From positions 2,108,001-2,172,000 of the forward strand of contig CM097884.1 in assembly GCA_044892505.1 (NCBI GenBank): DNA of 64,000 nucleotides. The letters are read 5' to 3'. Position numbers and translations under genes: made by a program. Below the pieces are notes generated by a model. It had not been told where the DNA came from, did no database searches, and was given only the letters and a program-made list of their open reading frames with translations. Numbering within the stretch: position 1 is the stretch's first letter; each line of letters opens with the position of its first letter. This stretch comes from Schmidtea nova (Eukaryota). This document shows positions 1 to 64,000 of this stretch, piece after piece.

Positions 1-1326
1 TTGATCTTTCCATTTAGAACTAGGGAAATCAAAACAAGTTCTTTGACTGATTCAAGTAAAAATTCAAAAATCAATGTAAATAATACGAGTATCTTGAGAA
101 GTCAGTTTAGAAAAATATTGAACTTGCCACATTACTCTGAAATTAGCTATTTCTATAATTCTACTGAAAATGGCGGTGCAGGTTGCATAGACTTACTTGA
201 CGAATATCATACACAGACGATTGTTTACTTTTTCCGTCTCCTAACATCAACGTGCGAATATTCGAAAAAGATAAATACTGACTCGTTGTTATTTGTCACA
301 AGACCTAGACTTGGAATCAAAGATCCAGTTCTTAAACAAAGTTTAGAATGGATAAATGGAAAGGATAGTAAGAAAAATCACAGCGGTTGCAAAACCCGAT
401 TTTATCGACTGCGATCATCTATTGCTTACTTTGCAAAAGTCCACAACATTAAACTGTTATTCGAAACAGTCAAAAATAATCCTTCGATTCGAATAACCAC
501 TACACTTACAGGAACACGCATATTATTACCGACATTAAGAAAAGCACTGTCAATGATTCTTCATTCAGCTCTTCAAGACTCATATCTTGAAAAATGGGAA
601 AAAAGCAATCACAATAATCTGCTTATATCTGCGATTAAACTTTGTCCACTTGTTAACAAACTTATTTTCCGCAGTGACTTGACTGAATTTGAATGGAGAT
701 TCGTCCATCGAGCTAGAACAAATACACTTTCGACATTTGCAAAACCACATAAAACCGGTGAAAATCGTCTTTGTCGTAGATGTAAGGTTGAAGACGAAAC
801 TATCCTACACGTTCTTCAAACCTGTAAAATGAACAAATCTCTAGCAACTAATCGACATAACGCTTGCTTAGAAAAAATAAAAAACGAGTTGAAAAATCCA
901 AACTTGTTAGTTGTTGCGGACCATAAATGTTCTCTTGTACCAACATCATCTGAGCGCGTTGATTTAATAATAACCAATAATGAGAAAAAGACGATATTAT
1001 TGGTAGACATGAAATGTCCAATTGATTCTTTGCCCAACTTTGACTTGGCTGATAAAATGAATATTGAAAAATATGAAAAACTGAGATCCGAAATTAAACT
1101 AGCCAAGCCCGATTATAAAGTTGAGTTGTTTACTTGCATCATAGGCTCTTTAGGTTCCATTGAAGTAAAGACTCCTGATCTTCTAGTTAAAATGGGCGTA
1201 AAAGAAAATAATGTTAAACGTCTGATGAAAGAGTGTGCAATAAGCAATATTGCGCACTCGGCCAAAATTTGGTTCTTTCACACCAATGGCTTTCTACCAG
1301 ATGATACAAGACAAACGTGTAAATAA
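1..1326 (+). CDS. E1 ORF2 C-terminal part: RT thumb region, CCHC zinc knuckle, restriction-like endonuclease
   Basis: CRRCKVEDETILHVLQTC (CCHC), RHN, RVD...LVDMKCP (PD-(D/E)xK-like), K..KY motifs. Confidence 0.93.
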   Translation: MIFPFRTREIKTSSLTDSSKNSKINVNNTSILRSQFRKILNLPHYSEISYFYNSTENGGAGCIDLLDEYHTQTIVYFFRLLTSTCEYSKKINTDSLLFVTRPRLGIKDPVLKQSLEWINGKDSKKNHSGCKTRFYRLRSSIAYFAKVHNIKLLFETVKNNPSIRITTTLTGTRILLPTLRKALSMILHSALQDSYLEKWEKSNHNNLLISAIKLCPLVNKLIFRSDLTEFEWRFVHRARTNTLSTFAKPHKTGENRLCRRCKVEDETILHVLQTCKMNKSLATNRHNACLEKIKNELKNPNLLVVADHKCSLVPTSSERVDLIITNNEKKTILLVDMKCPIDSLPNFDLADKMNIEKYEKLRSEIKLAKPDYKVELFTCIIGSLGSIEVKTPDLLVKMGVKENNVKRLMKECAISNIAHSAKIWFFHTNGFLPDDTRQTCK

Positions 1327-1697
1327 AATTTATAAACATACAAATAATTACTTTTTTTTCCTTTAAAACTGTAAATAAAAATTAAAGTAAATATTTTGTA
1401 AAGTAATTTTAAATAAAATTTTTTTTTTTTTTTTTCTCTAAATCTGATAAATTGTCTCTGAGAGTTGTTGGAGTAAGAGACCAAATTGTCTGCGATGCTT
1501 GTTATATAATTTAGACCTCTCAAATACTGAAGAAAGCAGTCGCAAAGCTGGATGACGAAATCCAAAGATACAGAAAAACTCCTGCAGATAGAACAATTAT
1601 ATATATATTTGTTATGTGATTGTTTGAGGACTAATCCATGTTGATTAGATCATCTGTACAAAAATATTCAAATTTGTTATATTTAATAAATGTTTTA
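1327..1697 (+). other. Element 3' UTR with poly-T tract, multi-stem structured region, TA microsatellite hairpin and AATAAA (same in all 8 copies)
   Basis: T17 at 1419-1435; complementary segments 1454-59/1476-81, 1459-64/1517-22, 1491-1500/1534-44, 1549-53/1560-64; AATAAA at 1685-1690. Confidence 0.8.
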
Positions 1698-1751
1698 TAT
1701 GATACTCGCTTAGGGTGCGAGTGGTCCCGGGTTCAAATCCCGGCTGAGCCC
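1698..1751 (+). pseudogene. trnP: 3' half (nt 19-72) of tRNA-Pro(AGG) interrupted by E1
   Basis: TATGATACTCGCTTAGGGTGCGAG...CTGAGCCC abuts the element 3' end. Confidence 0.95.
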
Positions 1752-2026
1752 TTTATTTTTTACAAAACGATACAAATTTCAAATTCGACTTTCGACGAAA
1801 TTATCATCGGTTATTTATCGAATGAATATCGGGAAAAAGAGAAAAGCGTAAAATTCAAAATATAAAGACAACAACATGAAGAATTGACGAGAATACAAGT
1901 TTAATCAAATACAAGGTTCGATTGAGTTTGTGATGAAAGAAAACGAAAATTGGGAAATGGGAATTAAGATTAAAAAAATCTATTACAACAAAAAGAGGAC
2001 ATTTGTTGAATTGAATAATTGAAAAA

Positions 2027-2034
2027 TCACGTGA
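2027..2034. promoter_or_regulatory. Palindromic E-box TCACGTGA about 70-77 bp upstream of each tRNA (present in every spacer)
   Basis: Perfect 8-bp palindrome in an AT-rich spacer; function not shown. Confidence 0.35.
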
Positions 2035-2103
2035 CAAAACATGAAATGGATGATGATTTATTGAAAATAATTAATACGGTCAACTTTTGATGAATTGACA
2101 TGA

Positions 2104-2175
2104 GGCTCAGTGGTCTAGGGGTATGATACTCGCTTAGGGTGCGAGTGGTCCCGGGTTCAAATCCCGGCTGAGCCC
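2104..2175 (+). tRNA. trnP: tRNA-Pro(AGG), intact
   Basis: Acceptor stem GGCTCAG/CTGAGCC, anticodon arm CTCGC-TTAGGGT-GCGAG, T arm CCGGG-TTCAAAT-CCCGG, A and B boxes. Confidence 0.97.
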
Positions 2176-2179
2176 TTTA

Positions 2180-2185
2180 TTTTTT
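2180..2185 (+). terminator. Pol III terminator (T6) after the tRNA; repeated after every tRNA 3' end
   Basis: TTTATTTTTT immediately downstream of the discriminator base. Confidence 0.85.
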
Positions 2186-2518
2186 ACAAAACGATACAAA
2201 TTTCAAATTCGACTTTCGACGAAATTATCATCGGTTATTTATCGAATGAATATCGGGAAAAAGAGAAAAGCGTAAAATTCAAAATATAATTTGAAGAATT
2301 GACGAGAATACAAGTTTAATCAAATACAAGGTTCGATTGAGTTTGTGATGAAAGAAAACGAAAATTGGGAAATGGGAATTAAGATTAAAAAAATCTATTA
2401 CAACAAAAAGAGGACATTTGTTGAATTGAATAATTGAAAAATCACGTGACAAAACATGAAATGGATGATGATTTATTGAAAATAATTAAGACGGTCAACT
2501 TTTGATGAATTCACATGA

Positions 2519-2590
2519 GGCTCAGTGGTCTAGGGGTATGATACTCGCTTAGGGTGCGAGTGGTCCCGGGTTCAAATCCCGGCTGAGCCC
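2519..2590 (+). tRNA. trnP: tRNA-Pro(AGG), intact
   Basis: Identical to 2104-2175. Confidence 0.97.
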
Positions 2591-2942
2591 TTTATTTTTT
2601 ACAAAACGATACAAATTTCAAATTCGACTTTCGACGAAATTATCATCGGTTATTTATCGAATGAATATCGGGAAAAAGAGAAAAGCGTAAAATTCAAAAT
2701 ATAAAGACAACAACATGAAGAATTGACGAGAATACAAGTTTAATCAAATACAAGGTTCGATTGAGTTTGTGATGAAAGAAAACGAAAATTGGGAAATGGG
2801 AATTAAGATTAAAAAAATCTATTACAACAAAAAGAGGACATTTGTTGAATTGAATAATTGAAAAATCACGTGACAAAACATGAAATGGATGATGATTTAT
2901 TGAAAATAATTAAGACGGTCAACTTTTGATGAATTGACATGA

Positions 2943-2963
2943 GGCTCAGTGGTCTAGGGGTAT
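2943..2963 (+). pseudogene. trnP: 5' half (nt 1-21) of tRNA-Pro interrupted by E2
   Basis: GGCTCAGTGGTCTAGGGGTAT followed by the element 5' end AATTTCGTAGG. Confidence 0.95.
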
Positions 2964-3043
2964 AATTTCGTAGGAAAAGAAAGACTGATTTTGAATTTAA
3001 AATTATAGATTACTGAATAATATAATTGCGAAAGATGAAAAAC

Positions 3044-5683
3044 ATGCCTCAATCACTTGCTGCTCTGTCAACTGCTGCTGATGTGTTGACTCAGTCTATT
3101 GAAAATCAGTCAACTGTGACGAAGCATTGTGCATTGGAAAACATTGTTAAATGTCAAATTTCCAACTTGCAATGTTTTCAGTCTTTTTTGGATAACTTTT
3201 TTCAATTGCATTGTGGAAATCGTTCTTCTGCATCAGTTCTTTCTGATGCTAATGCAAATCAACGGAGTTCTTCCTTCGATCAAGGATCAAAAAATTCTCA
3301 AGGACAATCTGAGAACATGCCAATTTCTTATCCTGATATAGAGAATAAATTTCCTAACTCAAAGGATTTATTGATTGTCAAGCGCCTGGATTCATTGGAG
3401 GCTCTATTTTTGAACATGGCTGAAAAGGTAGATTATTTGGTTTCTTGTTTTAATGGCTCTGTAGATAATTTATCAGATTTTCGTAAAATAAATGAAAATA
3501 TTTTAAATAATTATCTTTTTAATAAAAATAAAGTTCTTGATATAAAAGATAATATAAATGTAAATAATATATGTTCTAATAAATTAAATACTTTGGATTC
3601 TTCTGAAAATAATAGTGTAAATAAAACAAATATTTTATCAGATGTATATAATAATAAGATCCTTAATTCGAATAGTAAATTTTCTAATAATTCTCCTGAA
3701 GATAAATTTAAAAATGTAAATATTTCAAGAGATAATGCTTCAATTGATTTAAATAACGCGAAAATTATTCCAACTGAAAACCTAGAAATAATTATCAAAA
3801 ATAATAAAAAATCCGTTAAAATCATTGAACCTAGTAAAACAAATAAAAAGAAAATTGATAAATTTGAATTTAAAAGCCTGGTTCGTATTTTAACGAAAAG
3901 AGAACGCCAGCAAATCTTGAATGCTTTTCCTGCCTTGATTCAAATGATTAAAAAGAAGGAATCGCAAAATAAATATATTGAAATAAATAAATTTCTTTCT
4001 GGTAAAGAATGTAATGTTAATATCCTAAATGTAAATAATTTTGAATATTTCTTTTATAGGAATTTCAATATTTGTGTGTCCTTAAAATTGAATGAGGCTT
4101 CTGTAATTTCATCAGCACCGAAACCCGTTGTTTCAAAAACTATTAAATTAATTGACCATAATATCGTCAAAATAGATTCCGAAATCCCTGACTTTGTTCA
4201 AGCTCCAATGTCAATTCGAAAATTTCTATTCAATCTTTCGGATGATCTTTCAAACACTGTTTCCATCAAGGATGATAAACATAGGGGAAATAAAATAAAT
4301 AGCATTCTTACTTCGATGAAACAAAAACAACAACTGCCAGATTATTTAATAAAATCTAATATTAAATACGAAAATGGCGAGTTTTTATTATTAGATTTAA
4401 CTAACACAGATGTCAAATTGAAAGACGATAATAATTTATTAAAATCAAATTTTTCTGAACTTACTAGAAGTCAGATTAAAAATCTTTACAATTCATATCC
4501 TTCTCTTAAGGAAGTTTGTTTCGTTGAAAATCTAGAAACAAGATCCTCATCAGTTAGTAAAATGATTGACTCTTTAAAAATTAATAAAGAATTTCCAAAA
4601 AATATAATTTATAAAGAGGGTAAATTTTATCAATCTGATAAAAAACTAATTTCTCCCAGTAGTTCTCCTGACATAATGTTCAACCTTGGTCTGTTTGATT
4701 TGGCTAGTATGAGTAAAAAAGATAGTGAGTTAAAATTTATCTTAGAGAAGACTGGTTGTGACTTTAAAATAGTTGAAATAATATTCTACCTCAACTATTT
4801 GGGTTTGACTCGATCTTTGGATTTTAGCAAAAATCAAATTTATTCTGATTATGTAAGGAATTACATCTGTAATTGCGGCTTAATAAACTCACTCTGTAGT
4901 ATTGCTGATGTTGATTCACTTTCACCTGAGGATTTTGAGGGTTGGGCGACCGAAATTGTTCAGAAAATCCCAGTTTCTTCCTATTACTTCAATAGCTGTC
5001 ACGAAAAGCTTTTAAAGTTGAAACAATGGGACATTTCAACTAAAATCAAAAAAATCCATAACGTTATTTCACCTGAAATAATTTCTTATTTAAATAAATT
5101 TCTTGACTCTGTAGACGTAAAATTTCCAGCCAAATCTCAACAAAATAATATTTTAATTAAATTAATGAAAGCTATCAATGACATTAAAATTGTTGATGAC
5201 ATACACGGAAATAAAGCAAAACGACTTGTTTACTTTTTGCTGAGAGACGCCAAGATATATTTGAATAAAAATCAGCGATTTAGATTATTTGAATCGAGCA
5301 ATAAATATTGCACTTCAGAAATGGGACAAATAATTTCCGTAATAATTGAGAACCTCAACAATGTGAGTGACAATGAAATTATTACTCCTGCAAGCACAAT
5401 TGAAGAAAAGCTAATGGAAAAAATTTGTGATCCTGAACCTATTGTTTTGATTGAAGAAAAAAGTTGCTTAAGATGCAACAATATCATTGACAATTGCATT
5501 CTAGTTAGAGATGGAACAAACATCAACATCTGTGAAAGTTGCATATTTGATGCAATCTCTTCTGCGAAGCCGATTACCGAAGCTCCTCATTCAGATATAG
5601 AAGAAGATATAGAAATAATTAGCAAGAAATCTTGTCCAAAAACCAGGAAAACAGACAAGAAAACATCAACAAAAGCGAAATGA
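3044..5683 (+). CDS. E2 ORF1 (about 879 aa): coiled coil, Asn-rich linker, tandem repeats, C-terminal C4 zinc finger, basic tail
   Basis: Long open frame. The ATG of MPQS is the only start conserved in all copies (the upstream ATG at 3035 is lost in E7/E8; the track's TTG start is arbitrary). Confidence 0.85.
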   Translation: MPQSLAALSTAADVLTQSIENQSTVTKHCALENIVKCQISNLQCFQSFLDNFFQLHCGNRSSASVLSDANANQRSSSFDQGSKNSQGQSENMPISYPDIENKFPNSKDLLIVKRLDSLEALFLNMAEKVDYLVSCFNGSVDNLSDFRKINENILNNYLFNKNKVLDIKDNINVNNICSNKLNTLDSSENNSVNKTNILSDVYNNKILNSNSKFSNNSPEDKFKNVNISRDNASIDLNNAKIIPTENLEIIIKNNKKSVKIIEPSKTNKKKIDKFEFKSLVRILTKRERQQILNAFPALIQMIKKKESQNKYIEINKFLSGKECNVNILNVNNFEYFFYRNFNICVSLKLNEASVISSAPKPVVSKTIKLIDHNIVKIDSEIPDFVQAPMSIRKFLFNLSDDLSNTVSIKDDKHRGNKINSILTSMKQKQQLPDYLIKSNIKYENGEFLLLDLTNTDVKLKDDNNLLKSNFSELTRSQIKNLYNSYPSLKEVCFVENLETRSSSVSKMIDSLKINKEFPKNIIYKEGKFYQSDKKLISPSSSPDIMFNLGLFDLASMSKKDSELKFILEKTGCDFKIVEIIFYLNYLGLTRSLDFSKNQIYSDYVRNYICNCGLINSLCSIADVDSLSPEDFEGWATEIVQKIPVSSYYFNSCHEKLLKLKQWDISTKIKKIHNVISPEIISYLNKFLDSVDVKFPAKSQQNNILIKLMKAINDIKIVDDIHGNKAKRLVYFLLRDAKIYLNKNQRFRLFESSNKYCTSEMGQIISVIIENLNNVSDNEIITPASTIEEKLMEKICDPEPIVLIEEKSCLRCNNIIDNCILVRDGTNINICESCIFDAISSAKPITEAPHSDIEEDIEIISKKSCPKTRKTDKKTSTKAK

Positions 5684-5688
5684 AGATG

Positions 5689-5749
5689 TGTGCCTGCATC
5701 AGCTCAATCTTCTGCGAATCCCTCTAATGAGACTGATGCAGAAAGCACA
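5689..5749 (+). promoter_or_regulatory. Stem-loop directly 3' of the ORF1 TGA; candidate readthrough stimulator
   Basis: TGTGC/GCACA, CTGCATCAG/CTGATGCAG and CTCA/TGAG pairings; also at 14400, 23374, 31928, 40062, 50313, 58446. Confidence 0.7.
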
Positions 5750-8700
5750 TTAAAAAACAATCTTTCAAATATCGATGATCGTGATCCTGAAGTGTGGTTT
5801 TCTGATAATGATATTGATTGGTATCTAGAAAACCAAATTGACAATCCAAAGCATGGATACATTAAATGCTTTATAGTAAATATCATCTGTTCTAACATCA
5901 CAGAAGATATTGTTAAAATTCCACCTTCTATTACCAATGCTGAAATTGTGTTTTGTCCACTTAATATTAACAATTCGCACTGGATTCTTTTTGTTTATTG
6001 TAAGAAAATGCTGTCTTCTTACTTTATTGACTCAATCTTTGCGAACAAACAAAAGCCAATCAATAAACAAATGGCTCAAAGAATTAATCTAAAACTGAAT
6101 ACATTTTTCAATCTAAATGTATCAGTTTCCCGTCATCCACACAAACATCTTGAATATCAGAATAACAGCTTTGACTGTGGCCCATTTACGTGTGCTTATG
6201 CTGTGATTATCAGTAAAGATTTGAACAGCTTTCCAAATGGGTTCATAGAGAAAATTCGTACCAGTGTGCATGAAAATCAAAATCGTATGCAAATAACCGA
6301 ATCCACCTTATTCGCTGGTACTAACTCCAAGATGGACATGACCAAAATAAATATCAAGAAAGCTCTTGCAAAAAAGAAAGTTATCACCAACACCTCAGAT
6401 ATGACCAAAGTATTGAACACTCAAAAACCGTGTGTGTCATCAATAATTAGTAAATATTACGAAAGTAATTCTAAAATAACAGTCTTATCTGCTGAACTAA
6501 CTTTAAACCTAATTGCACAAAATACCTCCTTCATAGCTGATAATGTCACTTTCAAGCAGTTCAAAGGAATCGATCATGTTATAAGCATCATTCCTAAATT
6601 TAACGATTGGTGTCTCTTTGTCTATTCGAATAAACTTGACAGGAGCTACATGTTCGACTTCAATTATCGAAACATTGATGAAAGGCTAATTGAAATTGGT
6701 GAAAAGATAACTGAATATCTGAATCAATTCACTCTTGTTTCTAAAATAAAATTCACACCTCATCATAGAATTTCTCATCCAACATTTCATTCTTATGATG
6801 ATCAATATTTTGCAAGTTCTTTTATTGTATTTTTTGAGAAACTTGTCTTTGAAAGAATACTTGACAATGATAAGGTTTATGACTCATTAAGTGCTTTAAA
6901 ATATCAGTCTTGTAAAGATCTTTCTCCTAGCCTAAGTTTCATTAATGGTAAAATATCCGACAAAATTATTGAGGAATATTTTGCTAGCCTAAACTTATCG
7001 ACCAAATATATTCTTCTAAACACAACAATGTGTAGTGCGCTTTCAGATGATTGCACTGAATACTTGAAAGACTTTGTAAACATTGAGTGCATGATGAAGG
7101 CCACTGTTATCTTTGTAATCATTTCTCCTCCAAGAGCCAACGACTTGCTCATGGTTATTGATTACGACGCTGATGAGCACTATTTATTAAGCCCAGTCAC
7201 TAATGACTTGTTCGTTATGACTGAAGGATTCTGCTATAAATTACTAATTAAAATTAATGAGATTAGAGAGAGCACAGGACGTGCCTTGAAATCGCGTAAT
7301 TGTCGACATGACGTTAAAGGTTCTGGCTTATTTAGTAGGTTATTAATCTGTGCCTTTATTAAATATTATGCATTTGACCGATCTCTAGAAAATATCAACC
7401 TACATGAAATTGGCAAAATTATCTACTCACTTGTGCCATTAGTTGATAAAAATGATAATGCTGAGGAAGAAAGACGACTAAAATCAAAAGCTGTAAACTC
7501 TTTAAAACTAAATTTAAAACAGCGAATAGAAAAAGCGAATAATCTTATAATTTCACTTGAACACGCCAGTATTGATGAAATCATAAGTGGCATTCTTTCA
7601 AATATTCCTCGTCTTAAAGATTTGAACACCGAACACATTCGTACACCATATTTAGGTACTAAAATAGAAAAAGCTAGGAAATTCAAAAATTCCACTGAAT
7701 TTCTGTCAAACATGAAAAAGACTGTGTATAGGATTTTGGGTAACAACACAGAATCGATTGCACCTCCTTTCCAGGAAATTATTGACACTTTCAGTCATCC
7801 TGATACATTACCTAGAAATTGGGAAAACATCTTAAAATTTACAAAAACTTCTAAAACTAGTCTTGAATTAAATCCAATGACACCTAAAGAAATCCTGTCA
7901 AGTCTTGGCAAAGCTGACAACACTTCTCCAGGTCTTGATAATGTCTGTTATAAAGATCTTTTGCTATTAGACCCTGAATGCAAATTGTTAACTTTTCTTT
8001 ACAATAAAATCCTAAAATTAGATATTATTCCCACAAGTTGGAAATCATTTAAAACTATACTGATTCCAAAACCAGATAAAAATGGCCAATATCATAAAAT
8101 ATCTTCTTGGCGACCAATTGCTTTATTATCTGTGATTTACAAAGTTTTCGCTTCAGTTTTGGCCAATCGCCTTAGTTTGTGGATAAGAAATAATTCCATG
8201 TTACATATTGGCCAAAAGGGTGGTTCAGAATACGAAGGATGTATTGAACACAACTCTATCCTTTCTGCTATCGTCGAACACTCAAAATATAGCACATCAT
8301 CACCTTTAACGATAGCTTGGCTAGACATCAAAGATGCCTTTGGAAGTGTGCCACATGATTACATGTGGACACTATTAAAACACATAAATGTTAGTGATAG
8401 GTTTGTGAGCATTTTAAAACTGCTGTATACTGACACGAGCTCGTTCTATTGTTGCAATAAAATGCAGACACCAGACATTCCAATAAAGAAAGGTGTTAAA
8501 CAAGGTTGTCCGATCTCAATGATATTGTTTGCAATAGCTATTAACCCAGTACTTGACGCTATTAATTTGTCAAACGTCAATCCTTTTATGATAGGAACGT
8601 CTCCGGTACAGGTGTTGGCTTATGCGGATGATATCGCACTTATCGCGACTAATACCTCTGATCTTCAAAAACTCATAGACGTTGCTGTAAATACCGCCAA

Positions 8701-10299
8701 AACAATTGCATTTGAATATCGTCCAGAAAAGTGCGCTTATATGCAATATCCTAAAATAGAAACTGTAAGCGAGATCTCTGTCAACCATATACTCATCAAA
8801 AAGATTGCAACAAATGAATTTTACCAATACTTGGGAGTACCAATAGGTGACAATAATGATCAAAGTCCCTATGAAATTGTTAGCAAAGTAATTGAAGACA
8901 CAAAGAAAATAGCAAATTCCGATCTTTACGGCTGGCAAAAACTTAAAGCGTATAAGGTCTTTCTGCACTCTCGTTTGATCTTTCCATTTAGAACTAGGGA
9001 AATCAAAACAAGTTCTTTGACTGATTCTAGTAAAAATTCAAAAATCAATGTAAATAATACGAGTATCTTGAGAAGTCAGTTTAGAAAAATATTGAACTTG
9101 CCACATTACTCTGAAATTAGCTATTTCTATAATTCTACTGAAATGGCGGTGCAGGTTGCATAGACTTACTTGACGAATATCATACACAGACGATTGTTTA
9201 CTTTTTCCGTCTCCTAACATCAACGTGCGAATATTCGAAAAAGATAAATACTGACTCGTTGTTATTTGTCACAAGACCTAGACTTGGAATCAAAGATCCA
9301 GTTCTTAAACAAAGTTTAGAATGGATAAATGGAAAGGATAGTAAGAAAAATCACAGCGGTTGCAAAACCCGATTTTATCGACTGCGATCATCTATTGCTT
9401 ACTTTGCAAAAGTCCACAACATTAAACTGTTATTCGAAACAGTCAAAAATAATCCTTCGATTCGAATAACCACTACACTTACAGGAACACGCATATTATT
9501 ACCGACATTAAGAAAAGCACTGTCAATGATTCTTCATTCAGCTCTTCAAGACTCATATCTTGAAAAATGGGAAAAAAGCAATCACAATAATCTGCTTATA
9601 TCTGCGATTAAACTTTGTCCACTTGTTAACAAACTTATTTTCCGCAGTGACTTGACTGAATTTGAATGGAGATTCGTCCATCGAGCTAGAACAAATACAC
9701 TTTCGACATTTGCAAAACCACATAAAACCGGTGAAAATCGTCTTTGTCGTAGATGTAAGGTTGAAGACGAAACTATCCTACACGTTCTTCAAACCTGTAA
9801 AATGAACAAATCTCTAGCAACTAATCGACATAACGCTTGCTTAGAAAAAATAAAAAACGAGTTGAAAAATCCAAACTTGTTAGTTGTTGCGGACCATAAA
9901 TGTTCCCTTGTACCAACATCATCTGAGCGCGTTGATTTAATAATAACCAATAATGAGAAAAAGACGATATTATTGGTAGACATGAAATGTCCAATTGATT
10001 CTTTGCCCAACTTTGACTTGGCTGATAAAATGAATATTGAAAAATATGAAAAACTGAGATCCGAAATTAAACTAGCCAAGCCCGATTATAAAGTTGAGTT
10101 GTTTACTTGCATCATAGGCTCTTTAGGTTCCATTGAAGTAAAGACTCCTGATCTTCTAGTTAAAATGGGCGTAAAAGAAAATAATGTTAAACGTCTGATG
10201 AAAGAGTGTGCAATAAGCAATATTGCGCACTCGGCCAAAATTTGGTTCTTTCACACCAATGGCTTTCTACCAGATGATACAAGACAAACGTGTAAATAA
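5690..10299 (+). pseudogene. E2 ORF2 (Ulp1-like protease x3, RT, CCHC, RLE) with a 1-bp deletion
   Basis: GAAAATGGC reduced to GAAATGGC at 9140-9147 splits the frame into 5690-9163 and 9259-10299. Confidence 0.88.
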
Positions 10300-10666
10300 A
10301 ATTTATAAACATACAAATAATTACTTTTTTTCCTTTAAAACTGTAAATAAAAATTAAAGTAAATATTTTGTAAAGTAATTTTAAATAAAAATTTTTTTTT
10401 TTTTCTCTAAATCTGATAAATTGTCTCTGAGAGTTGTTGGAGTAAGAGACCAAATTGTCTGCGATGCTTGTTATATAATTTAGACCTCTCAAATACTGAA
10501 AAAAGCAGTCGCAAAGCTGGATGACGAAATCCAAAGATACAGAAAAACTCCTGCAGATAGAACAATTATATATATATTTGTTATGTGATTGTTTGAGGAC
10601 TAATCCATGTTGATTAGATCATCTGTACAAAAATATTCAAATTTGTTATATTTAATAAATGTTTTA

Positions 10667-10720
10667 TATGATACTCGCTTAGGGTGCGAGTGGTCCCGGG
10701 TTCAAATCCCGGCTGAGCCC
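10667..10720 (+). pseudogene. trnP: 3' half of tRNA-Pro interrupted by E2
   Basis: tRNA nt 19-72 at the element 3' junction. Confidence 0.95.
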
Positions 10721-10898
10721 TTTATTTTTTACAAAACGATACAAATTTCAAATTCGACTTTCGACGAAATTATCATCGGTTATTTATCGAATGAATATCG
10801 GGAAAAAGAGAAAAGCGTAAAATTCAAAATATAAAGACAACAACATGAAGAATTGACGAGAATACAAGTTTAATCAAATACAAGGTTCGATTGAGTTT

Positions 10899-11138
10899 NN
10901 NNNNNNNNNNNNNNNNNNNNNNNNNNNNNNNNNNNNNNNNNNNNNNNNNNNNNNNNNNNNNNNNNNNNNNNNNNNNNNNNNNNNNNNNNNNNNNNNNNNN
11001 NNNNNNNNNNNNNNNNNNNNNNNNNNNNNNNNNNNNNNNNNNNNNNNNNNNNNNNNNNNNNNNNNNNNNNNNNNNNNNNNNNNNNNNNNNNNNNNNNNNN
11101 NNNNNNNNNNNNNNNNNNNNNNNNNNNNNNNNNNNNNN
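10899..11138. other. Assembly gap (240 N)
   Basis: N run. Only 69 bp of spacer would be missing if a single unit spans it, so the size fits no whole number of units and is probably an estimate. Confidence 0.99.
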
Positions 11139-11243
11139 ACATTTGTTGAATTGAATAATTGAAAAATCACGTGACAAAACATGAAATGGATGATGATTTA
11201 TTGAAAATAATTAATACGGTCAACTTTTGATGAATTGACATGA

Positions 11244-11315
11244 GGCTCAGTGGTCTAGGGGTATGATACTCGCTTAGGGTGCGAGTGGTCCCGGGTTCAA
11301 ATCCCGGCTGAGCCC
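11244..11315 (+). tRNA. trnP: tRNA-Pro(AGG), intact
   Basis: Identical 72-nt cloverleaf. Confidence 0.97.
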
Positions 11316-11658
11316 TTTATTTTTTACAAAACGATACAAATTTCAAATTCGACTTTCGACGAAATTATCATCGGTTATTTATCGAATGAATATCGGGAAA
11401 AAGAGAAAAGCGTAAAATTCAAAATATAATTTGAAGAATTGACGAGAATACAAGTTTAATCAAATACAAGGTTCGATTGAGTTTGTGATGAAAGAAAACG
11501 AAAATTGGGAAATGGGAATTAAGATTAAAAAAATCTATTACAACAAAAAGAGGACATTTGTTGAATTGAATAATTGAAAAATCACGTGACAAAACATGAA
11601 ATGGATGATGATTTATTGAAAATAATTAAGACGGTCAACTTTTGATGAATTGACATGA

Positions 11659-11679
11659 GGCTCAGTGGTCTAGGGGTAT
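11659..11679 (+). pseudogene. trnP: 5' half of tRNA-Pro interrupted by E3
   Basis: tRNA nt 1-21 followed by AATTTCGTAGG. Confidence 0.95.
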
Positions 11680-11759
11680 AATTTCGTAGGAAAAGAAAGA
11701 CTGATTGTGAATTTAAAATTATAGATTACTGAATTATTGAATTGCGAAAGATGAAAAAC

Positions 11760-14394
11760 ATGCCTCAATCACTTTCTGCTCTGTCAACTGCTGCTGATGT
11801 GTTGACTCAGTCTATTGAAAATCAGTCAACTGTGACGAAGCATTGTGCATTGGAAAACATTGTTAAATGTCAAATTTCCAACTTGCAATGTTTTCAGTCT
11901 TTTTTGGATAACTTTTTTCAATTGCATTGTGGAAATCGTTCTTCTGCATCAGTTCTTTCTGATGCTAATGCAAATCAAACGGAGTTCTTCCTTCGATCAA
12001 GGATCAAAAAATTCTCAAGGACAATCTGAGAACATGCCAATTTCTTATCCTGATATTGAGAATAAATTTCCTAACTCAAAGGATTTATTGATTGTCAAGC
12101 GCCTGGATTCATTGGAGGCTCTGTTTTTGAACATGGCTGAAAAGGTAGATTGTTTGGTTTCTTGTTTTAATGGCTCTGTTGACAGTTTGTCAGATTTTCC
12201 TAAAATAATTGAAAATAATTTAAATAATAATCTTTTTAATAAAAATAAAGTTCTTGATTTAAAAGATAATATAAATGTAAATAATATATGTTCTAATAAA
12301 TTAAATACTTTAGATTCTTCTGAAAATAATAGTGTAAATAAAACAAATATTTTATCAGATGTATATAATAATAAGTTCCTTAATTCGAATAGTAAATTTT
12401 CTAATAATTCTCCTGAAGATAAATTTAAAAATGTAAATATTTCAAGAGATAATGCTTCAATTGATTTAAATAACGCGAAAATTATTCCAACTAAAAAACC
12501 TAGAAATAATTATCAAAAATAATAAAAAATCCGTTAAAATCATTGAACCTAGTAAAACAAATAAAAAGAAAATTGATAAATTTGAATTTAAAAGCCTGGT
12601 TCGTATTTTAACGAAAAGAGAACGCCAGCAAATCTTGAGTGCTTTTCCTGCCTTGATCCAAATGATTAAAAAGAAGGAATCGCAAAATAAATATATTGAA
12701 ATCAATAAATTTCTTTCTCGTAAAGAATGTAATATTGAATGTAAATAATTTTGAATATTTCTTTTATAGGAATTTCAATATTTGTGTGTCCTTAAAATTG
12801 AATGAGGCTATTGTAATTTCATCAGCACCGAAACCCGTTGTTTCAAAAACTATTAAATTAATTGACCATAATATCGTCAAAATAGATTCTGAAATCGCTG
12901 ACTTTGTTCAAGCTCCAATGTCAATTCGAAAATTTCTATTCAATCTTTCGGATGATCTTTCAAACACTGTTTCCATTAAGGATGATAAACATAGGGGAAA
13001 TAAAATAAATAGCATTCTTACTTCGATGAAACAAAAACAACAACTGCCAGATTATTTAATAAAATCTAATATTAAATACGAAAATGGCGAGTTTTTATTA
13101 TTAGACTTAACTAACCAAGATGTCAAATTGAAAGACCATAATAATTTAATAAATTCGAGTTTTTCTGAACTTACTAGAAGTCAGATTAGGAATCTTTACA
13201 ATTCATATCCTTCTCTTAAGGAAGTTTGTTTCGTTGAAAATCTAGAAACAAGATCCTCATCAGTTAGTAAAATGATTGACTCTTTAAAAATTAATAATGA
13301 ATTTCCAAAAAATATAATTTATAAAGAGGGTAAATTTTATCAATCTGATAAAAAACTAATTTCTCCCAGTAGTTCTCCTGACATAATGTTCAACCTTGGT
13401 CTGTTTGATTTGGCTAGTATGAGTAAAAAAGATTGTGAGTTAAAATCCATCTTAGAGAAGACTGGTTGTGACTTTAAAATAGTTGAAATAATATTCTACC
13501 TCAACTATTTGGGTTTGACTCGATCTTTGGATTTTAGCAAAAATCAAATTTATTCTGATTATGTAAAGAATTACATCTGTAATTGCGGCTTAATAAACTC
13601 ACTCTGTAGTATTGCTGATGTTGATTCGCTTTCACCTGAGGATTTTGAGGGTTGGGCGACCGAAATTGTTCAGAAAATCCCAGTTTCTTCCTATTACTTC
13701 AATAGCTGTCAGGAAAAGCTTTTAAAGTTGAAACAATGGGACATTTCAACTAAAATCAAAAAAATCCATAACGTTATTTCACCTGAAATAATTTCTTATT
13801 TAAATAAATTTCTTGACTCTGTAGACGTAAAATTTCCAGCTAAATCTCAACAAAATAATATTTTAATTAAATTAATGAAAGCTGTCAATGACATTAAAAT
13901 TGTTGATGATATACACGGAAATAAAGCAAAAAGACTTGTTTACTTTTTGCTGAGAGACGCCAAGATATATTTGAATAAAAATCAACGATTTAGATTATTT
14001 GAATCGAGCAATAAATATTGCACTTCAGAAATGGAGAAATTAATTTTAGTGATAATTGAGAACCTCAACAAAGTTACTGACAATGAAATTATTACTCCTA
14101 CAAGTACAGTTGAAGAAAAGCCAATTGAAAAAATTTGTGATCCTGAACCTATTGTTTTGATTGAAGAAAAAAAGTTGCTTAAGATGCAACAATATCATTG
14201 ACAATTGCATTCTAGTTAGAGATGGAACAAACATCAACATCTGTGAAAGTTGCATATTTGATGCAATCTCTTCTGCGAAGCCGATTACCGAAGCTCCTCA
14301 TTCAGATATAGAAGAAGATATAGAAATAACTAGTAAGAAATCTTGTCCAAAAACCAGAAAAACAGACAAGAAAACATCAACAAAAGCGAAATGA
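11760..14394 (+). pseudogene. E3 ORF1 with multiple frameshifts
   Basis: +1 A near 11979, +1 near 12495, net -8 near 12735, +1 A near 14172; fragments 11742-12029, 11845-12522, 12696-14201, 14161-14394. Confidence 0.85.
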
Positions 14395-14400
14395 AGATGT

Positions 14401-17400
14401 GTGCCTGCATCAGCTCAATCTTCTGCGAATCCCTCTAATGAGACTGATGCAGAAAGCACATTAAAAAACAATCTTTCAAATATCGATGATCGTGATCCTG
14501 AAGTGTGGTTTTCTGATAATGATATTGATTCGTATCTAGAAAACCACATTGACAATTCAAAGCATGGATACATTAAATGCTTTATAGTAAATATAATCTG
14601 TTCTAACATCACAGAAGATATTGTTAAAATTCCACTTTCTATTACCAATGCTGAAATTGTGTTTTGTCCACTTAATATTAACAATTCGCACTGGATTCTT
14701 TTTGTTTATTGTAAGAAAATGCTGTCTTCTTACTTTATTGACCCAATCTTTGCGAACAAACAAAAGTCAATCAATAAACAAATGGCTCAAAGAATTAATC
14801 TAAAACTGAATACATTTTTCAATCTAAATGTATCAGTTTCCCGTCATCCACACAAACATCTTGAATATCAGAATAACAGCTTTGACTGTGGCCCATTTAC
14901 GTGTGCTTATGCTGTGATTATCAGTAAAGATTTGAACAGCTTTCCAAATGGGTTCATAGAGAAAATTCGTACCAGTGTGCATGAAAATCAAAATCGTATG
15001 CAAATAACCGAATCCACCTTATTTGCTGGTACTAATTCCAAGATGGACTTGACCAAAATAAATATCAAGAAAGCTCTTGCAAAAAAGAAAGTTATCACCA
15101 ACACCTCAGATATGACCAAAGTATTGAACACTCAAAAACCGTGTGTGTCATCAATAATTAGTAAATATTACGAAAGTAATTCTAAAATAACAGTATTATC
15201 TGCTGAACTAACTTTAAACCTAATTGCACAAAATACCTCCTTCATAGCTGATAATGTCACTTTCAAGCAGTTCAAAGGAATCGATCATGTTATAAGCATC
15301 ATTCCTAAATTTAACGATTGGTGTCTCTTTGTCTATTCGAATAAACTTGACAGGAGCTACATGTTCGACTTCAATTATCGAAACATTGATGAAAGGCTAA
15401 TTGAAATTGGTGAAAAGATAACTGAATATCTGAATCAATTCACTCTTGTTTCTAAAATAAAATTCACACCTCATCATAGAATTTCTCATCCAACATTTCA
15501 TTCTTATGATGATCAATATTTTGCAAGTTCTTTTATTGTATTTTTTGAGAAACTTGTCTTTGAAAGAATACTGGACAATGATAAGGTTTATGACTCATTA
15601 AGTGCTTTAAAATATCAGTCTTGTAAAGATCTTTCTCCTAGCCTAAGTTTCATTAATGGTAAAATATCCGACAAAATTATTGAGGAATATTTTGCTAGCC
15701 TAAACTTATCGACCAAATATATTCTTCTAAACACAACAATGTGTAGTGCACTTTCAGATGATTGCACTGAATACTTGAAAGACTTTGTAAACATTGAGTG
15801 CATGATGAAGGCCACTGTTATCTTTGTAATCATTTCTCCTCCAAGAGCCCACGACTTACTCATGGTTATTGATTACGACGCTGATGAGCACTATTTATTA
15901 AGCCCAGTCACTAATGACTTGTTCGTTATGACTGAAGGATTCTGCTATAAATTACTAATTAAAATTAATGAGATTAGAGAGAGCACAGGACGTGCTTTGA
16001 AATCGCGTAATTGTCGACATGACGTTAAAGGTTCTGGCTTATTTAGTAGGTTATTAATCTGTGCCTTTATTAAATATTATGCATTTGACCGATCTCTAGA
16101 AAATATCAACCTACATGAAATTGGCAAAATTATCTACTCACTTGTGCCATTAGTTGATAAAAATGATAATGCTGAGGAAGAAAGACGACTAAAATCAAAA
16201 GCTGTAAACTCTTTAAAACTAAATTTAAAACAGCGAATAGAAAAAGCGAATAATCTTATAATTTCACTTGAACACGCCAGTATTGATGAAATCATAAGTG
16301 GCATTCTTTCAAATATTCCTCGCCTTAAAGATTTGAACACCGAACACATTCGTACACCATATTTAGGTACTAAAATAGAAAAAGCTAGGAAATTCAAAAA
16401 TTCCACTGAATTTCTGTCAAACATGAAAAAGACTGTGTATAGGATTTTGGGTAACAACACAGAATCGATTGCACCTCCTTTCCAGGAAATTATTGACACT
16501 TTCAGTCATCCTGATACATTACCTAGAAATTGGGAAAACATCTTAAAGTTTACAAAAACTTCTAAAACTAGTCTTGAATTAAATCCAATGACACCTAAAG
16601 AAATCCTGTCAAGTCTTGGCAAAGCTGACAACACTTCTCCAGGTCTTGATAATGTCTGTTATAAAGATCTTTTGCTACTAGACCCTGAATGTAAATTGTT
16701 AACTTTTCTTTACAATAAAATCCTAAAATTAGATATTATTCCCACAAGTTGGAAATCATTTAAAACTATACTGATTCCAAAACCAGATAAAAATGGCCAA
16801 TATCATAAAATATCTTCTTGGCGACCAATTGCTTTATTATCTGTGATTTACAAAGTTTTCGCTTCAGTTTTGGCCAATCGCCTTAGTTTGTGGATAAGAA
16901 ATAATTCCATGTTACATATTGGCCAAAAGGGTGGTTCAGAATACGAAGGATGTATTGAACACAACTCTATCCTTTCTGCTATCGTCGAACACTCAAAATA
17001 TAGCACATCATCACCTTTAACGATAGCTTGGCTAGACATCAAAGATGCCTTTGGAAGTGTGCCACATGATTACATGTGGACACTATTAAAACACATAAAT
17101 GTTAGTGATAGGTTTGTGAGCATTTTAAAACTGCTGTATAGTGACACGAGCTCGTTCTATTGTTGCAATAAAATGCAGACACCAGACATTCCAATAAAGA
17201 AAGGTGTTAAACAAGGTTGTCCGATCTCAATGATATTGTTTGCAATAGCTATTAACCCAGTACTTGACGCTATTAATTTGTCAAACGTCAATCCTTTTAT
17301 GATAGGAACGTCTCCGGTACAGGTGTTGGCTTATGCGGATGATATCGCACTTATCGCGACTAATACCTCTGATCTTCAGAAACTCATAGACGTTGCTGTA

Positions 17401-19011
17401 AATACCGCCAAAACAATTGCATTTGAATATCGTCCAGAAAAGTGCGCTTATATGCAATATCCTAAAATAGAAACTGTAAGCGAGATCTCTGTCAACAATA
17501 TACTCATCAAAAAGATTGCAACAAATGAATTTTACCAATACTTGGGAGTACCAATAGGTGACAATAATGATCAAAGTCCCTATGAAATTGTTAGCAAAGT
17601 AATTGAAGACACAAAGAAAATAGCAAATTCTGATCTTTACGGCTGGCAAAAACTTAAAGCGTATAAGGTCTTTCTGCACTCTCGTTTGATCTTTCCATTT
17701 AGAACTAGGGAAATCAAAACAAGTTCTTTGACTGATTCAAGTAAAAATTCAAAAATCAATGTAAATAATACGAGTATCTTGAGAAGTCAGTTTAGAAAAA
17801 TATTGAACTTGCCACATTACTCTGAAATTAGCTATTTCTATAATTCTACTGAAAATGGCGGTGCAGGTTGCATAGACTTACTTGACGAATATCATACACA
17901 GACGATTGTTTACTTTTTCCGTCTCCTAACATCAACGTGCGAATATTCGAAAAAGATAAATACTGACTCGTTGTTATTTGTCACAAGACCTAGACTTGGA
18001 ATCAAAGATCCAGTTCTTAAACAAAGTTTAGAATGGATAAATGGAAAGGATAGTAAGAAAAATCACAGCGGTTGCAAAACCCGATTTTATCGACTGCGAT
18101 CATCTATTGCTTACTTTGCAAAAGTCCACAACATTAAACTGTTATTCGAAACAGTCAAAAATAATCCTTCGATTCGAATAACCACTACACTTACAGGAAC
18201 ACGCATATTATTACCGACATTAAGAAAAGCACTGTCAATGATTCTTCATTCAGCTCTTCAAGACTCATATCTTGAAAAATGGGAAAAAAGCAATCACAAT
18301 AATCTGCTTATATCTGCGATTAAACTTTGTCCACTTGTTAACAAACTTATTTTCCGCAGTGACTTGACTGAATTTGAATGGAGATTCGTCCATCGAGCTA
18401 GAACAAATACACTTTCGACATTTGCAAAACCACATAAAACCGGTGAAAATCGTCTTTGTCGTAGATGTAAGGTTGAAGACGAAACTATCCTACACGTTCT
18501 TCAAACCTGTAAAATGAACAAATCTCTAGCAACTAATCGACATAACGCTTGCTTAGAAAAAATAAAAAACGAGTTGAAAAATCCAAACTTGTTAGTTGTT
18601 GCGGACCATAAATGTTCTCTTGTACCAACATCATCTGAGCGCGTTGATTTAATAATAACCAATAATGAGAAAAAGACGATATTATTGGTAGACATGAAAT
18701 GTCCAATTGATTCTTTGCCCAACTTTGACTTGGCTGATAAAATGAATATTGAAAAATATGAAAAACTGAGATCCGAAATTAAACTAGCCAAGCCCGATTA
18801 TAAAGTTGAGTTGTTTACTTGCATCATAGGCTCTTTAGGTTCCATTGAAGTAAAGACTCCTGATCTTCTAGTTAAAATGGGCGTAAAAGAAAATAATGTT
18901 AAACGTCTGATGAAAGAGTGTGCAATAAGCAATATTGCGCACTCGGCCAAAATTTGGTTCTTTCACACCAATGGCTTTCTACCAGATGATACAAGACAAA
19001 CGTGTAAATAA
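14401..19011 (+). CDS. E3 ORF2, 1536 aa: Ulp1-like protease domains, reverse transcriptase, CCHC, RLE
   Basis: NSHW/FID/YQNNSFDCG triad; GVKQGCPIS, YADD and YLGV RT motifs; CCHC; RVD..VDMK. Confidence 0.93.
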   Translation: MPASAQSSANPSNETDAESTLKNNLSNIDDRDPEVWFSDNDIDSYLENHIDNSKHGYIKCFIVNIICSNITEDIVKIPLSITNAEIVFCPLNINNSHWILFVYCKKMLSSYFIDPIFANKQKSINKQMAQRINLKLNTFFNLNVSVSRHPHKHLEYQNNSFDCGPFTCAYAVIISKDLNSFPNGFIEKIRTSVHENQNRMQITESTLFAGTNSKMDLTKINIKKALAKKKVITNTSDMTKVLNTQKPCVSSIISKYYESNSKITVLSAELTLNLIAQNTSFIADNVTFKQFKGIDHVISIIPKFNDWCLFVYSNKLDRSYMFDFNYRNIDERLIEIGEKITEYLNQFTLVSKIKFTPHHRISHPTFHSYDDQYFASSFIVFFEKLVFERILDNDKVYDSLSALKYQSCKDLSPSLSFINGKISDKIIEEYFASLNLSTKYILLNTTMCSALSDDCTEYLKDFVNIECMMKATVIFVIISPPRAHDLLMVIDYDADEHYLLSPVTNDLFVMTEGFCYKLLIKINEIRESTGRALKSRNCRHDVKGSGLFSRLLICAFIKYYAFDRSLENINLHEIGKIIYSLVPLVDKNDNAEEERRLKSKAVNSLKLNLKQRIEKANNLIISLEHASIDEIISGILSNIPRLKDLNTEHIRTPYLGTKIEKARKFKNSTEFLSNMKKTVYRILGNNTESIAPPFQEIIDTFSHPDTLPRNWENILKFTKTSKTSLELNPMTPKEILSSLGKADNTSPGLDNVCYKDLLLLDPECKLLTFLYNKILKLDIIPTSWKSFKTILIPKPDKNGQYHKISSWRPIALLSVIYKVFASVLANRLSLWIRNNSMLHIGQKGGSEYEGCIEHNSILSAIVEHSKYSTSSPLTIAWLDIKDAFGSVPHDYMWTLLKHINVSDRFVSILKLLYSDTSSFYCCNKMQTPDIPIKKGVKQGCPISMILFAIAINPVLDAINLSNVNPFMIGTSPVQVLAYADDIALIATNTSDLQKLIDVAVNTAKTIAFEYRPEKCAYMQYPKIETVSEISVNNILIKKIATNEFYQYLGVPIGDNNDQSPYEIVSKVIEDTKKIANSDLYGWQKLKAYKVFLHSRLIFPFRTREIKTSSLTDSSKNSKINVNNTSILRSQFRKILNLPHYSEISYFYNSTENGGAGCIDLLDEYHTQTIVYFFRLLTSTCEYSKKINTDSLLFVTRPRLGIKDPVLKQSLEWINGKDSKKNHSGCKTRFYRLRSSIAYFAKVHNIKLLFETVKNNPSIRITTTLTGTRILLPTLRKALSMILHSALQDSYLEKWEKSNHNNLLISAIKLCPLVNKLIFRSDLTEFEWRFVHRARTNTLSTFAKPHKTGENRLCRRCKVEDETILHVLQTCKMNKSLATNRHNACLEKIKNELKNPNLLVVADHKCSLVPTSSERVDLIITNNEKKTILLVDMKCPIDSLPNFDLADKMNIEKYEKLRSEIKLAKPDYKVELFTCIIGSLGSIEVKTPDLLVKMGVKENNVKRLMKECAISNIAHSAKIWFFHTNGFLPDDTRQTCK

Positions 19012-19382
19012 AATTTATAAACATACAAATAATTACTTTTTTTTCCTTTAAAACTGTAAATAAAAATTAAAGTAAATATTTTGTAAAGTAATTTTAAATA
19101 AAATTTTTTTTTTTTTTTTTCTCTAAATCTGATAAATTGTCTCTGAGAGTTGTTGGAGTAAGAGACCAAATTGTCTGCGATGCTTGTTATATAATTTAGA
19201 CCTCTCAAATACTGAAGAAAGCAGTCGCAAAGCTGGATGACGAAATCCAAAGATACAGAAAAACTCCTGCAGATAGAACAATTATATATATATTTGTTAT
19301 GTGATTGTTTGAGGACTAATCCATGTTGATTAGATCATCTGTACAAAAATATTCAAATTTGTTATATTTAATAAATGTTTTA

Positions 19383-19436
19383 TATGATACTCGCTTAGGG
19401 TGCGAGTGGTCCCGGGTTCAAATCCCGGCTGAGCCC
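19383..19436 (+). pseudogene. trnP: 3' half of tRNA-Pro interrupted by E3
   Basis: tRNA nt 19-72. Confidence 0.95.
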
Positions 19437-19788
19437 TTTATTTTTTACAAAACGATACAAATTTCAAATTCGACTTTCGACGAAATTATCATCGGTTATT
19501 TATCGAATGAATATCGGGAAAAAGAGAAAAGCGTAAAATTCAAAATATAAAGACAACAACATGAAGAATTGACGAGAATACAAGTTTAATCAAATACAAG
19601 GTTCGATTGAGTTTGTGATGAAAGAAAACGAAAATTGGGAAATGGGAATTAAGATTAAAAAAATCTATTACAACAAAAAGAGGACATTTGTTGAATTGAA
19701 TAATTGAAAAATCACGTGACAAAACATGAAATGGATGATGATTTATTGAAAATAATTAATACGGTCAACTTTTGATGAATTGACATGA

Positions 19789-19860
19789 GGCTCAGTGGTC
19801 TAGGGGTATGATACTCGCTTAGGGTGCGAGTGGTCCCGGGTTCAAATCCCGGCTGAGCCC
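19789..19860 (+). tRNA. trnP: tRNA-Pro(AGG), intact
   Basis: Identical cloverleaf. Confidence 0.97.
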
Positions 19861-20203
19861 TTTATTTTTTACAAAACGATACAAATTTCAAATTCGACTT
19901 TCGACGAAATTATCATCGGTTATTTATCGAATGAATATCGGGAAAAAGAGAAAAGCGTAAAATTCAAAATATAATTTGAAGAATTGACGAGAATACAAGT
20001 TTAATCAAATACAAGGTTCGATTGAGTTTGTGATGAAAGAAAACGAAAATTGGGAAATGGGAATTAAGATTAAAAAAATCTATTACAACAAAAAGAGGAC
20101 ATTTGTTGAATTGAATAATTGAAAAATCACGTGACAAAACATGAAATGGATGATGATTTATTGAAAATAATTAAGACGGTCAACTTTTGATGAATTCACA
20201 TGA

Positions 20204-20275
20204 GGCTCAGTGGTCTAGGGGTATGATACTCGCTTAGGGTGCGAGTGGTCCCGGGTTCAAATCCCGGCTGAGCCC
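20204..20275 (+). tRNA. trnP: tRNA-Pro(AGG), intact
   Basis: Identical cloverleaf. Confidence 0.97.
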
Positions 20276-20627
20276 TTTATTTTTTACAAAACGATACAAA
20301 TTTCAAATTCGACTTTCGACGAAATTATCATCGGTTATTTATCGAATGAATATCGGGAAAAAGAGAAAAGCGTAAAATTCAAAATATAAAGACAACAACA
20401 TGAAGAATTGACGAGAATACAAGTTTAATCAAATACAAGGTTCGATTGAGTTTGTGATGAAAGAAAACGAAAATTGGGAAATGGGAATTAAGATTAAAAA
20501 AATCTATTACAACAAAAAGAGGACATTTGTTGAATTGAATAATTGAAAAATCACGTGACAAAACATGAAATGGATGATGATTTATTGAAAATAATTAAGA
20601 CGGTCAACTTTTGATGAATTGACATGA

Positions 20628-20648
20628 GGCTCAGTGGTCTAGGGGTAT
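20628..20648 (+). pseudogene. trnP: 5' half of tRNA-Pro interrupted by E4
   Basis: tRNA nt 1-21. Confidence 0.95.
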
Positions 20649-20728
20649 AATTTCGTAGGAAAAGAAAGACTGATTTTGAATTTAAAATTATAGATTACTG
20701 AATAATATAATTGCGAAAGATGAAAAAC

Positions 20729-23368
20729 ATGCCTCAATCACTTGCTGCTCTGTCAACTGCTGCTGATGTGTTGACTCAGTCTATTGAAAATCAGTCAACT
20801 GTGACGAAGCATTGTGCATTGGAAAACATTGTTAAATGTCAAATTTCCAACTTGCAATGTTTTCAGTCTTTTTTGGATAACTTTTTTCAATTGCATTGTG
20901 GAAATCGTTCTTCTGCATCAGTTCTTTCTGATGCTAATGCAAATCAACGGAGTTCTTCCTTCGATCAAGGATCAAAAAATTCTCAAGGACAATCTGAGAA
21001 CATGCCAATTTCTTATCCTGATATAGAGAATAAATTTCCTAACTCAAAGGATTTATTGATTGTCAAGCGCCTGGATTCATTGGAGGCTCTATTTTTGAAC
21101 ATGGCTGAAAAGGTAGATTATTTGGTTTCTTGTTTTAATGGCTCTGTAGATAATTTATCAGATTTTCGTAAAATAAATGAAAATATTTTAAATAATTATC
21201 TTTTTAATAAAAATAAAGTTCTTGATATAAAAGATAATATAAATGTAAATAATATATGTTCTAATAAATTAAATACTTTGGATTCTTCTGAAAATAATAG
21301 TGTAAATAAAACAAATATTTTATCAGATGTATATAATAATAAGATCCTTAATTCGAATAGTAAATTTTCTAATAATTCTCCTGAAGATAAATTTAAAAAT
21401 GTAAATATTTCAAGAGATAATGCTTCAATTGATTTAAATAACGCGAAAATTATTCCAACTGAAAACCTAGAAATAATTATCAAAAATAATAAAAAATCCG
21501 TTAAAATCATTGAACCTAGTAAAACAAATAAAAAGAAAATTGATAAATTTGAATTTAAAAGCCTGGTTCGTATTTTAACGAAAAGAGAACGCCAGCAAAT
21601 CTTGAATGCTTTTCCTGCCTTGATTCAAATGATTAAAAAGAAGGAATCGCAAAATAAATATATTGAAATAAATAAATTTCTTTCTGGTAAAGAATGTAAT
21701 GTTAATATCCTAAATGTAAATAATTTTGAATATTTCTTTTATAGGAATTTCAATATTTGTGTGTCCTTAAAATTGAATGAGGCTTCTGTAATTTCATCAG
21801 CACCGAAACCCGTTGTTTCAAAAACTATTAAATTAATTGACCATAATATCGTCAAAATAGATTCCGAAATCCCTGACTTTGTTCAAGCTCCAATGTCAAT
21901 TCGAAAATTTCTATTCAATCTTTCGGATGATCTTTCAAACACTGTTTCCATCAAGGATGATAAACATAGGGGAAATAAAATAAATAGCATTCTTACTTCG
22001 ATGAAACAAAAACAACAACTGCCAGATTATTTAATAAAATCTAATATTAAATACGAAAATGGCGAGTTTTTATTATTAGATTTAACTAACACAGATGTCA
22101 AATTGAAAGACGATAATAATTTATTAAAATCAAATTTTTCTGAACTTACTAGAAGTCAGATTAAAAATCTTTACAATTCATATCCTTCTCTTAAGGAAGT
22201 TTGTTTCGTTGAAAATCTAGAAACAAGATCCTCATCAGTTAGTAAAATGATTGACTCTTTAAAAATTAATAAAGAATTTCCAAAAAATATAATTTATAAA
22301 GAGGGTAAATTTTATCAATCTGATAAAAAACTAATTTCTCCCAGTAGTTCTCCTGACATAATGTTCAACCTTGGTCTGTTTGATTTGGCTAGTATGAGTA
22401 AAAAAGATAGTGAGTTAAAATTTATCTTAGAGAAGACTGGTTGTGACTTTAAAATAGTTGAAATAATATTCTACCTCAACTATTTGGGTTTGACTCGATC
22501 TTTGGATTTTAGCAAAAATCAAATTTATTCTGATTATGTAAGGAATTACATCTGTAATTGCGGCTTAATAAACTCACTCTGTAGTATTGCTGATGTTGAT
22601 TCACTTTCACCTGAGGATTTTGAGGGTTGGGCGACCGAAATTGTTCAGAAAATCCCAGTTTCTTCCTATTACTTCAATAGCTGTCACGAAAAGCTTTTAA
22701 AGTTGAAACAATGGGACATTTCAACTAAAATCAAAAAAATCCATAACGTTATTTCACCTGAAATAATTTCTTATTTAAATAAATTTCTTGACTCTGTAGA
22801 CGTAAAATTTCCAGCCAAATCTCAACAAAATAATATTTTAATTAAATTAATGAAAGCTATCAATGACATTAAAATTGTTGATGACATACACGGAAATAAA
22901 GCAAAACGACTTGTTTACTTTTTGCTGAGAGACGCCAAGATATATTTGAATAAAAATCAGCGATTTAGATTATTTGAATCGAGCAATAAATATTGCACTT
23001 CAGAAATGGGACAAATAATTTCCGTAATAATTGAGAACCTCAACAATGTGAGTGACAATGAAATTATTACTCCTGCAAGCACAATTGAAGAAAAGCTAAT
23101 GGAAAAAATTTGTGATCCTGAACCTATTGTTTTGATTGAAGAAAAAAGTTGCTTAAGATGCAACAATATCATTGACAATTGCATTCTAGTTAGAGATGGA
23201 ACAAACATCAACATCTGTGAAAGTTGCATATTTGATGCAATCTCTTCTGCGAAGCCGATTACCGAAGCTCCTCATTCAGATATAGAAGAAGATATAGAAA
23301 TAATTAGCAAGAAATCTTGTCCAAAAACCAGGAAAACAGACAAGAAAACATCAACAAAAGCGAAATGA
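20729..23368 (+). CDS. E4 ORF1 (intact)
   Basis: Translation identical to E2 ORF1. Confidence 0.85.
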   Translation: MPQSLAALSTAADVLTQSIENQSTVTKHCALENIVKCQISNLQCFQSFLDNFFQLHCGNRSSASVLSDANANQRSSSFDQGSKNSQGQSENMPISYPDIENKFPNSKDLLIVKRLDSLEALFLNMAEKVDYLVSCFNGSVDNLSDFRKINENILNNYLFNKNKVLDIKDNINVNNICSNKLNTLDSSENNSVNKTNILSDVYNNKILNSNSKFSNNSPEDKFKNVNISRDNASIDLNNAKIIPTENLEIIIKNNKKSVKIIEPSKTNKKKIDKFEFKSLVRILTKRERQQILNAFPALIQMIKKKESQNKYIEINKFLSGKECNVNILNVNNFEYFFYRNFNICVSLKLNEASVISSAPKPVVSKTIKLIDHNIVKIDSEIPDFVQAPMSIRKFLFNLSDDLSNTVSIKDDKHRGNKINSILTSMKQKQQLPDYLIKSNIKYENGEFLLLDLTNTDVKLKDDNNLLKSNFSELTRSQIKNLYNSYPSLKEVCFVENLETRSSSVSKMIDSLKINKEFPKNIIYKEGKFYQSDKKLISPSSSPDIMFNLGLFDLASMSKKDSELKFILEKTGCDFKIVEIIFYLNYLGLTRSLDFSKNQIYSDYVRNYICNCGLINSLCSIADVDSLSPEDFEGWATEIVQKIPVSSYYFNSCHEKLLKLKQWDISTKIKKIHNVISPEIISYLNKFLDSVDVKFPAKSQQNNILIKLMKAINDIKIVDDIHGNKAKRLVYFLLRDAKIYLNKNQRFRLFESSNKYCTSEMGQIISVIIENLNNVSDNEIITPASTIEEKLMEKICDPEPIVLIEEKSCLRCNNIIDNCILVRDGTNINICESCIFDAISSAKPITEAPHSDIEEDIEIISKKSCPKTRKTDKKTSTKAK

Positions 23369-23374
23369 AGATGT

Positions 23375-26300
23375 GTGCCTGCATCAGCTCAATCTTCTGC
23401 GAATCCCTCTAATGAGACTGATGCAGAAAGCACATTAAAAAACAATCTTTCAAATATCGATGATCGTGATCCTGAAGTGTGGTTTTCTGATAATGATATT
23501 GATTGGTATCTAGAAAACCAAATTGACAATCCAAAGCATGGATACATTAAATGCTTTATAGTAAATATCATCTGTTCTAACATCACAGAAGATATTGTTA
23601 AAATTCCACCTTCTATTACCAATGCTGAAATTGTGTTTTGTCCACTTAATATTAACAATTCGCACTGGATTCTTTTTGTTTATTGTAAGAAAATGCTGTC
23701 TTCTTACTTTATTGACTCAATCTTTGCGAACAAACAAAAGCCAATCAATAAACAAATGGCTCAAAGAATTAATCTAAAACTGAATACATTTTTCAATCTA
23801 AATGTATCAGTTTCCCGTCATCCACACAAACATCTTGAATATCAGAATAACAGCTTTGACTGTGGCCCATTTACGTGTGCTTATGCTGTGATTATCAGTA
23901 AAGATTTGAACAGCTTTCCAAATGGGTTCATAGAGAAAATTCGTACCAGTGTGCATGAAAATCAAAATCGTATGCAAATAACCGAATCCACCTTATTCGC
24001 TGGTACTAACTCCAAGATGGACATGACCAAAATAAATATCAAGAAAGCTCTTGCAAAAAAGAAAGTTATCACCAACACCTCAGATATGACCAAAGTATTG
24101 AACACTCAAAAACCGTGTGTGTCATCAATAATTAGTAAATATTACGAAAGTAATTCTAAAATAACAGTCTTATCTGCTGAACTAACTTTAAACCTAATTG
24201 CACAAAATACCTCCTTCATAGCTGATAATGTCACTTTCAAGCAGTTCAAAGGAATCGATCATGTTATAAGCATCATTCCTAAATTTAACGATTGGTGTCT
24301 CTTTGTCTATTCGAATAAACTTGACAGGAGCTACATGTTCGACTTCAATTATCGAAACATTGATGAAAGGCTAATTGAAATTGGTGAAAAGATAACTGAA
24401 TATCTGAATCAATTCACTCTTGTTTCTAAAATAAAATTCACACCTCATCATAGAATTTCTCATCCAACATTTCATTCTTATGATGATCAATATTTTGCAA
24501 GTTCTTTTATTGTATTTTTTGAGAAACTTGTCTTTGAAAGAATACTTGACAATGATAAGGTTTATGACTCATTAAGTGCTTTAAAATATCAGTCTTGTAA
24601 AGATCTTTCTCCTAGCCTAAGTTTCATTAATGGTAAAATATCCGACAAAATTATTGAGGAATATTTTGCTAGCCTAAACTTATCGACCAAATATATTCTT
24701 CTAAACACAACAATGTGTAGTGCGCTTTCAGATGATTGCACTGAATACTTGAAAGACTTTGTAAACATTGAGTGCATGATGAAGGCCACTGTTATCTTTG
24801 TAATCATTTCTCCTCCAAGAGCCAACGACTTGCTCATGGTTATTGATTACGACGCTGATGAGCACTATTTATTAAGCCCAGTCACTAATGACTTGTTCGT
24901 TATGACTGAAGGATTCTGCTATAAATTACTAATTAAAATTAATGAGATTAGAGAGAGCACAGGACGTGCCTTGAAATCGCGTAATTGTCGACATGACGTT
25001 AAAGGTTCTGGCTTATTTAGTAGGTTATTAATCTGTGCCTTTATTAAATATTATGCATTTGACCGATCTCTAGAAAATATCAACCTACATGAAATTGGCA
25101 AAATTATCTACTCACTTGTGCCATTAGTTGATAAAAATGATAATGCTGAGGAAGAAAGACGACTAAAATCAAAAGCTGTAAACTCTTTAAAACTAAATTT
25201 AAAACAGCGAATAGAAAAAGCGAATAATCTTATAATTTCACTTGAACACGCCAGTATTGATGAAATCATAAGTGGCATTCTTTCAAATATTCCTCGTCTT
25301 AAAGATTTGAACACCGAACACATTCGTACACCATATTTAGGTACTAAAATAGAAAAAGCTAGGAAATTCAAAAATTCCACTGAATTTCTGTCAAACATGA
25401 AAAAGACTGTGTATAGGATTTTGGGTAACAACACAGAATCGATTGCACCTCCTTTCCAGGAAATTATTGACACTTTCAGTCATCCTGATACATTACCTAG
25501 AAATTGGGAAAACATCTTAAAATTTACAAAAACTTCTAAAACTAGTCTTGAATTAAATCCAATGACACCTAAAGAAATCCTGTCAAGTCTTGGCAAAGCT
25601 GACAACACTTCTCCAGGTCTTGATAATGTCTGTTATAAAGATCTTTTGCTATTAGACCCTGAATGCAAATTGTTAACTTTTCTTTACAATAAAATCCTAA
25701 AATTAGATATTATTCCCACAAGTTGGAAATCATTTAAAACTATACTGATTCCAAAACCAGATAAAAATGGCCAATATCATAAAATATCTTCTTGGCGACC
25801 AATTGCTTTATTATCTGTGATTTACAAAGTTTTCGCTTCAGTTTTGGCCAATCGCCTTAGTTTGTGGATAAGAAATAATTCCATGTTACATATTGGCCAA
25901 AAGGGTGGTTCAGAATACGAAGGATGTATTGAACACAACTCTATCCTTTCTGCTATCGTCGAACACTCAAAATATAGCACATCATCACCTTTAACGATAG
26001 CTTGGCTAGACATCAAAGATGCCTTTGGAAGTGTGCCACATGATTACATGTGGACACTATTAAAACACATAAATGTTAGTGATAGGTTTGTGAGCATTTT
26101 AAAACTGCTGTATACTGACACGAGCTCGTTCTATTGTTGCAATAAAATGCAGACACCAGACATTCCAATAAAGAAAGGTGTTAAACAAGGTTGTCCGATC
26201 TCAATGATATTGTTTGCAATAGCTATTAACCCAGTACTTGACGCTATTAATTTGTCAAACGTCAATCCTTTTATGATAGGAACGTCTCCGGTACAGGTGT

Positions 26301-27984
26301 TGGCTTATGCGGATGATATCGCACTTATCGCGACTAATACCTCTGATCTTCAAAAACTCATAGACGTTGCTGTAAATACCGCCAAAACAATTGCATTTGA
26401 ATATCGTCCAGAAAAGTGCGCTTATATGCAATATCCTAAAATAGAAACTGTAAGCGAGATCTCTGTCAACCATATACTCATCAAAAAGATTGCAACAAAT
26501 GAATTTTACCAATACTTGGGAGTACCAATAGGTGACAATAATGATCAAAGTCCCTATGAAATTGTTAGCAAAGTAATTGAAGACACAAAGAAAATAGCAA
26601 ATTCCGATCTTTACGGCTGGCAAAAACTTAAAGCGTATAAGGTCTTTCTGCACTCTCGTTTGATCTTTCCATTTAGAACTAGGGAAATCAAAACAAGTTC
26701 TTTGACTGATTCTAGTAAAAATTCAAAAATCAATGTAAATAATACGAGTATCTTGAGAAGTCAGTTTAGAAAAATATTGAACTTGCCACATTACTCTGAA
26801 ATTAGCTATTTCTATAATTCTACTGAAATGGCGGTGCAGGTTGCATAGACTTACTTGACGAATATCATACACAGACGATTGTTTACTTTTTCCGTCTCCT
26901 AACATCAACGTGCGAATATTCGAAAAAGATAAATACTGACTCGTTGTTATTTGTCACAAGACCTAGACTTGGAATCAAAGATCCAGTTCTTAAACAAAGT
27001 TTAGAATGGATAAATGGAAAGGATAGTAAGAAAAATCACAGCGGTTGCAAAACCCGATTTTATCGACTGCGATCATCTATTGCTTACTTTGCAAAAGTCC
27101 ACAACATTAAACTGTTATTCGAAACAGTCAAAAATAATCCTTCGATTCGAATAACCACTACACTTACAGGAACACGCATATTATTACCGACATTAAGAAA
27201 AGCACTGTCAATGATTCTTCATTCAGCTCTTCAAGACTCATATCTTGAAAAATGGGAAAAAAGCAATCACAATAATCTGCTTATATCTGCGATTAAACTT
27301 TGTCCACTTGTTAACAAACTTATTTTCCGCAGTGACTTGACTGAATTTGAATGGAGATTCGTCCATCGAGCTAGAACAAATACACTTTCGACATTTGCAA
27401 AACCACATAAAACCGGTGAAAATCGTCTTTGTCGTAGATGTAAGGTTGAAGACGAAACTATCCTACACGTTCTTCAAACCTGTAAAATGAACAAATCTCT
27501 AGCAACTAATCGACATAACGCTTGCTTAGAAAAAATAAAAAACGAGTTGAAAAATCCAAACTTGTTAGTTGTTGCGGACCATAAATGTTCCCTTGTACCA
27601 ACATCATCTGAGCGCGTTGATTTAATAATAACCAATAATGAGAAAAAGACGATATTATTGGTAGACATGAAATGTCCAATTGATTCTTTGCCCAACTTTG
27701 ACTTGGCTGATAAAATGAATATTGAAAAATATGAAAAACTGAGATCCGAAATTAAACTAGCCAAGCCCGATTATAAAGTTGAGTTGTTTACTTGCATCAT
27801 AGGCTCTTTAGGTTCCATTGAAGTAAAGACTCCTGATCTTCTAGTTAAAATGGGCGTAAAAGAAAATAATGTTAAACGTCTGATGAAAGAGTGTGCAATA
27901 AGCAATATTGCGCACTCGGCCAAAATTTGGTTCTTTCACACCAATGGCTTTCTACCAGATGATACAAGACAAACGTGTAAATAA
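23375..27984 (+). pseudogene. E4 ORF2 with a 1-bp deletion
   Basis: GAAATGGC at 26825-26832; split into 23375-26848 and 26944-27984. Confidence 0.88.
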
Positions 27985-28351
27985 AATTTATAAACATACA
28001 AATAATTACTTTTTTTCCTTTAAAACTGTAAATAAAAATTAAAGTAAATATTTTGTAAAGTAATTTTAAATAAAAATTTTTTTTTTTTTCTCTAAATCTG
28101 ATAAATTGTCTCTGAGAGTTGTTGGAGTAAGAGACCAAATTGTCTGCGATGCTTGTTATATAATTTAGACCTCTCAAATACTGAAAAAAGCAGTCGCAAA
28201 GCTGGATGACGAAATCCAAAGATACAGAAAAACTCCTGCAGATAGAACAATTATATATATATTTGTTATGTGATTGTTTGAGGACTAATCCATGTTGATT
28301 AGATCATCTGTACAAAAATATTCAAATTTGTTATATTTAATAAATGTTTTA

Positions 28352-28405
28352 TATGATACTCGCTTAGGGTGCGAGTGGTCCCGGGTTCAAATCCCGGCTG
28401 AGCCC
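28352..28405 (+). pseudogene. trnP: 3' half of tRNA-Pro interrupted by E4
   Basis: tRNA nt 19-72. Confidence 0.95.
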
Positions 28406-28757
28406 TTTATTTTTTACAAAACGATACAAATTTCAAATTCGACTTTCGACGAAATTATCATCGGTTATTTATCGAATGAATATCGGGAAAAAGAGAAAAG
28501 CGTAAAATTCAAAATATAAAGACAACAACATGAAGAATTGACGAGAATACAAGTTTAATCAAATACAAGGTTCGATTGAGTTTGTGATGAAAGAAAACGA
28601 AAATTGGGAAATGGGAATTAAGATTAAAAAAATCTATTACAACAAAAAGAGGACATTTGTTGAATTGAATAATTGAAAAATCACGTGACAAAACATGAAA
28701 TGGATGATGATTTATTGAAAATAATTAAGACTGTCAACTTTTGATGAATTGACATGA

Positions 28758-28829
28758 GGCTCAGTGGTCTAGGGGTATGATACTCGCTTAGGGTGCGAGT
28801 GGTCCCGGGTTCAAATCCCGGCTGAGCCC
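28758..28829 (+). tRNA. trnP: tRNA-Pro(AGG), intact
   Basis: Identical cloverleaf. Confidence 0.97.
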
Positions 28830-29181
28830 TTTATTTTTTACAAAACGATACAAATTTCAAATTCGACTTTCGACGAAATTATCATCGGTTATTTATCGAA
28901 TGAATATCGGGAAAAAGAGAAAAGCGTAAAATTCAAAATATAAAGACAACAACATGAAGAATTGACGAGAATACAAGTTTAATCAAATACAAGGTTCGAT
29001 TGAGTTTGTGATGAAAGAAAACGAAAATTGGGAAATGGGAATTAAGATTAAAAAAATCTATTACAACAAAAAGAGGACATTTGTTGAATTGAATAATTGA
29101 AAAATCACGTGACAAAACATGAAATGGATGATGATTTATTGAAAATAATTAAGACGGTCAACTTTTGATGAATTGACATGA

Positions 29182-29202
29182 GGCTCAGTGGTCTAGGGGT
29201 AT
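29182..29202 (+). pseudogene. trnP: 5' half of tRNA-Pro interrupted by E5
   Basis: tRNA nt 1-21. Confidence 0.95.
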
Positions 29203-29282
29203 AATTTCGTAGGAAAAGAAAGACTGATTTTGAATTTAAAATTATAGATTACTGAATAATTGAATTGCGAAAGATGAAAAAC

Positions 29283-31922
29283 ATGCCTCAATCACTTGCT
29301 GCTCTGTCAACTGCTGCTGATGTGTTGACTCAGTCTATTGAAAATCAGTCAACTGTGACGAAGCATTGTGCATTGGAAAACATTGTTAAATGTCAAATTT
29401 CCAACTTGCAATGTTTTCAGTCTTTTTTGGATAACTTTTTTCAATTGCATTGTGGAAATCGTTCTTCTGCATCAGTTCTTTCTGATGCTAATGCAAATCA
29501 ACGGAGTTCTTCCTTCGATCAAGGATCAAAAAATTCTCAAGGACAATCTGAGAACATGCCAATTTCTTATCCTGATATTGAGAATAAATTTCCTAACTCA
29601 AAGGATTTATTGATTGTCAAGCGCCTGGATTCATTGGAGGCTCTATTTTTGAACATGGCTGAAAAGGTAGATTATTTGGTTTCTTGTTTTAATGGCTCTG
29701 TTGATAGTTTGTCAGATTTTCCTAAAATAATTGAAAATAATTTAAATAATAATCTTTTTAATAAAAATAAAGTTATTGATTTAAAAGATAATGTAAATGT
29801 AAATAATATATGTTCTAATAAATTAAATACTTTGGATTCTTCCGAAACTAATACTGTAAATAAAACAAATATTTTATCTGATGTATATAATAATAAGATC
29901 CTTAATTCGAATAGTAAATTTTCTAATAATTCTCCTGAAGATAAATTTAAAAATGTAAATATTTCAAGAGATAATGCTTTAATTGATTTAAATAACGCGA
30001 AAATTATTCCAACTGAAAACCTAGAAATAATTATCAAAAATAATAAAAAATCCGTTAAAATCATTGAACCTAGTAAAACAAATAAAAAGAAAATTGATAA
30101 ATTTGAATTTAAAAGCCTGGTTCGTATTTTAACGAAAAGAGAACGCCAGCAAATCTTGAGTGCTTTTCCTGCCTTGATCCAAATGATTAAAAAGAAGGAA
30201 TCGCAAAATAAATATATTGAAATAAATAAATTTCTTTCTGGTAAAGAATGTAATGTTAATATCCTAAATGTAAATAATTTTGAATATTTCTTTTATAGGA
30301 ATTTCAATATTTGTGTGTCCTTAAAATTGAATGAGGCTTCTGTAATTTCATCAGCACCGAAACCCGTTGTTTCAAAAACTATTAAATTAATTGACCATAA
30401 TATCGTCAAAATAGATTCTGAAATCGCTGACTTTGTTCAAGCTCCAATGTCAATTCGAAAATTTCTATTCAATCTTTCGGATGATCTTTCAAACACTGTT
30501 TCCATCAAGGATGATAAACATAGGGGAAATAAAATAAATAGCATTCTTACTTCGATGAAACAAAAACAACAACTGCCAGATTATTTAATAAAATCTAATA
30601 TTAAATACGAAAATGGCGAGTTTTTATTATTAGATTTAACTAACACAGATGTCAAATTGAAAGACGATAATAATTTAATAAGATCGAGTTTTTCTGAACT
30701 TACTAGAAGTCAGATTAGGAATCTTTACAATTCATATCCTTCTCTTAAGGAAGTTTGTTTCGTTGAAAATCTAGAAACAAGATCCCCATCAGTTAGTAAA
30801 ATGATTGACTCTTTAAAAATTAATAATGAATTTCCAAAAAATATAATTTATAAAGAGGGTAAATTTTATCAATCTGATAAAAAACTAATTTCTCCCAGTA
30901 GTTCTCCTGACATAATGTTCAACCTTGGTCTGTTTGATTTGGCTAGTATGAGTAAAAAAGATTGTGAGTTAAAATTCATCTTAGAGAAGACTGGTTGTGA
31001 CTTTAAAATAGTTGAAATAATATTCTACCTCAACTATTTGGGTTTGACTCGATCTTTGGATTTTTGCAAAAATCAAATTTATTCTGATTATGTAAGGAAT
31101 TACATCTGTAATTGCGGCTTAATAAACTCACTCTGTAGTATTGCTGATGTTGATTCGCTTTCACCTGAGGATTTTGAGGGTTGGGCGACCGAAATTGTTC
31201 AGAAAATCCCAGTTTCTTCCTATTACTTCAGTAGCTGTCAGGAAAAGCTTTTAAAGTTGAAACAATGGGACATTTCAACTGAAATCAAAAAAATCCATAA
31301 CGTTATTTCACCTGAAATAATTTCTTATTTAAATAAATTTCTTGACTCTGTAGACGTAAAATTTCCAGCTAAATCTCAACAAAATAATATTTTAATTAAA
31401 TTAATGAAAGCTATCAATGACATTAAAATTGTTGATGACATACACGGAAATAAAGCAAAACGACTTGTTTACTTTTTGCTGAGAGACGCCAAGATATATT
31501 TGAATAAAAATCAGCGATTTAGATTATTTGAATCGAGCAATAAATATTGCACTTCAGAAATGGGGAAATTAATTTTAGTGATAATTGAGAACCTCAACAA
31601 AGTTACTGACAATGAAATTATTACTCTTACAAGCACAGTTGAAGAAAAGCCAATTGAAAAAATTTGTGATCCTGAACCTATTGTTTTGATTGAAGAAACA
31701 AGTTGCTTAAGATGCAACAATATCATTGACAATTGCATTCTAGTTAGAGATGGAACAAACATCAACATCTGTGAAAGTTGCATATTTGATGCAATCTCTT
31801 CTGCGAAGCCGATTACCGAAGCTCCTCATTCAGATATAGAAGAAGATATAGAAATAATTAGTAAGAAATCTTGTCCAAAAACCAGAAAAACAGACAAGAA
31901 AACATCAACAAAAGCGAAATGA
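29283..31922 (+). CDS. E5 ORF1 (intact)
   Basis: Open frame homologous to E2 ORF1. Confidence 0.87.
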   Translation: MPQSLAALSTAADVLTQSIENQSTVTKHCALENIVKCQISNLQCFQSFLDNFFQLHCGNRSSASVLSDANANQRSSSFDQGSKNSQGQSENMPISYPDIENKFPNSKDLLIVKRLDSLEALFLNMAEKVDYLVSCFNGSVDSLSDFPKIIENNLNNNLFNKNKVIDLKDNVNVNNICSNKLNTLDSSETNTVNKTNILSDVYNNKILNSNSKFSNNSPEDKFKNVNISRDNALIDLNNAKIIPTENLEIIIKNNKKSVKIIEPSKTNKKKIDKFEFKSLVRILTKRERQQILSAFPALIQMIKKKESQNKYIEINKFLSGKECNVNILNVNNFEYFFYRNFNICVSLKLNEASVISSAPKPVVSKTIKLIDHNIVKIDSEIADFVQAPMSIRKFLFNLSDDLSNTVSIKDDKHRGNKINSILTSMKQKQQLPDYLIKSNIKYENGEFLLLDLTNTDVKLKDDNNLIRSSFSELTRSQIRNLYNSYPSLKEVCFVENLETRSPSVSKMIDSLKINNEFPKNIIYKEGKFYQSDKKLISPSSSPDIMFNLGLFDLASMSKKDCELKFILEKTGCDFKIVEIIFYLNYLGLTRSLDFCKNQIYSDYVRNYICNCGLINSLCSIADVDSLSPEDFEGWATEIVQKIPVSSYYFSSCQEKLLKLKQWDISTEIKKIHNVISPEIISYLNKFLDSVDVKFPAKSQQNNILIKLMKAINDIKIVDDIHGNKAKRLVYFLLRDAKIYLNKNQRFRLFESSNKYCTSEMGKLILVIIENLNKVTDNEIITLTSTVEEKPIEKICDPEPIVLIEETSCLRCNNIIDNCILVRDGTNINICESCIFDAISSAKPITEAPHSDIEEDIEIISKKSCPKTRKTDKKTSTKAK

Positions 31923-31928
31923 AGATGT

Positions 31929-34900
31929 GTGCCTGCATCAGCTCAATCTTCTGCGAATCCCTCTAATGAGACTGATGCAGAAAGCACATTAAAAAATAAT
32001 CTTTCAAATATCGATGATCGTGATCCTGAAGTGTGGTTTTCTGATAATGATATTGATTGGTATCTAGAAAACCACATTGACAATTCAAAGCATGGATACA
32101 TTAAATGCTTTATAGTAAATATAATCTGTTCTAACATCACAGAAGATATTGTTAAAATTCCACTTTCTATTACCAATGCTGAAATTGTGTTTTGTCCACT
32201 TAATATTAACAATTCGCACTGGATTCTTTTTGTTTATTGTAAGAAAATGCTGTCTTCTTACTTTATTGACCCAATCTTTGCGAACAAACAAAAGTCAATC
32301 AATAAACAAATGGCTCAAAGAATTAATCTAAAACTGAATACATTTTTCAATCTAAATGTATCAGTTTCCCGTCATCCACACAAACATCTTGAATATCAGA
32401 ATAACAGCTTTGACTGTGGCCCATTTACGTGTGCTTATGCTGTGATTATCAGTAAAGATTTGAACAGCTTTCCAAATGGGTTCATAGAGAAAATTCGTAC
32501 CAGTGTGCATGAAAATCAAAATCGTATGCAAATAACCGAATCCACCTTATTTGCTGGTACTAATTCCAAGATGGACTTGACCAAAATAAATATCAAGAAA
32601 GCTCTTGCAAAAAAGAAAGTTATCACCAACACTTCAGATATGACCAAAGTATTGAACACTCAAAAACCGTGTGTGTCATCAATAATTAGTAAATATTACG
32701 AAAGTAATTCTAAAATAACAGTATTATCTGCTGAACTAACTTTAAACCTAATTGCACAAAATACCTCCTTCATAGCTGATAATGTCACTTTCAAGCAGTT
32801 CAAAGGAATCGATCATGTTATAAGCATCATTCCTAAATTTAACGATTGGTGTCTCTTTGTCTATTCGATTAAACTTGACAGGAGCTACATGTTCGACTTC
32901 AATTATCGAAACATTGATGAAAGGCTAATTGAAATTGGTGAAAAGATAACTGAATATCTGAATCAATTCACTCTTGTTTCTAAAATAAAATTCACACCTC
33001 ATCATAGAATTTCTCATCCAACATTTCATTCTTATGATGATCAATATTTTGCAAGTTCTTTTATTGTATTTTTTGAGAAACTTGTCTTTGAAAGAATACT
33101 GGACAATGATAAGGTTTATGACTCATTAAGTGATTTGAAATATCAGTCTTGTAAAGATCTTTCTCCTAGCCTAAGTTTCGTTAATGGTAAAATATCCGAC
33201 AAAATTATTGAGGAATATTTTGCTAGCCTAAACTTATCGACCAAATATATTCTTCTAAACACAACAATGTGTAGTGCGCTTTCAGATGATTGCACTGAAT
33301 ACTTGAAAGACTTTGTAAACATGGAGTGCATGATGAAGGCCACTGTTATCTTTGTAATCATTTCTCCTCCAAGAGCCCACGACTTGCTCATGGTTATTGA
33401 TTACGACGCTGATGAGCACTATTTATTAAGCCCAGTCACTAATGACTTGTTCGTTATGACTGAAGGATTCTGCTATAAACTACTAATTAAAATTAATGAG
33501 ATTAGAGAGAGCACAGGACGTGCTTTGAAATCGCGTAATTGTCGACATGACGTTAAAGGTTCTGGCTTATTTAGTAGGTTATTAATCTGTGCCTTTATTA
33601 AATATTATGCATTTGACCGATCTCTAGAAAATATCAACCTACATGAAATTGGCAAAATTATCTACTCACTTGTGCCATTAGTTGATAAAAATGATAATGC
33701 TGAGGAAGAAAGACGACTAAAATCAAAAGCTGTAAACTCTTTAAAACTAAATTTAAAACAGCGAATAGAAAAAGCGAATTATCTTATTATTTCATTTGAA
33801 CACGCCAGTATTGATGAAATCATAAGTGGCATTCTTTCAAATATTCCTCGCCTTAAAGATTTGAACACCGAACACATTCGTACACCATATTTAGGTACTA
33901 AAATAGAAAAAGCTAGGAAATTCAAAAATTCCACTGAATTTCTGTCAAACATGAAAAAGACTGTGTATAGGATTTTGGGTAACAACACAGAATCGATTGC
34001 ACCTCCTTTCCAGGAAATTATTGACACTTTCAGTCATCCTGATACATTACCTAGAAATTGGGAAAACATCTTAAAGTTTACAAAAACTTCTAAAACTAGT
34101 CTTGAATTAAATCCAATGACACCTAAAGAAATCCTGTCAAGTCTTGGCAAAGCTGACAACACTTCTCCAGGTCTTGATAATGTCTGTTATAAAGATCTTT
34201 TGCTATTAGACCCTGAATGTAAATTGTTAACTTTTCTTTACAATAAAATCCTAAAATTAGATATTATTCCCACAAGTTGGAAATCATTTAAAACTATACT
34301 GATTCCAAAACCAGATAAAAATGGCCAATATCATAAAATATCTTCTTGGCGACCAATTGCTTTATTATCTGTGATTTACAAAGTTTTCGCTTCAGTTTTG
34401 GCCAATCGCCTTAGTTTGTGGATAAGAAATAATTCCATGTTACATATTGGCCAAAAGGGTGGTTCAGAATACGAAGGATGTATTGAACACAACTCTATCC
34501 TTTCTGCTATCGTCGAACACTCAAAATATAGCACATCATCACCTTTAACGATAGCTTGGCTAGACATCAAAGATGCCTTTGGAAGTGTGCCACATGATTA
34601 CATGTGGACACTATTAAAACACATAAATGTTAGTGATAGGTTTGTGAGCATTTTAAAACTGCTCTATACTGACACGAGCTCGTTCTATTGTTGCAATAAA
34701 ATGCAGACACCAGACATTCCAATAAAGAAAGGTGTTAAACAAGGTTGTCCGATCTCAATGATATTGTTTGCAATAGCTATTAACCCAGTACTTGACGCTA
34801 TTAATTTGTCAAACGTCAATCCTTTTATGATAGGAACGTCTCCGGTACAGGTGTTGGCTTATGCGGATGATATCGCACTTATCGCGACTAATACCTCTGA

Positions 34901-36539
34901 TCTTCAAAAACTCATAGACGTTGCTGTAAATACCGCCAAAACAATTGCATTTGAATATCGTCCAGAAAAGTGCGCTTATATGCAATATCCTAAAATAGAA
35001 ACTGTAAGCGAGATCTCTGTCAACCATATACTCATCAAAAAGATTGCAACAAATGAATTTTACCAATACTTGGGAGTACCAATAGGTGACAATAATGATC
35101 AAAGTCCCTATGAAATTGTTAGCAAAGTAATTGAAGACACAAAGAAAATAGCAAATTCCGATCTTTACGGCTGGCAAAAACTTAAAGCGTATAAGGTCTT
35201 TCTGCACTCTCGTTTGATCTTTCCATTTAGAACTAGGGAAATCAAAACAAGTTCTTTGACTGATTCTAGTAAAAATTCAAAAATCAATGTAAATAATACG
35301 AGTATCTTGAGAAGTCAGTTTAGAAAAATATTGAACTTGCCACATTACTCTGAAATTAGCTATTTCTATAATTCTACTGAAAATGGCGGTGCAGGTTGCA
35401 TAGACTTACTTGACGAATATCATACACAGACGATTGTTTACTTTTTCCGTCTCCTAACATCAACGTGCGAATATTCGAAAAAGATAAACACTGACTCGTT
35501 GTTATTTGTCACAAGACCCAGACTCGGAATCAAAAATCCAGTTCTTAAACAAAGTTTAGAATGGATAAATGGAAAGGATAGTAAGAAAAATCACAGCGGT
35601 TGCAAAACCCGATTTTATCGACTGCGATCATCTATTGCTTACTTTGCAAAAGTCCACAACATTAAACTGTTATTCGAAACAGTCAAAAATAATCCTTCGA
35701 TTCGAATAACCACTACACTTACAGGAACACGCATATTATTACCGACATTAAGAAAAGCACTGTCAATGATTCTTCATTCAGCTCTTCAAGACTCATATCT
35801 TGAAAAATGGGAAAAAAGCAATCACAATAATCTGCTTATATCTGCGATTAAACTTTGTCCACTTGTTAACAAACTTATTTTCCGCAGTGACTTGACTGAA
35901 TTTGAATGGAGATTCGTCCATCGAGCTAGAACAAATACACTTTCGACATTTGCAAAACCACATAAAACCGGTGAAAATCGTCTTTGTCGTAGATGTAAGG
36001 TTGAAGACGAAACTATCCTACACGTTCTTCAAACCTGTAAAATGAACAAATCTCTAGCAACTAATCGACATAACGCTTGCTTAGAAAAAATAAAAAACGA
36101 GTTGAAAAATCCAAACTTGTTAGTTGTTGCGGACCATAAATGTTCTCTTGTACCAACATCATCTGAGCGCGTTGATTTAATAATAACCAATAATGAGAAA
36201 AAGACGATATTATTGGTAGACATGAAATGTCCAATTGATTCTTTGCCCAACTTTGACTTGGCTGATAAAATGAATATTGAAAAATATGAAAAACTGAGAT
36301 CCGAAATTAAACTAGCCAAGCCCGATTATAAAGTTGAGTTGTTTACTTGCATCATAGGCTCTTTAGGTTCCATTGAAGTAAAGACTCCTGATCTTCTAGT
36401 TAAAATGGGCGTAAAAGAAAATAATGTTAAACGTCTGATGAAAGAGTGTGCAATAAGCAATATTGCGCACTCGGCCAAAATTTGGTTCTTTCACACCAAT
36501 GGCTTTCTACCAGATGATACAAGACAAACGTGTAAATAA
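31929..36539 (+). CDS. E5 ORF2: Ulp1-like x3, RT, CCHC, RLE (in frame with ORF1, no AUG at the start)
   Basis: Motifs as in E3; the GTG start is the track's choice. Confidence 0.93.
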   Translation: MPASAQSSANPSNETDAESTLKNNLSNIDDRDPEVWFSDNDIDWYLENHIDNSKHGYIKCFIVNIICSNITEDIVKIPLSITNAEIVFCPLNINNSHWILFVYCKKMLSSYFIDPIFANKQKSINKQMAQRINLKLNTFFNLNVSVSRHPHKHLEYQNNSFDCGPFTCAYAVIISKDLNSFPNGFIEKIRTSVHENQNRMQITESTLFAGTNSKMDLTKINIKKALAKKKVITNTSDMTKVLNTQKPCVSSIISKYYESNSKITVLSAELTLNLIAQNTSFIADNVTFKQFKGIDHVISIIPKFNDWCLFVYSIKLDRSYMFDFNYRNIDERLIEIGEKITEYLNQFTLVSKIKFTPHHRISHPTFHSYDDQYFASSFIVFFEKLVFERILDNDKVYDSLSDLKYQSCKDLSPSLSFVNGKISDKIIEEYFASLNLSTKYILLNTTMCSALSDDCTEYLKDFVNMECMMKATVIFVIISPPRAHDLLMVIDYDADEHYLLSPVTNDLFVMTEGFCYKLLIKINEIRESTGRALKSRNCRHDVKGSGLFSRLLICAFIKYYAFDRSLENINLHEIGKIIYSLVPLVDKNDNAEEERRLKSKAVNSLKLNLKQRIEKANYLIISFEHASIDEIISGILSNIPRLKDLNTEHIRTPYLGTKIEKARKFKNSTEFLSNMKKTVYRILGNNTESIAPPFQEIIDTFSHPDTLPRNWENILKFTKTSKTSLELNPMTPKEILSSLGKADNTSPGLDNVCYKDLLLLDPECKLLTFLYNKILKLDIIPTSWKSFKTILIPKPDKNGQYHKISSWRPIALLSVIYKVFASVLANRLSLWIRNNSMLHIGQKGGSEYEGCIEHNSILSAIVEHSKYSTSSPLTIAWLDIKDAFGSVPHDYMWTLLKHINVSDRFVSILKLLYTDTSSFYCCNKMQTPDIPIKKGVKQGCPISMILFAIAINPVLDAINLSNVNPFMIGTSPVQVLAYADDIALIATNTSDLQKLIDVAVNTAKTIAFEYRPEKCAYMQYPKIETVSEISVNHILIKKIATNEFYQYLGVPIGDNNDQSPYEIVSKVIEDTKKIANSDLYGWQKLKAYKVFLHSRLIFPFRTREIKTSSLTDSSKNSKINVNNTSILRSQFRKILNLPHYSEISYFYNSTENGGAGCIDLLDEYHTQTIVYFFRLLTSTCEYSKKINTDSLLFVTRPRLGIKNPVLKQSLEWINGKDSKKNHSGCKTRFYRLRSSIAYFAKVHNIKLLFETVKNNPSIRITTTLTGTRILLPTLRKALSMILHSALQDSYLEKWEKSNHNNLLISAIKLCPLVNKLIFRSDLTEFEWRFVHRARTNTLSTFAKPHKTGENRLCRRCKVEDETILHVLQTCKMNKSLATNRHNACLEKIKNELKNPNLLVVADHKCSLVPTSSERVDLIITNNEKKTILLVDMKCPIDSLPNFDLADKMNIEKYEKLRSEIKLAKPDYKVELFTCIIGSLGSIEVKTPDLLVKMGVKENNVKRLMKECAISNIAHSAKIWFFHTNGFLPDDTRQTCK

Positions 36540-36909
36540 AATTTATAAACATACAAATAATTACTTTTTTTTCCTTTAAAACTGTAAATAAAAATTAAAG
36601 TAAATATTTTGTAAAGTAATTTTAAATAAAATTTTTTTTTTCTTTTTCTCTAAATCTGATAAATTGTCTCTGAGAGTTGTTGGAGTAAGAGACCAAATTG
36701 TCTGCGATGCTTGTTATATAATTTAGACCTCTCAAATACTGAAGAAAGCAGTCGCAAAGCTGGATGACGAAATCCAAAGATACAGAAAAACTCCTGCAGA
36801 TAGAACAATTATATATATATTTGTTATGTGATTGTTTGAGGACTAATCCATGTTGATTAGATCATCTGTACAAAAATATTCAAATTTGTTATATTTAATA
36901 AATGTTTTA

Positions 36910-36963
36910 TATGATACTCGCTTAGGGTGCGAGTGGTCCCGGGTTCAAATCCCGGCTGAGCCC
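36910..36963 (+). pseudogene. trnP: 3' half of tRNA-Pro interrupted by E5
   Basis: tRNA nt 19-72. Confidence 0.95.
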
Positions 36964-37315
36964 TTTATTTTTTACAAAACGATACAAATTTCAAATTCGA
37001 CTTTCGACGAAATTATCATCGGTTATTTATCGAATGAATATCGGGAAAAAGAGAAAAGCGTAAAATTCAAAATATAAAGACAACAACATGAAGAATTGAC
37101 GAGAATACAAGTTTAATCAAATACAAGGTTCGATTGAGTTTGTGATGAAAGAAAACGAAAATTGGGAAATGGGAATTAAGATTAAAAAAATCTATTACAA
37201 CAAAAAGAGGACATTTGTTGAATTGAATAATTGAAAAATCACGTGACAAAACATGAAATGGATGATGATTTATTGAAAATAATTAAGACGGTCAACTTTT
37301 GATGAATTGACATGA

Positions 37316-37336
37316 GGCTCAGTGGTCTAGGGGTAT
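37316..37336 (+). pseudogene. trnP: 5' half of tRNA-Pro interrupted by E6 (the unit adjacent to E5)
   Basis: tRNA nt 1-21, exactly one spacer after the E5 junction. Confidence 0.95.
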
Positions 37337-37416
37337 AATTTCGTAGGAAAAGAAAGACTGATTTTGAATTTAAAATTATAGATTACTGAATAATTGAATT
37401 GCGAAAGATGAAAAAC

Positions 37417-40056
37417 ATGCCTCAATCACTTGCTGCTCTGTCAACTGCTGCTGATGTGTTGACTCAGTCTATTGAAAATCAGTCAACTGTGACGAAGCAT
37501 TGTGCATTGGAAAACATTGTTAAATGTCAAATTTCCAACTTGCAATGTTTTCAGTCTTTTTTGGATAACTTTTTTCAATTGCATTGTGGAAATCGTTCTT
37601 CTGCATCAGTTCTTTCTGATGCTAATGCAAATCAACGGAGTTCTTCCTTCGATCAAGGATCAAAAAATTCTCAAGGACAATCTGAGAACATGCCAATTTC
37701 TTATCCTGATATTGAGAATAAATTTCCTAACTCAAAGGATTTATTGATTGTCAAGCGCCTGGATTCATTGGAGGCTCTATTTTTGAACATCGCTGAAAAG
37801 GTAGATTATTTGGTTTCTTGTTTTAATGGCTCTGTTGATAGTTTGTCAGATTTTCCTAAAATAATTGAAAATAATTTAAATAATAATCTTTTTAATAAAA
37901 ATAAAGTTATTGATTTAAAAGATAATGTAAATGTAAATAATATATGTTCTAATAAATTAAATACTTTGGATTCTTCCGAAACTAATACTGTAAATAAAAC
38001 AAATATTTTATCTGATGTATATAATAATAAGATCCTTAATTCGAATAGTAAATTTTCTAATAATTCTCCTGAAGATAAATTTAAAAATGTAAATATTTCA
38101 AGAGATAATGCTTTAATTGATTTAAATAACGCGAAAATTATTCCAACTGAAAACCTAGAAATAATTATCAAAAATAATAAAAAATCCGTTAAAATCATTG
38201 AACCTAGTAAAACAAATAAAAAGAAAATTGATAAATTTGAATTTAAAAGCCTGGTTCGTATTTTAACGAAAAGAGAACGCCAGCAAATCTTGAGTGCTTT
38301 TCCTGCCTTGATCCAAATGATTAAAAAGAAGGAATCGCAAAATAAATATATTGAAATAAATAAATTTCTTTCTGGTAAAGAATGTAATGTTAATATCCTA
38401 AATGTAAATAATTTTGAATATTTCTTTTATAGGAATTTCAATATTTGTGTGTCCTTAAAATTGAATGAGGCTTCTGTAATTTCATCAGCACCGAAACCCG
38501 TTGTTTCAAAAACTATTAAATTAATTGACCATAATATCGTCAAAATAGATTCTGAAATCGCTGACTTTGTTCAAGCTCCAATGTCAATTCGAAAATTTCT
38601 ATTCAATCTTTCGGATGATCTTTCAAACACTGTTTCCATCAAGGATGATAAACATAGGGGAAATAAAATAAATAGCATTCTTACTTCGATGAAACAAAAA
38701 CAACAACTGCCAGATTATTTAATAAAATCTAATATTAAATACGAAAATGGCGAGTTTTTATTATTAGATTTAACTAACACAGATGTCAAATTGAAAGACG
38801 ATAATAATTTAATAAGATCGAGTTTTTCTGAACTTACTAGAAGTCAGATTAGGAATCTTTACAATTCATATCCTTCTCTTAAGGAAGTTTGTTTCGTTGA
38901 AAATCTAGAAACAAGATCCCCATCAGTTAGTAAAATGATTGACTCTTTAAAAATTAATAATGAATTTCCAAAAAATATAATTTATAAAGAGGGTAAATTT
39001 TATCAATCTGATAAAAAACTAATTTCTCCCAGTAGTTCTCCTGACATAATGTTCAACCTTGGTCTGTTTGATTTGGCTAGTATGAGTAAAAAAGATTGTG
39101 AGTTAAAATTCATCTTAGAGAAGACTGGTTGTGACTTTAAAATAGTTGAAATAATATTCTACCTCAACTATTTGGGTTTGACTCGATCTTTGGATTTTTG
39201 CAAAAATCAAATTTATTCTGATTATGTAAGGAATTACATCTGTAATTGCGGCTTAATAAACTCACTCTGTAGTATTGCTGATGTTGATTCGCTTTCACCT
39301 GAGGATTTTGAGGGTTGGGCGACCGAAATTGTTCAGAAAATCCCAGTTTCTTCCTATTACTTCAGTAGCTGTCAGGAAAAGCTTTTAAAGTTGAAACAAT
39401 GGGACATTTCAACTGAAATCAAAAAAATCCATAACGTTATTTCACCTGAAATAATTTCTTATTTAAATAAATTTCTTGACTCTGTAGACGTAAAATTTCC
39501 AGCTAAATCTCAACAAAATAATATTTTAATTAAATTAATGAAAGCTATCAATGACATTAAAATTGTTGATGACATACACGGAAATAAAGCAAAACGACTT
39601 GTTTACTTTTTGCTGAGAGACGCCAAGATATATTTGAATAAAAATCAGCGATTTAGATTATTTGAATCGAGCAATAAATATTGCACTTCAGAAATGGGGA
39701 AATTAATTTTAGTGATAATTGAGAACCTCAACAAAGTTACTGACAATGAAATTATTACTCTTACAAGCACAGTTGAAGAAAAGCCAATTGAAAAAATTTG
39801 TGATCCTGAACCTATTGTTTTGATTGAAGAAACAAGTTGCTTAAGATGCAACAATATCATTGACAATTGCATTCTAGTTAGAGATGGAACAAACATCAAC
39901 ATCTGTGAAAGTTGCATATTTGATGCAATCTCTTCTGCGAAGCCGATTACCGAAGCTCCTCATTCAGATATAGAAGAAGATATAGAAATAATTAGTAAGA
40001 AATCTTGTCCAAAAACCAGAAAAACAGACAAGAAAACATCAACAAAAGCGAAATGA
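37417..40056 (+). CDS. E6 ORF1 (intact)
   Basis: Near-identical to E5 ORF1. Confidence 0.87.
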   Translation: MPQSLAALSTAADVLTQSIENQSTVTKHCALENIVKCQISNLQCFQSFLDNFFQLHCGNRSSASVLSDANANQRSSSFDQGSKNSQGQSENMPISYPDIENKFPNSKDLLIVKRLDSLEALFLNIAEKVDYLVSCFNGSVDSLSDFPKIIENNLNNNLFNKNKVIDLKDNVNVNNICSNKLNTLDSSETNTVNKTNILSDVYNNKILNSNSKFSNNSPEDKFKNVNISRDNALIDLNNAKIIPTENLEIIIKNNKKSVKIIEPSKTNKKKIDKFEFKSLVRILTKRERQQILSAFPALIQMIKKKESQNKYIEINKFLSGKECNVNILNVNNFEYFFYRNFNICVSLKLNEASVISSAPKPVVSKTIKLIDHNIVKIDSEIADFVQAPMSIRKFLFNLSDDLSNTVSIKDDKHRGNKINSILTSMKQKQQLPDYLIKSNIKYENGEFLLLDLTNTDVKLKDDNNLIRSSFSELTRSQIRNLYNSYPSLKEVCFVENLETRSPSVSKMIDSLKINNEFPKNIIYKEGKFYQSDKKLISPSSSPDIMFNLGLFDLASMSKKDCELKFILEKTGCDFKIVEIIFYLNYLGLTRSLDFCKNQIYSDYVRNYICNCGLINSLCSIADVDSLSPEDFEGWATEIVQKIPVSSYYFSSCQEKLLKLKQWDISTEIKKIHNVISPEIISYLNKFLDSVDVKFPAKSQQNNILIKLMKAINDIKIVDDIHGNKAKRLVYFLLRDAKIYLNKNQRFRLFESSNKYCTSEMGKLILVIIENLNKVTDNEIITLTSTVEEKPIEKICDPEPIVLIEETSCLRCNNIIDNCILVRDGTNINICESCIFDAISSAKPITEAPHSDIEEDIEIISKKSCPKTRKTDKKTSTKAK

Positions 40057-40062
40057 AGATGT

Positions 40063-43000
40063 GTGCCTGCATCAGCTCAATCTTCTGCGAATCCCTCTAA
40101 TGAGACTGATGCAGAAAGCACATTAAAAAATAATCTTTCAAATATCGATGATCGTGATCCTGAAGTGTGGTTTTCTGATAATGATATTGATTGGTATCTA
40201 GAAAACCACATTGACAATTCAAAGCATGGATACATTAAATGCTTTATAGTAAATATAATCTGTTCTAACATCACAGAAGATATTGTTAAAATTCCACTTT
40301 CTATTACCAATGCTGAAATTGTGTTTTGTCCACTTAATATTAACAATTCGCACTGGATTCTTTTTGTTTATTGTAAGAAAATGCTGTCTTCTTACTTTAT
40401 TGACCCAATCTTTGCGAACAAACAAAAGTCAATCAATAAACAAATGGCTCAAAGAATTAATCTAAAACTGAATACATTTTTCAATCTAAATGTATCAGTT
40501 TCCCGTCATCCACACAAACATCTTGAATATCAGAATAACAGCTTTGACTGTGGCCCATTTACGTGTGCTTATGCTGTGATTATCAGTAAAGATTTGAACA
40601 GCTTTCCAAATGGGTTCATAGAGAAAATTCGTACCAGTGTGCATGAAAATCAAAATCGTATGCAAATAACCGAATCCACCTTATTTGCTGGTACTAATTC
40701 CAAGATGGACTTGACCAAAATAAATATCAAGAAAGCTCTTGCAAAAAAGAAAGTTATCACCAACACTTCAGATATGACCAAAGTATTGAACACTCAAAAA
40801 CCGTGTGTGTCATCAATAATTAGTAAATATTACGAAAGTAATTCTAAAATAACAGTATTATCTGCTGAACTAACTTTAAACCTAATTGCACAAAATACCT
40901 CCTTCATAGCTGATAATGTCACTTTCAAGCAGTTCAAAGGAATCGATCATGTTATAAGCATCATTCCTAAATTTAACGATTGGTGTCTCTTTGTCTATTC
41001 GATTAAACTTGACAGGAGCTACATGTTCGACTTCAATTATCGAAACATTGATGAAAGGCTAATTGAAATTGGTGAAAAGATAACTGAATATCTGAATCAA
41101 TTCACTCTTGTTTCTAAAATAAAATTCACACCTCATCATAGAATTTCTCATCCAACATTTCATTCTTATGATGATCAATATTTTGCAAGTTCTTTTATTG
41201 TATTTTTTGAGAAACTTGTCTTTGAAAGAATACTGGACAATGATAAGGTTTATGACTCATTAAGTGATTTGAAATATCAGTCTTGTAAAGATCTTTCTCC
41301 TAGCCTAAGTTTCGTTAATGGTAAAATATCCGACAAAATTATTGAGGAATATTTTGCTAGCCTAAACTTATCGACCAAATATATTCTTCTAAACACAACA
41401 ATGTGTAGTGCGCTTTCAGATGATTGCACTGAATACTTGAAAGACTTTGTAAACATGGAGTGCATGATGAAGGCCACTGTTATCTTTGTAATCATTTCTC
41501 CTCCAAGAGCCCACGACTTGCTCATGGTTATTGATTACGACGCTGATGAGCACTATTTATTAAGCCCAGTCACTAATGACTTGTTCGTTATGACTGAAGG
41601 ATTCTGCTATAAACTACTAATTAAAATTAATGAGATTAGAGAGAGCACAGGACGTGCTTTGAAATCGCGTAATTGTCGACATGACGTTAAAGGTTCTGGC
41701 TTATTTAGTAGGTTATTAATCTGTGCCTTTATTAAATATTATGCATTTGACCGATCTCTAGAAAATATCAACCTACATGAAATTGGCAAAATTATCTACT
41801 CACTTGTGCCATTAGTTGATAAAAATGATAATGCTGAGGAAGAAAGACGACTAAAATCAAAAGCTGTAAACTCTTTAAAACTAAATTTAAAACAGCGAAT
41901 AGAAAAAGCGAATTATCTTATTATTTCATTTGAACACGCCAGTATTGATGAAATCATAAGTGGCATTCTTTCAAATATTCCTCGCCTTAAAGATTTGAAC
42001 ACCGAACACATTCGTACACCATATTTAGGTACTAAAATAGAAAAAGCTAGGAAATTCAAAAATTCCACTGAATTTCTGTCAAACATGAAAAAGACTGTGT
42101 ATAGGATTTTGGGTAACAACACAGAATCGATTGCACCTCCTTTCCAGGAAATTATTGACACTTTCAGTCATCCTGATACATTACCTAGAAATTGGGAAAA
42201 CATCTTAAAGTTTACAAAAACTTCTAAAACTAGTCTTGAATTAAATCCAATGACACCTAAAGAAATCCTGTCAAGTCTTGGCAAAGCTGACAACACTTCT
42301 CCAGGTCTTGATAATGTCTGTTATAAAGATCTTTTGCTATTAGACCCTGAATGTAAATTGTTAACTTTTCTTTACAATAAAATCCTAAAATTAGATATTA
42401 TTCCCACAAGTTGGAAATCATTTAAAACTATACTGATTCCAAAACCAGATAAAAATGGCCAATATCATAAAATATCTTCTTGGCGACCAATTGCTTTATT
42501 ATCTGTGATTTACAAAGTTTTCGCTTCAGTTTTGGCCAATCGCCTTAGTTTGTGGATAAGAAATAATTCCATGTTACATATTGGCCAAAAGGGTGGTTCA
42601 GAATACGAAGGATGTATTGAACACAACTCTATCCTTTCTGCTATCGTCGAACACTCAAAATATAGCACATCATCACCTTTAACGATAGCTTGGCTAGACA
42701 TCAAAGATGCCTTTGGAAGTGTGCCACATGATTACATGTGGACACTATTAAAACACATAAATGTTAGTGATAGGTTTGTGAGCATTTTAAAACTGCTCTA
42801 TACTGACACGAGCTCGTTCTATTGTTGCAATAAAATGCAGACACCAGACATTCCAATAAAGAAAGGTGTTAAACAAGGTTGTCCGATCTCAATGATATTG
42901 TTTGCAATAGCTATTAACCCAGTACTTGACGCTATTAATTTGTCAAACGTCAATCCTTTTATGATAGGAACGTCTCCGGTACAGGTGTTGGCTTATGCGG

Positions 43001-44673
43001 ATGATATCGCACTTATCGCGACTAATACCTCTGATCTTCAAAAACTCATAGACGTTGCTGTAAATACCGCCAAAACAATTGCATTTGAATATCGTCCAGA
43101 AAAGTGCGCTTATATGCAATATCCTAAAATAGAAACTGTAAGCGAGATCTCTGTCAACAATATACTCATCAAAAAGATTGCAACAAATGAATTTTACCAA
43201 TACTTGGGAGTACCAATAGGTGACAATAATGATCAAAGTCCCTATGAAATTGTTAGCAAAGTAATTGAAGACACAAAGAAAATAGCAAATTCTGATCTTT
43301 ACGGCTGGCAAAAACTTAAAGCGTATAAGGTCTTTCTGCACTCTCGTTTGATCTTTCCATTTAGAACTAGGGAAATCAAAACAAGTTCTTTGACTGATTC
43401 TAGTAAAAATTCAAAAATCAATGTAAATAATACGAGTATCTTGAGAAGTCAGTTTAGAAAAATATTGAACTTGCCACATTACTCTGAAATTAGCTATTTC
43501 TATAATTCTACTGAAAATGGCGGTGCAGGTTGCATAGACTTGATTGACGAATATCATACACAGACGATTGTTTACTTTTTCCGTCTCCTAACATCAACGT
43601 GCGAATATTCGAAAAAGATAAATACTGACTCGTTGTTATTTGTCACAAGACCTAGACTTGGAATCAAAGATCCAGTTCTTAAACAAAGTTTAGAATGGAT
43701 AAATGGAAAGGATAGTAAGAAAAATCACAGCGGTTGCAAAACCCGATTTTATCGACTGCGATCATCTATTGCTTACTTTGCAAAAGTCCACAACATTAAA
43801 CTGTTATTCGAAACAGTCAAAAATAATCCTTCGATTCGAATAACCACTACACTTACAGGAACACGCATATTATTACCGACATTAAGAAAAGCACTGTCAA
43901 TGATTCTTCATTCAGCTCTTCAAAACTCATATCTTGAAAAATGGGAAAAAAGCAATCACAATAATCTGCTTATATCTGCGATTAAACTTTGTCCACTTGT
44001 TAACAAACTTATTTTCCGCAGTGACTTGACTGAATTTGAATGGAGATTCGTCCATCGAGCTAGAACAAATACACTTTCGACATTTGCAAAACCACATAAA
44101 ACCGGTGAAAATCGTCTTTGTCGTAGATGTAAGGTTGAAGACGAAACTATCCTACACGTTCTTCAAACCTGTAAAATGAACAAATCTCTAGCAACTAATC
44201 GACATAACGCTTGCTTAGAAAAAATAAAAAACGAGTTGAAAAATCCAAACTTGTTAGTTGTTGCGGACCATAAATGTTCTCTTGTACCAACATCATCTGA
44301 GCGCGTTGATTTAATAATAACCAATAATGAGAAAAAGACGATATTATTGGTAGACATGAAATGTCCAATTGATTCTTTGCCCAACTTTGACTTGGCTGAT
44401 AAAATGAATATTGAAAAATATGAAAAACTGAGATCCAAAATTAAACTAGCCAAGCCCGATTATAAAGTTGAGTTGTTTACTTGCATCATAGGCTCTTTAG
44501 GTTCCATTGAAGTAAAGACTCCTGATCTTCTAGTTAAAATGGGCGTAAAAGAAAATAATGTTAAACGTCTGATGAAAGAGTGTGCAATAAGCAATATTGC
44601 GCACTCGGCCAAAATTTGGTTCTTTCACACCAATGGCTTTCTACCAGATGATACAAGACAAACGTGTAAATAA
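40063..44673 (+). CDS. E6 ORF2 (intact)
   Basis: Ulp1 triad, YADD, CCHC and RLE motifs present. Confidence 0.93.
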   Translation: MPASAQSSANPSNETDAESTLKNNLSNIDDRDPEVWFSDNDIDWYLENHIDNSKHGYIKCFIVNIICSNITEDIVKIPLSITNAEIVFCPLNINNSHWILFVYCKKMLSSYFIDPIFANKQKSINKQMAQRINLKLNTFFNLNVSVSRHPHKHLEYQNNSFDCGPFTCAYAVIISKDLNSFPNGFIEKIRTSVHENQNRMQITESTLFAGTNSKMDLTKINIKKALAKKKVITNTSDMTKVLNTQKPCVSSIISKYYESNSKITVLSAELTLNLIAQNTSFIADNVTFKQFKGIDHVISIIPKFNDWCLFVYSIKLDRSYMFDFNYRNIDERLIEIGEKITEYLNQFTLVSKIKFTPHHRISHPTFHSYDDQYFASSFIVFFEKLVFERILDNDKVYDSLSDLKYQSCKDLSPSLSFVNGKISDKIIEEYFASLNLSTKYILLNTTMCSALSDDCTEYLKDFVNMECMMKATVIFVIISPPRAHDLLMVIDYDADEHYLLSPVTNDLFVMTEGFCYKLLIKINEIRESTGRALKSRNCRHDVKGSGLFSRLLICAFIKYYAFDRSLENINLHEIGKIIYSLVPLVDKNDNAEEERRLKSKAVNSLKLNLKQRIEKANYLIISFEHASIDEIISGILSNIPRLKDLNTEHIRTPYLGTKIEKARKFKNSTEFLSNMKKTVYRILGNNTESIAPPFQEIIDTFSHPDTLPRNWENILKFTKTSKTSLELNPMTPKEILSSLGKADNTSPGLDNVCYKDLLLLDPECKLLTFLYNKILKLDIIPTSWKSFKTILIPKPDKNGQYHKISSWRPIALLSVIYKVFASVLANRLSLWIRNNSMLHIGQKGGSEYEGCIEHNSILSAIVEHSKYSTSSPLTIAWLDIKDAFGSVPHDYMWTLLKHINVSDRFVSILKLLYTDTSSFYCCNKMQTPDIPIKKGVKQGCPISMILFAIAINPVLDAINLSNVNPFMIGTSPVQVLAYADDIALIATNTSDLQKLIDVAVNTAKTIAFEYRPEKCAYMQYPKIETVSEISVNNILIKKIATNEFYQYLGVPIGDNNDQSPYEIVSKVIEDTKKIANSDLYGWQKLKAYKVFLHSRLIFPFRTREIKTSSLTDSSKNSKINVNNTSILRSQFRKILNLPHYSEISYFYNSTENGGAGCIDLIDEYHTQTIVYFFRLLTSTCEYSKKINTDSLLFVTRPRLGIKDPVLKQSLEWINGKDSKKNHSGCKTRFYRLRSSIAYFAKVHNIKLLFETVKNNPSIRITTTLTGTRILLPTLRKALSMILHSALQNSYLEKWEKSNHNNLLISAIKLCPLVNKLIFRSDLTEFEWRFVHRARTNTLSTFAKPHKTGENRLCRRCKVEDETILHVLQTCKMNKSLATNRHNACLEKIKNELKNPNLLVVADHKCSLVPTSSERVDLIITNNEKKTILLVDMKCPIDSLPNFDLADKMNIEKYEKLRSKIKLAKPDYKVELFTCIIGSLGSIEVKTPDLLVKMGVKENNVKRLMKECAISNIAHSAKIWFFHTNGFLPDDTRQTCK

Positions 44674-45040
44674 AATTTATAAACATACAAATAATTACTT
44701 TTTTTCCTCTAAAACTGTAAATAAAAATTAAAGTAAATATTTTGTAAAGTTATTTTAAATAAAAATTTTTTTTTTTTTCTCTAAATCTGATAAATTGTCT
44801 CTGAGAGTTGTTGGAGTAAGAGACCAAATTGTCTGCGATGCTTGTTATATAATTTAGACCTCTCAAATACTGAAGAAAGCAGTCGCAAAGCTGGATGACG
44901 AAATCCAAAGATACAGAAAAACTCCTGCAGATTGAACAATTATATATATATTTGTTATGTGATTGTTTGAGGACTAATCCATGTTGATTAGATCATCTGT
45001 ACAAAAATATTCAAATTTGTTATATTTAATAAATGTTTTA

Positions 45041-45094
45041 TATGATACTCGCTTAGGGTGCGAGTGGTCCCGGGTTCAAATCCCGGCTGAGCCC
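45041..45094 (+). pseudogene. trnP: 3' half of tRNA-Pro interrupted by E6
   Basis: tRNA nt 19-72. Confidence 0.95.
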
Positions 45095-45446
45095 TTTATT
45101 TTTTACAAAACGATACAAATTTCAAATTCGACTTTCGACGAAATTATCATCGGTTATTTATCGAATGAATATCGGGAAAAAGAGAAAAGCGTAAAATTCA
45201 AAATATAAAGACAACAACATGAAGAATTGACGAGAATACAAGTTTAATCAAATACAAGGTTCGATTGAGTTTGTGATGAAAGAAAACGAAAATTGGGAAA
45301 TGGGAATTAAGATTAAAAAAATCTATTACAACAAAAAGAGGACATTTGTTGAATTGAATAATTGAAAAATCACGTGACAAAACATGAAATGGATGATGAT
45401 TTATTGAAAATAATTAAGACGGTCAACTTTTGATGAATTGACATGA

Positions 45447-45518
45447 GGCTCAGTGGTCTAGGGGTATGATACTCGCTTAGGGTGCGAGTGGTCCCGGGTT
45501 CAAATCCCGGCTGAGCCC
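45447..45518 (+). tRNA. trnP: tRNA-Pro(AGG), intact
   Basis: Identical cloverleaf. Confidence 0.97.
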
Positions 45519-45870
45519 TTTATTTTTTACAAAACGATACAAATTTCAAATTCGACTTTCGACGAAATTATCATCGGTTATTTATCGAATGAATATCGGG
45601 AAAAAGAGAAAAGCGTAAAATTCAAAATATAAAGACAACAACATGAAGAATTGACGAGAATACAAGTTTAATCAAATACAAGGTTCGATTGAGTTTGTGA
45701 TGAAAGAAAACGAAAATTGGGAAATGGGAATTAAGATTAAAAAAATCTATTACAACAAAAAGAGGACATTTGTTGAATTGAATAATTGAAAAATCACGTG
45801 ACAAAACATGAAATGGATGATGATTTATTGAAAATAATTAAGACGGTCAACTTTTGATGAATTGACATGA

Positions 45871-45942
45871 GGCTCAGTGGTCTAGGGGTATGATACTCGC
45901 TTAGGGTGCGAGTGGTCCCGGGTTCAAGTCCCGGCTGAGCCC
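45871..45942 (+). tRNA. trnP: tRNA-Pro(AGG), intact, T-loop variant TTCAAGT
   Basis: A>G at 45928 (Sprinzl position 59, a variable position). Confidence 0.93.
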
Positions 45943-46294
45943 TTTATTTTTTACAAAACGATACAAATTTCAAATTCGACTTTCGACGAAATTATCATCG
46001 GTTATTTATCGAATGAATATCGGGAAAAAGAGAAAAGCGTAAAATTCAAAATATAAAGACAACAACATGAAGAATTGACGAGAATACAAGTTTAATCAAA
46101 TACAAGGTTCGATTGAGTTTGTGATGAAAGAAAACGAAAATTGGGAAATGGGAATTAAGATTAAAAAAATCTATTACAACAAAAAGAGGACATTTGTTGA
46201 ATTGAATAATTGAAAAATCACGTGACAAAACATGAAATGGATGATGATTTATTGAAAATAATTAAGACGGTCAACTTTTGATGAATTGACATGA

Positions 46295-46366
46295 GGCTCA
46301 GTGGTCTAGGGGTATGATACTCGCTTAGGGTGCGAGTGGTCCCGGGTTCAAATCCCGGCTGAGCCC
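46295..46366 (+). tRNA. trnP: tRNA-Pro(AGG), intact
   Basis: Identical cloverleaf. Confidence 0.97.
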
Positions 46367-46718
46367 TTTATTTTTTACAAAACGATACAAATTTCAAATT
46401 CGACTTTCGACGAAATTATCATCGGTTATTTATCGAATGAATATCGGGAAAAAGAGAAAAGCGTAAAATTCAAAATATAAAGACAACAACATGAAGAATT
46501 GACGAGAATACAAGTTTAATCAAATACAAGGTTCGATTGAGTTTGTGATGAAAGAAAACGAAAATTGGGAAATGGGAATTAAGATTAAAAAAATCTATTA
46601 CAACAAAAAGAGGACATTTGTTGAATTGAATAATTGAAAAATCACGTGACAAAACATGAAATGGATGATGATTTATTGAAAATAATTAAGACGGTCAACT
46701 TTTGATGAATTCACATGA

Positions 46719-46790
46719 GGCTCAGTGGTCTAGGGGTATGATACTCGCTTAGGGTGCGAGTGGTCCCGGGTTCAAATCCCGGCTGAGCCC
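46719..46790 (+). tRNA. trnP: tRNA-Pro(AGG), intact
   Basis: Identical cloverleaf. Confidence 0.97.
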
Positions 46791-47142
46791 TTTATTTTTT
46801 ACAAAACGATACAAATTTCAAATTCGACTTTCGACGAAATTATCATCGGTTATTTATCGAATGAATATCGGGAAAAAGAGAAAAGCGTAAAATTCAAAAT
46901 ATAAAGACAACAACATGAAGAATTGACGAGAATACAAGTTTAATCAAATACAAGGTTCGATTGAGTTTGTGATGAAAGAAAACGAAAATTGGGAAATGGG
47001 AATTAAGATTAAAAAAATCTATTACAACAAAAAGAGGACATTTGTTGAATTGAATAATTGAAAAATCACGTGACAAAACATGAAATGGATGATGATTTAT
47101 TGAAAATAATTAAGACGGTCAACTTTTGATGAATTGACATGA

Positions 47143-47214
47143 GGCTCAGTGGTCTAGGGGTATGATACTCGCTTAGGGTGCGAGTGGTCCCGGGTTCAAA
47201 TCCCGGCTGAGCCC
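47143..47214 (+). tRNA. trnP: tRNA-Pro(AGG), intact
   Basis: Identical cloverleaf. Confidence 0.97.
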
Positions 47215-47566
47215 TTTATTTTTTACAAAACGATACAAATTTCAAATTCGACTTTCGACGAAATTATCATCGGTTATTTATCGAATGAATATCGGGAAAA
47301 AGAGAAAAGCGTAAAATTCAAAATATAAAGACAACAACATGAAGAATTGACGAGAATACAAGTTTAATCAAATACAAGGTTCGATTGAGTTTGTGATGAA
47401 AGAAAACGAAAATTGGGAAATGGGAATTAAGATTAAAAAAATCTATTACAACAAAAAGAGGACATTTGTTGAATTGAATAATTGAAAAATCACGTGACAA
47501 AACATGAAATGGATGATGATTTATTGAAAATAATTAAGACGGTCAACTTTTGATGAATTGACATGA

Positions 47567-47587
47567 GGCTCAGTGGTCTAGGGGTAT
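47567..47587 (+). pseudogene. trnP: 5' half of tRNA-Pro interrupted by E7
   Basis: tRNA nt 1-21. Confidence 0.95.
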
Positions 47588-47667
47588 AATTTCGTAGGAA
47601 AAGAAAGACTGATTGTGAATTTAAAATTATAGATTACTGAATAATTGAATTGCTAAAGAAGAAAAAC

Positions 47668-50307
47668 ATGCCTCAATCACTTGCTGCTCTGTAAACTGCT
47701 GCTGATGTGTTGACTCAGTCTATTGAAAATCAGTCAACTGTGACGAAGCATTGTGCATTGGAAAACATTGTTAAATGTCAAATTTCCAACTTGCAATGTT
47801 TTCAGTCTTTTTTGGATAACTTTTTTCAATTGCATTGTGGAAATCGTTCTTCTGCATCAGTTCTTTCTGATGCTAATGCAAATCAACGGAGTTCTTCCTT
47901 CGATCAAGGATCAAAAAATTCTCAAGGACAATCTGAGAACATGCCAATTTCTTATCCTGATATTGAGAATAAATTTCCTAACTCAAAGGATTTATTGATT
48001 GTCAAGCGCCTGGATTCATTGGAGGCTCTATTTTTGAACATGGCTGAAAAGGTAGATTATTTGGTTTCTTGTTTTAATGGCTCTGTAGATAATTTATCAG
48101 ATTTTCGTAAAATAAATGAAAATATTTTAAATAATTATCTTTTTAATAAAAATAAAGTTCTTGATATAAAAGATAATATAAATGTAAATAATATATGTTC
48201 TAATAAATTAAATACTTTGGATTCTTCTGAAAATAATAGTGTAAATAAAACAAATATTTTATCAGATGTATATAATAATAAGATCCTTAATTCGAATAGT
48301 AAATTTTCTAATAATTCTCCTGAAGATAAATTTAAAAATGTAAATATTTCAAGAGATAATGCTTCAATTGATTTAAATAACGCGAAAATTATTCCAACTG
48401 AAAACCTAGAAATAATTATCAAAAATAATAAAAAATCCGTTAAAATCATAGACTCTAGTAAAACAAATAAAAACAAAATTGATAAATTTGAATTTAAAAG
48501 TCTGGTTCGTATTTTAACGAAAAGAGAACGCCAGCAAATCTTGAATGCTTTTCCTGCCTTGATACAAATGATTAAAAAGAAGGAATCGCAAAATAAATAT
48601 ATTGAAATAAATAAATTTCTTTCTGGTAAAGAATGTAATGTTAATATCCTAAATGTAAATAATTTTGAATATTTCTTTTATAGGAATTTCAATATTTGTG
48701 TGTCCTTAAAATTGAATGAGGCTTCTGTAATTTCATCAGCACCGAAACCCGTTGTTTCAAAAACTATTAAATTAATTGACCATAATATCGTCAAAATAGA
48801 TTCTGAAATCGCTGACTTTGTTCAAGCTCCAATGTCAATTCGAAAATTTCTATTCAATCTTTCGGATGATCTTTCAAACACTGTTTCCATCAAGGATGAT
48901 AAACATAGGGGAAATAAAATAAATAGCATTCTTACTTCGATGAAACAAAAACAACAACTGCCAGATTATTTAATAAAATCTAATATTAAATACGAAAATG
49001 GCGAGTTTTTATTATTAGATTTAACTAACTCAGATGTCAAATTGAAAGACGATAATAATTTATTAAAATCAAATTTTTCTGAACTTTCTAGAAGTCAGAT
49101 TAAGAATCTTTACAATTCATATCCTTCTCTTAAGGAAGTTTGTTTCGTTGAAAATCTAGAAACAAGATCCTCATCAGTTAGTAAAATGATTGACTCTTTA
49201 AAAATTAATAATGAATTTCCAAAAAATATAATTTATAAAGAGGGTAAATTTTATCAATCTGATAAAAAACTAATTTCTCCCAGTAGTTCTCCTGACATAA
49301 TGTTCAACCTTGGTCTGTTTGATTTAGCTAGTATGAGTAAAAAAGATAGTGAGTTAAAATCCATCTTAGAGAAGACTGGTTGTGACTTTAAAATAGTTGA
49401 AATAATATTCTACCTCAACTATTTGGGTTTGACTCGATCTTTGGATTTTAGCAAAAATCAAATTTATTCTGATTATGTAAGGAATTACATCTGTAATTGC
49501 GGCTTAATAAACTCACTCTGTAGTATTGCTGATGTTGATTTGCTTTCACCTGAGGATTTTGAGGGTTGGGCGACCGAAATTGTTCAGAAAATCCCAGTTT
49601 CTTCCTATTACTTCAATAGCTGTCAGGAAAAGCTTTTAAAGTTGAAACAATGGGACATTTCAACTAAAATCAAAAAAATCCATAACGTTATTTCACCTGA
49701 AATAATTTCTTATTTAAATAAATTTCTTAACTCTGTAGACGTAAAATTTCCAGCTAAATCTCAACAAAATAATATTTTAATTAAATTAATGAAAGTTATC
49801 AATGACATTAAAATTGTTGATGACATACACGGAAATAAAGCAAAAAGACTTGTTTACTTTTTGCTGAGAGACGCCAAGATATATTTGAATAAAAATAAAC
49901 GATTTAGATTATTTGAATCGAGCAATAAATATTGCACTTCAGAAATGGGGAAATTAATTATAGTGATAATTGAGAACCTCAACAAAGTTACTGACAATGA
50001 AATTATTACTCCTACAAGCACAGTTGAAGAAAAGCCAATTGAAAAAATTTTTGATCCTGAACCTATTGTTTTGATTGAAGAAAAAAGTTGCTTAAGATGC
50101 AACAATATCATTGACAATTGCATTCTAGTTAGAGATGGAACAAACATCAACATCTGTGAAAGTTGCATATTTGATGCAATCTCTTCTGCGAAGCCGATTA
50201 CCGAAGCTCCTCATTCAGATATAGAAGAAGATATAGAAATAATTAGTAAGAAATCTTGTCCAAAAACCAGAAAAACAGACAAGAAAACATCAACAAAAGC
50301 GAAATGA
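47668..50307 (+). pseudogene. E7 ORF1 with an early stop
   Basis: ATG CCT CAA TCA CTT GCT GCT CTG TAA; the remainder is open (47707-50307). Confidence 0.8.
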
Positions 50308-50313
50308 AGATGT

Positions 50314-53300
50314 GTGCCTGCATCAGCTCAATCTTCTGCGAATCCCTCTAATGAGACTGATGCAGAAAGCACATTAAAAAATAATCTTTCAAATATCGAT
50401 GATCGTGATCCTGAAGTGTGGTTTTCTGATAATGATATTGATTGGTATCTAGAAAACCACATTGACAATCCAAAGCATGGATACATTAAATGCTTTATAG
50501 TAAATATCATCTGTTCTAACATTACAGAAGATATTGTTAAAATTCCACCTTCTATTACCAATGCTGAAATTGTGTTTTGTCCACTTAATATTAACAATTC
50601 GCACTGGATTCTTTTTGTTTATTGTAAGAAAATGCTGTCTTCTTACTTTATTGACCCAATCTTTGCGAACAAACAAAAGCCAATCAATAAACAAATGGCT
50701 CAAAGAATTAATCTAAAACTGAATACATTTTTCAATCTAAATGTATCAGTTTCCCGTCATCCACACAAACATCTTGAATATCAGAATAACAGCTTTGACT
50801 GTGGCCCATTTACGTGTGCTTATGCTGTGATTATCAGTAAAGATTTGAACAGCTTTCCAAATGGGTTCATAGAGAAAATTCGTACCAGTGTGCATGAAAA
50901 TCAAAATCGTATGCAAATAACCGAATCCACCTTATTTGCTGGTACTAATTCCAAGATGGACTTGACCAAAATAAATATCAAGAAAGCTCTTGCAAAAAAG
51001 AAAGTTATCACCAACACCTCAGATATGACCAAAGTATTGAACACTCAAAAACCGTGTGTGTCATCAATAATTAGTAAATATTACGAAAGTAATTCTAAAA
51101 TAACAGTATTATCTGCTGAACTAACTTTAAACCTAATTGCACAAAATAACTCCTTCATAGCTGATAATGTCACTTTCAAGCAGTTCAAAGGAATCGATCA
51201 TGTTATAAGCATCATTCCTAAATTTAACGATTGGTGTCTCTTTGTCTATTCGATTAAACTTGACAGGAGCTACATGTTCGACTTCAATTATCGAAACATT
51301 GATGAAAGGCTAATTGAAATTGGTGAAAAGATAACTGAATATCTGAATCAATTCACTCTTGTTTCTAAAATAAAATTCACACCTCATCATAGAATTTCTC
51401 ATTCAACATTTCATTCTTATGATGATCAATATTTTGCAAGTTCTTTTATTGTATTTTTTGAGAAACTTGTCTTTGAAAGAATACTGGACAATGATAAGGT
51501 TTATGACTCATTAAGTGCTTTAAAATATCAGTCTTGTAAAGATCTTTCTCCTAGCCTAAGTTTCATTAATGGTAAAATATCCGACAAAATTATTGAGGAA
51601 TATTTTGCTAGCCTAAACTTATCGACCAAATATATTCTTCTAAACACAACAATGTGTAGTGCACTTTCAGATGATTGCACTGAATACTTGAAAGACTTTG
51701 TAAACATTGAGTGCATGATGAAGGCCACTGTTATCTTTGTAATCATTTCTCCTCCAAGAGCCCACGACTTGCTCATGGTTATTGATTACGACGCTGATGA
51801 GCACTATTTATTAAGCCCAGTCACTAATGACTTGTTCGTTATGACTGAAGGATTCTGCTATAAATTACTAATTAAAATTAATGAGATTAGAGAGAGCACA
51901 GGACGTGCTTTGAAATCGCGTAATTGTCGACATGACGTTAAAGGTTCTGGCTTATTTAGTAGGTTATTAATCTGTGCCTTTATTAAATATTATGCATTTG
52001 ACCGATCTCTAGAAAATATCAACCTACATGAAATTGGCAAAATTATCTACTCACTTGTGCCATTAGTTGATAAAAATGATAATGCTGAGGAAGAAAGACG
52101 ACTAAAATCAAAAGCTGTAAACTCTTTAAAACTAAATTTAAAACAGCGAATAGAAAAAGCGAATAATCTTATAATTTCACTTGAACACGCCAGTATTGAT
52201 GAAATCATAAGTGGCATTCTTTCAAATATTCCTCGCCTTAAAGATTTGAACACCGAACACATTCGTACACCATATTTAGGTACTAAAATAGAAAAAGCTA
52301 GGAAATTCAAAAATTCCACTGAATTTCTGTCAAACATGAAAAAGACTGTGTATAGGATTTTGGGTAACAACACAGAATCGATTGCACCTCCTTTCCAGGA
52401 AATTATTGACACTTTCAGTCATCCTGATACATTACCTAGAAATTGGGAAAACATCTTAAAGTTTACAAAAACTTCTAAAACTAGTCTTGAATTAAATCCA
52501 ATGACACCTAAAGAAATCCTGTCAAGTCTTGGCAAAGCTGACAACACTTCTCCAGGTCTTGATAATGTCTGTTATAAAGATCTTTTGCTATTAGACCCTG
52601 AATGTAAATTGTTAACTTTTCTTTACAATAAAATCCTAAAATTAGATATTATTCCCACAAGTTGGAAATCATTTAAAACTATACTGATTCCAAAACCAGA
52701 TAAAAATGGCCAATATCATAAAATATCTTCTTGGCGACCAATTGCTTTATTATCTGTGATTTACAAAGTTTTCGCTTCAGTTTTGGCCAATCGCCTTAGT
52801 TTGTGGATAAGAAATAATTCCATGTTACATATTGGCCAAAAGGGTGGTTCAGAATACGAAGGATGTATTGAACACAACTCTATCCTTTCTGCTATCGTCG
52901 AACACTCAAAATATAGCACATCATCACCTTTAACGATAGCTTGGCTAGACATCAAAGATGCCTTTGGAAGTGTGCCACATGATTACATGTGGACACTATT
53001 AAAACACATAAATGTTAGTGATAGATTTGTGAGCATTTTAAAACTGCTCTATACTGACACGAGCTCGTTCTATTGTTGCAATAAAATGCAGACACCAGAC
53101 ATTCCAATAAAGAAAGGTGTTAAACAAGGTTGTCCGATCTCAATGATATTGTTTGCAATAGCTATTAACCCAGTACTTGACGCTATTAATTTGTCAAACG
53201 TCAATCCTTTTATGATAGGAACGTCTCCGGTACAGGTGTTGGCTTATGCGGATGATATCGCACTTATCGCGACTAATACCTCTGATCTTCAGAAACTCAT

Positions 53301-54924
53301 AGACGTTGCTGTAAATACCGCCAAAACAATTGCATTTGAATATCGTCCAGAAAAGTGCGCTTATATGCAATATCCTAAAATAGAAACTGTAAGCGAGATC
53401 TCTGTCAACAATATACTCATCAAAAAGATTGCAACAAATGAATTTTACCAATACTTGGGAGTACCAATAGGTGACAATAATGATCAAAGTCCCTATGAAA
53501 TTGTTAGCAAAGTAATTGAAGACACAAAGAAAATAGCAAATTCTGATCTTTACGGCTGGCAAAAACTTAAAGCGTATAAGGTCTTTCTGCACTCTCGTTT
53601 GATCTTTCCATTTAGAACTAGGGAAATCAAAACAAGTTCTTTGACTGATTCAAGTAAAAATTCAAAAATCAATGTAAATAATACGAGTATCTTGAGAAGT
53701 CAGTTTAGAAAAATATTGAACTTGCCACACTATTCTGAGATTAGCTATTTCTATAATTCTACTGAAAATGGCGGTGCAGGTTGCATAGACTTACTTGACG
53801 AATATCATACACAGACGATTGTTTACTTTTTCCGTCTCCTAACATCAACGTGCGAATATTCGAAAAAGATAAATACTGACTCGTTGTTATTTGTCACAAG
53901 ACCTAGACTTGGAATCAAAGATCCAGTTCTTAAACAAAGTTTAGAATGGATAAATGGAAAGGATAGTAAGAAAAATCACAGCGGATGCAAAACCCGATTT
54001 TATCGACTGCGATCATCTATTGCTTACTTTGCAAAAGTCCACAACATTAAACTGTTATTCGAAACAGTCAAAAATAATCCTTCGATTCGAATAACCACTA
54101 CACTTACAGGAACACGCATATTATTACCGACATTAAGAAAAGCACTGTCAATGATTCTTCATTCAGCTCTTCAAGACTCATATCTTGAAAAATGGGAAAA
54201 AAGCAATCACAATAATCTGCTTATATCTGCGATTAAACTTTGTCCACTTGTTAACAAACTTATTTTCCGCAGTGACTTGACTGAATTTGAATGGAGATTC
54301 GTCCATCGAGCTAGAACAAATACACTTTCGACATTTGCAAAACCACATAAAACCGGTGAAAATCGTCTTTGTCGTAGATGTAAGGTTGAAGACGAAACTA
54401 TCCTACACGTTCTTCAAACCTGTAAAATGAACAAATCTCTAGCAACTAATCGACATAACGCTTGCTTAGAAAAAATAAAAAACGAGTTGAAAAATCCAAA
54501 CTTGTTAGTTGTTGCGGACCATAAATGTTCTCTTGTACCAACATCCTCTGAGCGCGTTGATTTAATAATAACCAATAATGAGAAAAAGACGATATTATTG
54601 GTAGACATGAAATGTCCAATTGATTCTTTGCCCAACTTTGACTTGGCTGATAAAATGAATATTGAAAAATATGAAAAACTGAGATCCGAAATTAAACTAG
54701 CCAAGCCCGATTATAAAGTTGAGTTGTTTACTTGCATCATAGGCTCTTTAGGTTCCATTGAAGTAAAGACTCCTGATCTTCTAGTTAAAATGGGCGTAAA
54801 AGAAAATAATGTTAAACGTCTGATGAAAGAGTGTGCAATAAGCAATATTGCGCACTCGGCCAAAATTTGGTTCTTTCACACCAATGGCTTTCTACCAGAT
54901 GATACAAGACAAACGTGTAAATAA
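50314..54924 (+). CDS. E7 ORF2 (intact frame)
   Basis: Ulp1 triad, YADD, CCHC and RLE motifs present. Confidence 0.92.
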   Translation: MPASAQSSANPSNETDAESTLKNNLSNIDDRDPEVWFSDNDIDWYLENHIDNPKHGYIKCFIVNIICSNITEDIVKIPPSITNAEIVFCPLNINNSHWILFVYCKKMLSSYFIDPIFANKQKPINKQMAQRINLKLNTFFNLNVSVSRHPHKHLEYQNNSFDCGPFTCAYAVIISKDLNSFPNGFIEKIRTSVHENQNRMQITESTLFAGTNSKMDLTKINIKKALAKKKVITNTSDMTKVLNTQKPCVSSIISKYYESNSKITVLSAELTLNLIAQNNSFIADNVTFKQFKGIDHVISIIPKFNDWCLFVYSIKLDRSYMFDFNYRNIDERLIEIGEKITEYLNQFTLVSKIKFTPHHRISHSTFHSYDDQYFASSFIVFFEKLVFERILDNDKVYDSLSALKYQSCKDLSPSLSFINGKISDKIIEEYFASLNLSTKYILLNTTMCSALSDDCTEYLKDFVNIECMMKATVIFVIISPPRAHDLLMVIDYDADEHYLLSPVTNDLFVMTEGFCYKLLIKINEIRESTGRALKSRNCRHDVKGSGLFSRLLICAFIKYYAFDRSLENINLHEIGKIIYSLVPLVDKNDNAEEERRLKSKAVNSLKLNLKQRIEKANNLIISLEHASIDEIISGILSNIPRLKDLNTEHIRTPYLGTKIEKARKFKNSTEFLSNMKKTVYRILGNNTESIAPPFQEIIDTFSHPDTLPRNWENILKFTKTSKTSLELNPMTPKEILSSLGKADNTSPGLDNVCYKDLLLLDPECKLLTFLYNKILKLDIIPTSWKSFKTILIPKPDKNGQYHKISSWRPIALLSVIYKVFASVLANRLSLWIRNNSMLHIGQKGGSEYEGCIEHNSILSAIVEHSKYSTSSPLTIAWLDIKDAFGSVPHDYMWTLLKHINVSDRFVSILKLLYTDTSSFYCCNKMQTPDIPIKKGVKQGCPISMILFAIAINPVLDAINLSNVNPFMIGTSPVQVLAYADDIALIATNTSDLQKLIDVAVNTAKTIAFEYRPEKCAYMQYPKIETVSEISVNNILIKKIATNEFYQYLGVPIGDNNDQSPYEIVSKVIEDTKKIANSDLYGWQKLKAYKVFLHSRLIFPFRTREIKTSSLTDSSKNSKINVNNTSILRSQFRKILNLPHYSEISYFYNSTENGGAGCIDLLDEYHTQTIVYFFRLLTSTCEYSKKINTDSLLFVTRPRLGIKDPVLKQSLEWINGKDSKKNHSGCKTRFYRLRSSIAYFAKVHNIKLLFETVKNNPSIRITTTLTGTRILLPTLRKALSMILHSALQDSYLEKWEKSNHNNLLISAIKLCPLVNKLIFRSDLTEFEWRFVHRARTNTLSTFAKPHKTGENRLCRRCKVEDETILHVLQTCKMNKSLATNRHNACLEKIKNELKNPNLLVVADHKCSLVPTSSERVDLIITNNEKKTILLVDMKCPIDSLPNFDLADKMNIEKYEKLRSEIKLAKPDYKVELFTCIIGSLGSIEVKTPDLLVKMGVKENNVKRLMKECAISNIAHSAKIWFFHTNGFLPDDTRQTCK

Positions 54925-55293
54925 AATTTATAAACATACAAATAATTACTTTTTTTCCTCTAAAACTGTAAATAAAAATTAAAGTAAATATTTTGTAAAG
55001 TAATTTTAAATAAAAATTTTTTTTTTTTTCTCTAAATCTGATAAATTGTCTCTGAGAGTTGTTGGAGTAAGAGACCAAATTGTCTGCGATGCTTGTTATA
55101 TAATTTAGACCTCTCAAATACTGAAGAAAGCAGTCGCAAAGCTGGATGACGATATCCAAAGATACAGAAAAACTCCTGCAGATAGAACAATTATATATAT
55201 ATATTTGTTATGTGATTGTTTGAGGACTAATCCATGTTGATTAGATCATCTGTACAAAAATATTCAAATTTGTTATATTTAATAAATGTTTTA

Positions 55294-55347
55294 TATGATA
55301 CTCGCTTAGGGTGCGAGTGGTCCCGGGTTCAAATCCCGGCTGAGCCC
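55294..55347 (+). pseudogene. trnP: 3' half of tRNA-Pro interrupted by E7
   Basis: tRNA nt 19-72. Confidence 0.95.
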
Positions 55348-55699
55348 TTTATTTTTTACAAAACGATACAAATTTCAAATTCGACTTTCGACGAAATTAT
55401 CATCGGTTATTTATCGAATGAATATCGGGAAAAAGAGAAAAGCGTAAAATTCAAAATATAAAGACAACAACATGAAGAATTGACGAGAATACAAGTTTAA
55501 TCAAATACAAGGTTCGATTGAGTTTGTGATGAAAGAAAACGAAAATTGGGAAATGGGAATTAAGATTAAAAAAATCTATTACAACAAAAAGAGGACATTT
55601 GTTGAATTGAATAATTGAAAAATCACGTGACAAAACATGAAATGGATGATGATTTATTGAAAATAATTAAGACGGTCAACTTTTGATGAATTGACATGA

Positions 55700-55720
55700 G
55701 GCTCAGTGGTCTAGGGGTAT
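55700..55720 (+). pseudogene. trnP: 5' half of tRNA-Pro interrupted by E8 (the unit adjacent to E7)
   Basis: tRNA nt 1-21. Confidence 0.95.
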
Positions 55721-55800
55721 AATTTCGTAGGAAAAGAAAGACTGATTGTGAATTTAAAATTATAGATTACTGAATAATTGAATTGCTAAAGAAGAAAAAC

Positions 55801-58440
55801 ATGCCTCAATCACTTGCTGCTCTGTCAACTGCTGCTGATGTGTTGACTCAGTCTATTGAAAATCAGTCAACTGTGACGAAGCATTGTGCATTGGAAAACA
55901 TTGTTAAATGTCAAATTTCCAACTTGCAATGTTTTCAGTCTTTTTTGGATAACTTTTTTCAATTGCATTGTGGAAATCGTTCTTCTGCATCAGTTCTTTC
56001 TGATGCTAATGCAAATCAACGGAGTTCTTCCTTCGATCAAGGATCAAAAAATTCTCAAGGACAATCTGAGAACATGCCAATTTCTTATCCTGATATTGAG
56101 AATAAATTTCCTAACTCAAAGGATTTATTGATTGTCAAGCGCCTGGATTCATTGGAGGCTCTATTTTTGAACATGGCTGAAAAGGTAGATTATTTGGTTT
56201 CTTGTTTTAATGGCTCTGTAGATAATTTATCAGATTTTCGTAAAATAAATGAAAATATTTTAAATAATTATCTTTTTAATAAAAATAAAGTTCTTGATAT
56301 AAAAGATAATATAAATGTAAATAATATATGTTCTAATAAATTAAATACTTTGGATTCTTCTGAAAATAATAGTGTAAATAAAACAAATATTTTATCAGAT
56401 GTATATAATAATAAGATCCTTAATTCGAATAGTAAATTTTCTAATAATTCTCCTGAAGATAAATTTAAAAATGTAAATATTTCAAGAGATAATGCTTCAA
56501 TTGATTTAAATAACGCGAAAATTATTCCAACTGAAAACCTAGAAATAATTATCAAAAATAATAAAAAATCCGTTAAAATCATAGACTCTAGTAAAACAAA
56601 TAAAAACAAAATTGATAAATTTGAATTTAAAAGTCTGGTTCGTATTTTAACGAAAAGAGAACGCCAGCAAATCTTGAATGCTTTTCCTGCCTTGATACAA
56701 ATGATTAAAAAGAAGGAATCGCAAAATAAATATATTGAAATAAATAAATTTCTTTCTGGTAAAGAATGTAATGTTAATATCCTAAATGTAAATAATTTTG
56801 AATATTTCTTTTATAGGAATTTCAATATTTGTGTGTCCTTAAAATTGAATGAGGCTTCTGTAATTTCATCAGCACCGAAACCCGTTGTTTCAAAAACTAT
56901 TAAATTAATTGACCATAATATCGTCAAAATAGATTCTGAAATCGCTGACTTTGTTCAAGCTCCAATGTCAATTCGAAAATTTCTATTCAATCTTTCGGAT
57001 GATCTTTCAAACACTGTTTCCATCAAGGATGATAAACATAGGGGAAATAAAATAAATAGCATTCTTACTTCGATGAAACAAAAACAACAACTGCCAGATT
57101 ATTTAATAAAATCTAATATTAAATACGAAAATGGCGAGTTTTTATTATTAGATTTAACTAACTCAGATGTCAAATTGAAAGACGATAATAATTTATTAAA
57201 ATCAAATTTTTCTGAACTTTCTAGAAGTCAGATTAAGAATCTTTACAATTCATATCCTTCTCTTAAGGAAGTTTGTTTCGTTGAAAATCTAGAAACAAGA
57301 TCCTCATCAGTTAGTAAAATGATTGACTCTTTAAAAATTAATAATGAATTTCCAAAAAATATAATTTATAAAGAGGGTAAATTTTATCAATCTGATAAAA
57401 AACTAATTTCTCCCAGTAGTTCTCCTGACATAATGTTCAACCTTGGTCTGTTTGATTTAGCTAGTATGAGTAAAAAAGATAGTGAGTTAAAATCCATCTT
57501 AGAGAAGACTGGTTGTGACTTTAAAATAGTTGAAATAATATTCTACCTCAACTATTTGGGTTTGACTCGATCTTTGGATTTTAGCAAAAATCAAATTTAT
57601 TCTGATTATGTAAGGAATTACATCTGTAATTGCGGCTTAATAAACTCACTCTGTAGTATTGCTGATGTTGATTTGCTTTCACCTGAGGATTTTGAGGGTT
57701 GGGCGACCGAAATTGTTCAGAAAATCCCAGTTTCTTCCTATTACTTCAATAGCTGTCAGGAAAAGCTTTTAAAGTTGAAACAATGGGACATTTCAACTAA
57801 AATCAAAAAAATCCATAACGTTATTTCACCTGAAATAATTTCTTATTTAAATAAATTTCTTAACTCTGTAGACGTAAAATTTCCAGCTAAATCTCAACAA
57901 AATAATATTTTAATTAAATTAATGAAAGTTATCAATGACATTAAAATTGTTGATGACATACACGGAAATAAAGCAAAAAGACTTGTTTACTTTTTGCTGA
58001 GAGACGCCAAGATATATTTGAATAAAAATAAACGATTTAGATTATTTGAATCGAGCAATAAATATTGCACTTCAGAAATGGGGAAATTAATTATAGTGAT
58101 AATTGAGAACCTCAACAAAGTTACTGACAATGAAATTATTACTCCTACAAGCACAGTTGAAGAAAAGCCAATTGAAAAAATTTTTGATCCTGAACCTATT
58201 GTTTTGATTGAAGAAAAAAGTTGCTTAAGATGCAACAATATCATTGACAATTGCATTCTAGTTAGAGATGGAACAAACATCAACATCTGTGAAAGTTGCA
58301 TATTTGATGCAATCTCTTCTGCGAAGCCGATTACCGAAGCTCCTCATTCAGATATAGAAGAAGATATAGAAATAATTAGTAAGAAATCTTGTCCAAAAAC
58401 CAGAAAAACAGACAAGAAAACATCAACAAAAGCGAAATGA
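55801..58440 (+). CDS. E8 ORF1 (intact)
   Basis: Open from the ATG of MPQS. Confidence 0.87.
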   Translation: MPQSLAALSTAADVLTQSIENQSTVTKHCALENIVKCQISNLQCFQSFLDNFFQLHCGNRSSASVLSDANANQRSSSFDQGSKNSQGQSENMPISYPDIENKFPNSKDLLIVKRLDSLEALFLNMAEKVDYLVSCFNGSVDNLSDFRKINENILNNYLFNKNKVLDIKDNINVNNICSNKLNTLDSSENNSVNKTNILSDVYNNKILNSNSKFSNNSPEDKFKNVNISRDNASIDLNNAKIIPTENLEIIIKNNKKSVKIIDSSKTNKNKIDKFEFKSLVRILTKRERQQILNAFPALIQMIKKKESQNKYIEINKFLSGKECNVNILNVNNFEYFFYRNFNICVSLKLNEASVISSAPKPVVSKTIKLIDHNIVKIDSEIADFVQAPMSIRKFLFNLSDDLSNTVSIKDDKHRGNKINSILTSMKQKQQLPDYLIKSNIKYENGEFLLLDLTNSDVKLKDDNNLLKSNFSELSRSQIKNLYNSYPSLKEVCFVENLETRSSSVSKMIDSLKINNEFPKNIIYKEGKFYQSDKKLISPSSSPDIMFNLGLFDLASMSKKDSELKSILEKTGCDFKIVEIIFYLNYLGLTRSLDFSKNQIYSDYVRNYICNCGLINSLCSIADVDLLSPEDFEGWATEIVQKIPVSSYYFNSCQEKLLKLKQWDISTKIKKIHNVISPEIISYLNKFLNSVDVKFPAKSQQNNILIKLMKVINDIKIVDDIHGNKAKRLVYFLLRDAKIYLNKNKRFRLFESSNKYCTSEMGKLIIVIIENLNKVTDNEIITPTSTVEEKPIEKIFDPEPIVLIEEKSCLRCNNIIDNCILVRDGTNINICESCIFDAISSAKPITEAPHSDIEEDIEIISKKSCPKTRKTDKKTSTKAK

Positions 58441-58446
58441 AGATGT

Positions 58447-61400
58447 GTGCCTGCATCAGCTCAATCTTCTGCGAATCCCTCTAACGAGACTGATGCAGAA
58501 AGCACATTAAAAAACAATCTTTCAAATATCGATGATCGTGATCCTGAAGTGTGGTTTTCTGATAATGATATTGATTGGTATCTAGAAAACCACATTGACA
58601 ATCCAAAGCATGGATACATTAAATGCTTTATAGTAAATATCATCTGTTCTAACATTACAGAAGATATTGTTAAAATTCCACCTTCTATTACCAATGCTGA
58701 AATTGTGTTTTGTCCACTTAATATTAACAATTCGCACTGGATTCTTTTTGTTTATTGTAAGAAAATGCTGTCTTCTTACTTTATTGACCCAATCTTTGCG
58801 AACAAACAAAAGCCAATCAATAAACAAATGGCTCAAAGAATTAATCTAAAACTGAATACATTTTTCAATCTAAATGTATCAGTTTCCCGTCATCCACACA
58901 AACATCTTGAATATCAGAATAACAGCTTTGACTGTGGCCCATTTACGTGTGCTTATGCTGTGATTATCAGTAAAGATTTGAACAGCTTTCCAAATGGGTT
59001 CATAGAGAAAATTCGTACCAGTGTGCATGAAAATCAAAATCGTATGCAAATAACCGAATCCACCTTATTTGCTGGTACTAATTCCAAGATGGACTTGACC
59101 AAAATAAATATCAAGAAAGCTCTTGCAAAAAAGAAAGTTATCACCAACACCTCAGATATGACCAAAGTATTGAACACTCAAAAACCGTGTGTGTCATCAA
59201 TAATTAGTAAATATTACGAAAGTAATTCTAAAATAACAGTATTATCTGCTGAACTAACTTTAAACCTAATTGCACAAAATAACTCCTTCATAGCTGATAA
59301 TGTCACTTTCAAGCAGTTCAAAGGAATCGATCATGTTATAAGCATCATTCCTAAATTTAACGATTGGTGTCTCTTTGTCTATTCGATTAAACTTGACAGG
59401 AGCTACATGTTCGACTTCAATTATCGAAACATTGATGAAAGGCTAATTGAAATTGGTGAAAAGATAACTGAATATCTGAATCAATTCACTCTTGTTTCTA
59501 AAATAAAATTCACACCTCATCATAGAATTTCTCATTCAACATTTCATTCTTATGATGATCAATATTTTGCAAGTTCTTTTATTGTATTTTTTGAGAAACT
59601 TGTCTTTGAAAGAATACTGGACAATGATAAGGTTTATGACTCATTAAGTGCTTTAAAATATCAGTCTTGTAAAGATCTTTCTCCTAGCCTAAGTTTCATT
59701 AATGGTAAAATATCCGACAAAATTATTGAGGAATATTTTGCTAGCCTAAACTTATCGACCAAATATATTCTTCTAAACACAACAATGTGTAGTGCACTTT
59801 CAGATGATTGCACTGAATACTTGAAAGACTTTGTAAACATTGAGTGCATGATGAAGGCCACTGTTATCTTTGTAATCATTTCTCCTCCAAGAGCCCACGA
59901 CTTGCTCATGGTTATTGATTACGACGCTGATGAGCACTATTTATTAAGCCCAGTCACTAATGACTTGTTCGTTATGACTGAAGGATTCTGCTATAAATTA
60001 CTAATTAAAATTAATGAGATTAGAGAGAGCACAGGACGTGCTTTGAAATCGCGTAATTGTCGACATGACGTTAAAGGTTCTGGCTTATTTAGTAGGTTAT
60101 TAATCTGTGCCTTTATTAAATATTATGCATTTGACCGATCTCTAGAAAATATCAACCTACATGAAATTGGCAAAATTATCTACTCACTTGTGCCATTAGT
60201 TGATAAAAATGATAATGCTGAGGAAGAAAGACGACTAAAATCAAAAGCTGTAAACTCTTTAAAACTAAATTTAAAACAGCGAATAGAAAAAGCGAATAAT
60301 CTTATAATTTCACTTGAACACGCCAGTATTGATGAAATCATAAGTGGCATTCTTTCAAATATTCCTCGCCTTAAAGATTTGAACACCGAACACATTCGTA
60401 CACCATATTTAGGTACTAAAATAGAAAAAGCTAGGAAATTCAAAAATTCCACTGAATTTCTGTCAAACATGAAAAAGACTGTGTATAGGATTTTGGGTAA
60501 CAACACAGAATCGATTGCACCTCCTTTCCAGGAAATTATTGACACTTTCAGTCATCCTGATACATTACCTAGAAATTGGGAAAACATCTTAAAGTTTACA
60601 AAAACTTCTAAAACTAGTCTTGAATTAAATCCAATGACACCTAAAGAAATCCTGTCAAGTCTTGGCAAAGCTGACAACACTTCTCCAGGTCTTGATAATG
60701 TCTGTTATAAAGATCTTTTGCTATTAGACCCTGAATGTAAATTGTTAACTTTTCTTTACAATAAAATCCTAAAATTAGATATTATTCCCACAAGTTGGAA
60801 ATCATTTAAAACTATACTGATTCCAAAACCAGATAAAAATGGCCAATATCATAAAATATCTTCTTGGCGACCAATTGCTTTATTATCTGTGATTTACAAA
60901 GTTTTCGCTTCAGTTTTGGCCAATCGCCTTAGTTTGTGGATAAGAAATAATTCCATGTTACATATTGGCCAAAAGGGTGGTTCAGAATACGAAGGATGTA
61001 TTGAACACAACTCTATCCTTTCTGCTATCGTCGAACACTCAAAATATAGCACATCATCACCTTTAACGATAGCTTGGCTAGACATCAAAGATGCCTTTGG
61101 AAGTGTGCCACATGATTACATGTGGACACTATTAAAACACATAAATGTTAGTGATAGATTTGTGAGCATTTTAAAACTGCTCTATACTGACACGAGCTCG
61201 TTCTATTGTTGCAATAAAATGCAGACACCAGACATTCCAATAAAGAAAGGTGTTAAACAAGGTTGTCCGATCTCAATGATATTGTTTGCAATAGCTATTA
61301 ACCCAGTACTTGACGCTATTAATTTGTCAAACGTCAATCCTTTTATGATAGGAACGTCTCCGGTACAGGTGTTGGCTTATGCGGATGATATCGCACTTAT

Positions 61401-63057
61401 CGCGACTAATACCTCTGATCTTCAGAAACTCATAGACGTTGCTGTAAATACCGCCAAAACAATTGCATTTGAATATCGTCCAGAAAAGTGCGCTTATATG
61501 CAATATCCTAAAATAGAAACTGTAAGCGAGATCTCTGTCAACAATATACTCATCAAAAAGATTGCAACAAATGAATTTTACCAATACTTGGGAGTACCAA
61601 TAGGTGACAATAATGATCAAAGTCCCTATGAAATTGTTAGCAAAGTAATTGAAGACACAAAGAAAATAGCAAATTCTGATCTTTACGGCTGGCAAAAACT
61701 TAAAGCGTATAAGGTCTTTCTGCACTCTCGTTTGATCTTTCCATTTAGAACTAGGGAAATCAAAACAAGTTCTTTGACTGATTCAAGTAAAAATTCAAAA
61801 ATCAATGTAAATAATACGAGTATCTTGAGAAGTCAGTTTAGAAAAATATTGAACTTGCCACACTATTCTGAGATTAGCTATTTCTATAATTCTACTGAAA
61901 ATGGCGGTGCAGGTTGCATAGACTTACTTGACGAATATCATACACAGACGATTGTTTACTTTTTCCGTCTCCTAACATCAACGTGCGAATATTCGAAAAA
62001 GATAAATACTGACTCGTTGTTATTTGTCACAAGACCTAGACTTGGAATCAAAGATCCAGTTCTTAAACAAAGTTTAGAATGGATAAATGGAAAGGATAGT
62101 AAGAAAAATCACAGCGGATGCAAAACCCGATTTTATCGACTGCGATCATCTATTGCTTACTTTGCAAAAGTCCACAACATTAAACTGTTATTCGAAACAG
62201 TCAAAAATAATCCTTCGATTCGAATAACCACTACACTTACAGGAACACGCATATTATTACCGACATTAAGAAAAGCACTGTCAATGATTCTTCATTCAGC
62301 TCTTCAAGACTCATATCTTGAAAAATGGGAAAAAAGCAATCACAATAATCTGCTTATATCTGCGATTAAACTTTGTCCACTTGTTAACAAACTTATTTTC
62401 CGCAGTGACTTGACTGAATTTGAATGGAGATTCGTCCATCGAGCTAGAACAAATACACTTTCGACATTTGCAAAACCACATAAAACCGGTGAAAATCGTC
62501 TTTGTCGTAGATGTAAGGTTGAAGACGAAACTATCCTACACGTTCTTCAAACCTGTAAAATGAACAAATCTCTAGCAACTAATCGACATAACGCTTGCTT
62601 AGAAAAAATAAAAAACGAGTTGAAAAATCCAAACTTGTTAGTTGTTGCGGACCATAAATGTTCTCTTGTACCAACATCCTCTGAGCGCGTTGATTTAATA
62701 ATAACCAATAATGAGAAAAAGACGATATTATTGGTAGACATGAAATGTCCAATTGATTCTTTGCCCAACTTTGACTTGGCTGATAAAATGAATATTGAAA
62801 AATATGAAAAACTGAGATCCGAAATTAAACTAGCCAAGCCCGATTATAAAGTTGAGTTGTTTACTTGCATCATAGGCTCTTTAGGTTCCATTGAAGTAAA
62901 GACTCCTGATCTTCTAGTTAAAATGGGCGTAAAAGAAAATAATGTTAAACGTCTGATGAAAGAGTGTGCAATAAGCAATATTGCGCACTCGGCCAAAATT
63001 TGGTTCTTTCACACCAATGGCTTTCTACCAGATGATACAAGACAAACGTGTAAATAA
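58447..63057 (+). CDS. E8 ORF2 (intact)
   Basis: Translation same as E7 ORF2. Confidence 0.93.
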   Translation: MPASAQSSANPSNETDAESTLKNNLSNIDDRDPEVWFSDNDIDWYLENHIDNPKHGYIKCFIVNIICSNITEDIVKIPPSITNAEIVFCPLNINNSHWILFVYCKKMLSSYFIDPIFANKQKPINKQMAQRINLKLNTFFNLNVSVSRHPHKHLEYQNNSFDCGPFTCAYAVIISKDLNSFPNGFIEKIRTSVHENQNRMQITESTLFAGTNSKMDLTKINIKKALAKKKVITNTSDMTKVLNTQKPCVSSIISKYYESNSKITVLSAELTLNLIAQNNSFIADNVTFKQFKGIDHVISIIPKFNDWCLFVYSIKLDRSYMFDFNYRNIDERLIEIGEKITEYLNQFTLVSKIKFTPHHRISHSTFHSYDDQYFASSFIVFFEKLVFERILDNDKVYDSLSALKYQSCKDLSPSLSFINGKISDKIIEEYFASLNLSTKYILLNTTMCSALSDDCTEYLKDFVNIECMMKATVIFVIISPPRAHDLLMVIDYDADEHYLLSPVTNDLFVMTEGFCYKLLIKINEIRESTGRALKSRNCRHDVKGSGLFSRLLICAFIKYYAFDRSLENINLHEIGKIIYSLVPLVDKNDNAEEERRLKSKAVNSLKLNLKQRIEKANNLIISLEHASIDEIISGILSNIPRLKDLNTEHIRTPYLGTKIEKARKFKNSTEFLSNMKKTVYRILGNNTESIAPPFQEIIDTFSHPDTLPRNWENILKFTKTSKTSLELNPMTPKEILSSLGKADNTSPGLDNVCYKDLLLLDPECKLLTFLYNKILKLDIIPTSWKSFKTILIPKPDKNGQYHKISSWRPIALLSVIYKVFASVLANRLSLWIRNNSMLHIGQKGGSEYEGCIEHNSILSAIVEHSKYSTSSPLTIAWLDIKDAFGSVPHDYMWTLLKHINVSDRFVSILKLLYTDTSSFYCCNKMQTPDIPIKKGVKQGCPISMILFAIAINPVLDAINLSNVNPFMIGTSPVQVLAYADDIALIATNTSDLQKLIDVAVNTAKTIAFEYRPEKCAYMQYPKIETVSEISVNNILIKKIATNEFYQYLGVPIGDNNDQSPYEIVSKVIEDTKKIANSDLYGWQKLKAYKVFLHSRLIFPFRTREIKTSSLTDSSKNSKINVNNTSILRSQFRKILNLPHYSEISYFYNSTENGGAGCIDLLDEYHTQTIVYFFRLLTSTCEYSKKINTDSLLFVTRPRLGIKDPVLKQSLEWINGKDSKKNHSGCKTRFYRLRSSIAYFAKVHNIKLLFETVKNNPSIRITTTLTGTRILLPTLRKALSMILHSALQDSYLEKWEKSNHNNLLISAIKLCPLVNKLIFRSDLTEFEWRFVHRARTNTLSTFAKPHKTGENRLCRRCKVEDETILHVLQTCKMNKSLATNRHNACLEKIKNELKNPNLLVVADHKCSLVPTSSERVDLIITNNEKKTILLVDMKCPIDSLPNFDLADKMNIEKYEKLRSEIKLAKPDYKVELFTCIIGSLGSIEVKTPDLLVKMGVKENNVKRLMKECAISNIAHSAKIWFFHTNGFLPDDTRQTCK

Positions 63058-63426
63058 AATTTATAAACATACAAATAATTACTTTTTTTCCTCTAAAACT
63101 GTAAATAAAAATTAAAGTAAATATTTTGTAAAGTAATTTTAAATAAAAATTTTTTTTTTTTTCTCTAAATCTGATAAATTGTCTCTGAGAGTTGTTGGAG
63201 TAAGAGACCAAATTGTCTGCGATGCTTGTTATATAATTTAGACCTCTCAAATACTGAAGAAAGCAGTCGCAAAGCTGGATGACGATATCCAAAGATACAG
63301 AAAAACTCCTGCAGATAGAACAATTATATATATATATTTGTTATGTGATTGTTTGAGGACTAATCCATGTTGATTAGATCATCTGTACAAAAATATTCAA
63401 ATTTGTTATATTTAATAAATGTTTTA

Positions 63427-63480
63427 TATGATACTCGCTTAGGGTGCGAGTGGTCCCGGGTTCAAATTCCGGCTGAGCCC
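63427..63480 (+). pseudogene. trnP: 3' half of tRNA-Pro interrupted by E8 (C>T in the T stem at 63468)
   Basis: TTCAAATTCCGG instead of TTCAAATCCCGG. Confidence 0.93.
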
Positions 63481-63832
63481 TTTATTTTTTACAAAACGAT
63501 ACAAATTTCAAATTCGACTTTCGACGAAATTATCATCGGTTATTTATCGAATGAATATCGGGAAAAAGAGAAAAGCGTAAAATTCAAAATATAAAGACAA
63601 CAACATGAAGAATTGACGAGAATACAAGTTTAATCAAATACAAGGTTCGATTGAGTTTGTGATGAAAGAAAACGAAAATTGGGAAATGGGAATTAAGATT
63701 AAAAAAATCTATTACAACAAAAAGAGGACATTTGTTGAATTGAATAATTGAAAAATCACGTGACAAAACATGAAATGGATGATGATTTATTGAAAATAAT
63801 TAATACGGTCAACTTTTGATGAATTGACAAGA

Positions 63833-63904
63833 GGCTCAGTGGTCTAGGGGTATGATACTCGCTTAGGGTGCGAGTGGTCCCGGGTTCAAATCCCGGCTGA
63901 GCCC
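63833..63904 (+). tRNA. trnP: tRNA-Pro(AGG), intact
   Basis: Identical cloverleaf. Confidence 0.97.
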
Positions 63905-64000
63905 TTTATTTTTTACAAAACGATACAAATTTCAAATTCGACTTTCGACGAAATTATCATCGGTTATTTATCGAATGAATATCGGGAAAAAGAGAAAAGC

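Follow-up and report, generated by a model that had tools for sequence, protein, structure and literature searches.

We have identified a probable programmed stop-codon readthrough signal in a site-specific non-LTR retrotransposon that encodes a restriction-like endonuclease (RLE) and targets tRNA-Pro genes. A single in-frame UGA, closely followed by a hairpin, separates ORF1 from ORF2 in this element and in its relatives, and from these sequences we consider it likely that readthrough of the UGA yields a minor ORF1-protease-reverse transcriptase-endonuclease polyprotein. Sequence comparison of the lineages shows all the features that a programmed readthrough site would be expected to leave. 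An initial reading made from the letters alone (the sequence-only reading) had presented such readthrough as not known to have been described for RLE-clade elements; likewise, we found no earlier report of UGA readthrough in RLE-type LINEs in the literature.

Results

Element, copies and insertion site

The window, meaning the whole 64,000-nucleotide stretch of DNA that was analysed, holds seven 7.7-kb copies of the element that are 98.7-100% identical to one another. Both ORFs are intact only in E5, E6 and E8. ORF2 is frameshifted in E2 and E4, which are identical in sequence and are products of segmental duplication, while ORF1 carries a frameshift in E3 and an early stop in E7. The boundaries of E5 are given by the 424-bp tRNA array unit, which breaks off at one end of the copy and restarts at the other; the 5' flank ends in ...GGGGTAT and the 3' flank starts with TATGATACTC. 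Insertion by target-primed reverse transcription is known for RLE-type LINEs and, by analogy, would be the route used by this element. The features of E5, and the junction in the other six copies, are as follows.

29203..36909, + strand: E5, a complete copy of the element (7707 bp) with two intact ORFs, lying in the D-arm of a tRNA-Pro(AGG) gene
29274..31919, + strand: ORF1, 882 aa from the first AUG (translation)
31920..31922, + strand: proposed readthrough codon, the one in-frame UGA separating ORF1 from ORF2 (TGA at the homologous position in 11/11 related elements)
31928..31988, + strand: stem-loop 3' of the stop (fold, covariation, RNAalifold, model R1)
31923..36536, + strand: ORF2, 1538 codons, no AUG before codon 109 (translation, Pfam)
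31998..32501, + strand: Ulp1/SENP-like (Peptidase_C48) catalytic domain (Pfam PF02902, E 4e-8, residues 83-181)
34302..35081, + strand: reverse transcriptase domain, ORF2 residues 794-1053 (Pfam RVT_1, E 4e-29)
35970..36422, + strand: CCHC zinc-knuckle and PD-(D/E)xK restriction-like endonuclease region (approximate limits, from motifs)
5681..5749, + strand: UGA and hairpin, copy E2 (ORF2 frameshifted)
14392..14460, + strand: UGA and hairpin, copy E3 (ORF1 frameshifted)
23366..23434, + strand: UGA and hairpin, copy E4 (identical to E2)
40054..40122, + strand: UGA and hairpin, copy E6 (intact)
50305..50373, + strand: UGA and hairpin, copy E7 (early ORF1 stop)
58438..58506, + strand: UGA and hairpin, copy E8 (intact; stem with a single synonymous T-to-C change at its loop end)

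The junction and its hairpin in the window

The junction reads AAA-TGA-AGA-TGT-GTG-CCT in 7/7 copies. A window scan with the 18-mer AAATGAAGATGTGTGCCT gave seven matches on the + strand, with 0 mismatches and against 0 expected, starting at 5678, 14389, 23363, 31917, 40051, 50302 and 58435. The sequence-only reading had described this identity correctly, but its use of the invariance as support carries no weight, because copies so nearly identical hold no evolutionary information at the junction. In E5 the reading from 31923 is open for 1538 codons, up to a TAA at 36537, so the two ORFs share a frame with one stop between them, as had been claimed. The stop context in the window is UGA-A (UGA-AGA), not UGA-C, and is not the leakiest context. 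An ATGA in the window belongs to a 15-codon ORF in another frame, and most relatives are without it.

The base of the hairpin begins 5 nt past the UGA. The outer stem pairs TGTGC (31928-31932) with GCACA (31984-31988), the 9-bp core stem pairs CTGCATCAG (31933-31941) with CTGATGCAG (31972-31980), and a window-specific 4-bp extension pairs CTCA (31942-31945) with TGAG (31967-31970); an AAA bulge (31981-31983) lies on the 3' side. All three arm pairs had been named by the sequence-only reading, as had the synonymous change at the inner stem end in E8, which is AAT to AAC. The segment 31917-31995 folds with a minimum free energy of -26.2 kcal/mol (z -4.79), equalled by 0/200 shuffles, and in a scan of 2544 sliding 75-nt windows along the element (mean -9.1, sd 4.1) only one other locus is more stable. 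RNAfold applied to the window sequence alone favours a slightly shifted outer stem; the homologues keep the outer-stem register first proposed. The stem-loop site was the sole match of model R1 in 138 kb.

Conservation across 12 lineages

The sample comprised the window element and eleven related elements on public contigs (12 lineages). The readthrough reading was tested on the eleven divergent homologues, a test that the window copies alone could not provide, and it is from this comparison that the proposal of readthrough with a 3' stem-loop, giving a minor polyprotein, draws its support. Compared over its full length, which was done for seven lineages, ORF2 is 32-52% identical to that of the window element; within its first 250 aa identity drops to 22%, and the ORF1 tails do not align. 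In 12/12 lineages, a count that reflects shared ancestry and not independent trials, the ORF1 stop is one in-frame TGA at a homologous codon position, exactly three codons ahead of a conserved Pro-Ala, and ORF2 keeps the frame of ORF1; TAA or TAG occurs there in none. The same elements are AT-rich and end ORF2 with TAA (5) or TGA (4) in the nine lineages read. The base after the junction UGA is C in 7/12, U in 3/12, A in 2/12 and G in 0/12, and the hexamer UGACGG is present in 4/12.

Every lineage has a hairpin directly after the stop (-20 to -31 kcal/mol), with a stem of 9-13 bp that begins 8-10 nt past the stop in 12/12. Seven pairs of the stem are altered on both sides, a number reached by 0/500 shuffles, controls that ignore phylogeny, and 83% of stem cells are paired as compared with 17-37% when the partners are slid. 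RNAalifold independently predicts the 9-bp core stem. In L007 the stem is again 9 bp long and starts 8 nt past the stop, but is built from unrelated sequence, CCCAGCCCC with GGGGCTGGG. Both arms show synonymous constraint, with codon identity at identical residues of 0.66-0.75 versus 0.434 across ORF2. The junction Pro codon is CCT in 11/12 lineages (32% background) and the Ala codon GCA in 9/11 (39% background).

The encoded proteins

ORF2 encodes, in order, a protease, two degenerate protease-like repeats, a reverse transcriptase, a CCHC motif and a restriction-like endonuclease. Protease residues W38, H99, D116, Q159 and C165 are invariant across 8 lineages. The protease family profile could be aligned with SENP1 (2iyc) and Ulp1 (1euv) over a stretch running from its position 25-26 to position 193, where its WFsD falls on WLND of the two proteins, inside the catalytic domain. 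No family model matched the CCHC/endonuclease region, in which the motifs CRRC...HVLQTC and RVDL...VDMKC were recognized by eye and which aligns with the C-terminus of P0023, another RLE-type LINE protein.

Counting the codon after the stop as 1, the window ORF2 has its first in-frame AUG at codon 109 and its catalytic His at codon 99. The AUG therefore follows the His, as the sequence-only reading had noted with the numbers 107 and 97, counted from the GTG. Across lineages the first in-frame AUG ranges from codon 64 to 283 without a conserved position, and 1-13 out-of-frame AUGs precede it. Among the 12 lineages, none has ORF2 out of frame or with a conserved AUG of its own. The WF[ST]D motif lies at codons 37-44, upstream of the first AUG in every lineage; as this Trp motif is part of the protease fold, initiation at an AUG would give a truncated protease.

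For ORF1, an AF2 model has a conserved folded core at approximately aa 385-785 with disordered ends on either side. No Pfam family matched ORF1, and no PDB entry matched it by sequence or by fold. Its homologues number 17 among 1.84 billion representatives, all of them of 960 aa or less.

Discussion

Proposed mechanism

We propose that translation of the element RNA would start at the ORF1 AUG and that most ribosomes would terminate at the UGA, releasing ORF1p. In a minority, a near-cognate tRNA would decode the UGA because, with this codon positioned in the A site, the stable hairpin, its base approximately 5 nt and its conserved core 8-10 nt past the stop, would be located at the mRNA entry channel. 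These ribosomes would stay in frame and produce a predicted polyprotein of 2421 residues (882 + 1 + 1538), close to the approximately 2,420 aa first estimated. The Ulp1/SENP-like cysteine protease encoded right after the stop would then probably cleave this product, although no clear cleavage site was found at the ORF1/protease boundary. Readthrough, its stimulation by the hairpin, the ratio of products and the proteolytic processing are all inferred from sequence.

Alternative explanations

Ribosomes might instead stop at the UGA, with the hairpin retaining the 40S subunit, and restart at a nearby non-AUG codon to make a separate ORF2 protein. Similar routes have been proposed for SART1, in which a structure beyond the stop-start site is needed, and for the AUG-independent start of human L1 ORF2, which is believed to be unconventional (PMC5972666, PMC5009743). 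The fixed stop-hairpin distance also fits termination-reinitiation, and an in-frame GUG is available at codon 3, 6 nt past the stop, in 8/12 lineages. That codon is missing from L005, L007, L011 and L012, however, and where present is part of the outer stem. Nor does any AUG overlap the stop or lie close to it, the window ATGA being out of frame and missing in most relatives. Since reinitiation needs neither the shared frame (12/12), nor UGA (12/12), nor the following C (7/12), we regard it as unlikely. Alternatively, the hairpin could serve as a packaging or protein-binding site, as a cis-preference pause or in RNA stability, with ORF2 made by internal entry or from a different RNA, arising from an internal promoter or by transcript processing. 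The junction of Tca2 does hold a cryptic promoter (PMC2194720), and ORF1 and the hairpin could interact. Such roles leave unexplained the constant UGA, the following C and a stem kept at 8-10 nt past the stop, and an RNA that began at the junction would encode a truncated protease, the first in-frame AUG lying past the conserved Trp motif and, in most lineages, past the catalytic His. This second possibility appears to us more doubtful still.

Hairpins adjacent to UGA help to insert selenocysteine in bacteria and, among eukaryotes, on some selenoprotein mRNAs, and on this precedent the junction UGA could encode selenocysteine, with the hairpin as a redefinition element; UGA could also be a sense codon in the host. 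Both are highly improbable. An Rfam search of the element, 367-nt 3' UTR included, returned no SECIS and no other family at E up to 1, and the UGA lies in a linker between ORFs and not in an active site. No other in-frame TGA occurs in the approximately 2420 codons of any lineage, and 4/9 lineages with the ORF2 end read use TGA there, so UGA normally terminates. Finally, NeSL and Utopia elements usually encode one protein (PMC4640811), which would suit a recent inactivating mutation of a single-ORF element and dead copies. That reading has practically no standing: it is refuted by the same TGA position in 12 lineages, at identities down to 22%, with ORFs that are otherwise open.

Comparison with known systems

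Programmed readthrough thus remains our preferred reading, and in sequence and predicted structure the signal agrees with the viral readthrough signal of type II, more closely than with that of MuLV. Type II signals consist of UGA-CGG or UGA-CUA with an extended 3' stem-loop (Firth et al. 2011, PMC3159437) and are used at alphavirus nsP3/nsP4, coltivirus VP9/VP9' and the tobra-, peclu-, furo- and pomovirus replicases (PMC3159437); UGACGG is the hexamer of VEEV, coltiviruses and virgaviruses (PMC3159437, PMC13517186). In experimentally validated signals the spacer measures 7-12 nt, the stem has at least 10-12 bp and the loop varies (PMC3159437). The element likewise has UGA followed by C or CGG in most lineages, a spacer of approximately 8-10 nt, a 9-13 bp stem with compensatory changes, a variable loop, synonymous constraint in both arms, and a downstream polymerase predicted to be made in lower amount. 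It differs in residing in a cellular non-LTR retrotransposon and not an RNA virus, in a loop of 20-45 nt as opposed to approximately 100-150 nt in the viruses, and in the UGA-AGA context of the window.

The parallel with MuLV drawn by the sequence-only reading holds functionally only; stop codon, type of structure and protease class all differ. In MuLV (gag-UAG-pro-pol), UAG-G is followed approximately 8 nt downstream by a compact H-type pseudoknot that stimulates readthrough. In both, a structural ORF ends at one in-frame stop that is immediately followed by the protease and then by the reverse transcriptase; as we propose for the element, the two would also share a downstream structure that aids readthrough, and processing of the polyprotein by its own protease. 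The element, however, has UGA and a plain bulged hairpin (by a fold search that covered structures other than pseudoknots), a clan CE Ulp1/SENP-like cysteine protease and not an aspartic one, and neither LTRs nor an integrase.

Among LINEs, SART1 of Bombyx couples its ORFs by an overlapping UAAUG and structure downstream of the stop (PMC5972666), and L1 has a 63-nt spacer. The element resembles both in needing ORF2 expression from a bicistronic RNA, and SART1 in the RNA structure that closely follows the end of ORF1. SART1 and L1 need neither the same frame nor a particular stop, whereas the element has no AUG, no spacer, one frame and always UGA. In the LTR element Tca2 of Candida albicans, gag-UGA-pol is followed by a predicted pseudoknot, yet the junction gave no readthrough in an S. 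cerevisiae reporter (PMC2194720); a layout similar to that of the element is therefore not in itself proof of mechanism. No broad comparative support has been reported for Tca2, in contrast to the signal described here, which is conserved and covaries across 12 lineages.

The NeSL-clade relatives considered were C. elegans NeSL-1, Utopia-1_TSP and Repbase NeSL-1_TV. Like these, the element encodes an Ulp1-like protease N-terminal to the reverse transcriptase and, at the C-terminus, a zinc knuckle with a restriction-like endonuclease, and its insertion is specific for a site in a multicopy small-RNA gene. It resembles NeSL-1_TV, likened by description, in its target, that element being reported as specific for tRNA-Pro genes (PMC4640811). 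What sets it apart from the clade is an 882-aa ORF1 delimited by a conserved UGA.

Results

Seven copies of the element in a tRNA-Pro array

The window consists of tandemly repeated tRNA-Pro(AGG) genes (unit 424 bp; Rfam, ARAGORN and TRF), and this array holds seven complete copies of the element (E2 to E8; 7703-7707 bp each) together with the tail of an eighth. The insertion point in all seven copies is the D-arm of tRNA-Pro(AGG), at about nt 18-21, where the 5' flank ends in GGCTCAGTGGTCTAGGGGTAT, the 3' flank resumes with TATGATACTCGC, and a 3-bp duplication, TAT, is found. Neighboring tRNA units can both carry an element, as E5 and E6 lie one unit apart and E7 and E8 likewise. A run of 240 N (window 10899-11138) lies between E2 and the next tRNA unit. 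E2 and E4 are 100% identical, share an ORF2 frameshift near codon 1159 and have matching flanking tRNA units; they arose by a ~17.7-kb segmental duplication (or by unequal crossing-over), not as two insertions. An initial reading of the window from sequence alone had counted seven full-length copies. All of them do carry the ORF1/ORF2 junction, but ORF1 is frameshifted in E3 and has an early stop in E7, and both ORFs are intact only in E5, E6 and E8.

Features of the array and of the element (window coordinates, forward strand; element parts are those of E5)
1698-2963, 19383-20648, 28352-29202 and 45041-47587, plus all element flanks: tRNA-Pro(AGG) array stretches
2964-10666 and 20649-28351: copies E2 and E4
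29203-36909: copy E5
5' end of the element: 5' UTR, about 70 nt
29274-31919: ORF1, 882 aa counted from the first AUG
31920-31922: one TGA, dividing ORF1 from ORF2
31928-31988: 3' stem-loop
31923-36536: ORF2, 1538 codons
3' end of the element: 3' UTR, about 367 nt

Proteins and element class

ORF2 opens with a Peptidase_C48 (Ulp1/SENP-like) domain (Pfam PF02902), followed further on by RVT_1 (Pfam, E 4e-29); its C-terminus has a CCHC motif and a PD-(D/E)xK-type motif, both recognized by motif reading, and this C-terminal region aligns with the C-terminus of another RLE-type LINE protein. Because of this order of Peptidase_C48, RVT_1, CCHC and PD-(D/E)xK, the architecture is of the NeSL type, and we class the element as a site-specific non-LTR retrotransposon that encodes a restriction-like endonuclease and, N-terminally, an Ulp1-like protease. 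Ulp1-like proteases are also carried by nematode NeSL families and Utopia-1_TSP, and the Repbase family NeSL-1_TV is stated to be specific for tRNA-Pro genes (Kojima and Jurka, PMC4640811). Compared by description with the one sentence of PMC4640811 on that family, our element is probably NeSL-1_TV or a close relative.

From profile position 25-26 onward, the family profile of the protease could be aligned with the SENP1 (2iyc) and Ulp1 (1euv) catalytic domains (E 2e-8). The motif WF[ST]D, which is invariant and located at codons 37-44, lines up with the WLND of SENP1/Ulp1, and the catalytic residues H99, D116, Q159 and C165 are invariant in the eight aligned lineages. ORF1 has a mostly helical, confidently modeled core at aa ~385-785 (AF2 pLDDT 80-90 in the core, 58 overall) between disordered ends, namely a 280-aa N-terminus and a basic C-tail with a CxxC...CxxC motif. 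ORF1 matched no Pfam family and no PDB sequence, and Foldseek, run with its AF2 model against the PDB, gave nothing below E 0.1.

Relatives of the element and their targets

Eight relatives came from a protein search with ORF2: seven align along most of their length at 32-52% identity, and P0008 spans 64% of the query. With ORF1, an exhaustive search among 1.84 billion representatives gave 17 homologues, none of them longer than 960 aa. Since gene callers stop at UGA, this ceiling shows only that no sense-codon variant is on record. Eleven junction-containing contigs were fetched (L001-L007 and L009-L012), which together with the window element make twelve lineages; L008 was left out, as the N-terminal third of its ORF2, and with it the junction, is missing. 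No relative turned up in JGI metagenome contigs searched with the protease alignment, and a protein search with the ORF2 N-terminus of L007, the most divergent of these N-termini, returned only L007 itself.

The flanks of the homologue contigs showed no tRNA-Pro sequence; the homologues have other targets, or their contigs end within the element. In L002 (6990-7005) the shared 3' terminus TTGTTATATTTAATAAAT.TTTTA is followed by AGTGGTAGAGC, the D-arm of a different tRNA, and the 3' flank of L010 (7370-7440) contains the T-arm sequence GGTTCGAATC. In L006 the element closely follows the 3' portion of an SRP RNA gene (1-115; Metazoa_SRP, 60.5 bits, gene cut at the contig end), and in L004 it is embedded in a ~200-bp satellite (1-140, 7540-8223).

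A single in-frame UGA between two conserved ORFs

It had been proposed from the window sequence that ORF2 lies in the frame of ORF1 behind one TGA, and this is borne out: in E5 the TGA is at 31920-31922, and the frame is open from 31923 to a TAA at 36537. The junction 18-mer AAATGAAGATGTGTGCCT has seven exact occurrences, one for each copy, versus none expected. In all twelve lineages ORF1 terminates in a single TGA and ORF2 follows directly in the same frame without a spacer. The stop is three codons upstream of a conserved Pro-Ala in every lineage; the ORF1 tails are unalignable, and ORF1 and ORF2 are each conserved on their side of the UGA. ORF2 itself ends in TAA five times and in TGA four times in these same elements, so the junction stop is specifically UGA. 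The base 3' of that stop is C in 7/12 lineages, U in 3/12, A in 2/12 and G in none, and the codon that follows is CGG (hexamer UGACGG) in four, CGU in one and CUA in none of the twelve; in the window it is AGA.

The first in-frame AUG of ORF2 varies from codon 64 to codon 283 and is preceded by 1-13 out-of-frame AUGs, and no lineage has an in-frame AUG within 63 codons after the stop. None of the twelve lineages has ORF2 out of frame, and in them ORF2 is without a conserved start codon. The sequence-only reading had held that the catalytic His precedes the first Met of ORF2, so that AUG initiation would give a defective protease. The order is right, the numbering being His 99 and Met 109 with the first codon past the stop as codon 1, and the consequence extends to the relatives: a start at the first AUG would delete the Trp motif in every lineage, and the catalytic His as well in seven of ten lineages. 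The protease needs sequence upstream of the first ORF2 AUGs.

A covarying stem-loop 3' of the stop

The GC-rich hairpin described just after the stop, with its arm coordinates, proved correct: in E5 it folds at -26.2 kcal/mol (z -4.79) and ranks in the top two loci for stability when the element is scanned in 2544 sliding windows of 75 nt (mean -9.1, sd 4.1). The single synonymous change noted in E8 is also correct. The invariance of the hairpin among the seven copies, which had been offered as a sign of constraint, is uninformative on that point, because identity among the copies is 98.7-100% and E2 and E4 represent one duplicated sequence.

A hairpin of -20 to -31 kcal/mol stands directly 3' of the stop in all twelve lineages, with a conserved core stem of 9-13 bp that starts 8-10 nt past the UGA. 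In most lineages a 3-nt bulge separates this core from an additional GUGC/GCAC outer stem, so that the base of the structure is about 5-7 nt past the stop. In alignment A4, 83% of the cells are paired, versus 17-37% with the 3' partners slid. Seven base pairs are changed on both sides, a number reached by none of 500 shuffles; these compensatory changes include A-U to U-A (L005), U-A to C-G (five lineages), G-C to A-U (L009) and A-U to G-C (L006). RNAalifold recovered the same 9-bp core unprompted. The stem of L007 is unrelated in sequence, with CCCAGCCCC paired with GGGGCTGGG and the register shifted by 2 nt.

Where residues are identical, codon identity in the stem arms is 0.66-0.75 versus 0.434 ORF2-wide, from a small sample and with kinship ignored, and the 3' arm ties for the top synonymous-conservation window of the whole ORF2. 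Within the arms, Pro is encoded by CCT in 11 of 12 lineages (background 32%) and Ala by GCA in nine of 11 (background 39%). A covariance model of the signal matched the junction only, in 138 kb of window and loci; as the model was trained on the sequences searched, this shows only that there is no second copy elsewhere in them.

Discussion

The observed layout and its conservation are best explained by programmed readthrough of the UGA, which would yield a minor ORF1-ORF2 polyprotein; we further infer dependence on the stem, the ratio of the two products and their processing. Most ribosomes would terminate at the UGA and release ORF1p, and a minority would read through it to make an ORF1-protease-RT-endonuclease polyprotein with a predicted length of 2421 residues, in line with the estimate of about 2,420 aa first made from the window. 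The Ulp1-like protease would then probably cut this polyprotein. On balance we lean towards a broader proposal, that in this non-LTR family UGA readthrough of the viral type sets the ORF1:ORF2 ratio and a SUMO-protease-like domain cuts the product, a strategy convergent with gag-pro-pol.

The main rival is termination-reinitiation at the junction, as in SART1 or human L1, for which a GUG 6 nt past the stop in eight lineages could serve. However, this GUG is missing in the other four and, where present, is part of the stem, and reinitiation would need neither the same frame, nor UGA, nor C after it. There is also no overlapping stop/start of the SART1 type (UAAUG or AUGA) opening ORF2, the ATGA in the window being out of frame and unconserved. 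On the readthrough reading, the "GTG-start" ORF2 that gene finders report on the relatives' contigs is an artefact of which annotators should be warned. Were ORF2 made instead from a separate transcript or an internal entry site, a complete protease would require a non-AUG start. Selenocysteine insertion at the UGA finds no support: UGA serves as the ORF2 terminator in four lineages, and when the complete element and its flanks were scanned against Rfam at permissive thresholds, only the tRNA was matched, with neither a SECIS nor a ribozyme nor any other family inside the element. Conservation of the stop across lineages excludes a recent nonsense mutation.

Of the two viral comparisons in the sequence-only reading, the junction is closer to the alphavirus type and is outside the class of MuLV. 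The type II signal combines UGA, followed by CGG or CUA, with a 7-12 nt spacer and a stem of at least 10-12 bp with compensatory changes, with a poorly conserved loop and synonymous conservation in twin peaks (Firth et al. 2011, PMC3159437). In stem length and position, compensatory changes and synonymous conservation of the arms the element junction resembles this signal of alphaviruses, coltiviruses and virgaviruses; the codon after the UGA agrees in four of the twelve lineages (CGG), the window having AGA. In VEEV and Colorado tick fever virus the stem is required, readthrough being <1% without it (PMC13517186). The gene order is like that of MuLV gag-pro-pol, but the MuLV class has UAG-G, an 8-nt spacer, an H-type pseudoknot and an aspartic protease, whereas the element has UGA, a bulged hairpin as predicted by secondary-structure folding, and an Ulp1-like protease. 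As a caution, the LTR element Tca2 has a gag-UGA-pol arrangement with a predicted pseudoknot, yet no readthrough came from its junction in a yeast reporter (PMC2194720).

How LINE ORF2 is translated from a bicistronic RNA is debated, with unconventional reinitiation in L1, UAAUG coupling in SART1, frameshifts and 2A peptides under discussion; the routes reviewed for non-LTR elements are frameshifting, bypassing, reinitiation and 2A peptides (PMC5009743, PMC5972666). A conserved, covarying readthrough signal would add a further route, known so far from RNA viruses, retroviruses and some LTR elements. None of the full texts searched (Repbase notes and the original NeSL-1 paper aside) describes stop-codon readthrough linking ORF1 to ORF2 in a non-LTR retrotransposon. 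If true, this would be the first programmed stop-codon readthrough in such an element so far as we have found, although earlier notice is possible, and the type II signal (UGA(-CGG) plus stem-loop) would appear to have arisen independently outside viruses. Readthrough would also offer a reason for the Ulp1-like protease that is puzzling in NeSL-type elements: it would process the ORF1-ORF2 fusion. The signal is about 70 nt long and comes in twelve natural variants with compensatory changes and in intact copies, which makes the proposal readily testable.

Additional observations

Ulp1/SENP enzymes cleave after Gly-Gly, and an L/x-G-G-G motif just past the protease domain in most relatives (L001-L003, L006, L007, L010 and L012) may for this reason be a self-cleavage site. 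The window element has A-G-T at this place (ORF2 residues ~213-226, window ~32560-32600), and the ORF1-protease boundary showed nothing comparable. Two extra, degenerate Ulp1-like repeats follow the active protease (ORF2 residues ~260-360 and ~415-620; window 32700-33800). They lack the catalytic residues, e.g., NDWCLFVY instead of SHWILFVY, and their weak profile matches fall at equal positions across most lineages.

A second very stable local structure is found at window 36433-36515, immediately upstream of the ORF2 stop codon (75 nt, -27 kcal/mol). This hairpin was not conserved in the seven relatives checked and may be lineage-specific; one possibility is a 3'-end recognition element.

P0023, a single-ORF RLE LINE protein of 2388 aa, was considered as a natural ORF1-ORF2 fusion and rejected, as only its RT-RLE part is shared and it has no homology to ORF1 or the protease. 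In P0024, a distant LINE protein of the RLE type, a ubiquitin C-terminal hydrolase (PF00443/PF13423) precedes the RT, and thus different deubiquitinase/deSUMOylase-like protease families have been recruited by RLE-type elements.

Follow-up and report, generated by a model that had tools for sequence, protein, structure and literature searches.

A tRNA-Pro-specific retrotransposon with one catalytic-type and two pseudo-protease C48-fold domains in tandem

Results

Insertion site and general layout of the element

Within the window, i.e., the whole stretch of 64,000 nucleotides analyzed, a full copy of a retrotransposon interrupts a tRNA-Pro gene.

29182-29202 (+): interrupted tRNA-Pro gene, 5' part, tRNA nt 1-21; TAT (nt 19-21) occurs again at the 3' junction
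29203-36909 (+): full retrotransposon copy, 7707 bp, inside the tRNA-Pro(AGG) gene; BLAST break-points and junction reading
36910-36963 (+): interrupted tRNA-Pro gene, 3' part, tRNA nt 19-72

The window was searched by BLAST with the empty 424-bp tRNA unit to obtain the flank break-points, and for the 29203-36909 copy the junctions were taken directly from the sequence. All copies in the window have their break-points at one spot, nt 19-21 of tRNA-Pro(AGG) in the 424-bp tandem array, and the insertion is thus sequence-specific and directed into a multicopy gene. Seven copies of ORF2 are present in the window, every one with the three-domain module described below, and open frames are kept in five of the seven. 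The content of the window is confined to the tRNA array and the elements. A tRNA scan of two contigs harboring relatives (L001 and L002) gave no match, both contigs ending inside elements.

Downstream of the protease-like region, ORF2 (31929-36539, +) displays the following parts.

33693-34301 (+): basic linker plus the N-terminal extension of the reverse transcriptase (RT); PYLG motif at 33885-33896 invariant
34302-35081 (+): RT domain; Pfam RVT_1, E 4e-29
35901-36536 (+): candidate C-terminal Cys/His motif and putative restriction-like endonuclease (RLE) region; weak zf-RVT match, motifs read by eye

The best solved relatives of the RT are R2 retrotransposon proteins (9nl2, E 6e-53), ranking ahead of LINE-1 ORF2p, which places ORF2 among R2-type RTs. 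At the C-terminus, a weak Pfam zf-RVT match (E 0.014) is accompanied by CRRC...H...C and D...VDMK motifs recognized by eye. No APE domain was found upstream of the RT, and Pfam detected neither a zinc finger nor a Myb domain in this part of ORF2, as the first-pass annotation had stated. The element is an R2/NeSL-like non-LTR retrotransposon of ~7.7 kb specific for tRNA-Pro.

ORF1 and ORF2 share one frame across a single UGA

31920-31922 (+): in-frame UGA between ORF1 and ORF2, putative programmed readthrough site
29265-31919 (+): ORF1 of 885 codons with its first ATG at 29274; without a Pfam match
31929-31987 (+): RNA stem-loop located 7 nt downstream of the UGA (5' arm 31929-31943, 3' arm 31970-31987); RNAalifold

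The first-pass annotation had treated ORF2 as a separate protein, which could not be upheld: ORF1 and ORF2 constitute one frame with a single UGA in between, and ORF2 lacks any in-frame ATG before aa 107. Frame and spacing of the UGA are equal in the window element and in three relatives (L001, L002, and L003). An R-x-V/L-P-A-S motif following the UGA is conserved in these four elements, its Arg codon being AGA or CGG, and UGA CGG occurs in two relatives. RNAalifold analysis of the four elements revealed a stem-loop of 15 pairs, two of them compensatory, with 93% of cells paired compared with 18-41% upon sliding the partners; taken by itself, the sequence from the window has a folding energy of -26.6 kcal/mol (z -4.47). 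The single frame, the conserved residues behind the UGA, and the stem together place the C48 domains in the interior of a putative readthrough polyprotein. Translation would yield ORF1 and, by occasional readthrough of the UGA, an ORF1-ORF2 polyprotein. A CxxC-x18-CxxC motif at the C-terminus of ORF1 (31704-31781), upstream of the protease domains, is not universal in the family.

Two other interpretations of this junction were ruled out. GTG at 31929 does not serve as the ORF2 start, since a relative has Leu (CTC) there and the two preceding codons are conserved as protein. Nor is UGA a sense codon of the organism, as it appears once per ~2400 codons and always at the ORF1/ORF2 junction, with ORF2 terminated by TAA.

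Three homologous clan CE/C48 domains form the N-terminus of ORF2

32025-32513 (+): D1, Ulp1/SENP-like C48 protease domain, aa 33-195; Pfam PF02902
32664-33149 (+): D2, C48-fold pseudo-protease, aa 246-407; AlphaFold2 model, Foldseek, hhalign, BLASTP
33171-33692 (+): D3, C48-fold pseudo-protease, aa 415-588; AlphaFold2 model, Foldseek, hhalign, BFVD matches

D1 matches Pfam Peptidase_C48 (PF02902) with 37.9 bits (cut-off 20.7, E 2.3e-9), and phmmer retrieved SENP2, SENP8, SENP1, and Ulp1. Alignment to SENP2 and SENP8 via the HW and Q..DCG motifs gives H97 (32217-19), D114 (32268-70), Q157 (32397-99), and C163 (32415-17), precisely the motifs and residue numbers proposed before; in addition, both tryptophans of the Gly-Gly clamp (tunnel), Trp36 and Trp98, are present. 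H97, D114, Q157, and C163 are invariant in the closest relatives and, together with W98, in eight family members; W36 is replaced by Lys in P0017. The active site of D1, comprising His, Asp, Cys, and the oxyanion Gln, is complete, from which protease activity can be predicted.

For D2 and D3, AlphaFold2 models were built from alignments without any D1 sequence, and Cys-equivalent residues were assigned from the profile alignment and helix position. The D2 model reached a pLDDT of 88.7, and all 50 of the 50 Foldseek PDB matches listed are clan CE proteases of the Ulp1/SENP/NEDP1 type (TM 0.56-0.64), NEDP1 being the best of those listed (6.5e-5). In D2, the His is replaced by Asp306, and the central helix begins (around D371/Q372) without a Cys; an equivalent of the catalytic Asp, Asp323, is kept in the window element only. 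Its C-terminal half is poorly conserved and contains a deletion in P0008. The D3 model (pLDDT 90.6) likewise found only clan CE Ulp1/SENP/NEDP1-type proteases among the 50 PDB matches listed, with Ulp1 (1euv) aligned over 168 columns at E 1.2e-6, TM 0.73, and an rmsd of 3.1 Å. Its BFVD matches are Ulp-like proteases, and ASFV pS273R stands at rank 23 of the structural matches. His484 of D3 is present, but relatives do not conserve it, and two of the seven copies in the window have Asn instead; the Asp is replaced by Ser501 (by Asn in most relatives) and the Cys by Ser549 or Ser545. According to the models, D2 and D3 are therefore C48 folds, each without a complete triad, i.e., both are classified as pseudo-proteases. 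This agrees with the first-pass annotation, which had proposed three tandem Ulp1/SENP-like folds with His and Cys missing from the second and Asp and Cys from the third, and had named structure prediction as a possible refutation.

The relationship between the domains was evaluated on sequence level. BLASTP aligned D1 and D2 in register (E 7e-5); the D1-D3 and D2-D3 comparisons were not significant. With family profiles, hhalign connected all three pairs (D1-D2 2.7e-6, D1-D3 2e-9, D2-D3 9e-10), and values of 5e-5 to 3e-6 persisted after removal of bridging sequences, compared with P 0.08-0.8 for reversed or shuffled controls. Profiles of three sequences gave only weak, short matches, showing the need for deeper alignments. 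Pfam searches with D2 and D3 alone and with the equivalent pieces of six relatives returned no family match except for the second domain of P0017, whose only match is a sub-threshold Peptidase_C48; searching PDB sequences with D2 and D3 profiles gave nothing meaningful. When left out of the D1, D2, and D3 HMMs, this P0017 domain scored 56, 36, and 48 bits against them, respectively, and the second domain of P0014 scored against the three HMMs likewise. P0017 and P0014 are two-domain relatives and bridge D1, D2, and D3. On this comparative basis, D1, D2, and D3 are assigned as homologous and as products of internal duplication.

A word search with ORF2 aa 1-620 retrieved two relatives, and a profile search of the whole library with D2+D3 yielded 17 representative proteins, every one belonging to the family of this retrotransposon. 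Mean pairwise identity amounts to 36% for D1, 31% for D2, and 36% for D3, compared with 25% for the linker, and lineages of the family are 22-48% identical in D2/D3. As judged from these alignments, D2 and D3 are conserved on par with D1. The Gly-Gly-clamp tryptophans are kept across the family in neither D2 nor D3. Both domains are mildly acidic (pI 6.2 and 5.6, respectively), the flanking linkers basic (10.2 and 9.2).

A candidate self-cleavage site follows D1

32514-32663 (+): D1-D2 linker, basic, poorly conserved; Ala209-Gly210-Thr211 at 32553-32561, candidate self-cleavage site

The lack of a Gly-Gly site in ORF1 and the linker, which had been taken as an argument against self-processing, was reproduced for the window element; as an argument it fails on the family level. 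GGG occurs in nine relatives and GG in a tenth (P0009), i.e., in 10 of 13, at 38-49 residues past the D1 Cys, and is nearly the sole Gly-Gly within the first 800 residues of these proteins. P0010 and P0016 lack the motif at this place. The window element has Ala-Gly-Thr at the position of the GGG, with Gly210 invariant in the closest relatives, and Ala209-Gly210 is the sole Ala-Gly in ORF1 and ORF2 aa 1-800. Between ORF1 and D1, no candidate cleavage site was found in the window element. The set position of GGG behind D1 in the relatives means that the family evidence favors self-processing, which we consider the best-supported role of D1, the putative site being derived from conservation.

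Discussion

A polyprotein-processing role for D1 and possible roles of D2-D3

Based on these data, we regard as probable, though far from assured, a joint reading in which a readthrough polyprotein, self-cleavage by D1 after Gly210, and a non-catalytic D2-D3 scaffold belong together. D1 would be the processing protease of its own polyprotein and would cut after a conserved small-residue/Gly site ~46 residues beyond the catalytic Cys (GGG in nine relatives; here between Ala-Gly and Thr). After the cut, ORF1-D1 would be free, and the RT/endonuclease would retain D2-D3 at its N-terminus as a non-catalytic part. There, rather than being enzymes, D2-D3 might provide a scaffold that binds other proteins (a ubiquitin-like protein, ORF1, or some host factor), a role at which we can only guess. 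Ulp1/SENP enzymes need Gly-Gly, and the Ala at P2 in the window element counts against self-cleavage; acceptance of Ala-Gly is a property of other clan CE proteases, e.g., the poxvirus I7 enzyme.

D1 might instead act in trans as a deSUMOylase or ubiquitin-like deconjugase on host proteins, with D2-D3 binding SUMO, both together countering SUMO-dependent silencing, which we judge unlikely. Deconjugation would suit the full SENP-type site with its two clamp tryptophans and the missing strict Gly-Gly site in the window element, but the family-wide GGG right after D1 in combination with the readthrough polyprotein indicates a substrate in cis. With regard to SUMO binding, the best structural match of D3 among those listed is Ulp1 in complex with SUMO, and D3 has a Ser where the Cys would be expected; a Cys-to-Ser Ulp1 domain reportedly binds SUMO tightly. 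However, across the family the tryptophans holding the SUMO tail are not kept in D2 and D3. SUMO-dependent targeting of Ulp1 is the topic of PMC3216068. The piRNA example behind the anti-silencing idea stems from Drosophila and not from the host, and would thus apply by analogy. Deconjugase and self-processing roles of D1 may coexist.

D2-D3 could also represent a target-recognition module that replaced the zinc-finger/Myb region of R2, binding either the tRNA-Pro gene itself or a Pol III factor sitting on it and directing the endonuclease to tRNA nt 21. The two domains lie where the DNA-binding N-terminus of R2 is located, in an ORF2 free of zinc finger and Myb at this place, the insertion is strictly site-specific, and after the presumed cleavage D2-D3 would form the N-terminus of the RT/endonuclease. 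Yet nucleic-acid binding is not favored by the acidic pI of D2 and D3 next to basic linkers; the CxxC...CxxC of ORF1 could bind nucleic acid, even if not family-universal, and recognition may reside in the linker, the RLE region, or RNA-DNA pairing. Altogether, we consider such a module quite improbable.

A more speculative proposal, to which we give only a slight chance, combines elements of both: D2-D3 would be ubiquitin-like/SUMO readers left on the RT/endonuclease after self-removal of D1, guiding it to SUMO-modified Pol III complexes on tRNA genes. If true, a pair of pseudo-proteases would have replaced the zinc-finger/Myb module as target selector of a site-specific retrotransposon.

A further reading, in which D2 and D3 either have no C48 fold or are leftovers of duplication that have lost their function and are decaying, is very improbable and already largely refuted: the failure of either domain alone to match Pfam or PDB sequences and the eroded C-terminal half of D2 (with the P0008 deletion) are opposed by confident models with only clan CE among the structural matches listed, significant profile links with controls, conservation like that of D1 across diverged lineages in which the linker decayed, and the open frames of five of the seven copies.

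Comparison with known systems

Ulp1-like proteases in NeSL-type retrotransposons have been known since 2000; to our knowledge, their job has never been established. The reference of the first-pass annotation to NeSL-1 is confirmed by the literature, also for Utopia, in that NeSL-1 (Caenorhabditis) and Utopia-1_TSP (Trichinella) are RLE-type non-LTR elements with an N-terminal Ulp1-like protease (PMC4640811). They share with the window element, whose own RLE is putative, the site-specific non-LTR type, a multicopy small-RNA gene as target, and a cysteine protease of the Ulp1 type preceding the RT. Both are described with one protease domain after zinc fingers in a single ORF, whereas the window element comprises three C48 domains, no ORF2 zinc finger, and an 885-codon ORF1 putatively joined by UGA readthrough. 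A single Ulp1-like domain in such elements is known. Literature searches for tandem or pseudo Ulp1 or C48 domains retrieved no description, and likewise none of a triplicated form with one live and two dead copies.

The element is probably the Repbase family NeSL-1_TV, whose suffix we take to denote Trichomonas vaginalis, or a relative or sister family thereof. NeSL-1_TV is specific for the tRNA-Pro gene, and its clade position is reported as unresolved (PMC4640811). The likeness concerns target gene and broad clade and is a comparison by description, not by sequence; PMC4640811 mentions neither the domain structure of NeSL-1_TV nor a multiplied protease. Literature searches on Trichomonas, non-LTR elements, and tRNA-Pro retrieved no description of the architecture.

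Among cellular enzymes, Ulp1, SENP, and NEDP1 (PF02902; 1euv, 1tgz, 2bkr) share the fold of D1-D3 and, with D1, the triad, both tunnel Trp, and the Gln of the oxyanion hole; they possess a single catalytic domain, in contrast to the array seen here, in which D2 and D3 lack the nucleophile and a conserved His. Adenain, poxvirus I7, and ASFV pS273R are CE-fold cysteine proteases of mobile genetic entities as well, cutting their own precursors after Gly-Gly or Ala-Gly type sites, but they act in trans on capsid precursors and have no accompanying pseudo-domains. The UGA junction resembles Gag-UAG-Pol of gammaretroviruses and the UGA-CGG plus stem-loop of some RNA viruses with respect to a leaky stop and a conserved RNA structure ~8 nt further on; in these viruses, the two together determine how much upstream product is made relative to downstream product, while readthrough in the retrotransposon is putative. 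We know of no description of stop readthrough with a downstream structure for RLE-type non-LTR elements, and it would be unusual among non-LTR elements in general. The putative readthrough polyprotein, the GGG at a fixed distance from the Cys, and the two conserved dead copies provide a sharper handle on the job of the protease, and the module depicts a clean natural case of pseudo-enzyme evolution via tandem duplication in clan CE.

Element and target site

Throughout the 64 kb window (27-35% G+C), a 424-bp unit with one tRNA-Pro(AGG) gene is repeated in tandem, and 12 intact copies of this gene were recognized by Rfam and ARAGORN. About eight copies of a 7.7 kb element break up this array, and a BLAST search of the window with an empty unit located every insertion at one and the same tRNA-Pro point. 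Since the 5' flank stops at nt 21 of the tRNA-Pro and the 3' flank restarts at nt 19, TAT is duplicated at the element junctions. The one element 3' end read (36909) carries no poly(A) tail. Pfam placed RVT_1 at ORF2 aa 792-1051, with a weak zf-RVT match near the C-terminus, and the solved proteins nearest to the reverse transcriptase (RT) part are those of the R2 retrotransposon (9nl2, E 6e-53), followed by LINE-1 ORF2p. Same-site insertion in combination with an R2-nearest RT identifies a site-specific, R2/NeSL-like non-LTR retrotransposon.

Features of the element and its host array (window coordinates, forward strand)
1698-2963, 45041-47587 and all element flanks: tRNA-Pro(AGG) 424-bp array
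29203-36909: element copy under study
29265-31922: ORF1, 885 codons, no Pfam family
31929-36539: ORF2, 1536 codons
31920-31987: UGA and stem (in the related elements L001, 511-580; L002, 1980-2050; L003, 1822-1910)
31929-31943 and 31970-31987: stem arms

One array unit contains a run of 240 N (10899-11138). For the element following it the ORF finder reported only a shortened ORF1 of 501 aa (12696-14201), yet its DNA matches the complete ORF1 region with 98% identity and 11 gaps. Two interrupted ORF2 copies (5690-10299, in which one base pair is missing at about nt 3450 of ORF2, and 23375-27984) have substitutions in common, and a block of about 3026-20710 is apparently repeated at an offset of 17,685 bp, which favours a segmental duplication of the array over separate insertion events.

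A candidate readthrough signal between ORF1 and ORF2

ORF2 is not an independent gene. Both ORFs share one frame and are separated by a single UGA (31920-31922), and the first in-frame ATG of ORF2 comes no earlier than aa 107, beyond His97 (residues are numbered in ORF2 unless ORF1 is named). Where the ORF finder had set a GTG start, one relative has CTC. The residues following the UGA are R-C-V-P-A-S, R-Y-V-P-A-S, R-D-V-P-A-S and R-C-L-P-A-S in the four elements, the arginine codon being AGA or CGG. A stem begins 7 nt 3' of the UGA, in which CCUGCAUCAG pairs with CUGAUGCAG. All four elements keep it, two of its pairs being compensatory; paired cells amount to 93%, compared with 18-41% when partners are slid, and the window sequence reaches -26.6 kcal/mol (z -4.47). 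UGA, conserved residues and stem together look like the anatomy of programmed stop-codon readthrough, which to our knowledge is unusual for non-LTR elements, and the protease module would form the middle of a predicted ORF1-ORF2 polyprotein. Near the ORF1 C-terminus, a CxxC-x18-CxxC motif (ORF1 aa 814-839; 31704-31781), present in L001, altered in L003 and missing from L002, is possibly a zinc ribbon just upstream of this module in the readthrough protein.

One intact protease domain and two pseudo-proteases

The first-pass annotation had proposed three Ulp1/SENP-like domains at the ORF2 N-terminus, of which only D1 (aa 33-195) would be catalytic; all its motifs and residue numbers were recovered in the translation. 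By sequence, D1 is a genuine C48 domain. Pfam scored Peptidase_C48 at 37.9 bits (cut-off 20.7), phmmer aligned D1 to SENP2, SENP8, SENP1 and Ulp1 via the WxxD, HW and Q..DCG motifs, and His97, Asp114, Gln157 and Cys163, the full active site as originally described, are invariant in eight family members. In SENPs, two tryptophans clamp the Gly-Gly tail; of their D1 counterparts, W98 is invariant and W36 is found in seven of the eight members (Lys in the related protein P0017).

D2 (aa 246-407) and D3 (aa 415-588) singly matched neither Pfam nor any PDB sequence. BLASTP aligned D1 with D2 in register (28% identity over 80 residues, E 7e-5) and gave no significant D1-D3 similarity. Profile comparison by hhalign, with 8-14 sequences, connected all three pairs; overall, the alignments are shallow (12-14 sequences).

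hhalign comparison of the three domains
D1-D2: E 2.7e-6 over 101 columns with all sequences; 5.5e-5 with bridging sequences removed
D1-D3: E 2e-9 over 158 columns; 5.4e-5 with bridging sequences removed
D2-D3: E 9.3e-10 over 156 columns; 2.9e-6 with bridging sequences removed

Reversed or column-shuffled D1 profiles gave P 0.08-0.8. Plain HMMs of D1, D2 and D3, built with the two-domain relatives excluded, scored the second domain of P0017 at 56, 36 and 48 bits and that of P0014 at 24, 79 and 39 bits, respectively. By these sequence comparisons, the three domains are paralogues from internal duplication.

AlphaFold2, supplied with alignments free of any D1 sequence, yielded confident models of D2 (pLDDT 88.7, pTM 0.85) and D3 (pLDDT 90.6, pTM 0.88). 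The best 50 Foldseek matches in the PDB were clan CE proteases only for either domain: NEDP1/Den1, SENP3, Ulp1 and SENP5 for D2 (E 6.5e-5 and weaker, TM 0.56-0.64); Ulp1 (E 1.2e-6, TM 0.73-0.74, rmsd about 3 A, ~170 columns), then SENP5, SENP2 and SENP1 for D3. Ulp-like proteases also head the significant matches of D3 among predicted viral structures. The models thus agree with the C48 fold initially proposed for both domains. In D2, Asp306 takes the place of the His, and the start of the central helix lacks a cysteine; Asp323, equivalent to the catalytic Asp, is kept here and replaced by Glu, Asn, Ser and others in relatives. In D3, the His position is His484 here, Asn in two of seven window copies, and Leu, Tyr, Gly, Lys or Asn in relatives; Ser501 replaces the Asp (Asn in most relatives), and the nucleophile position is a serine, either Ser549 (judged from the profile alignment and its place in the helix) or Ser545 (in the GSGLF motif), equivalences at the Cys position carrying an uncertainty of a few residues. 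These are the losses first assigned to each domain, and D2 and D3 are pseudo-proteases with a predicted C48 fold. Mean pairwise identity is 31% for D2 and 36% for D3, where D1 has 36% and the D1-D2 linker 25%; being conserved like D1, both are maintained by selection.

Relatives

Word search retrieved two full-length relatives (46 and 41% identity over aa 1-620), both conserving D1, D2 and D3. A D2+D3 profile search of the whole library found only 17 representative proteins among 1.8 billion, several being full-length elements with C48 and RVT_1. Three relatives have two protease-like domains: P0010 and P0017 combine D1 with a D3-like domain, and the second domain of P0014, which resembles D2 in its N-terminal part and D3 in its C-terminal part, could be an ancestral single pseudo-domain or a D2/D3 recombinant. 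That of P0017 resembles a lightly damaged C48 (..KWLLFV..YCLDP..GDSGPLICSY..), Peptidase_C48 being its sole Pfam match (E 0.0096, below threshold). All relatives reaching the D3-RT region keep an invariant P-Y-L-G followed by basic residues (aa 653-656; 33885-33896).

A candidate cleavage site and proposed processing

The lack of Gly-Gly had been taken as an argument against self-processing. It is true of this element across ORF1 and ORF2 aa 1-800; the pattern in relatives favours self-processing. Nine of the 13 relatives checked carry Gly-Gly-Gly, and P0009 Gly-Gly, in a flexible linker 38-49 residues after the D1 Cys (e.g., aa 208-210 in P0001, 207-209 in P0002, 246-248 in P0004 and 209-212 in P0006), nearly the sole Gly-Gly of their first 800 residues. 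Here all seven copies have Ala209-Gly210-Thr211 at this position (GCT GGT ACT, 32553-32561); the closest relatives all keep Gly210, and Ala-Gly occurs nowhere else in ORF1 and ORF2 aa 1-800. The pattern across the family suggests that D1 originally served to self-process at this position.

In the proposed mechanism, normal termination would yield ORF1, and some ribosomes would pass the UGA, as the conserved signal implies. D1 may then cleave after the small-residue/Gly site behind it, as conservation suggests, releasing ORF1-D1 and a D2-D3-RT-endonuclease protein in which D2-D3, judged by their conservation, would act as non-catalytic binding modules. A trans deSUMOylase role of D1 with D2 and D3 as SUMO binders is possible and compatible with such self-processing. 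Direct nucleic-acid binding, also considered at first, is disfavoured by the mildly acidic pI of D2 (6.2) and D3 (5.6), the flanking linkers having a pI of 9-10.

Comparison with known elements

In the open-access literature we found no account of a C48 triplication with two conserved pseudo-protease domains, of a fixed GGG motif or of a UGA readthrough signal in such elements. Matched by description rather than by sequence comparison, the element is probably NeSL-1_TV (the suffix denoting Trichomonas vaginalis) or a relative; the G+C content of the window is compatible with this assignment but no proof of it. Earlier work has already described both the protease of NeSL-type elements and the specificity for tRNA-Pro: the Repbase family NeSL-1_TV is specific to the tRNA-Pro gene, and nematode NeSL and Utopia-1_TSP carry an Ulp1-like protease at the N-terminus (Kojima and Jurka, PMC4640811).
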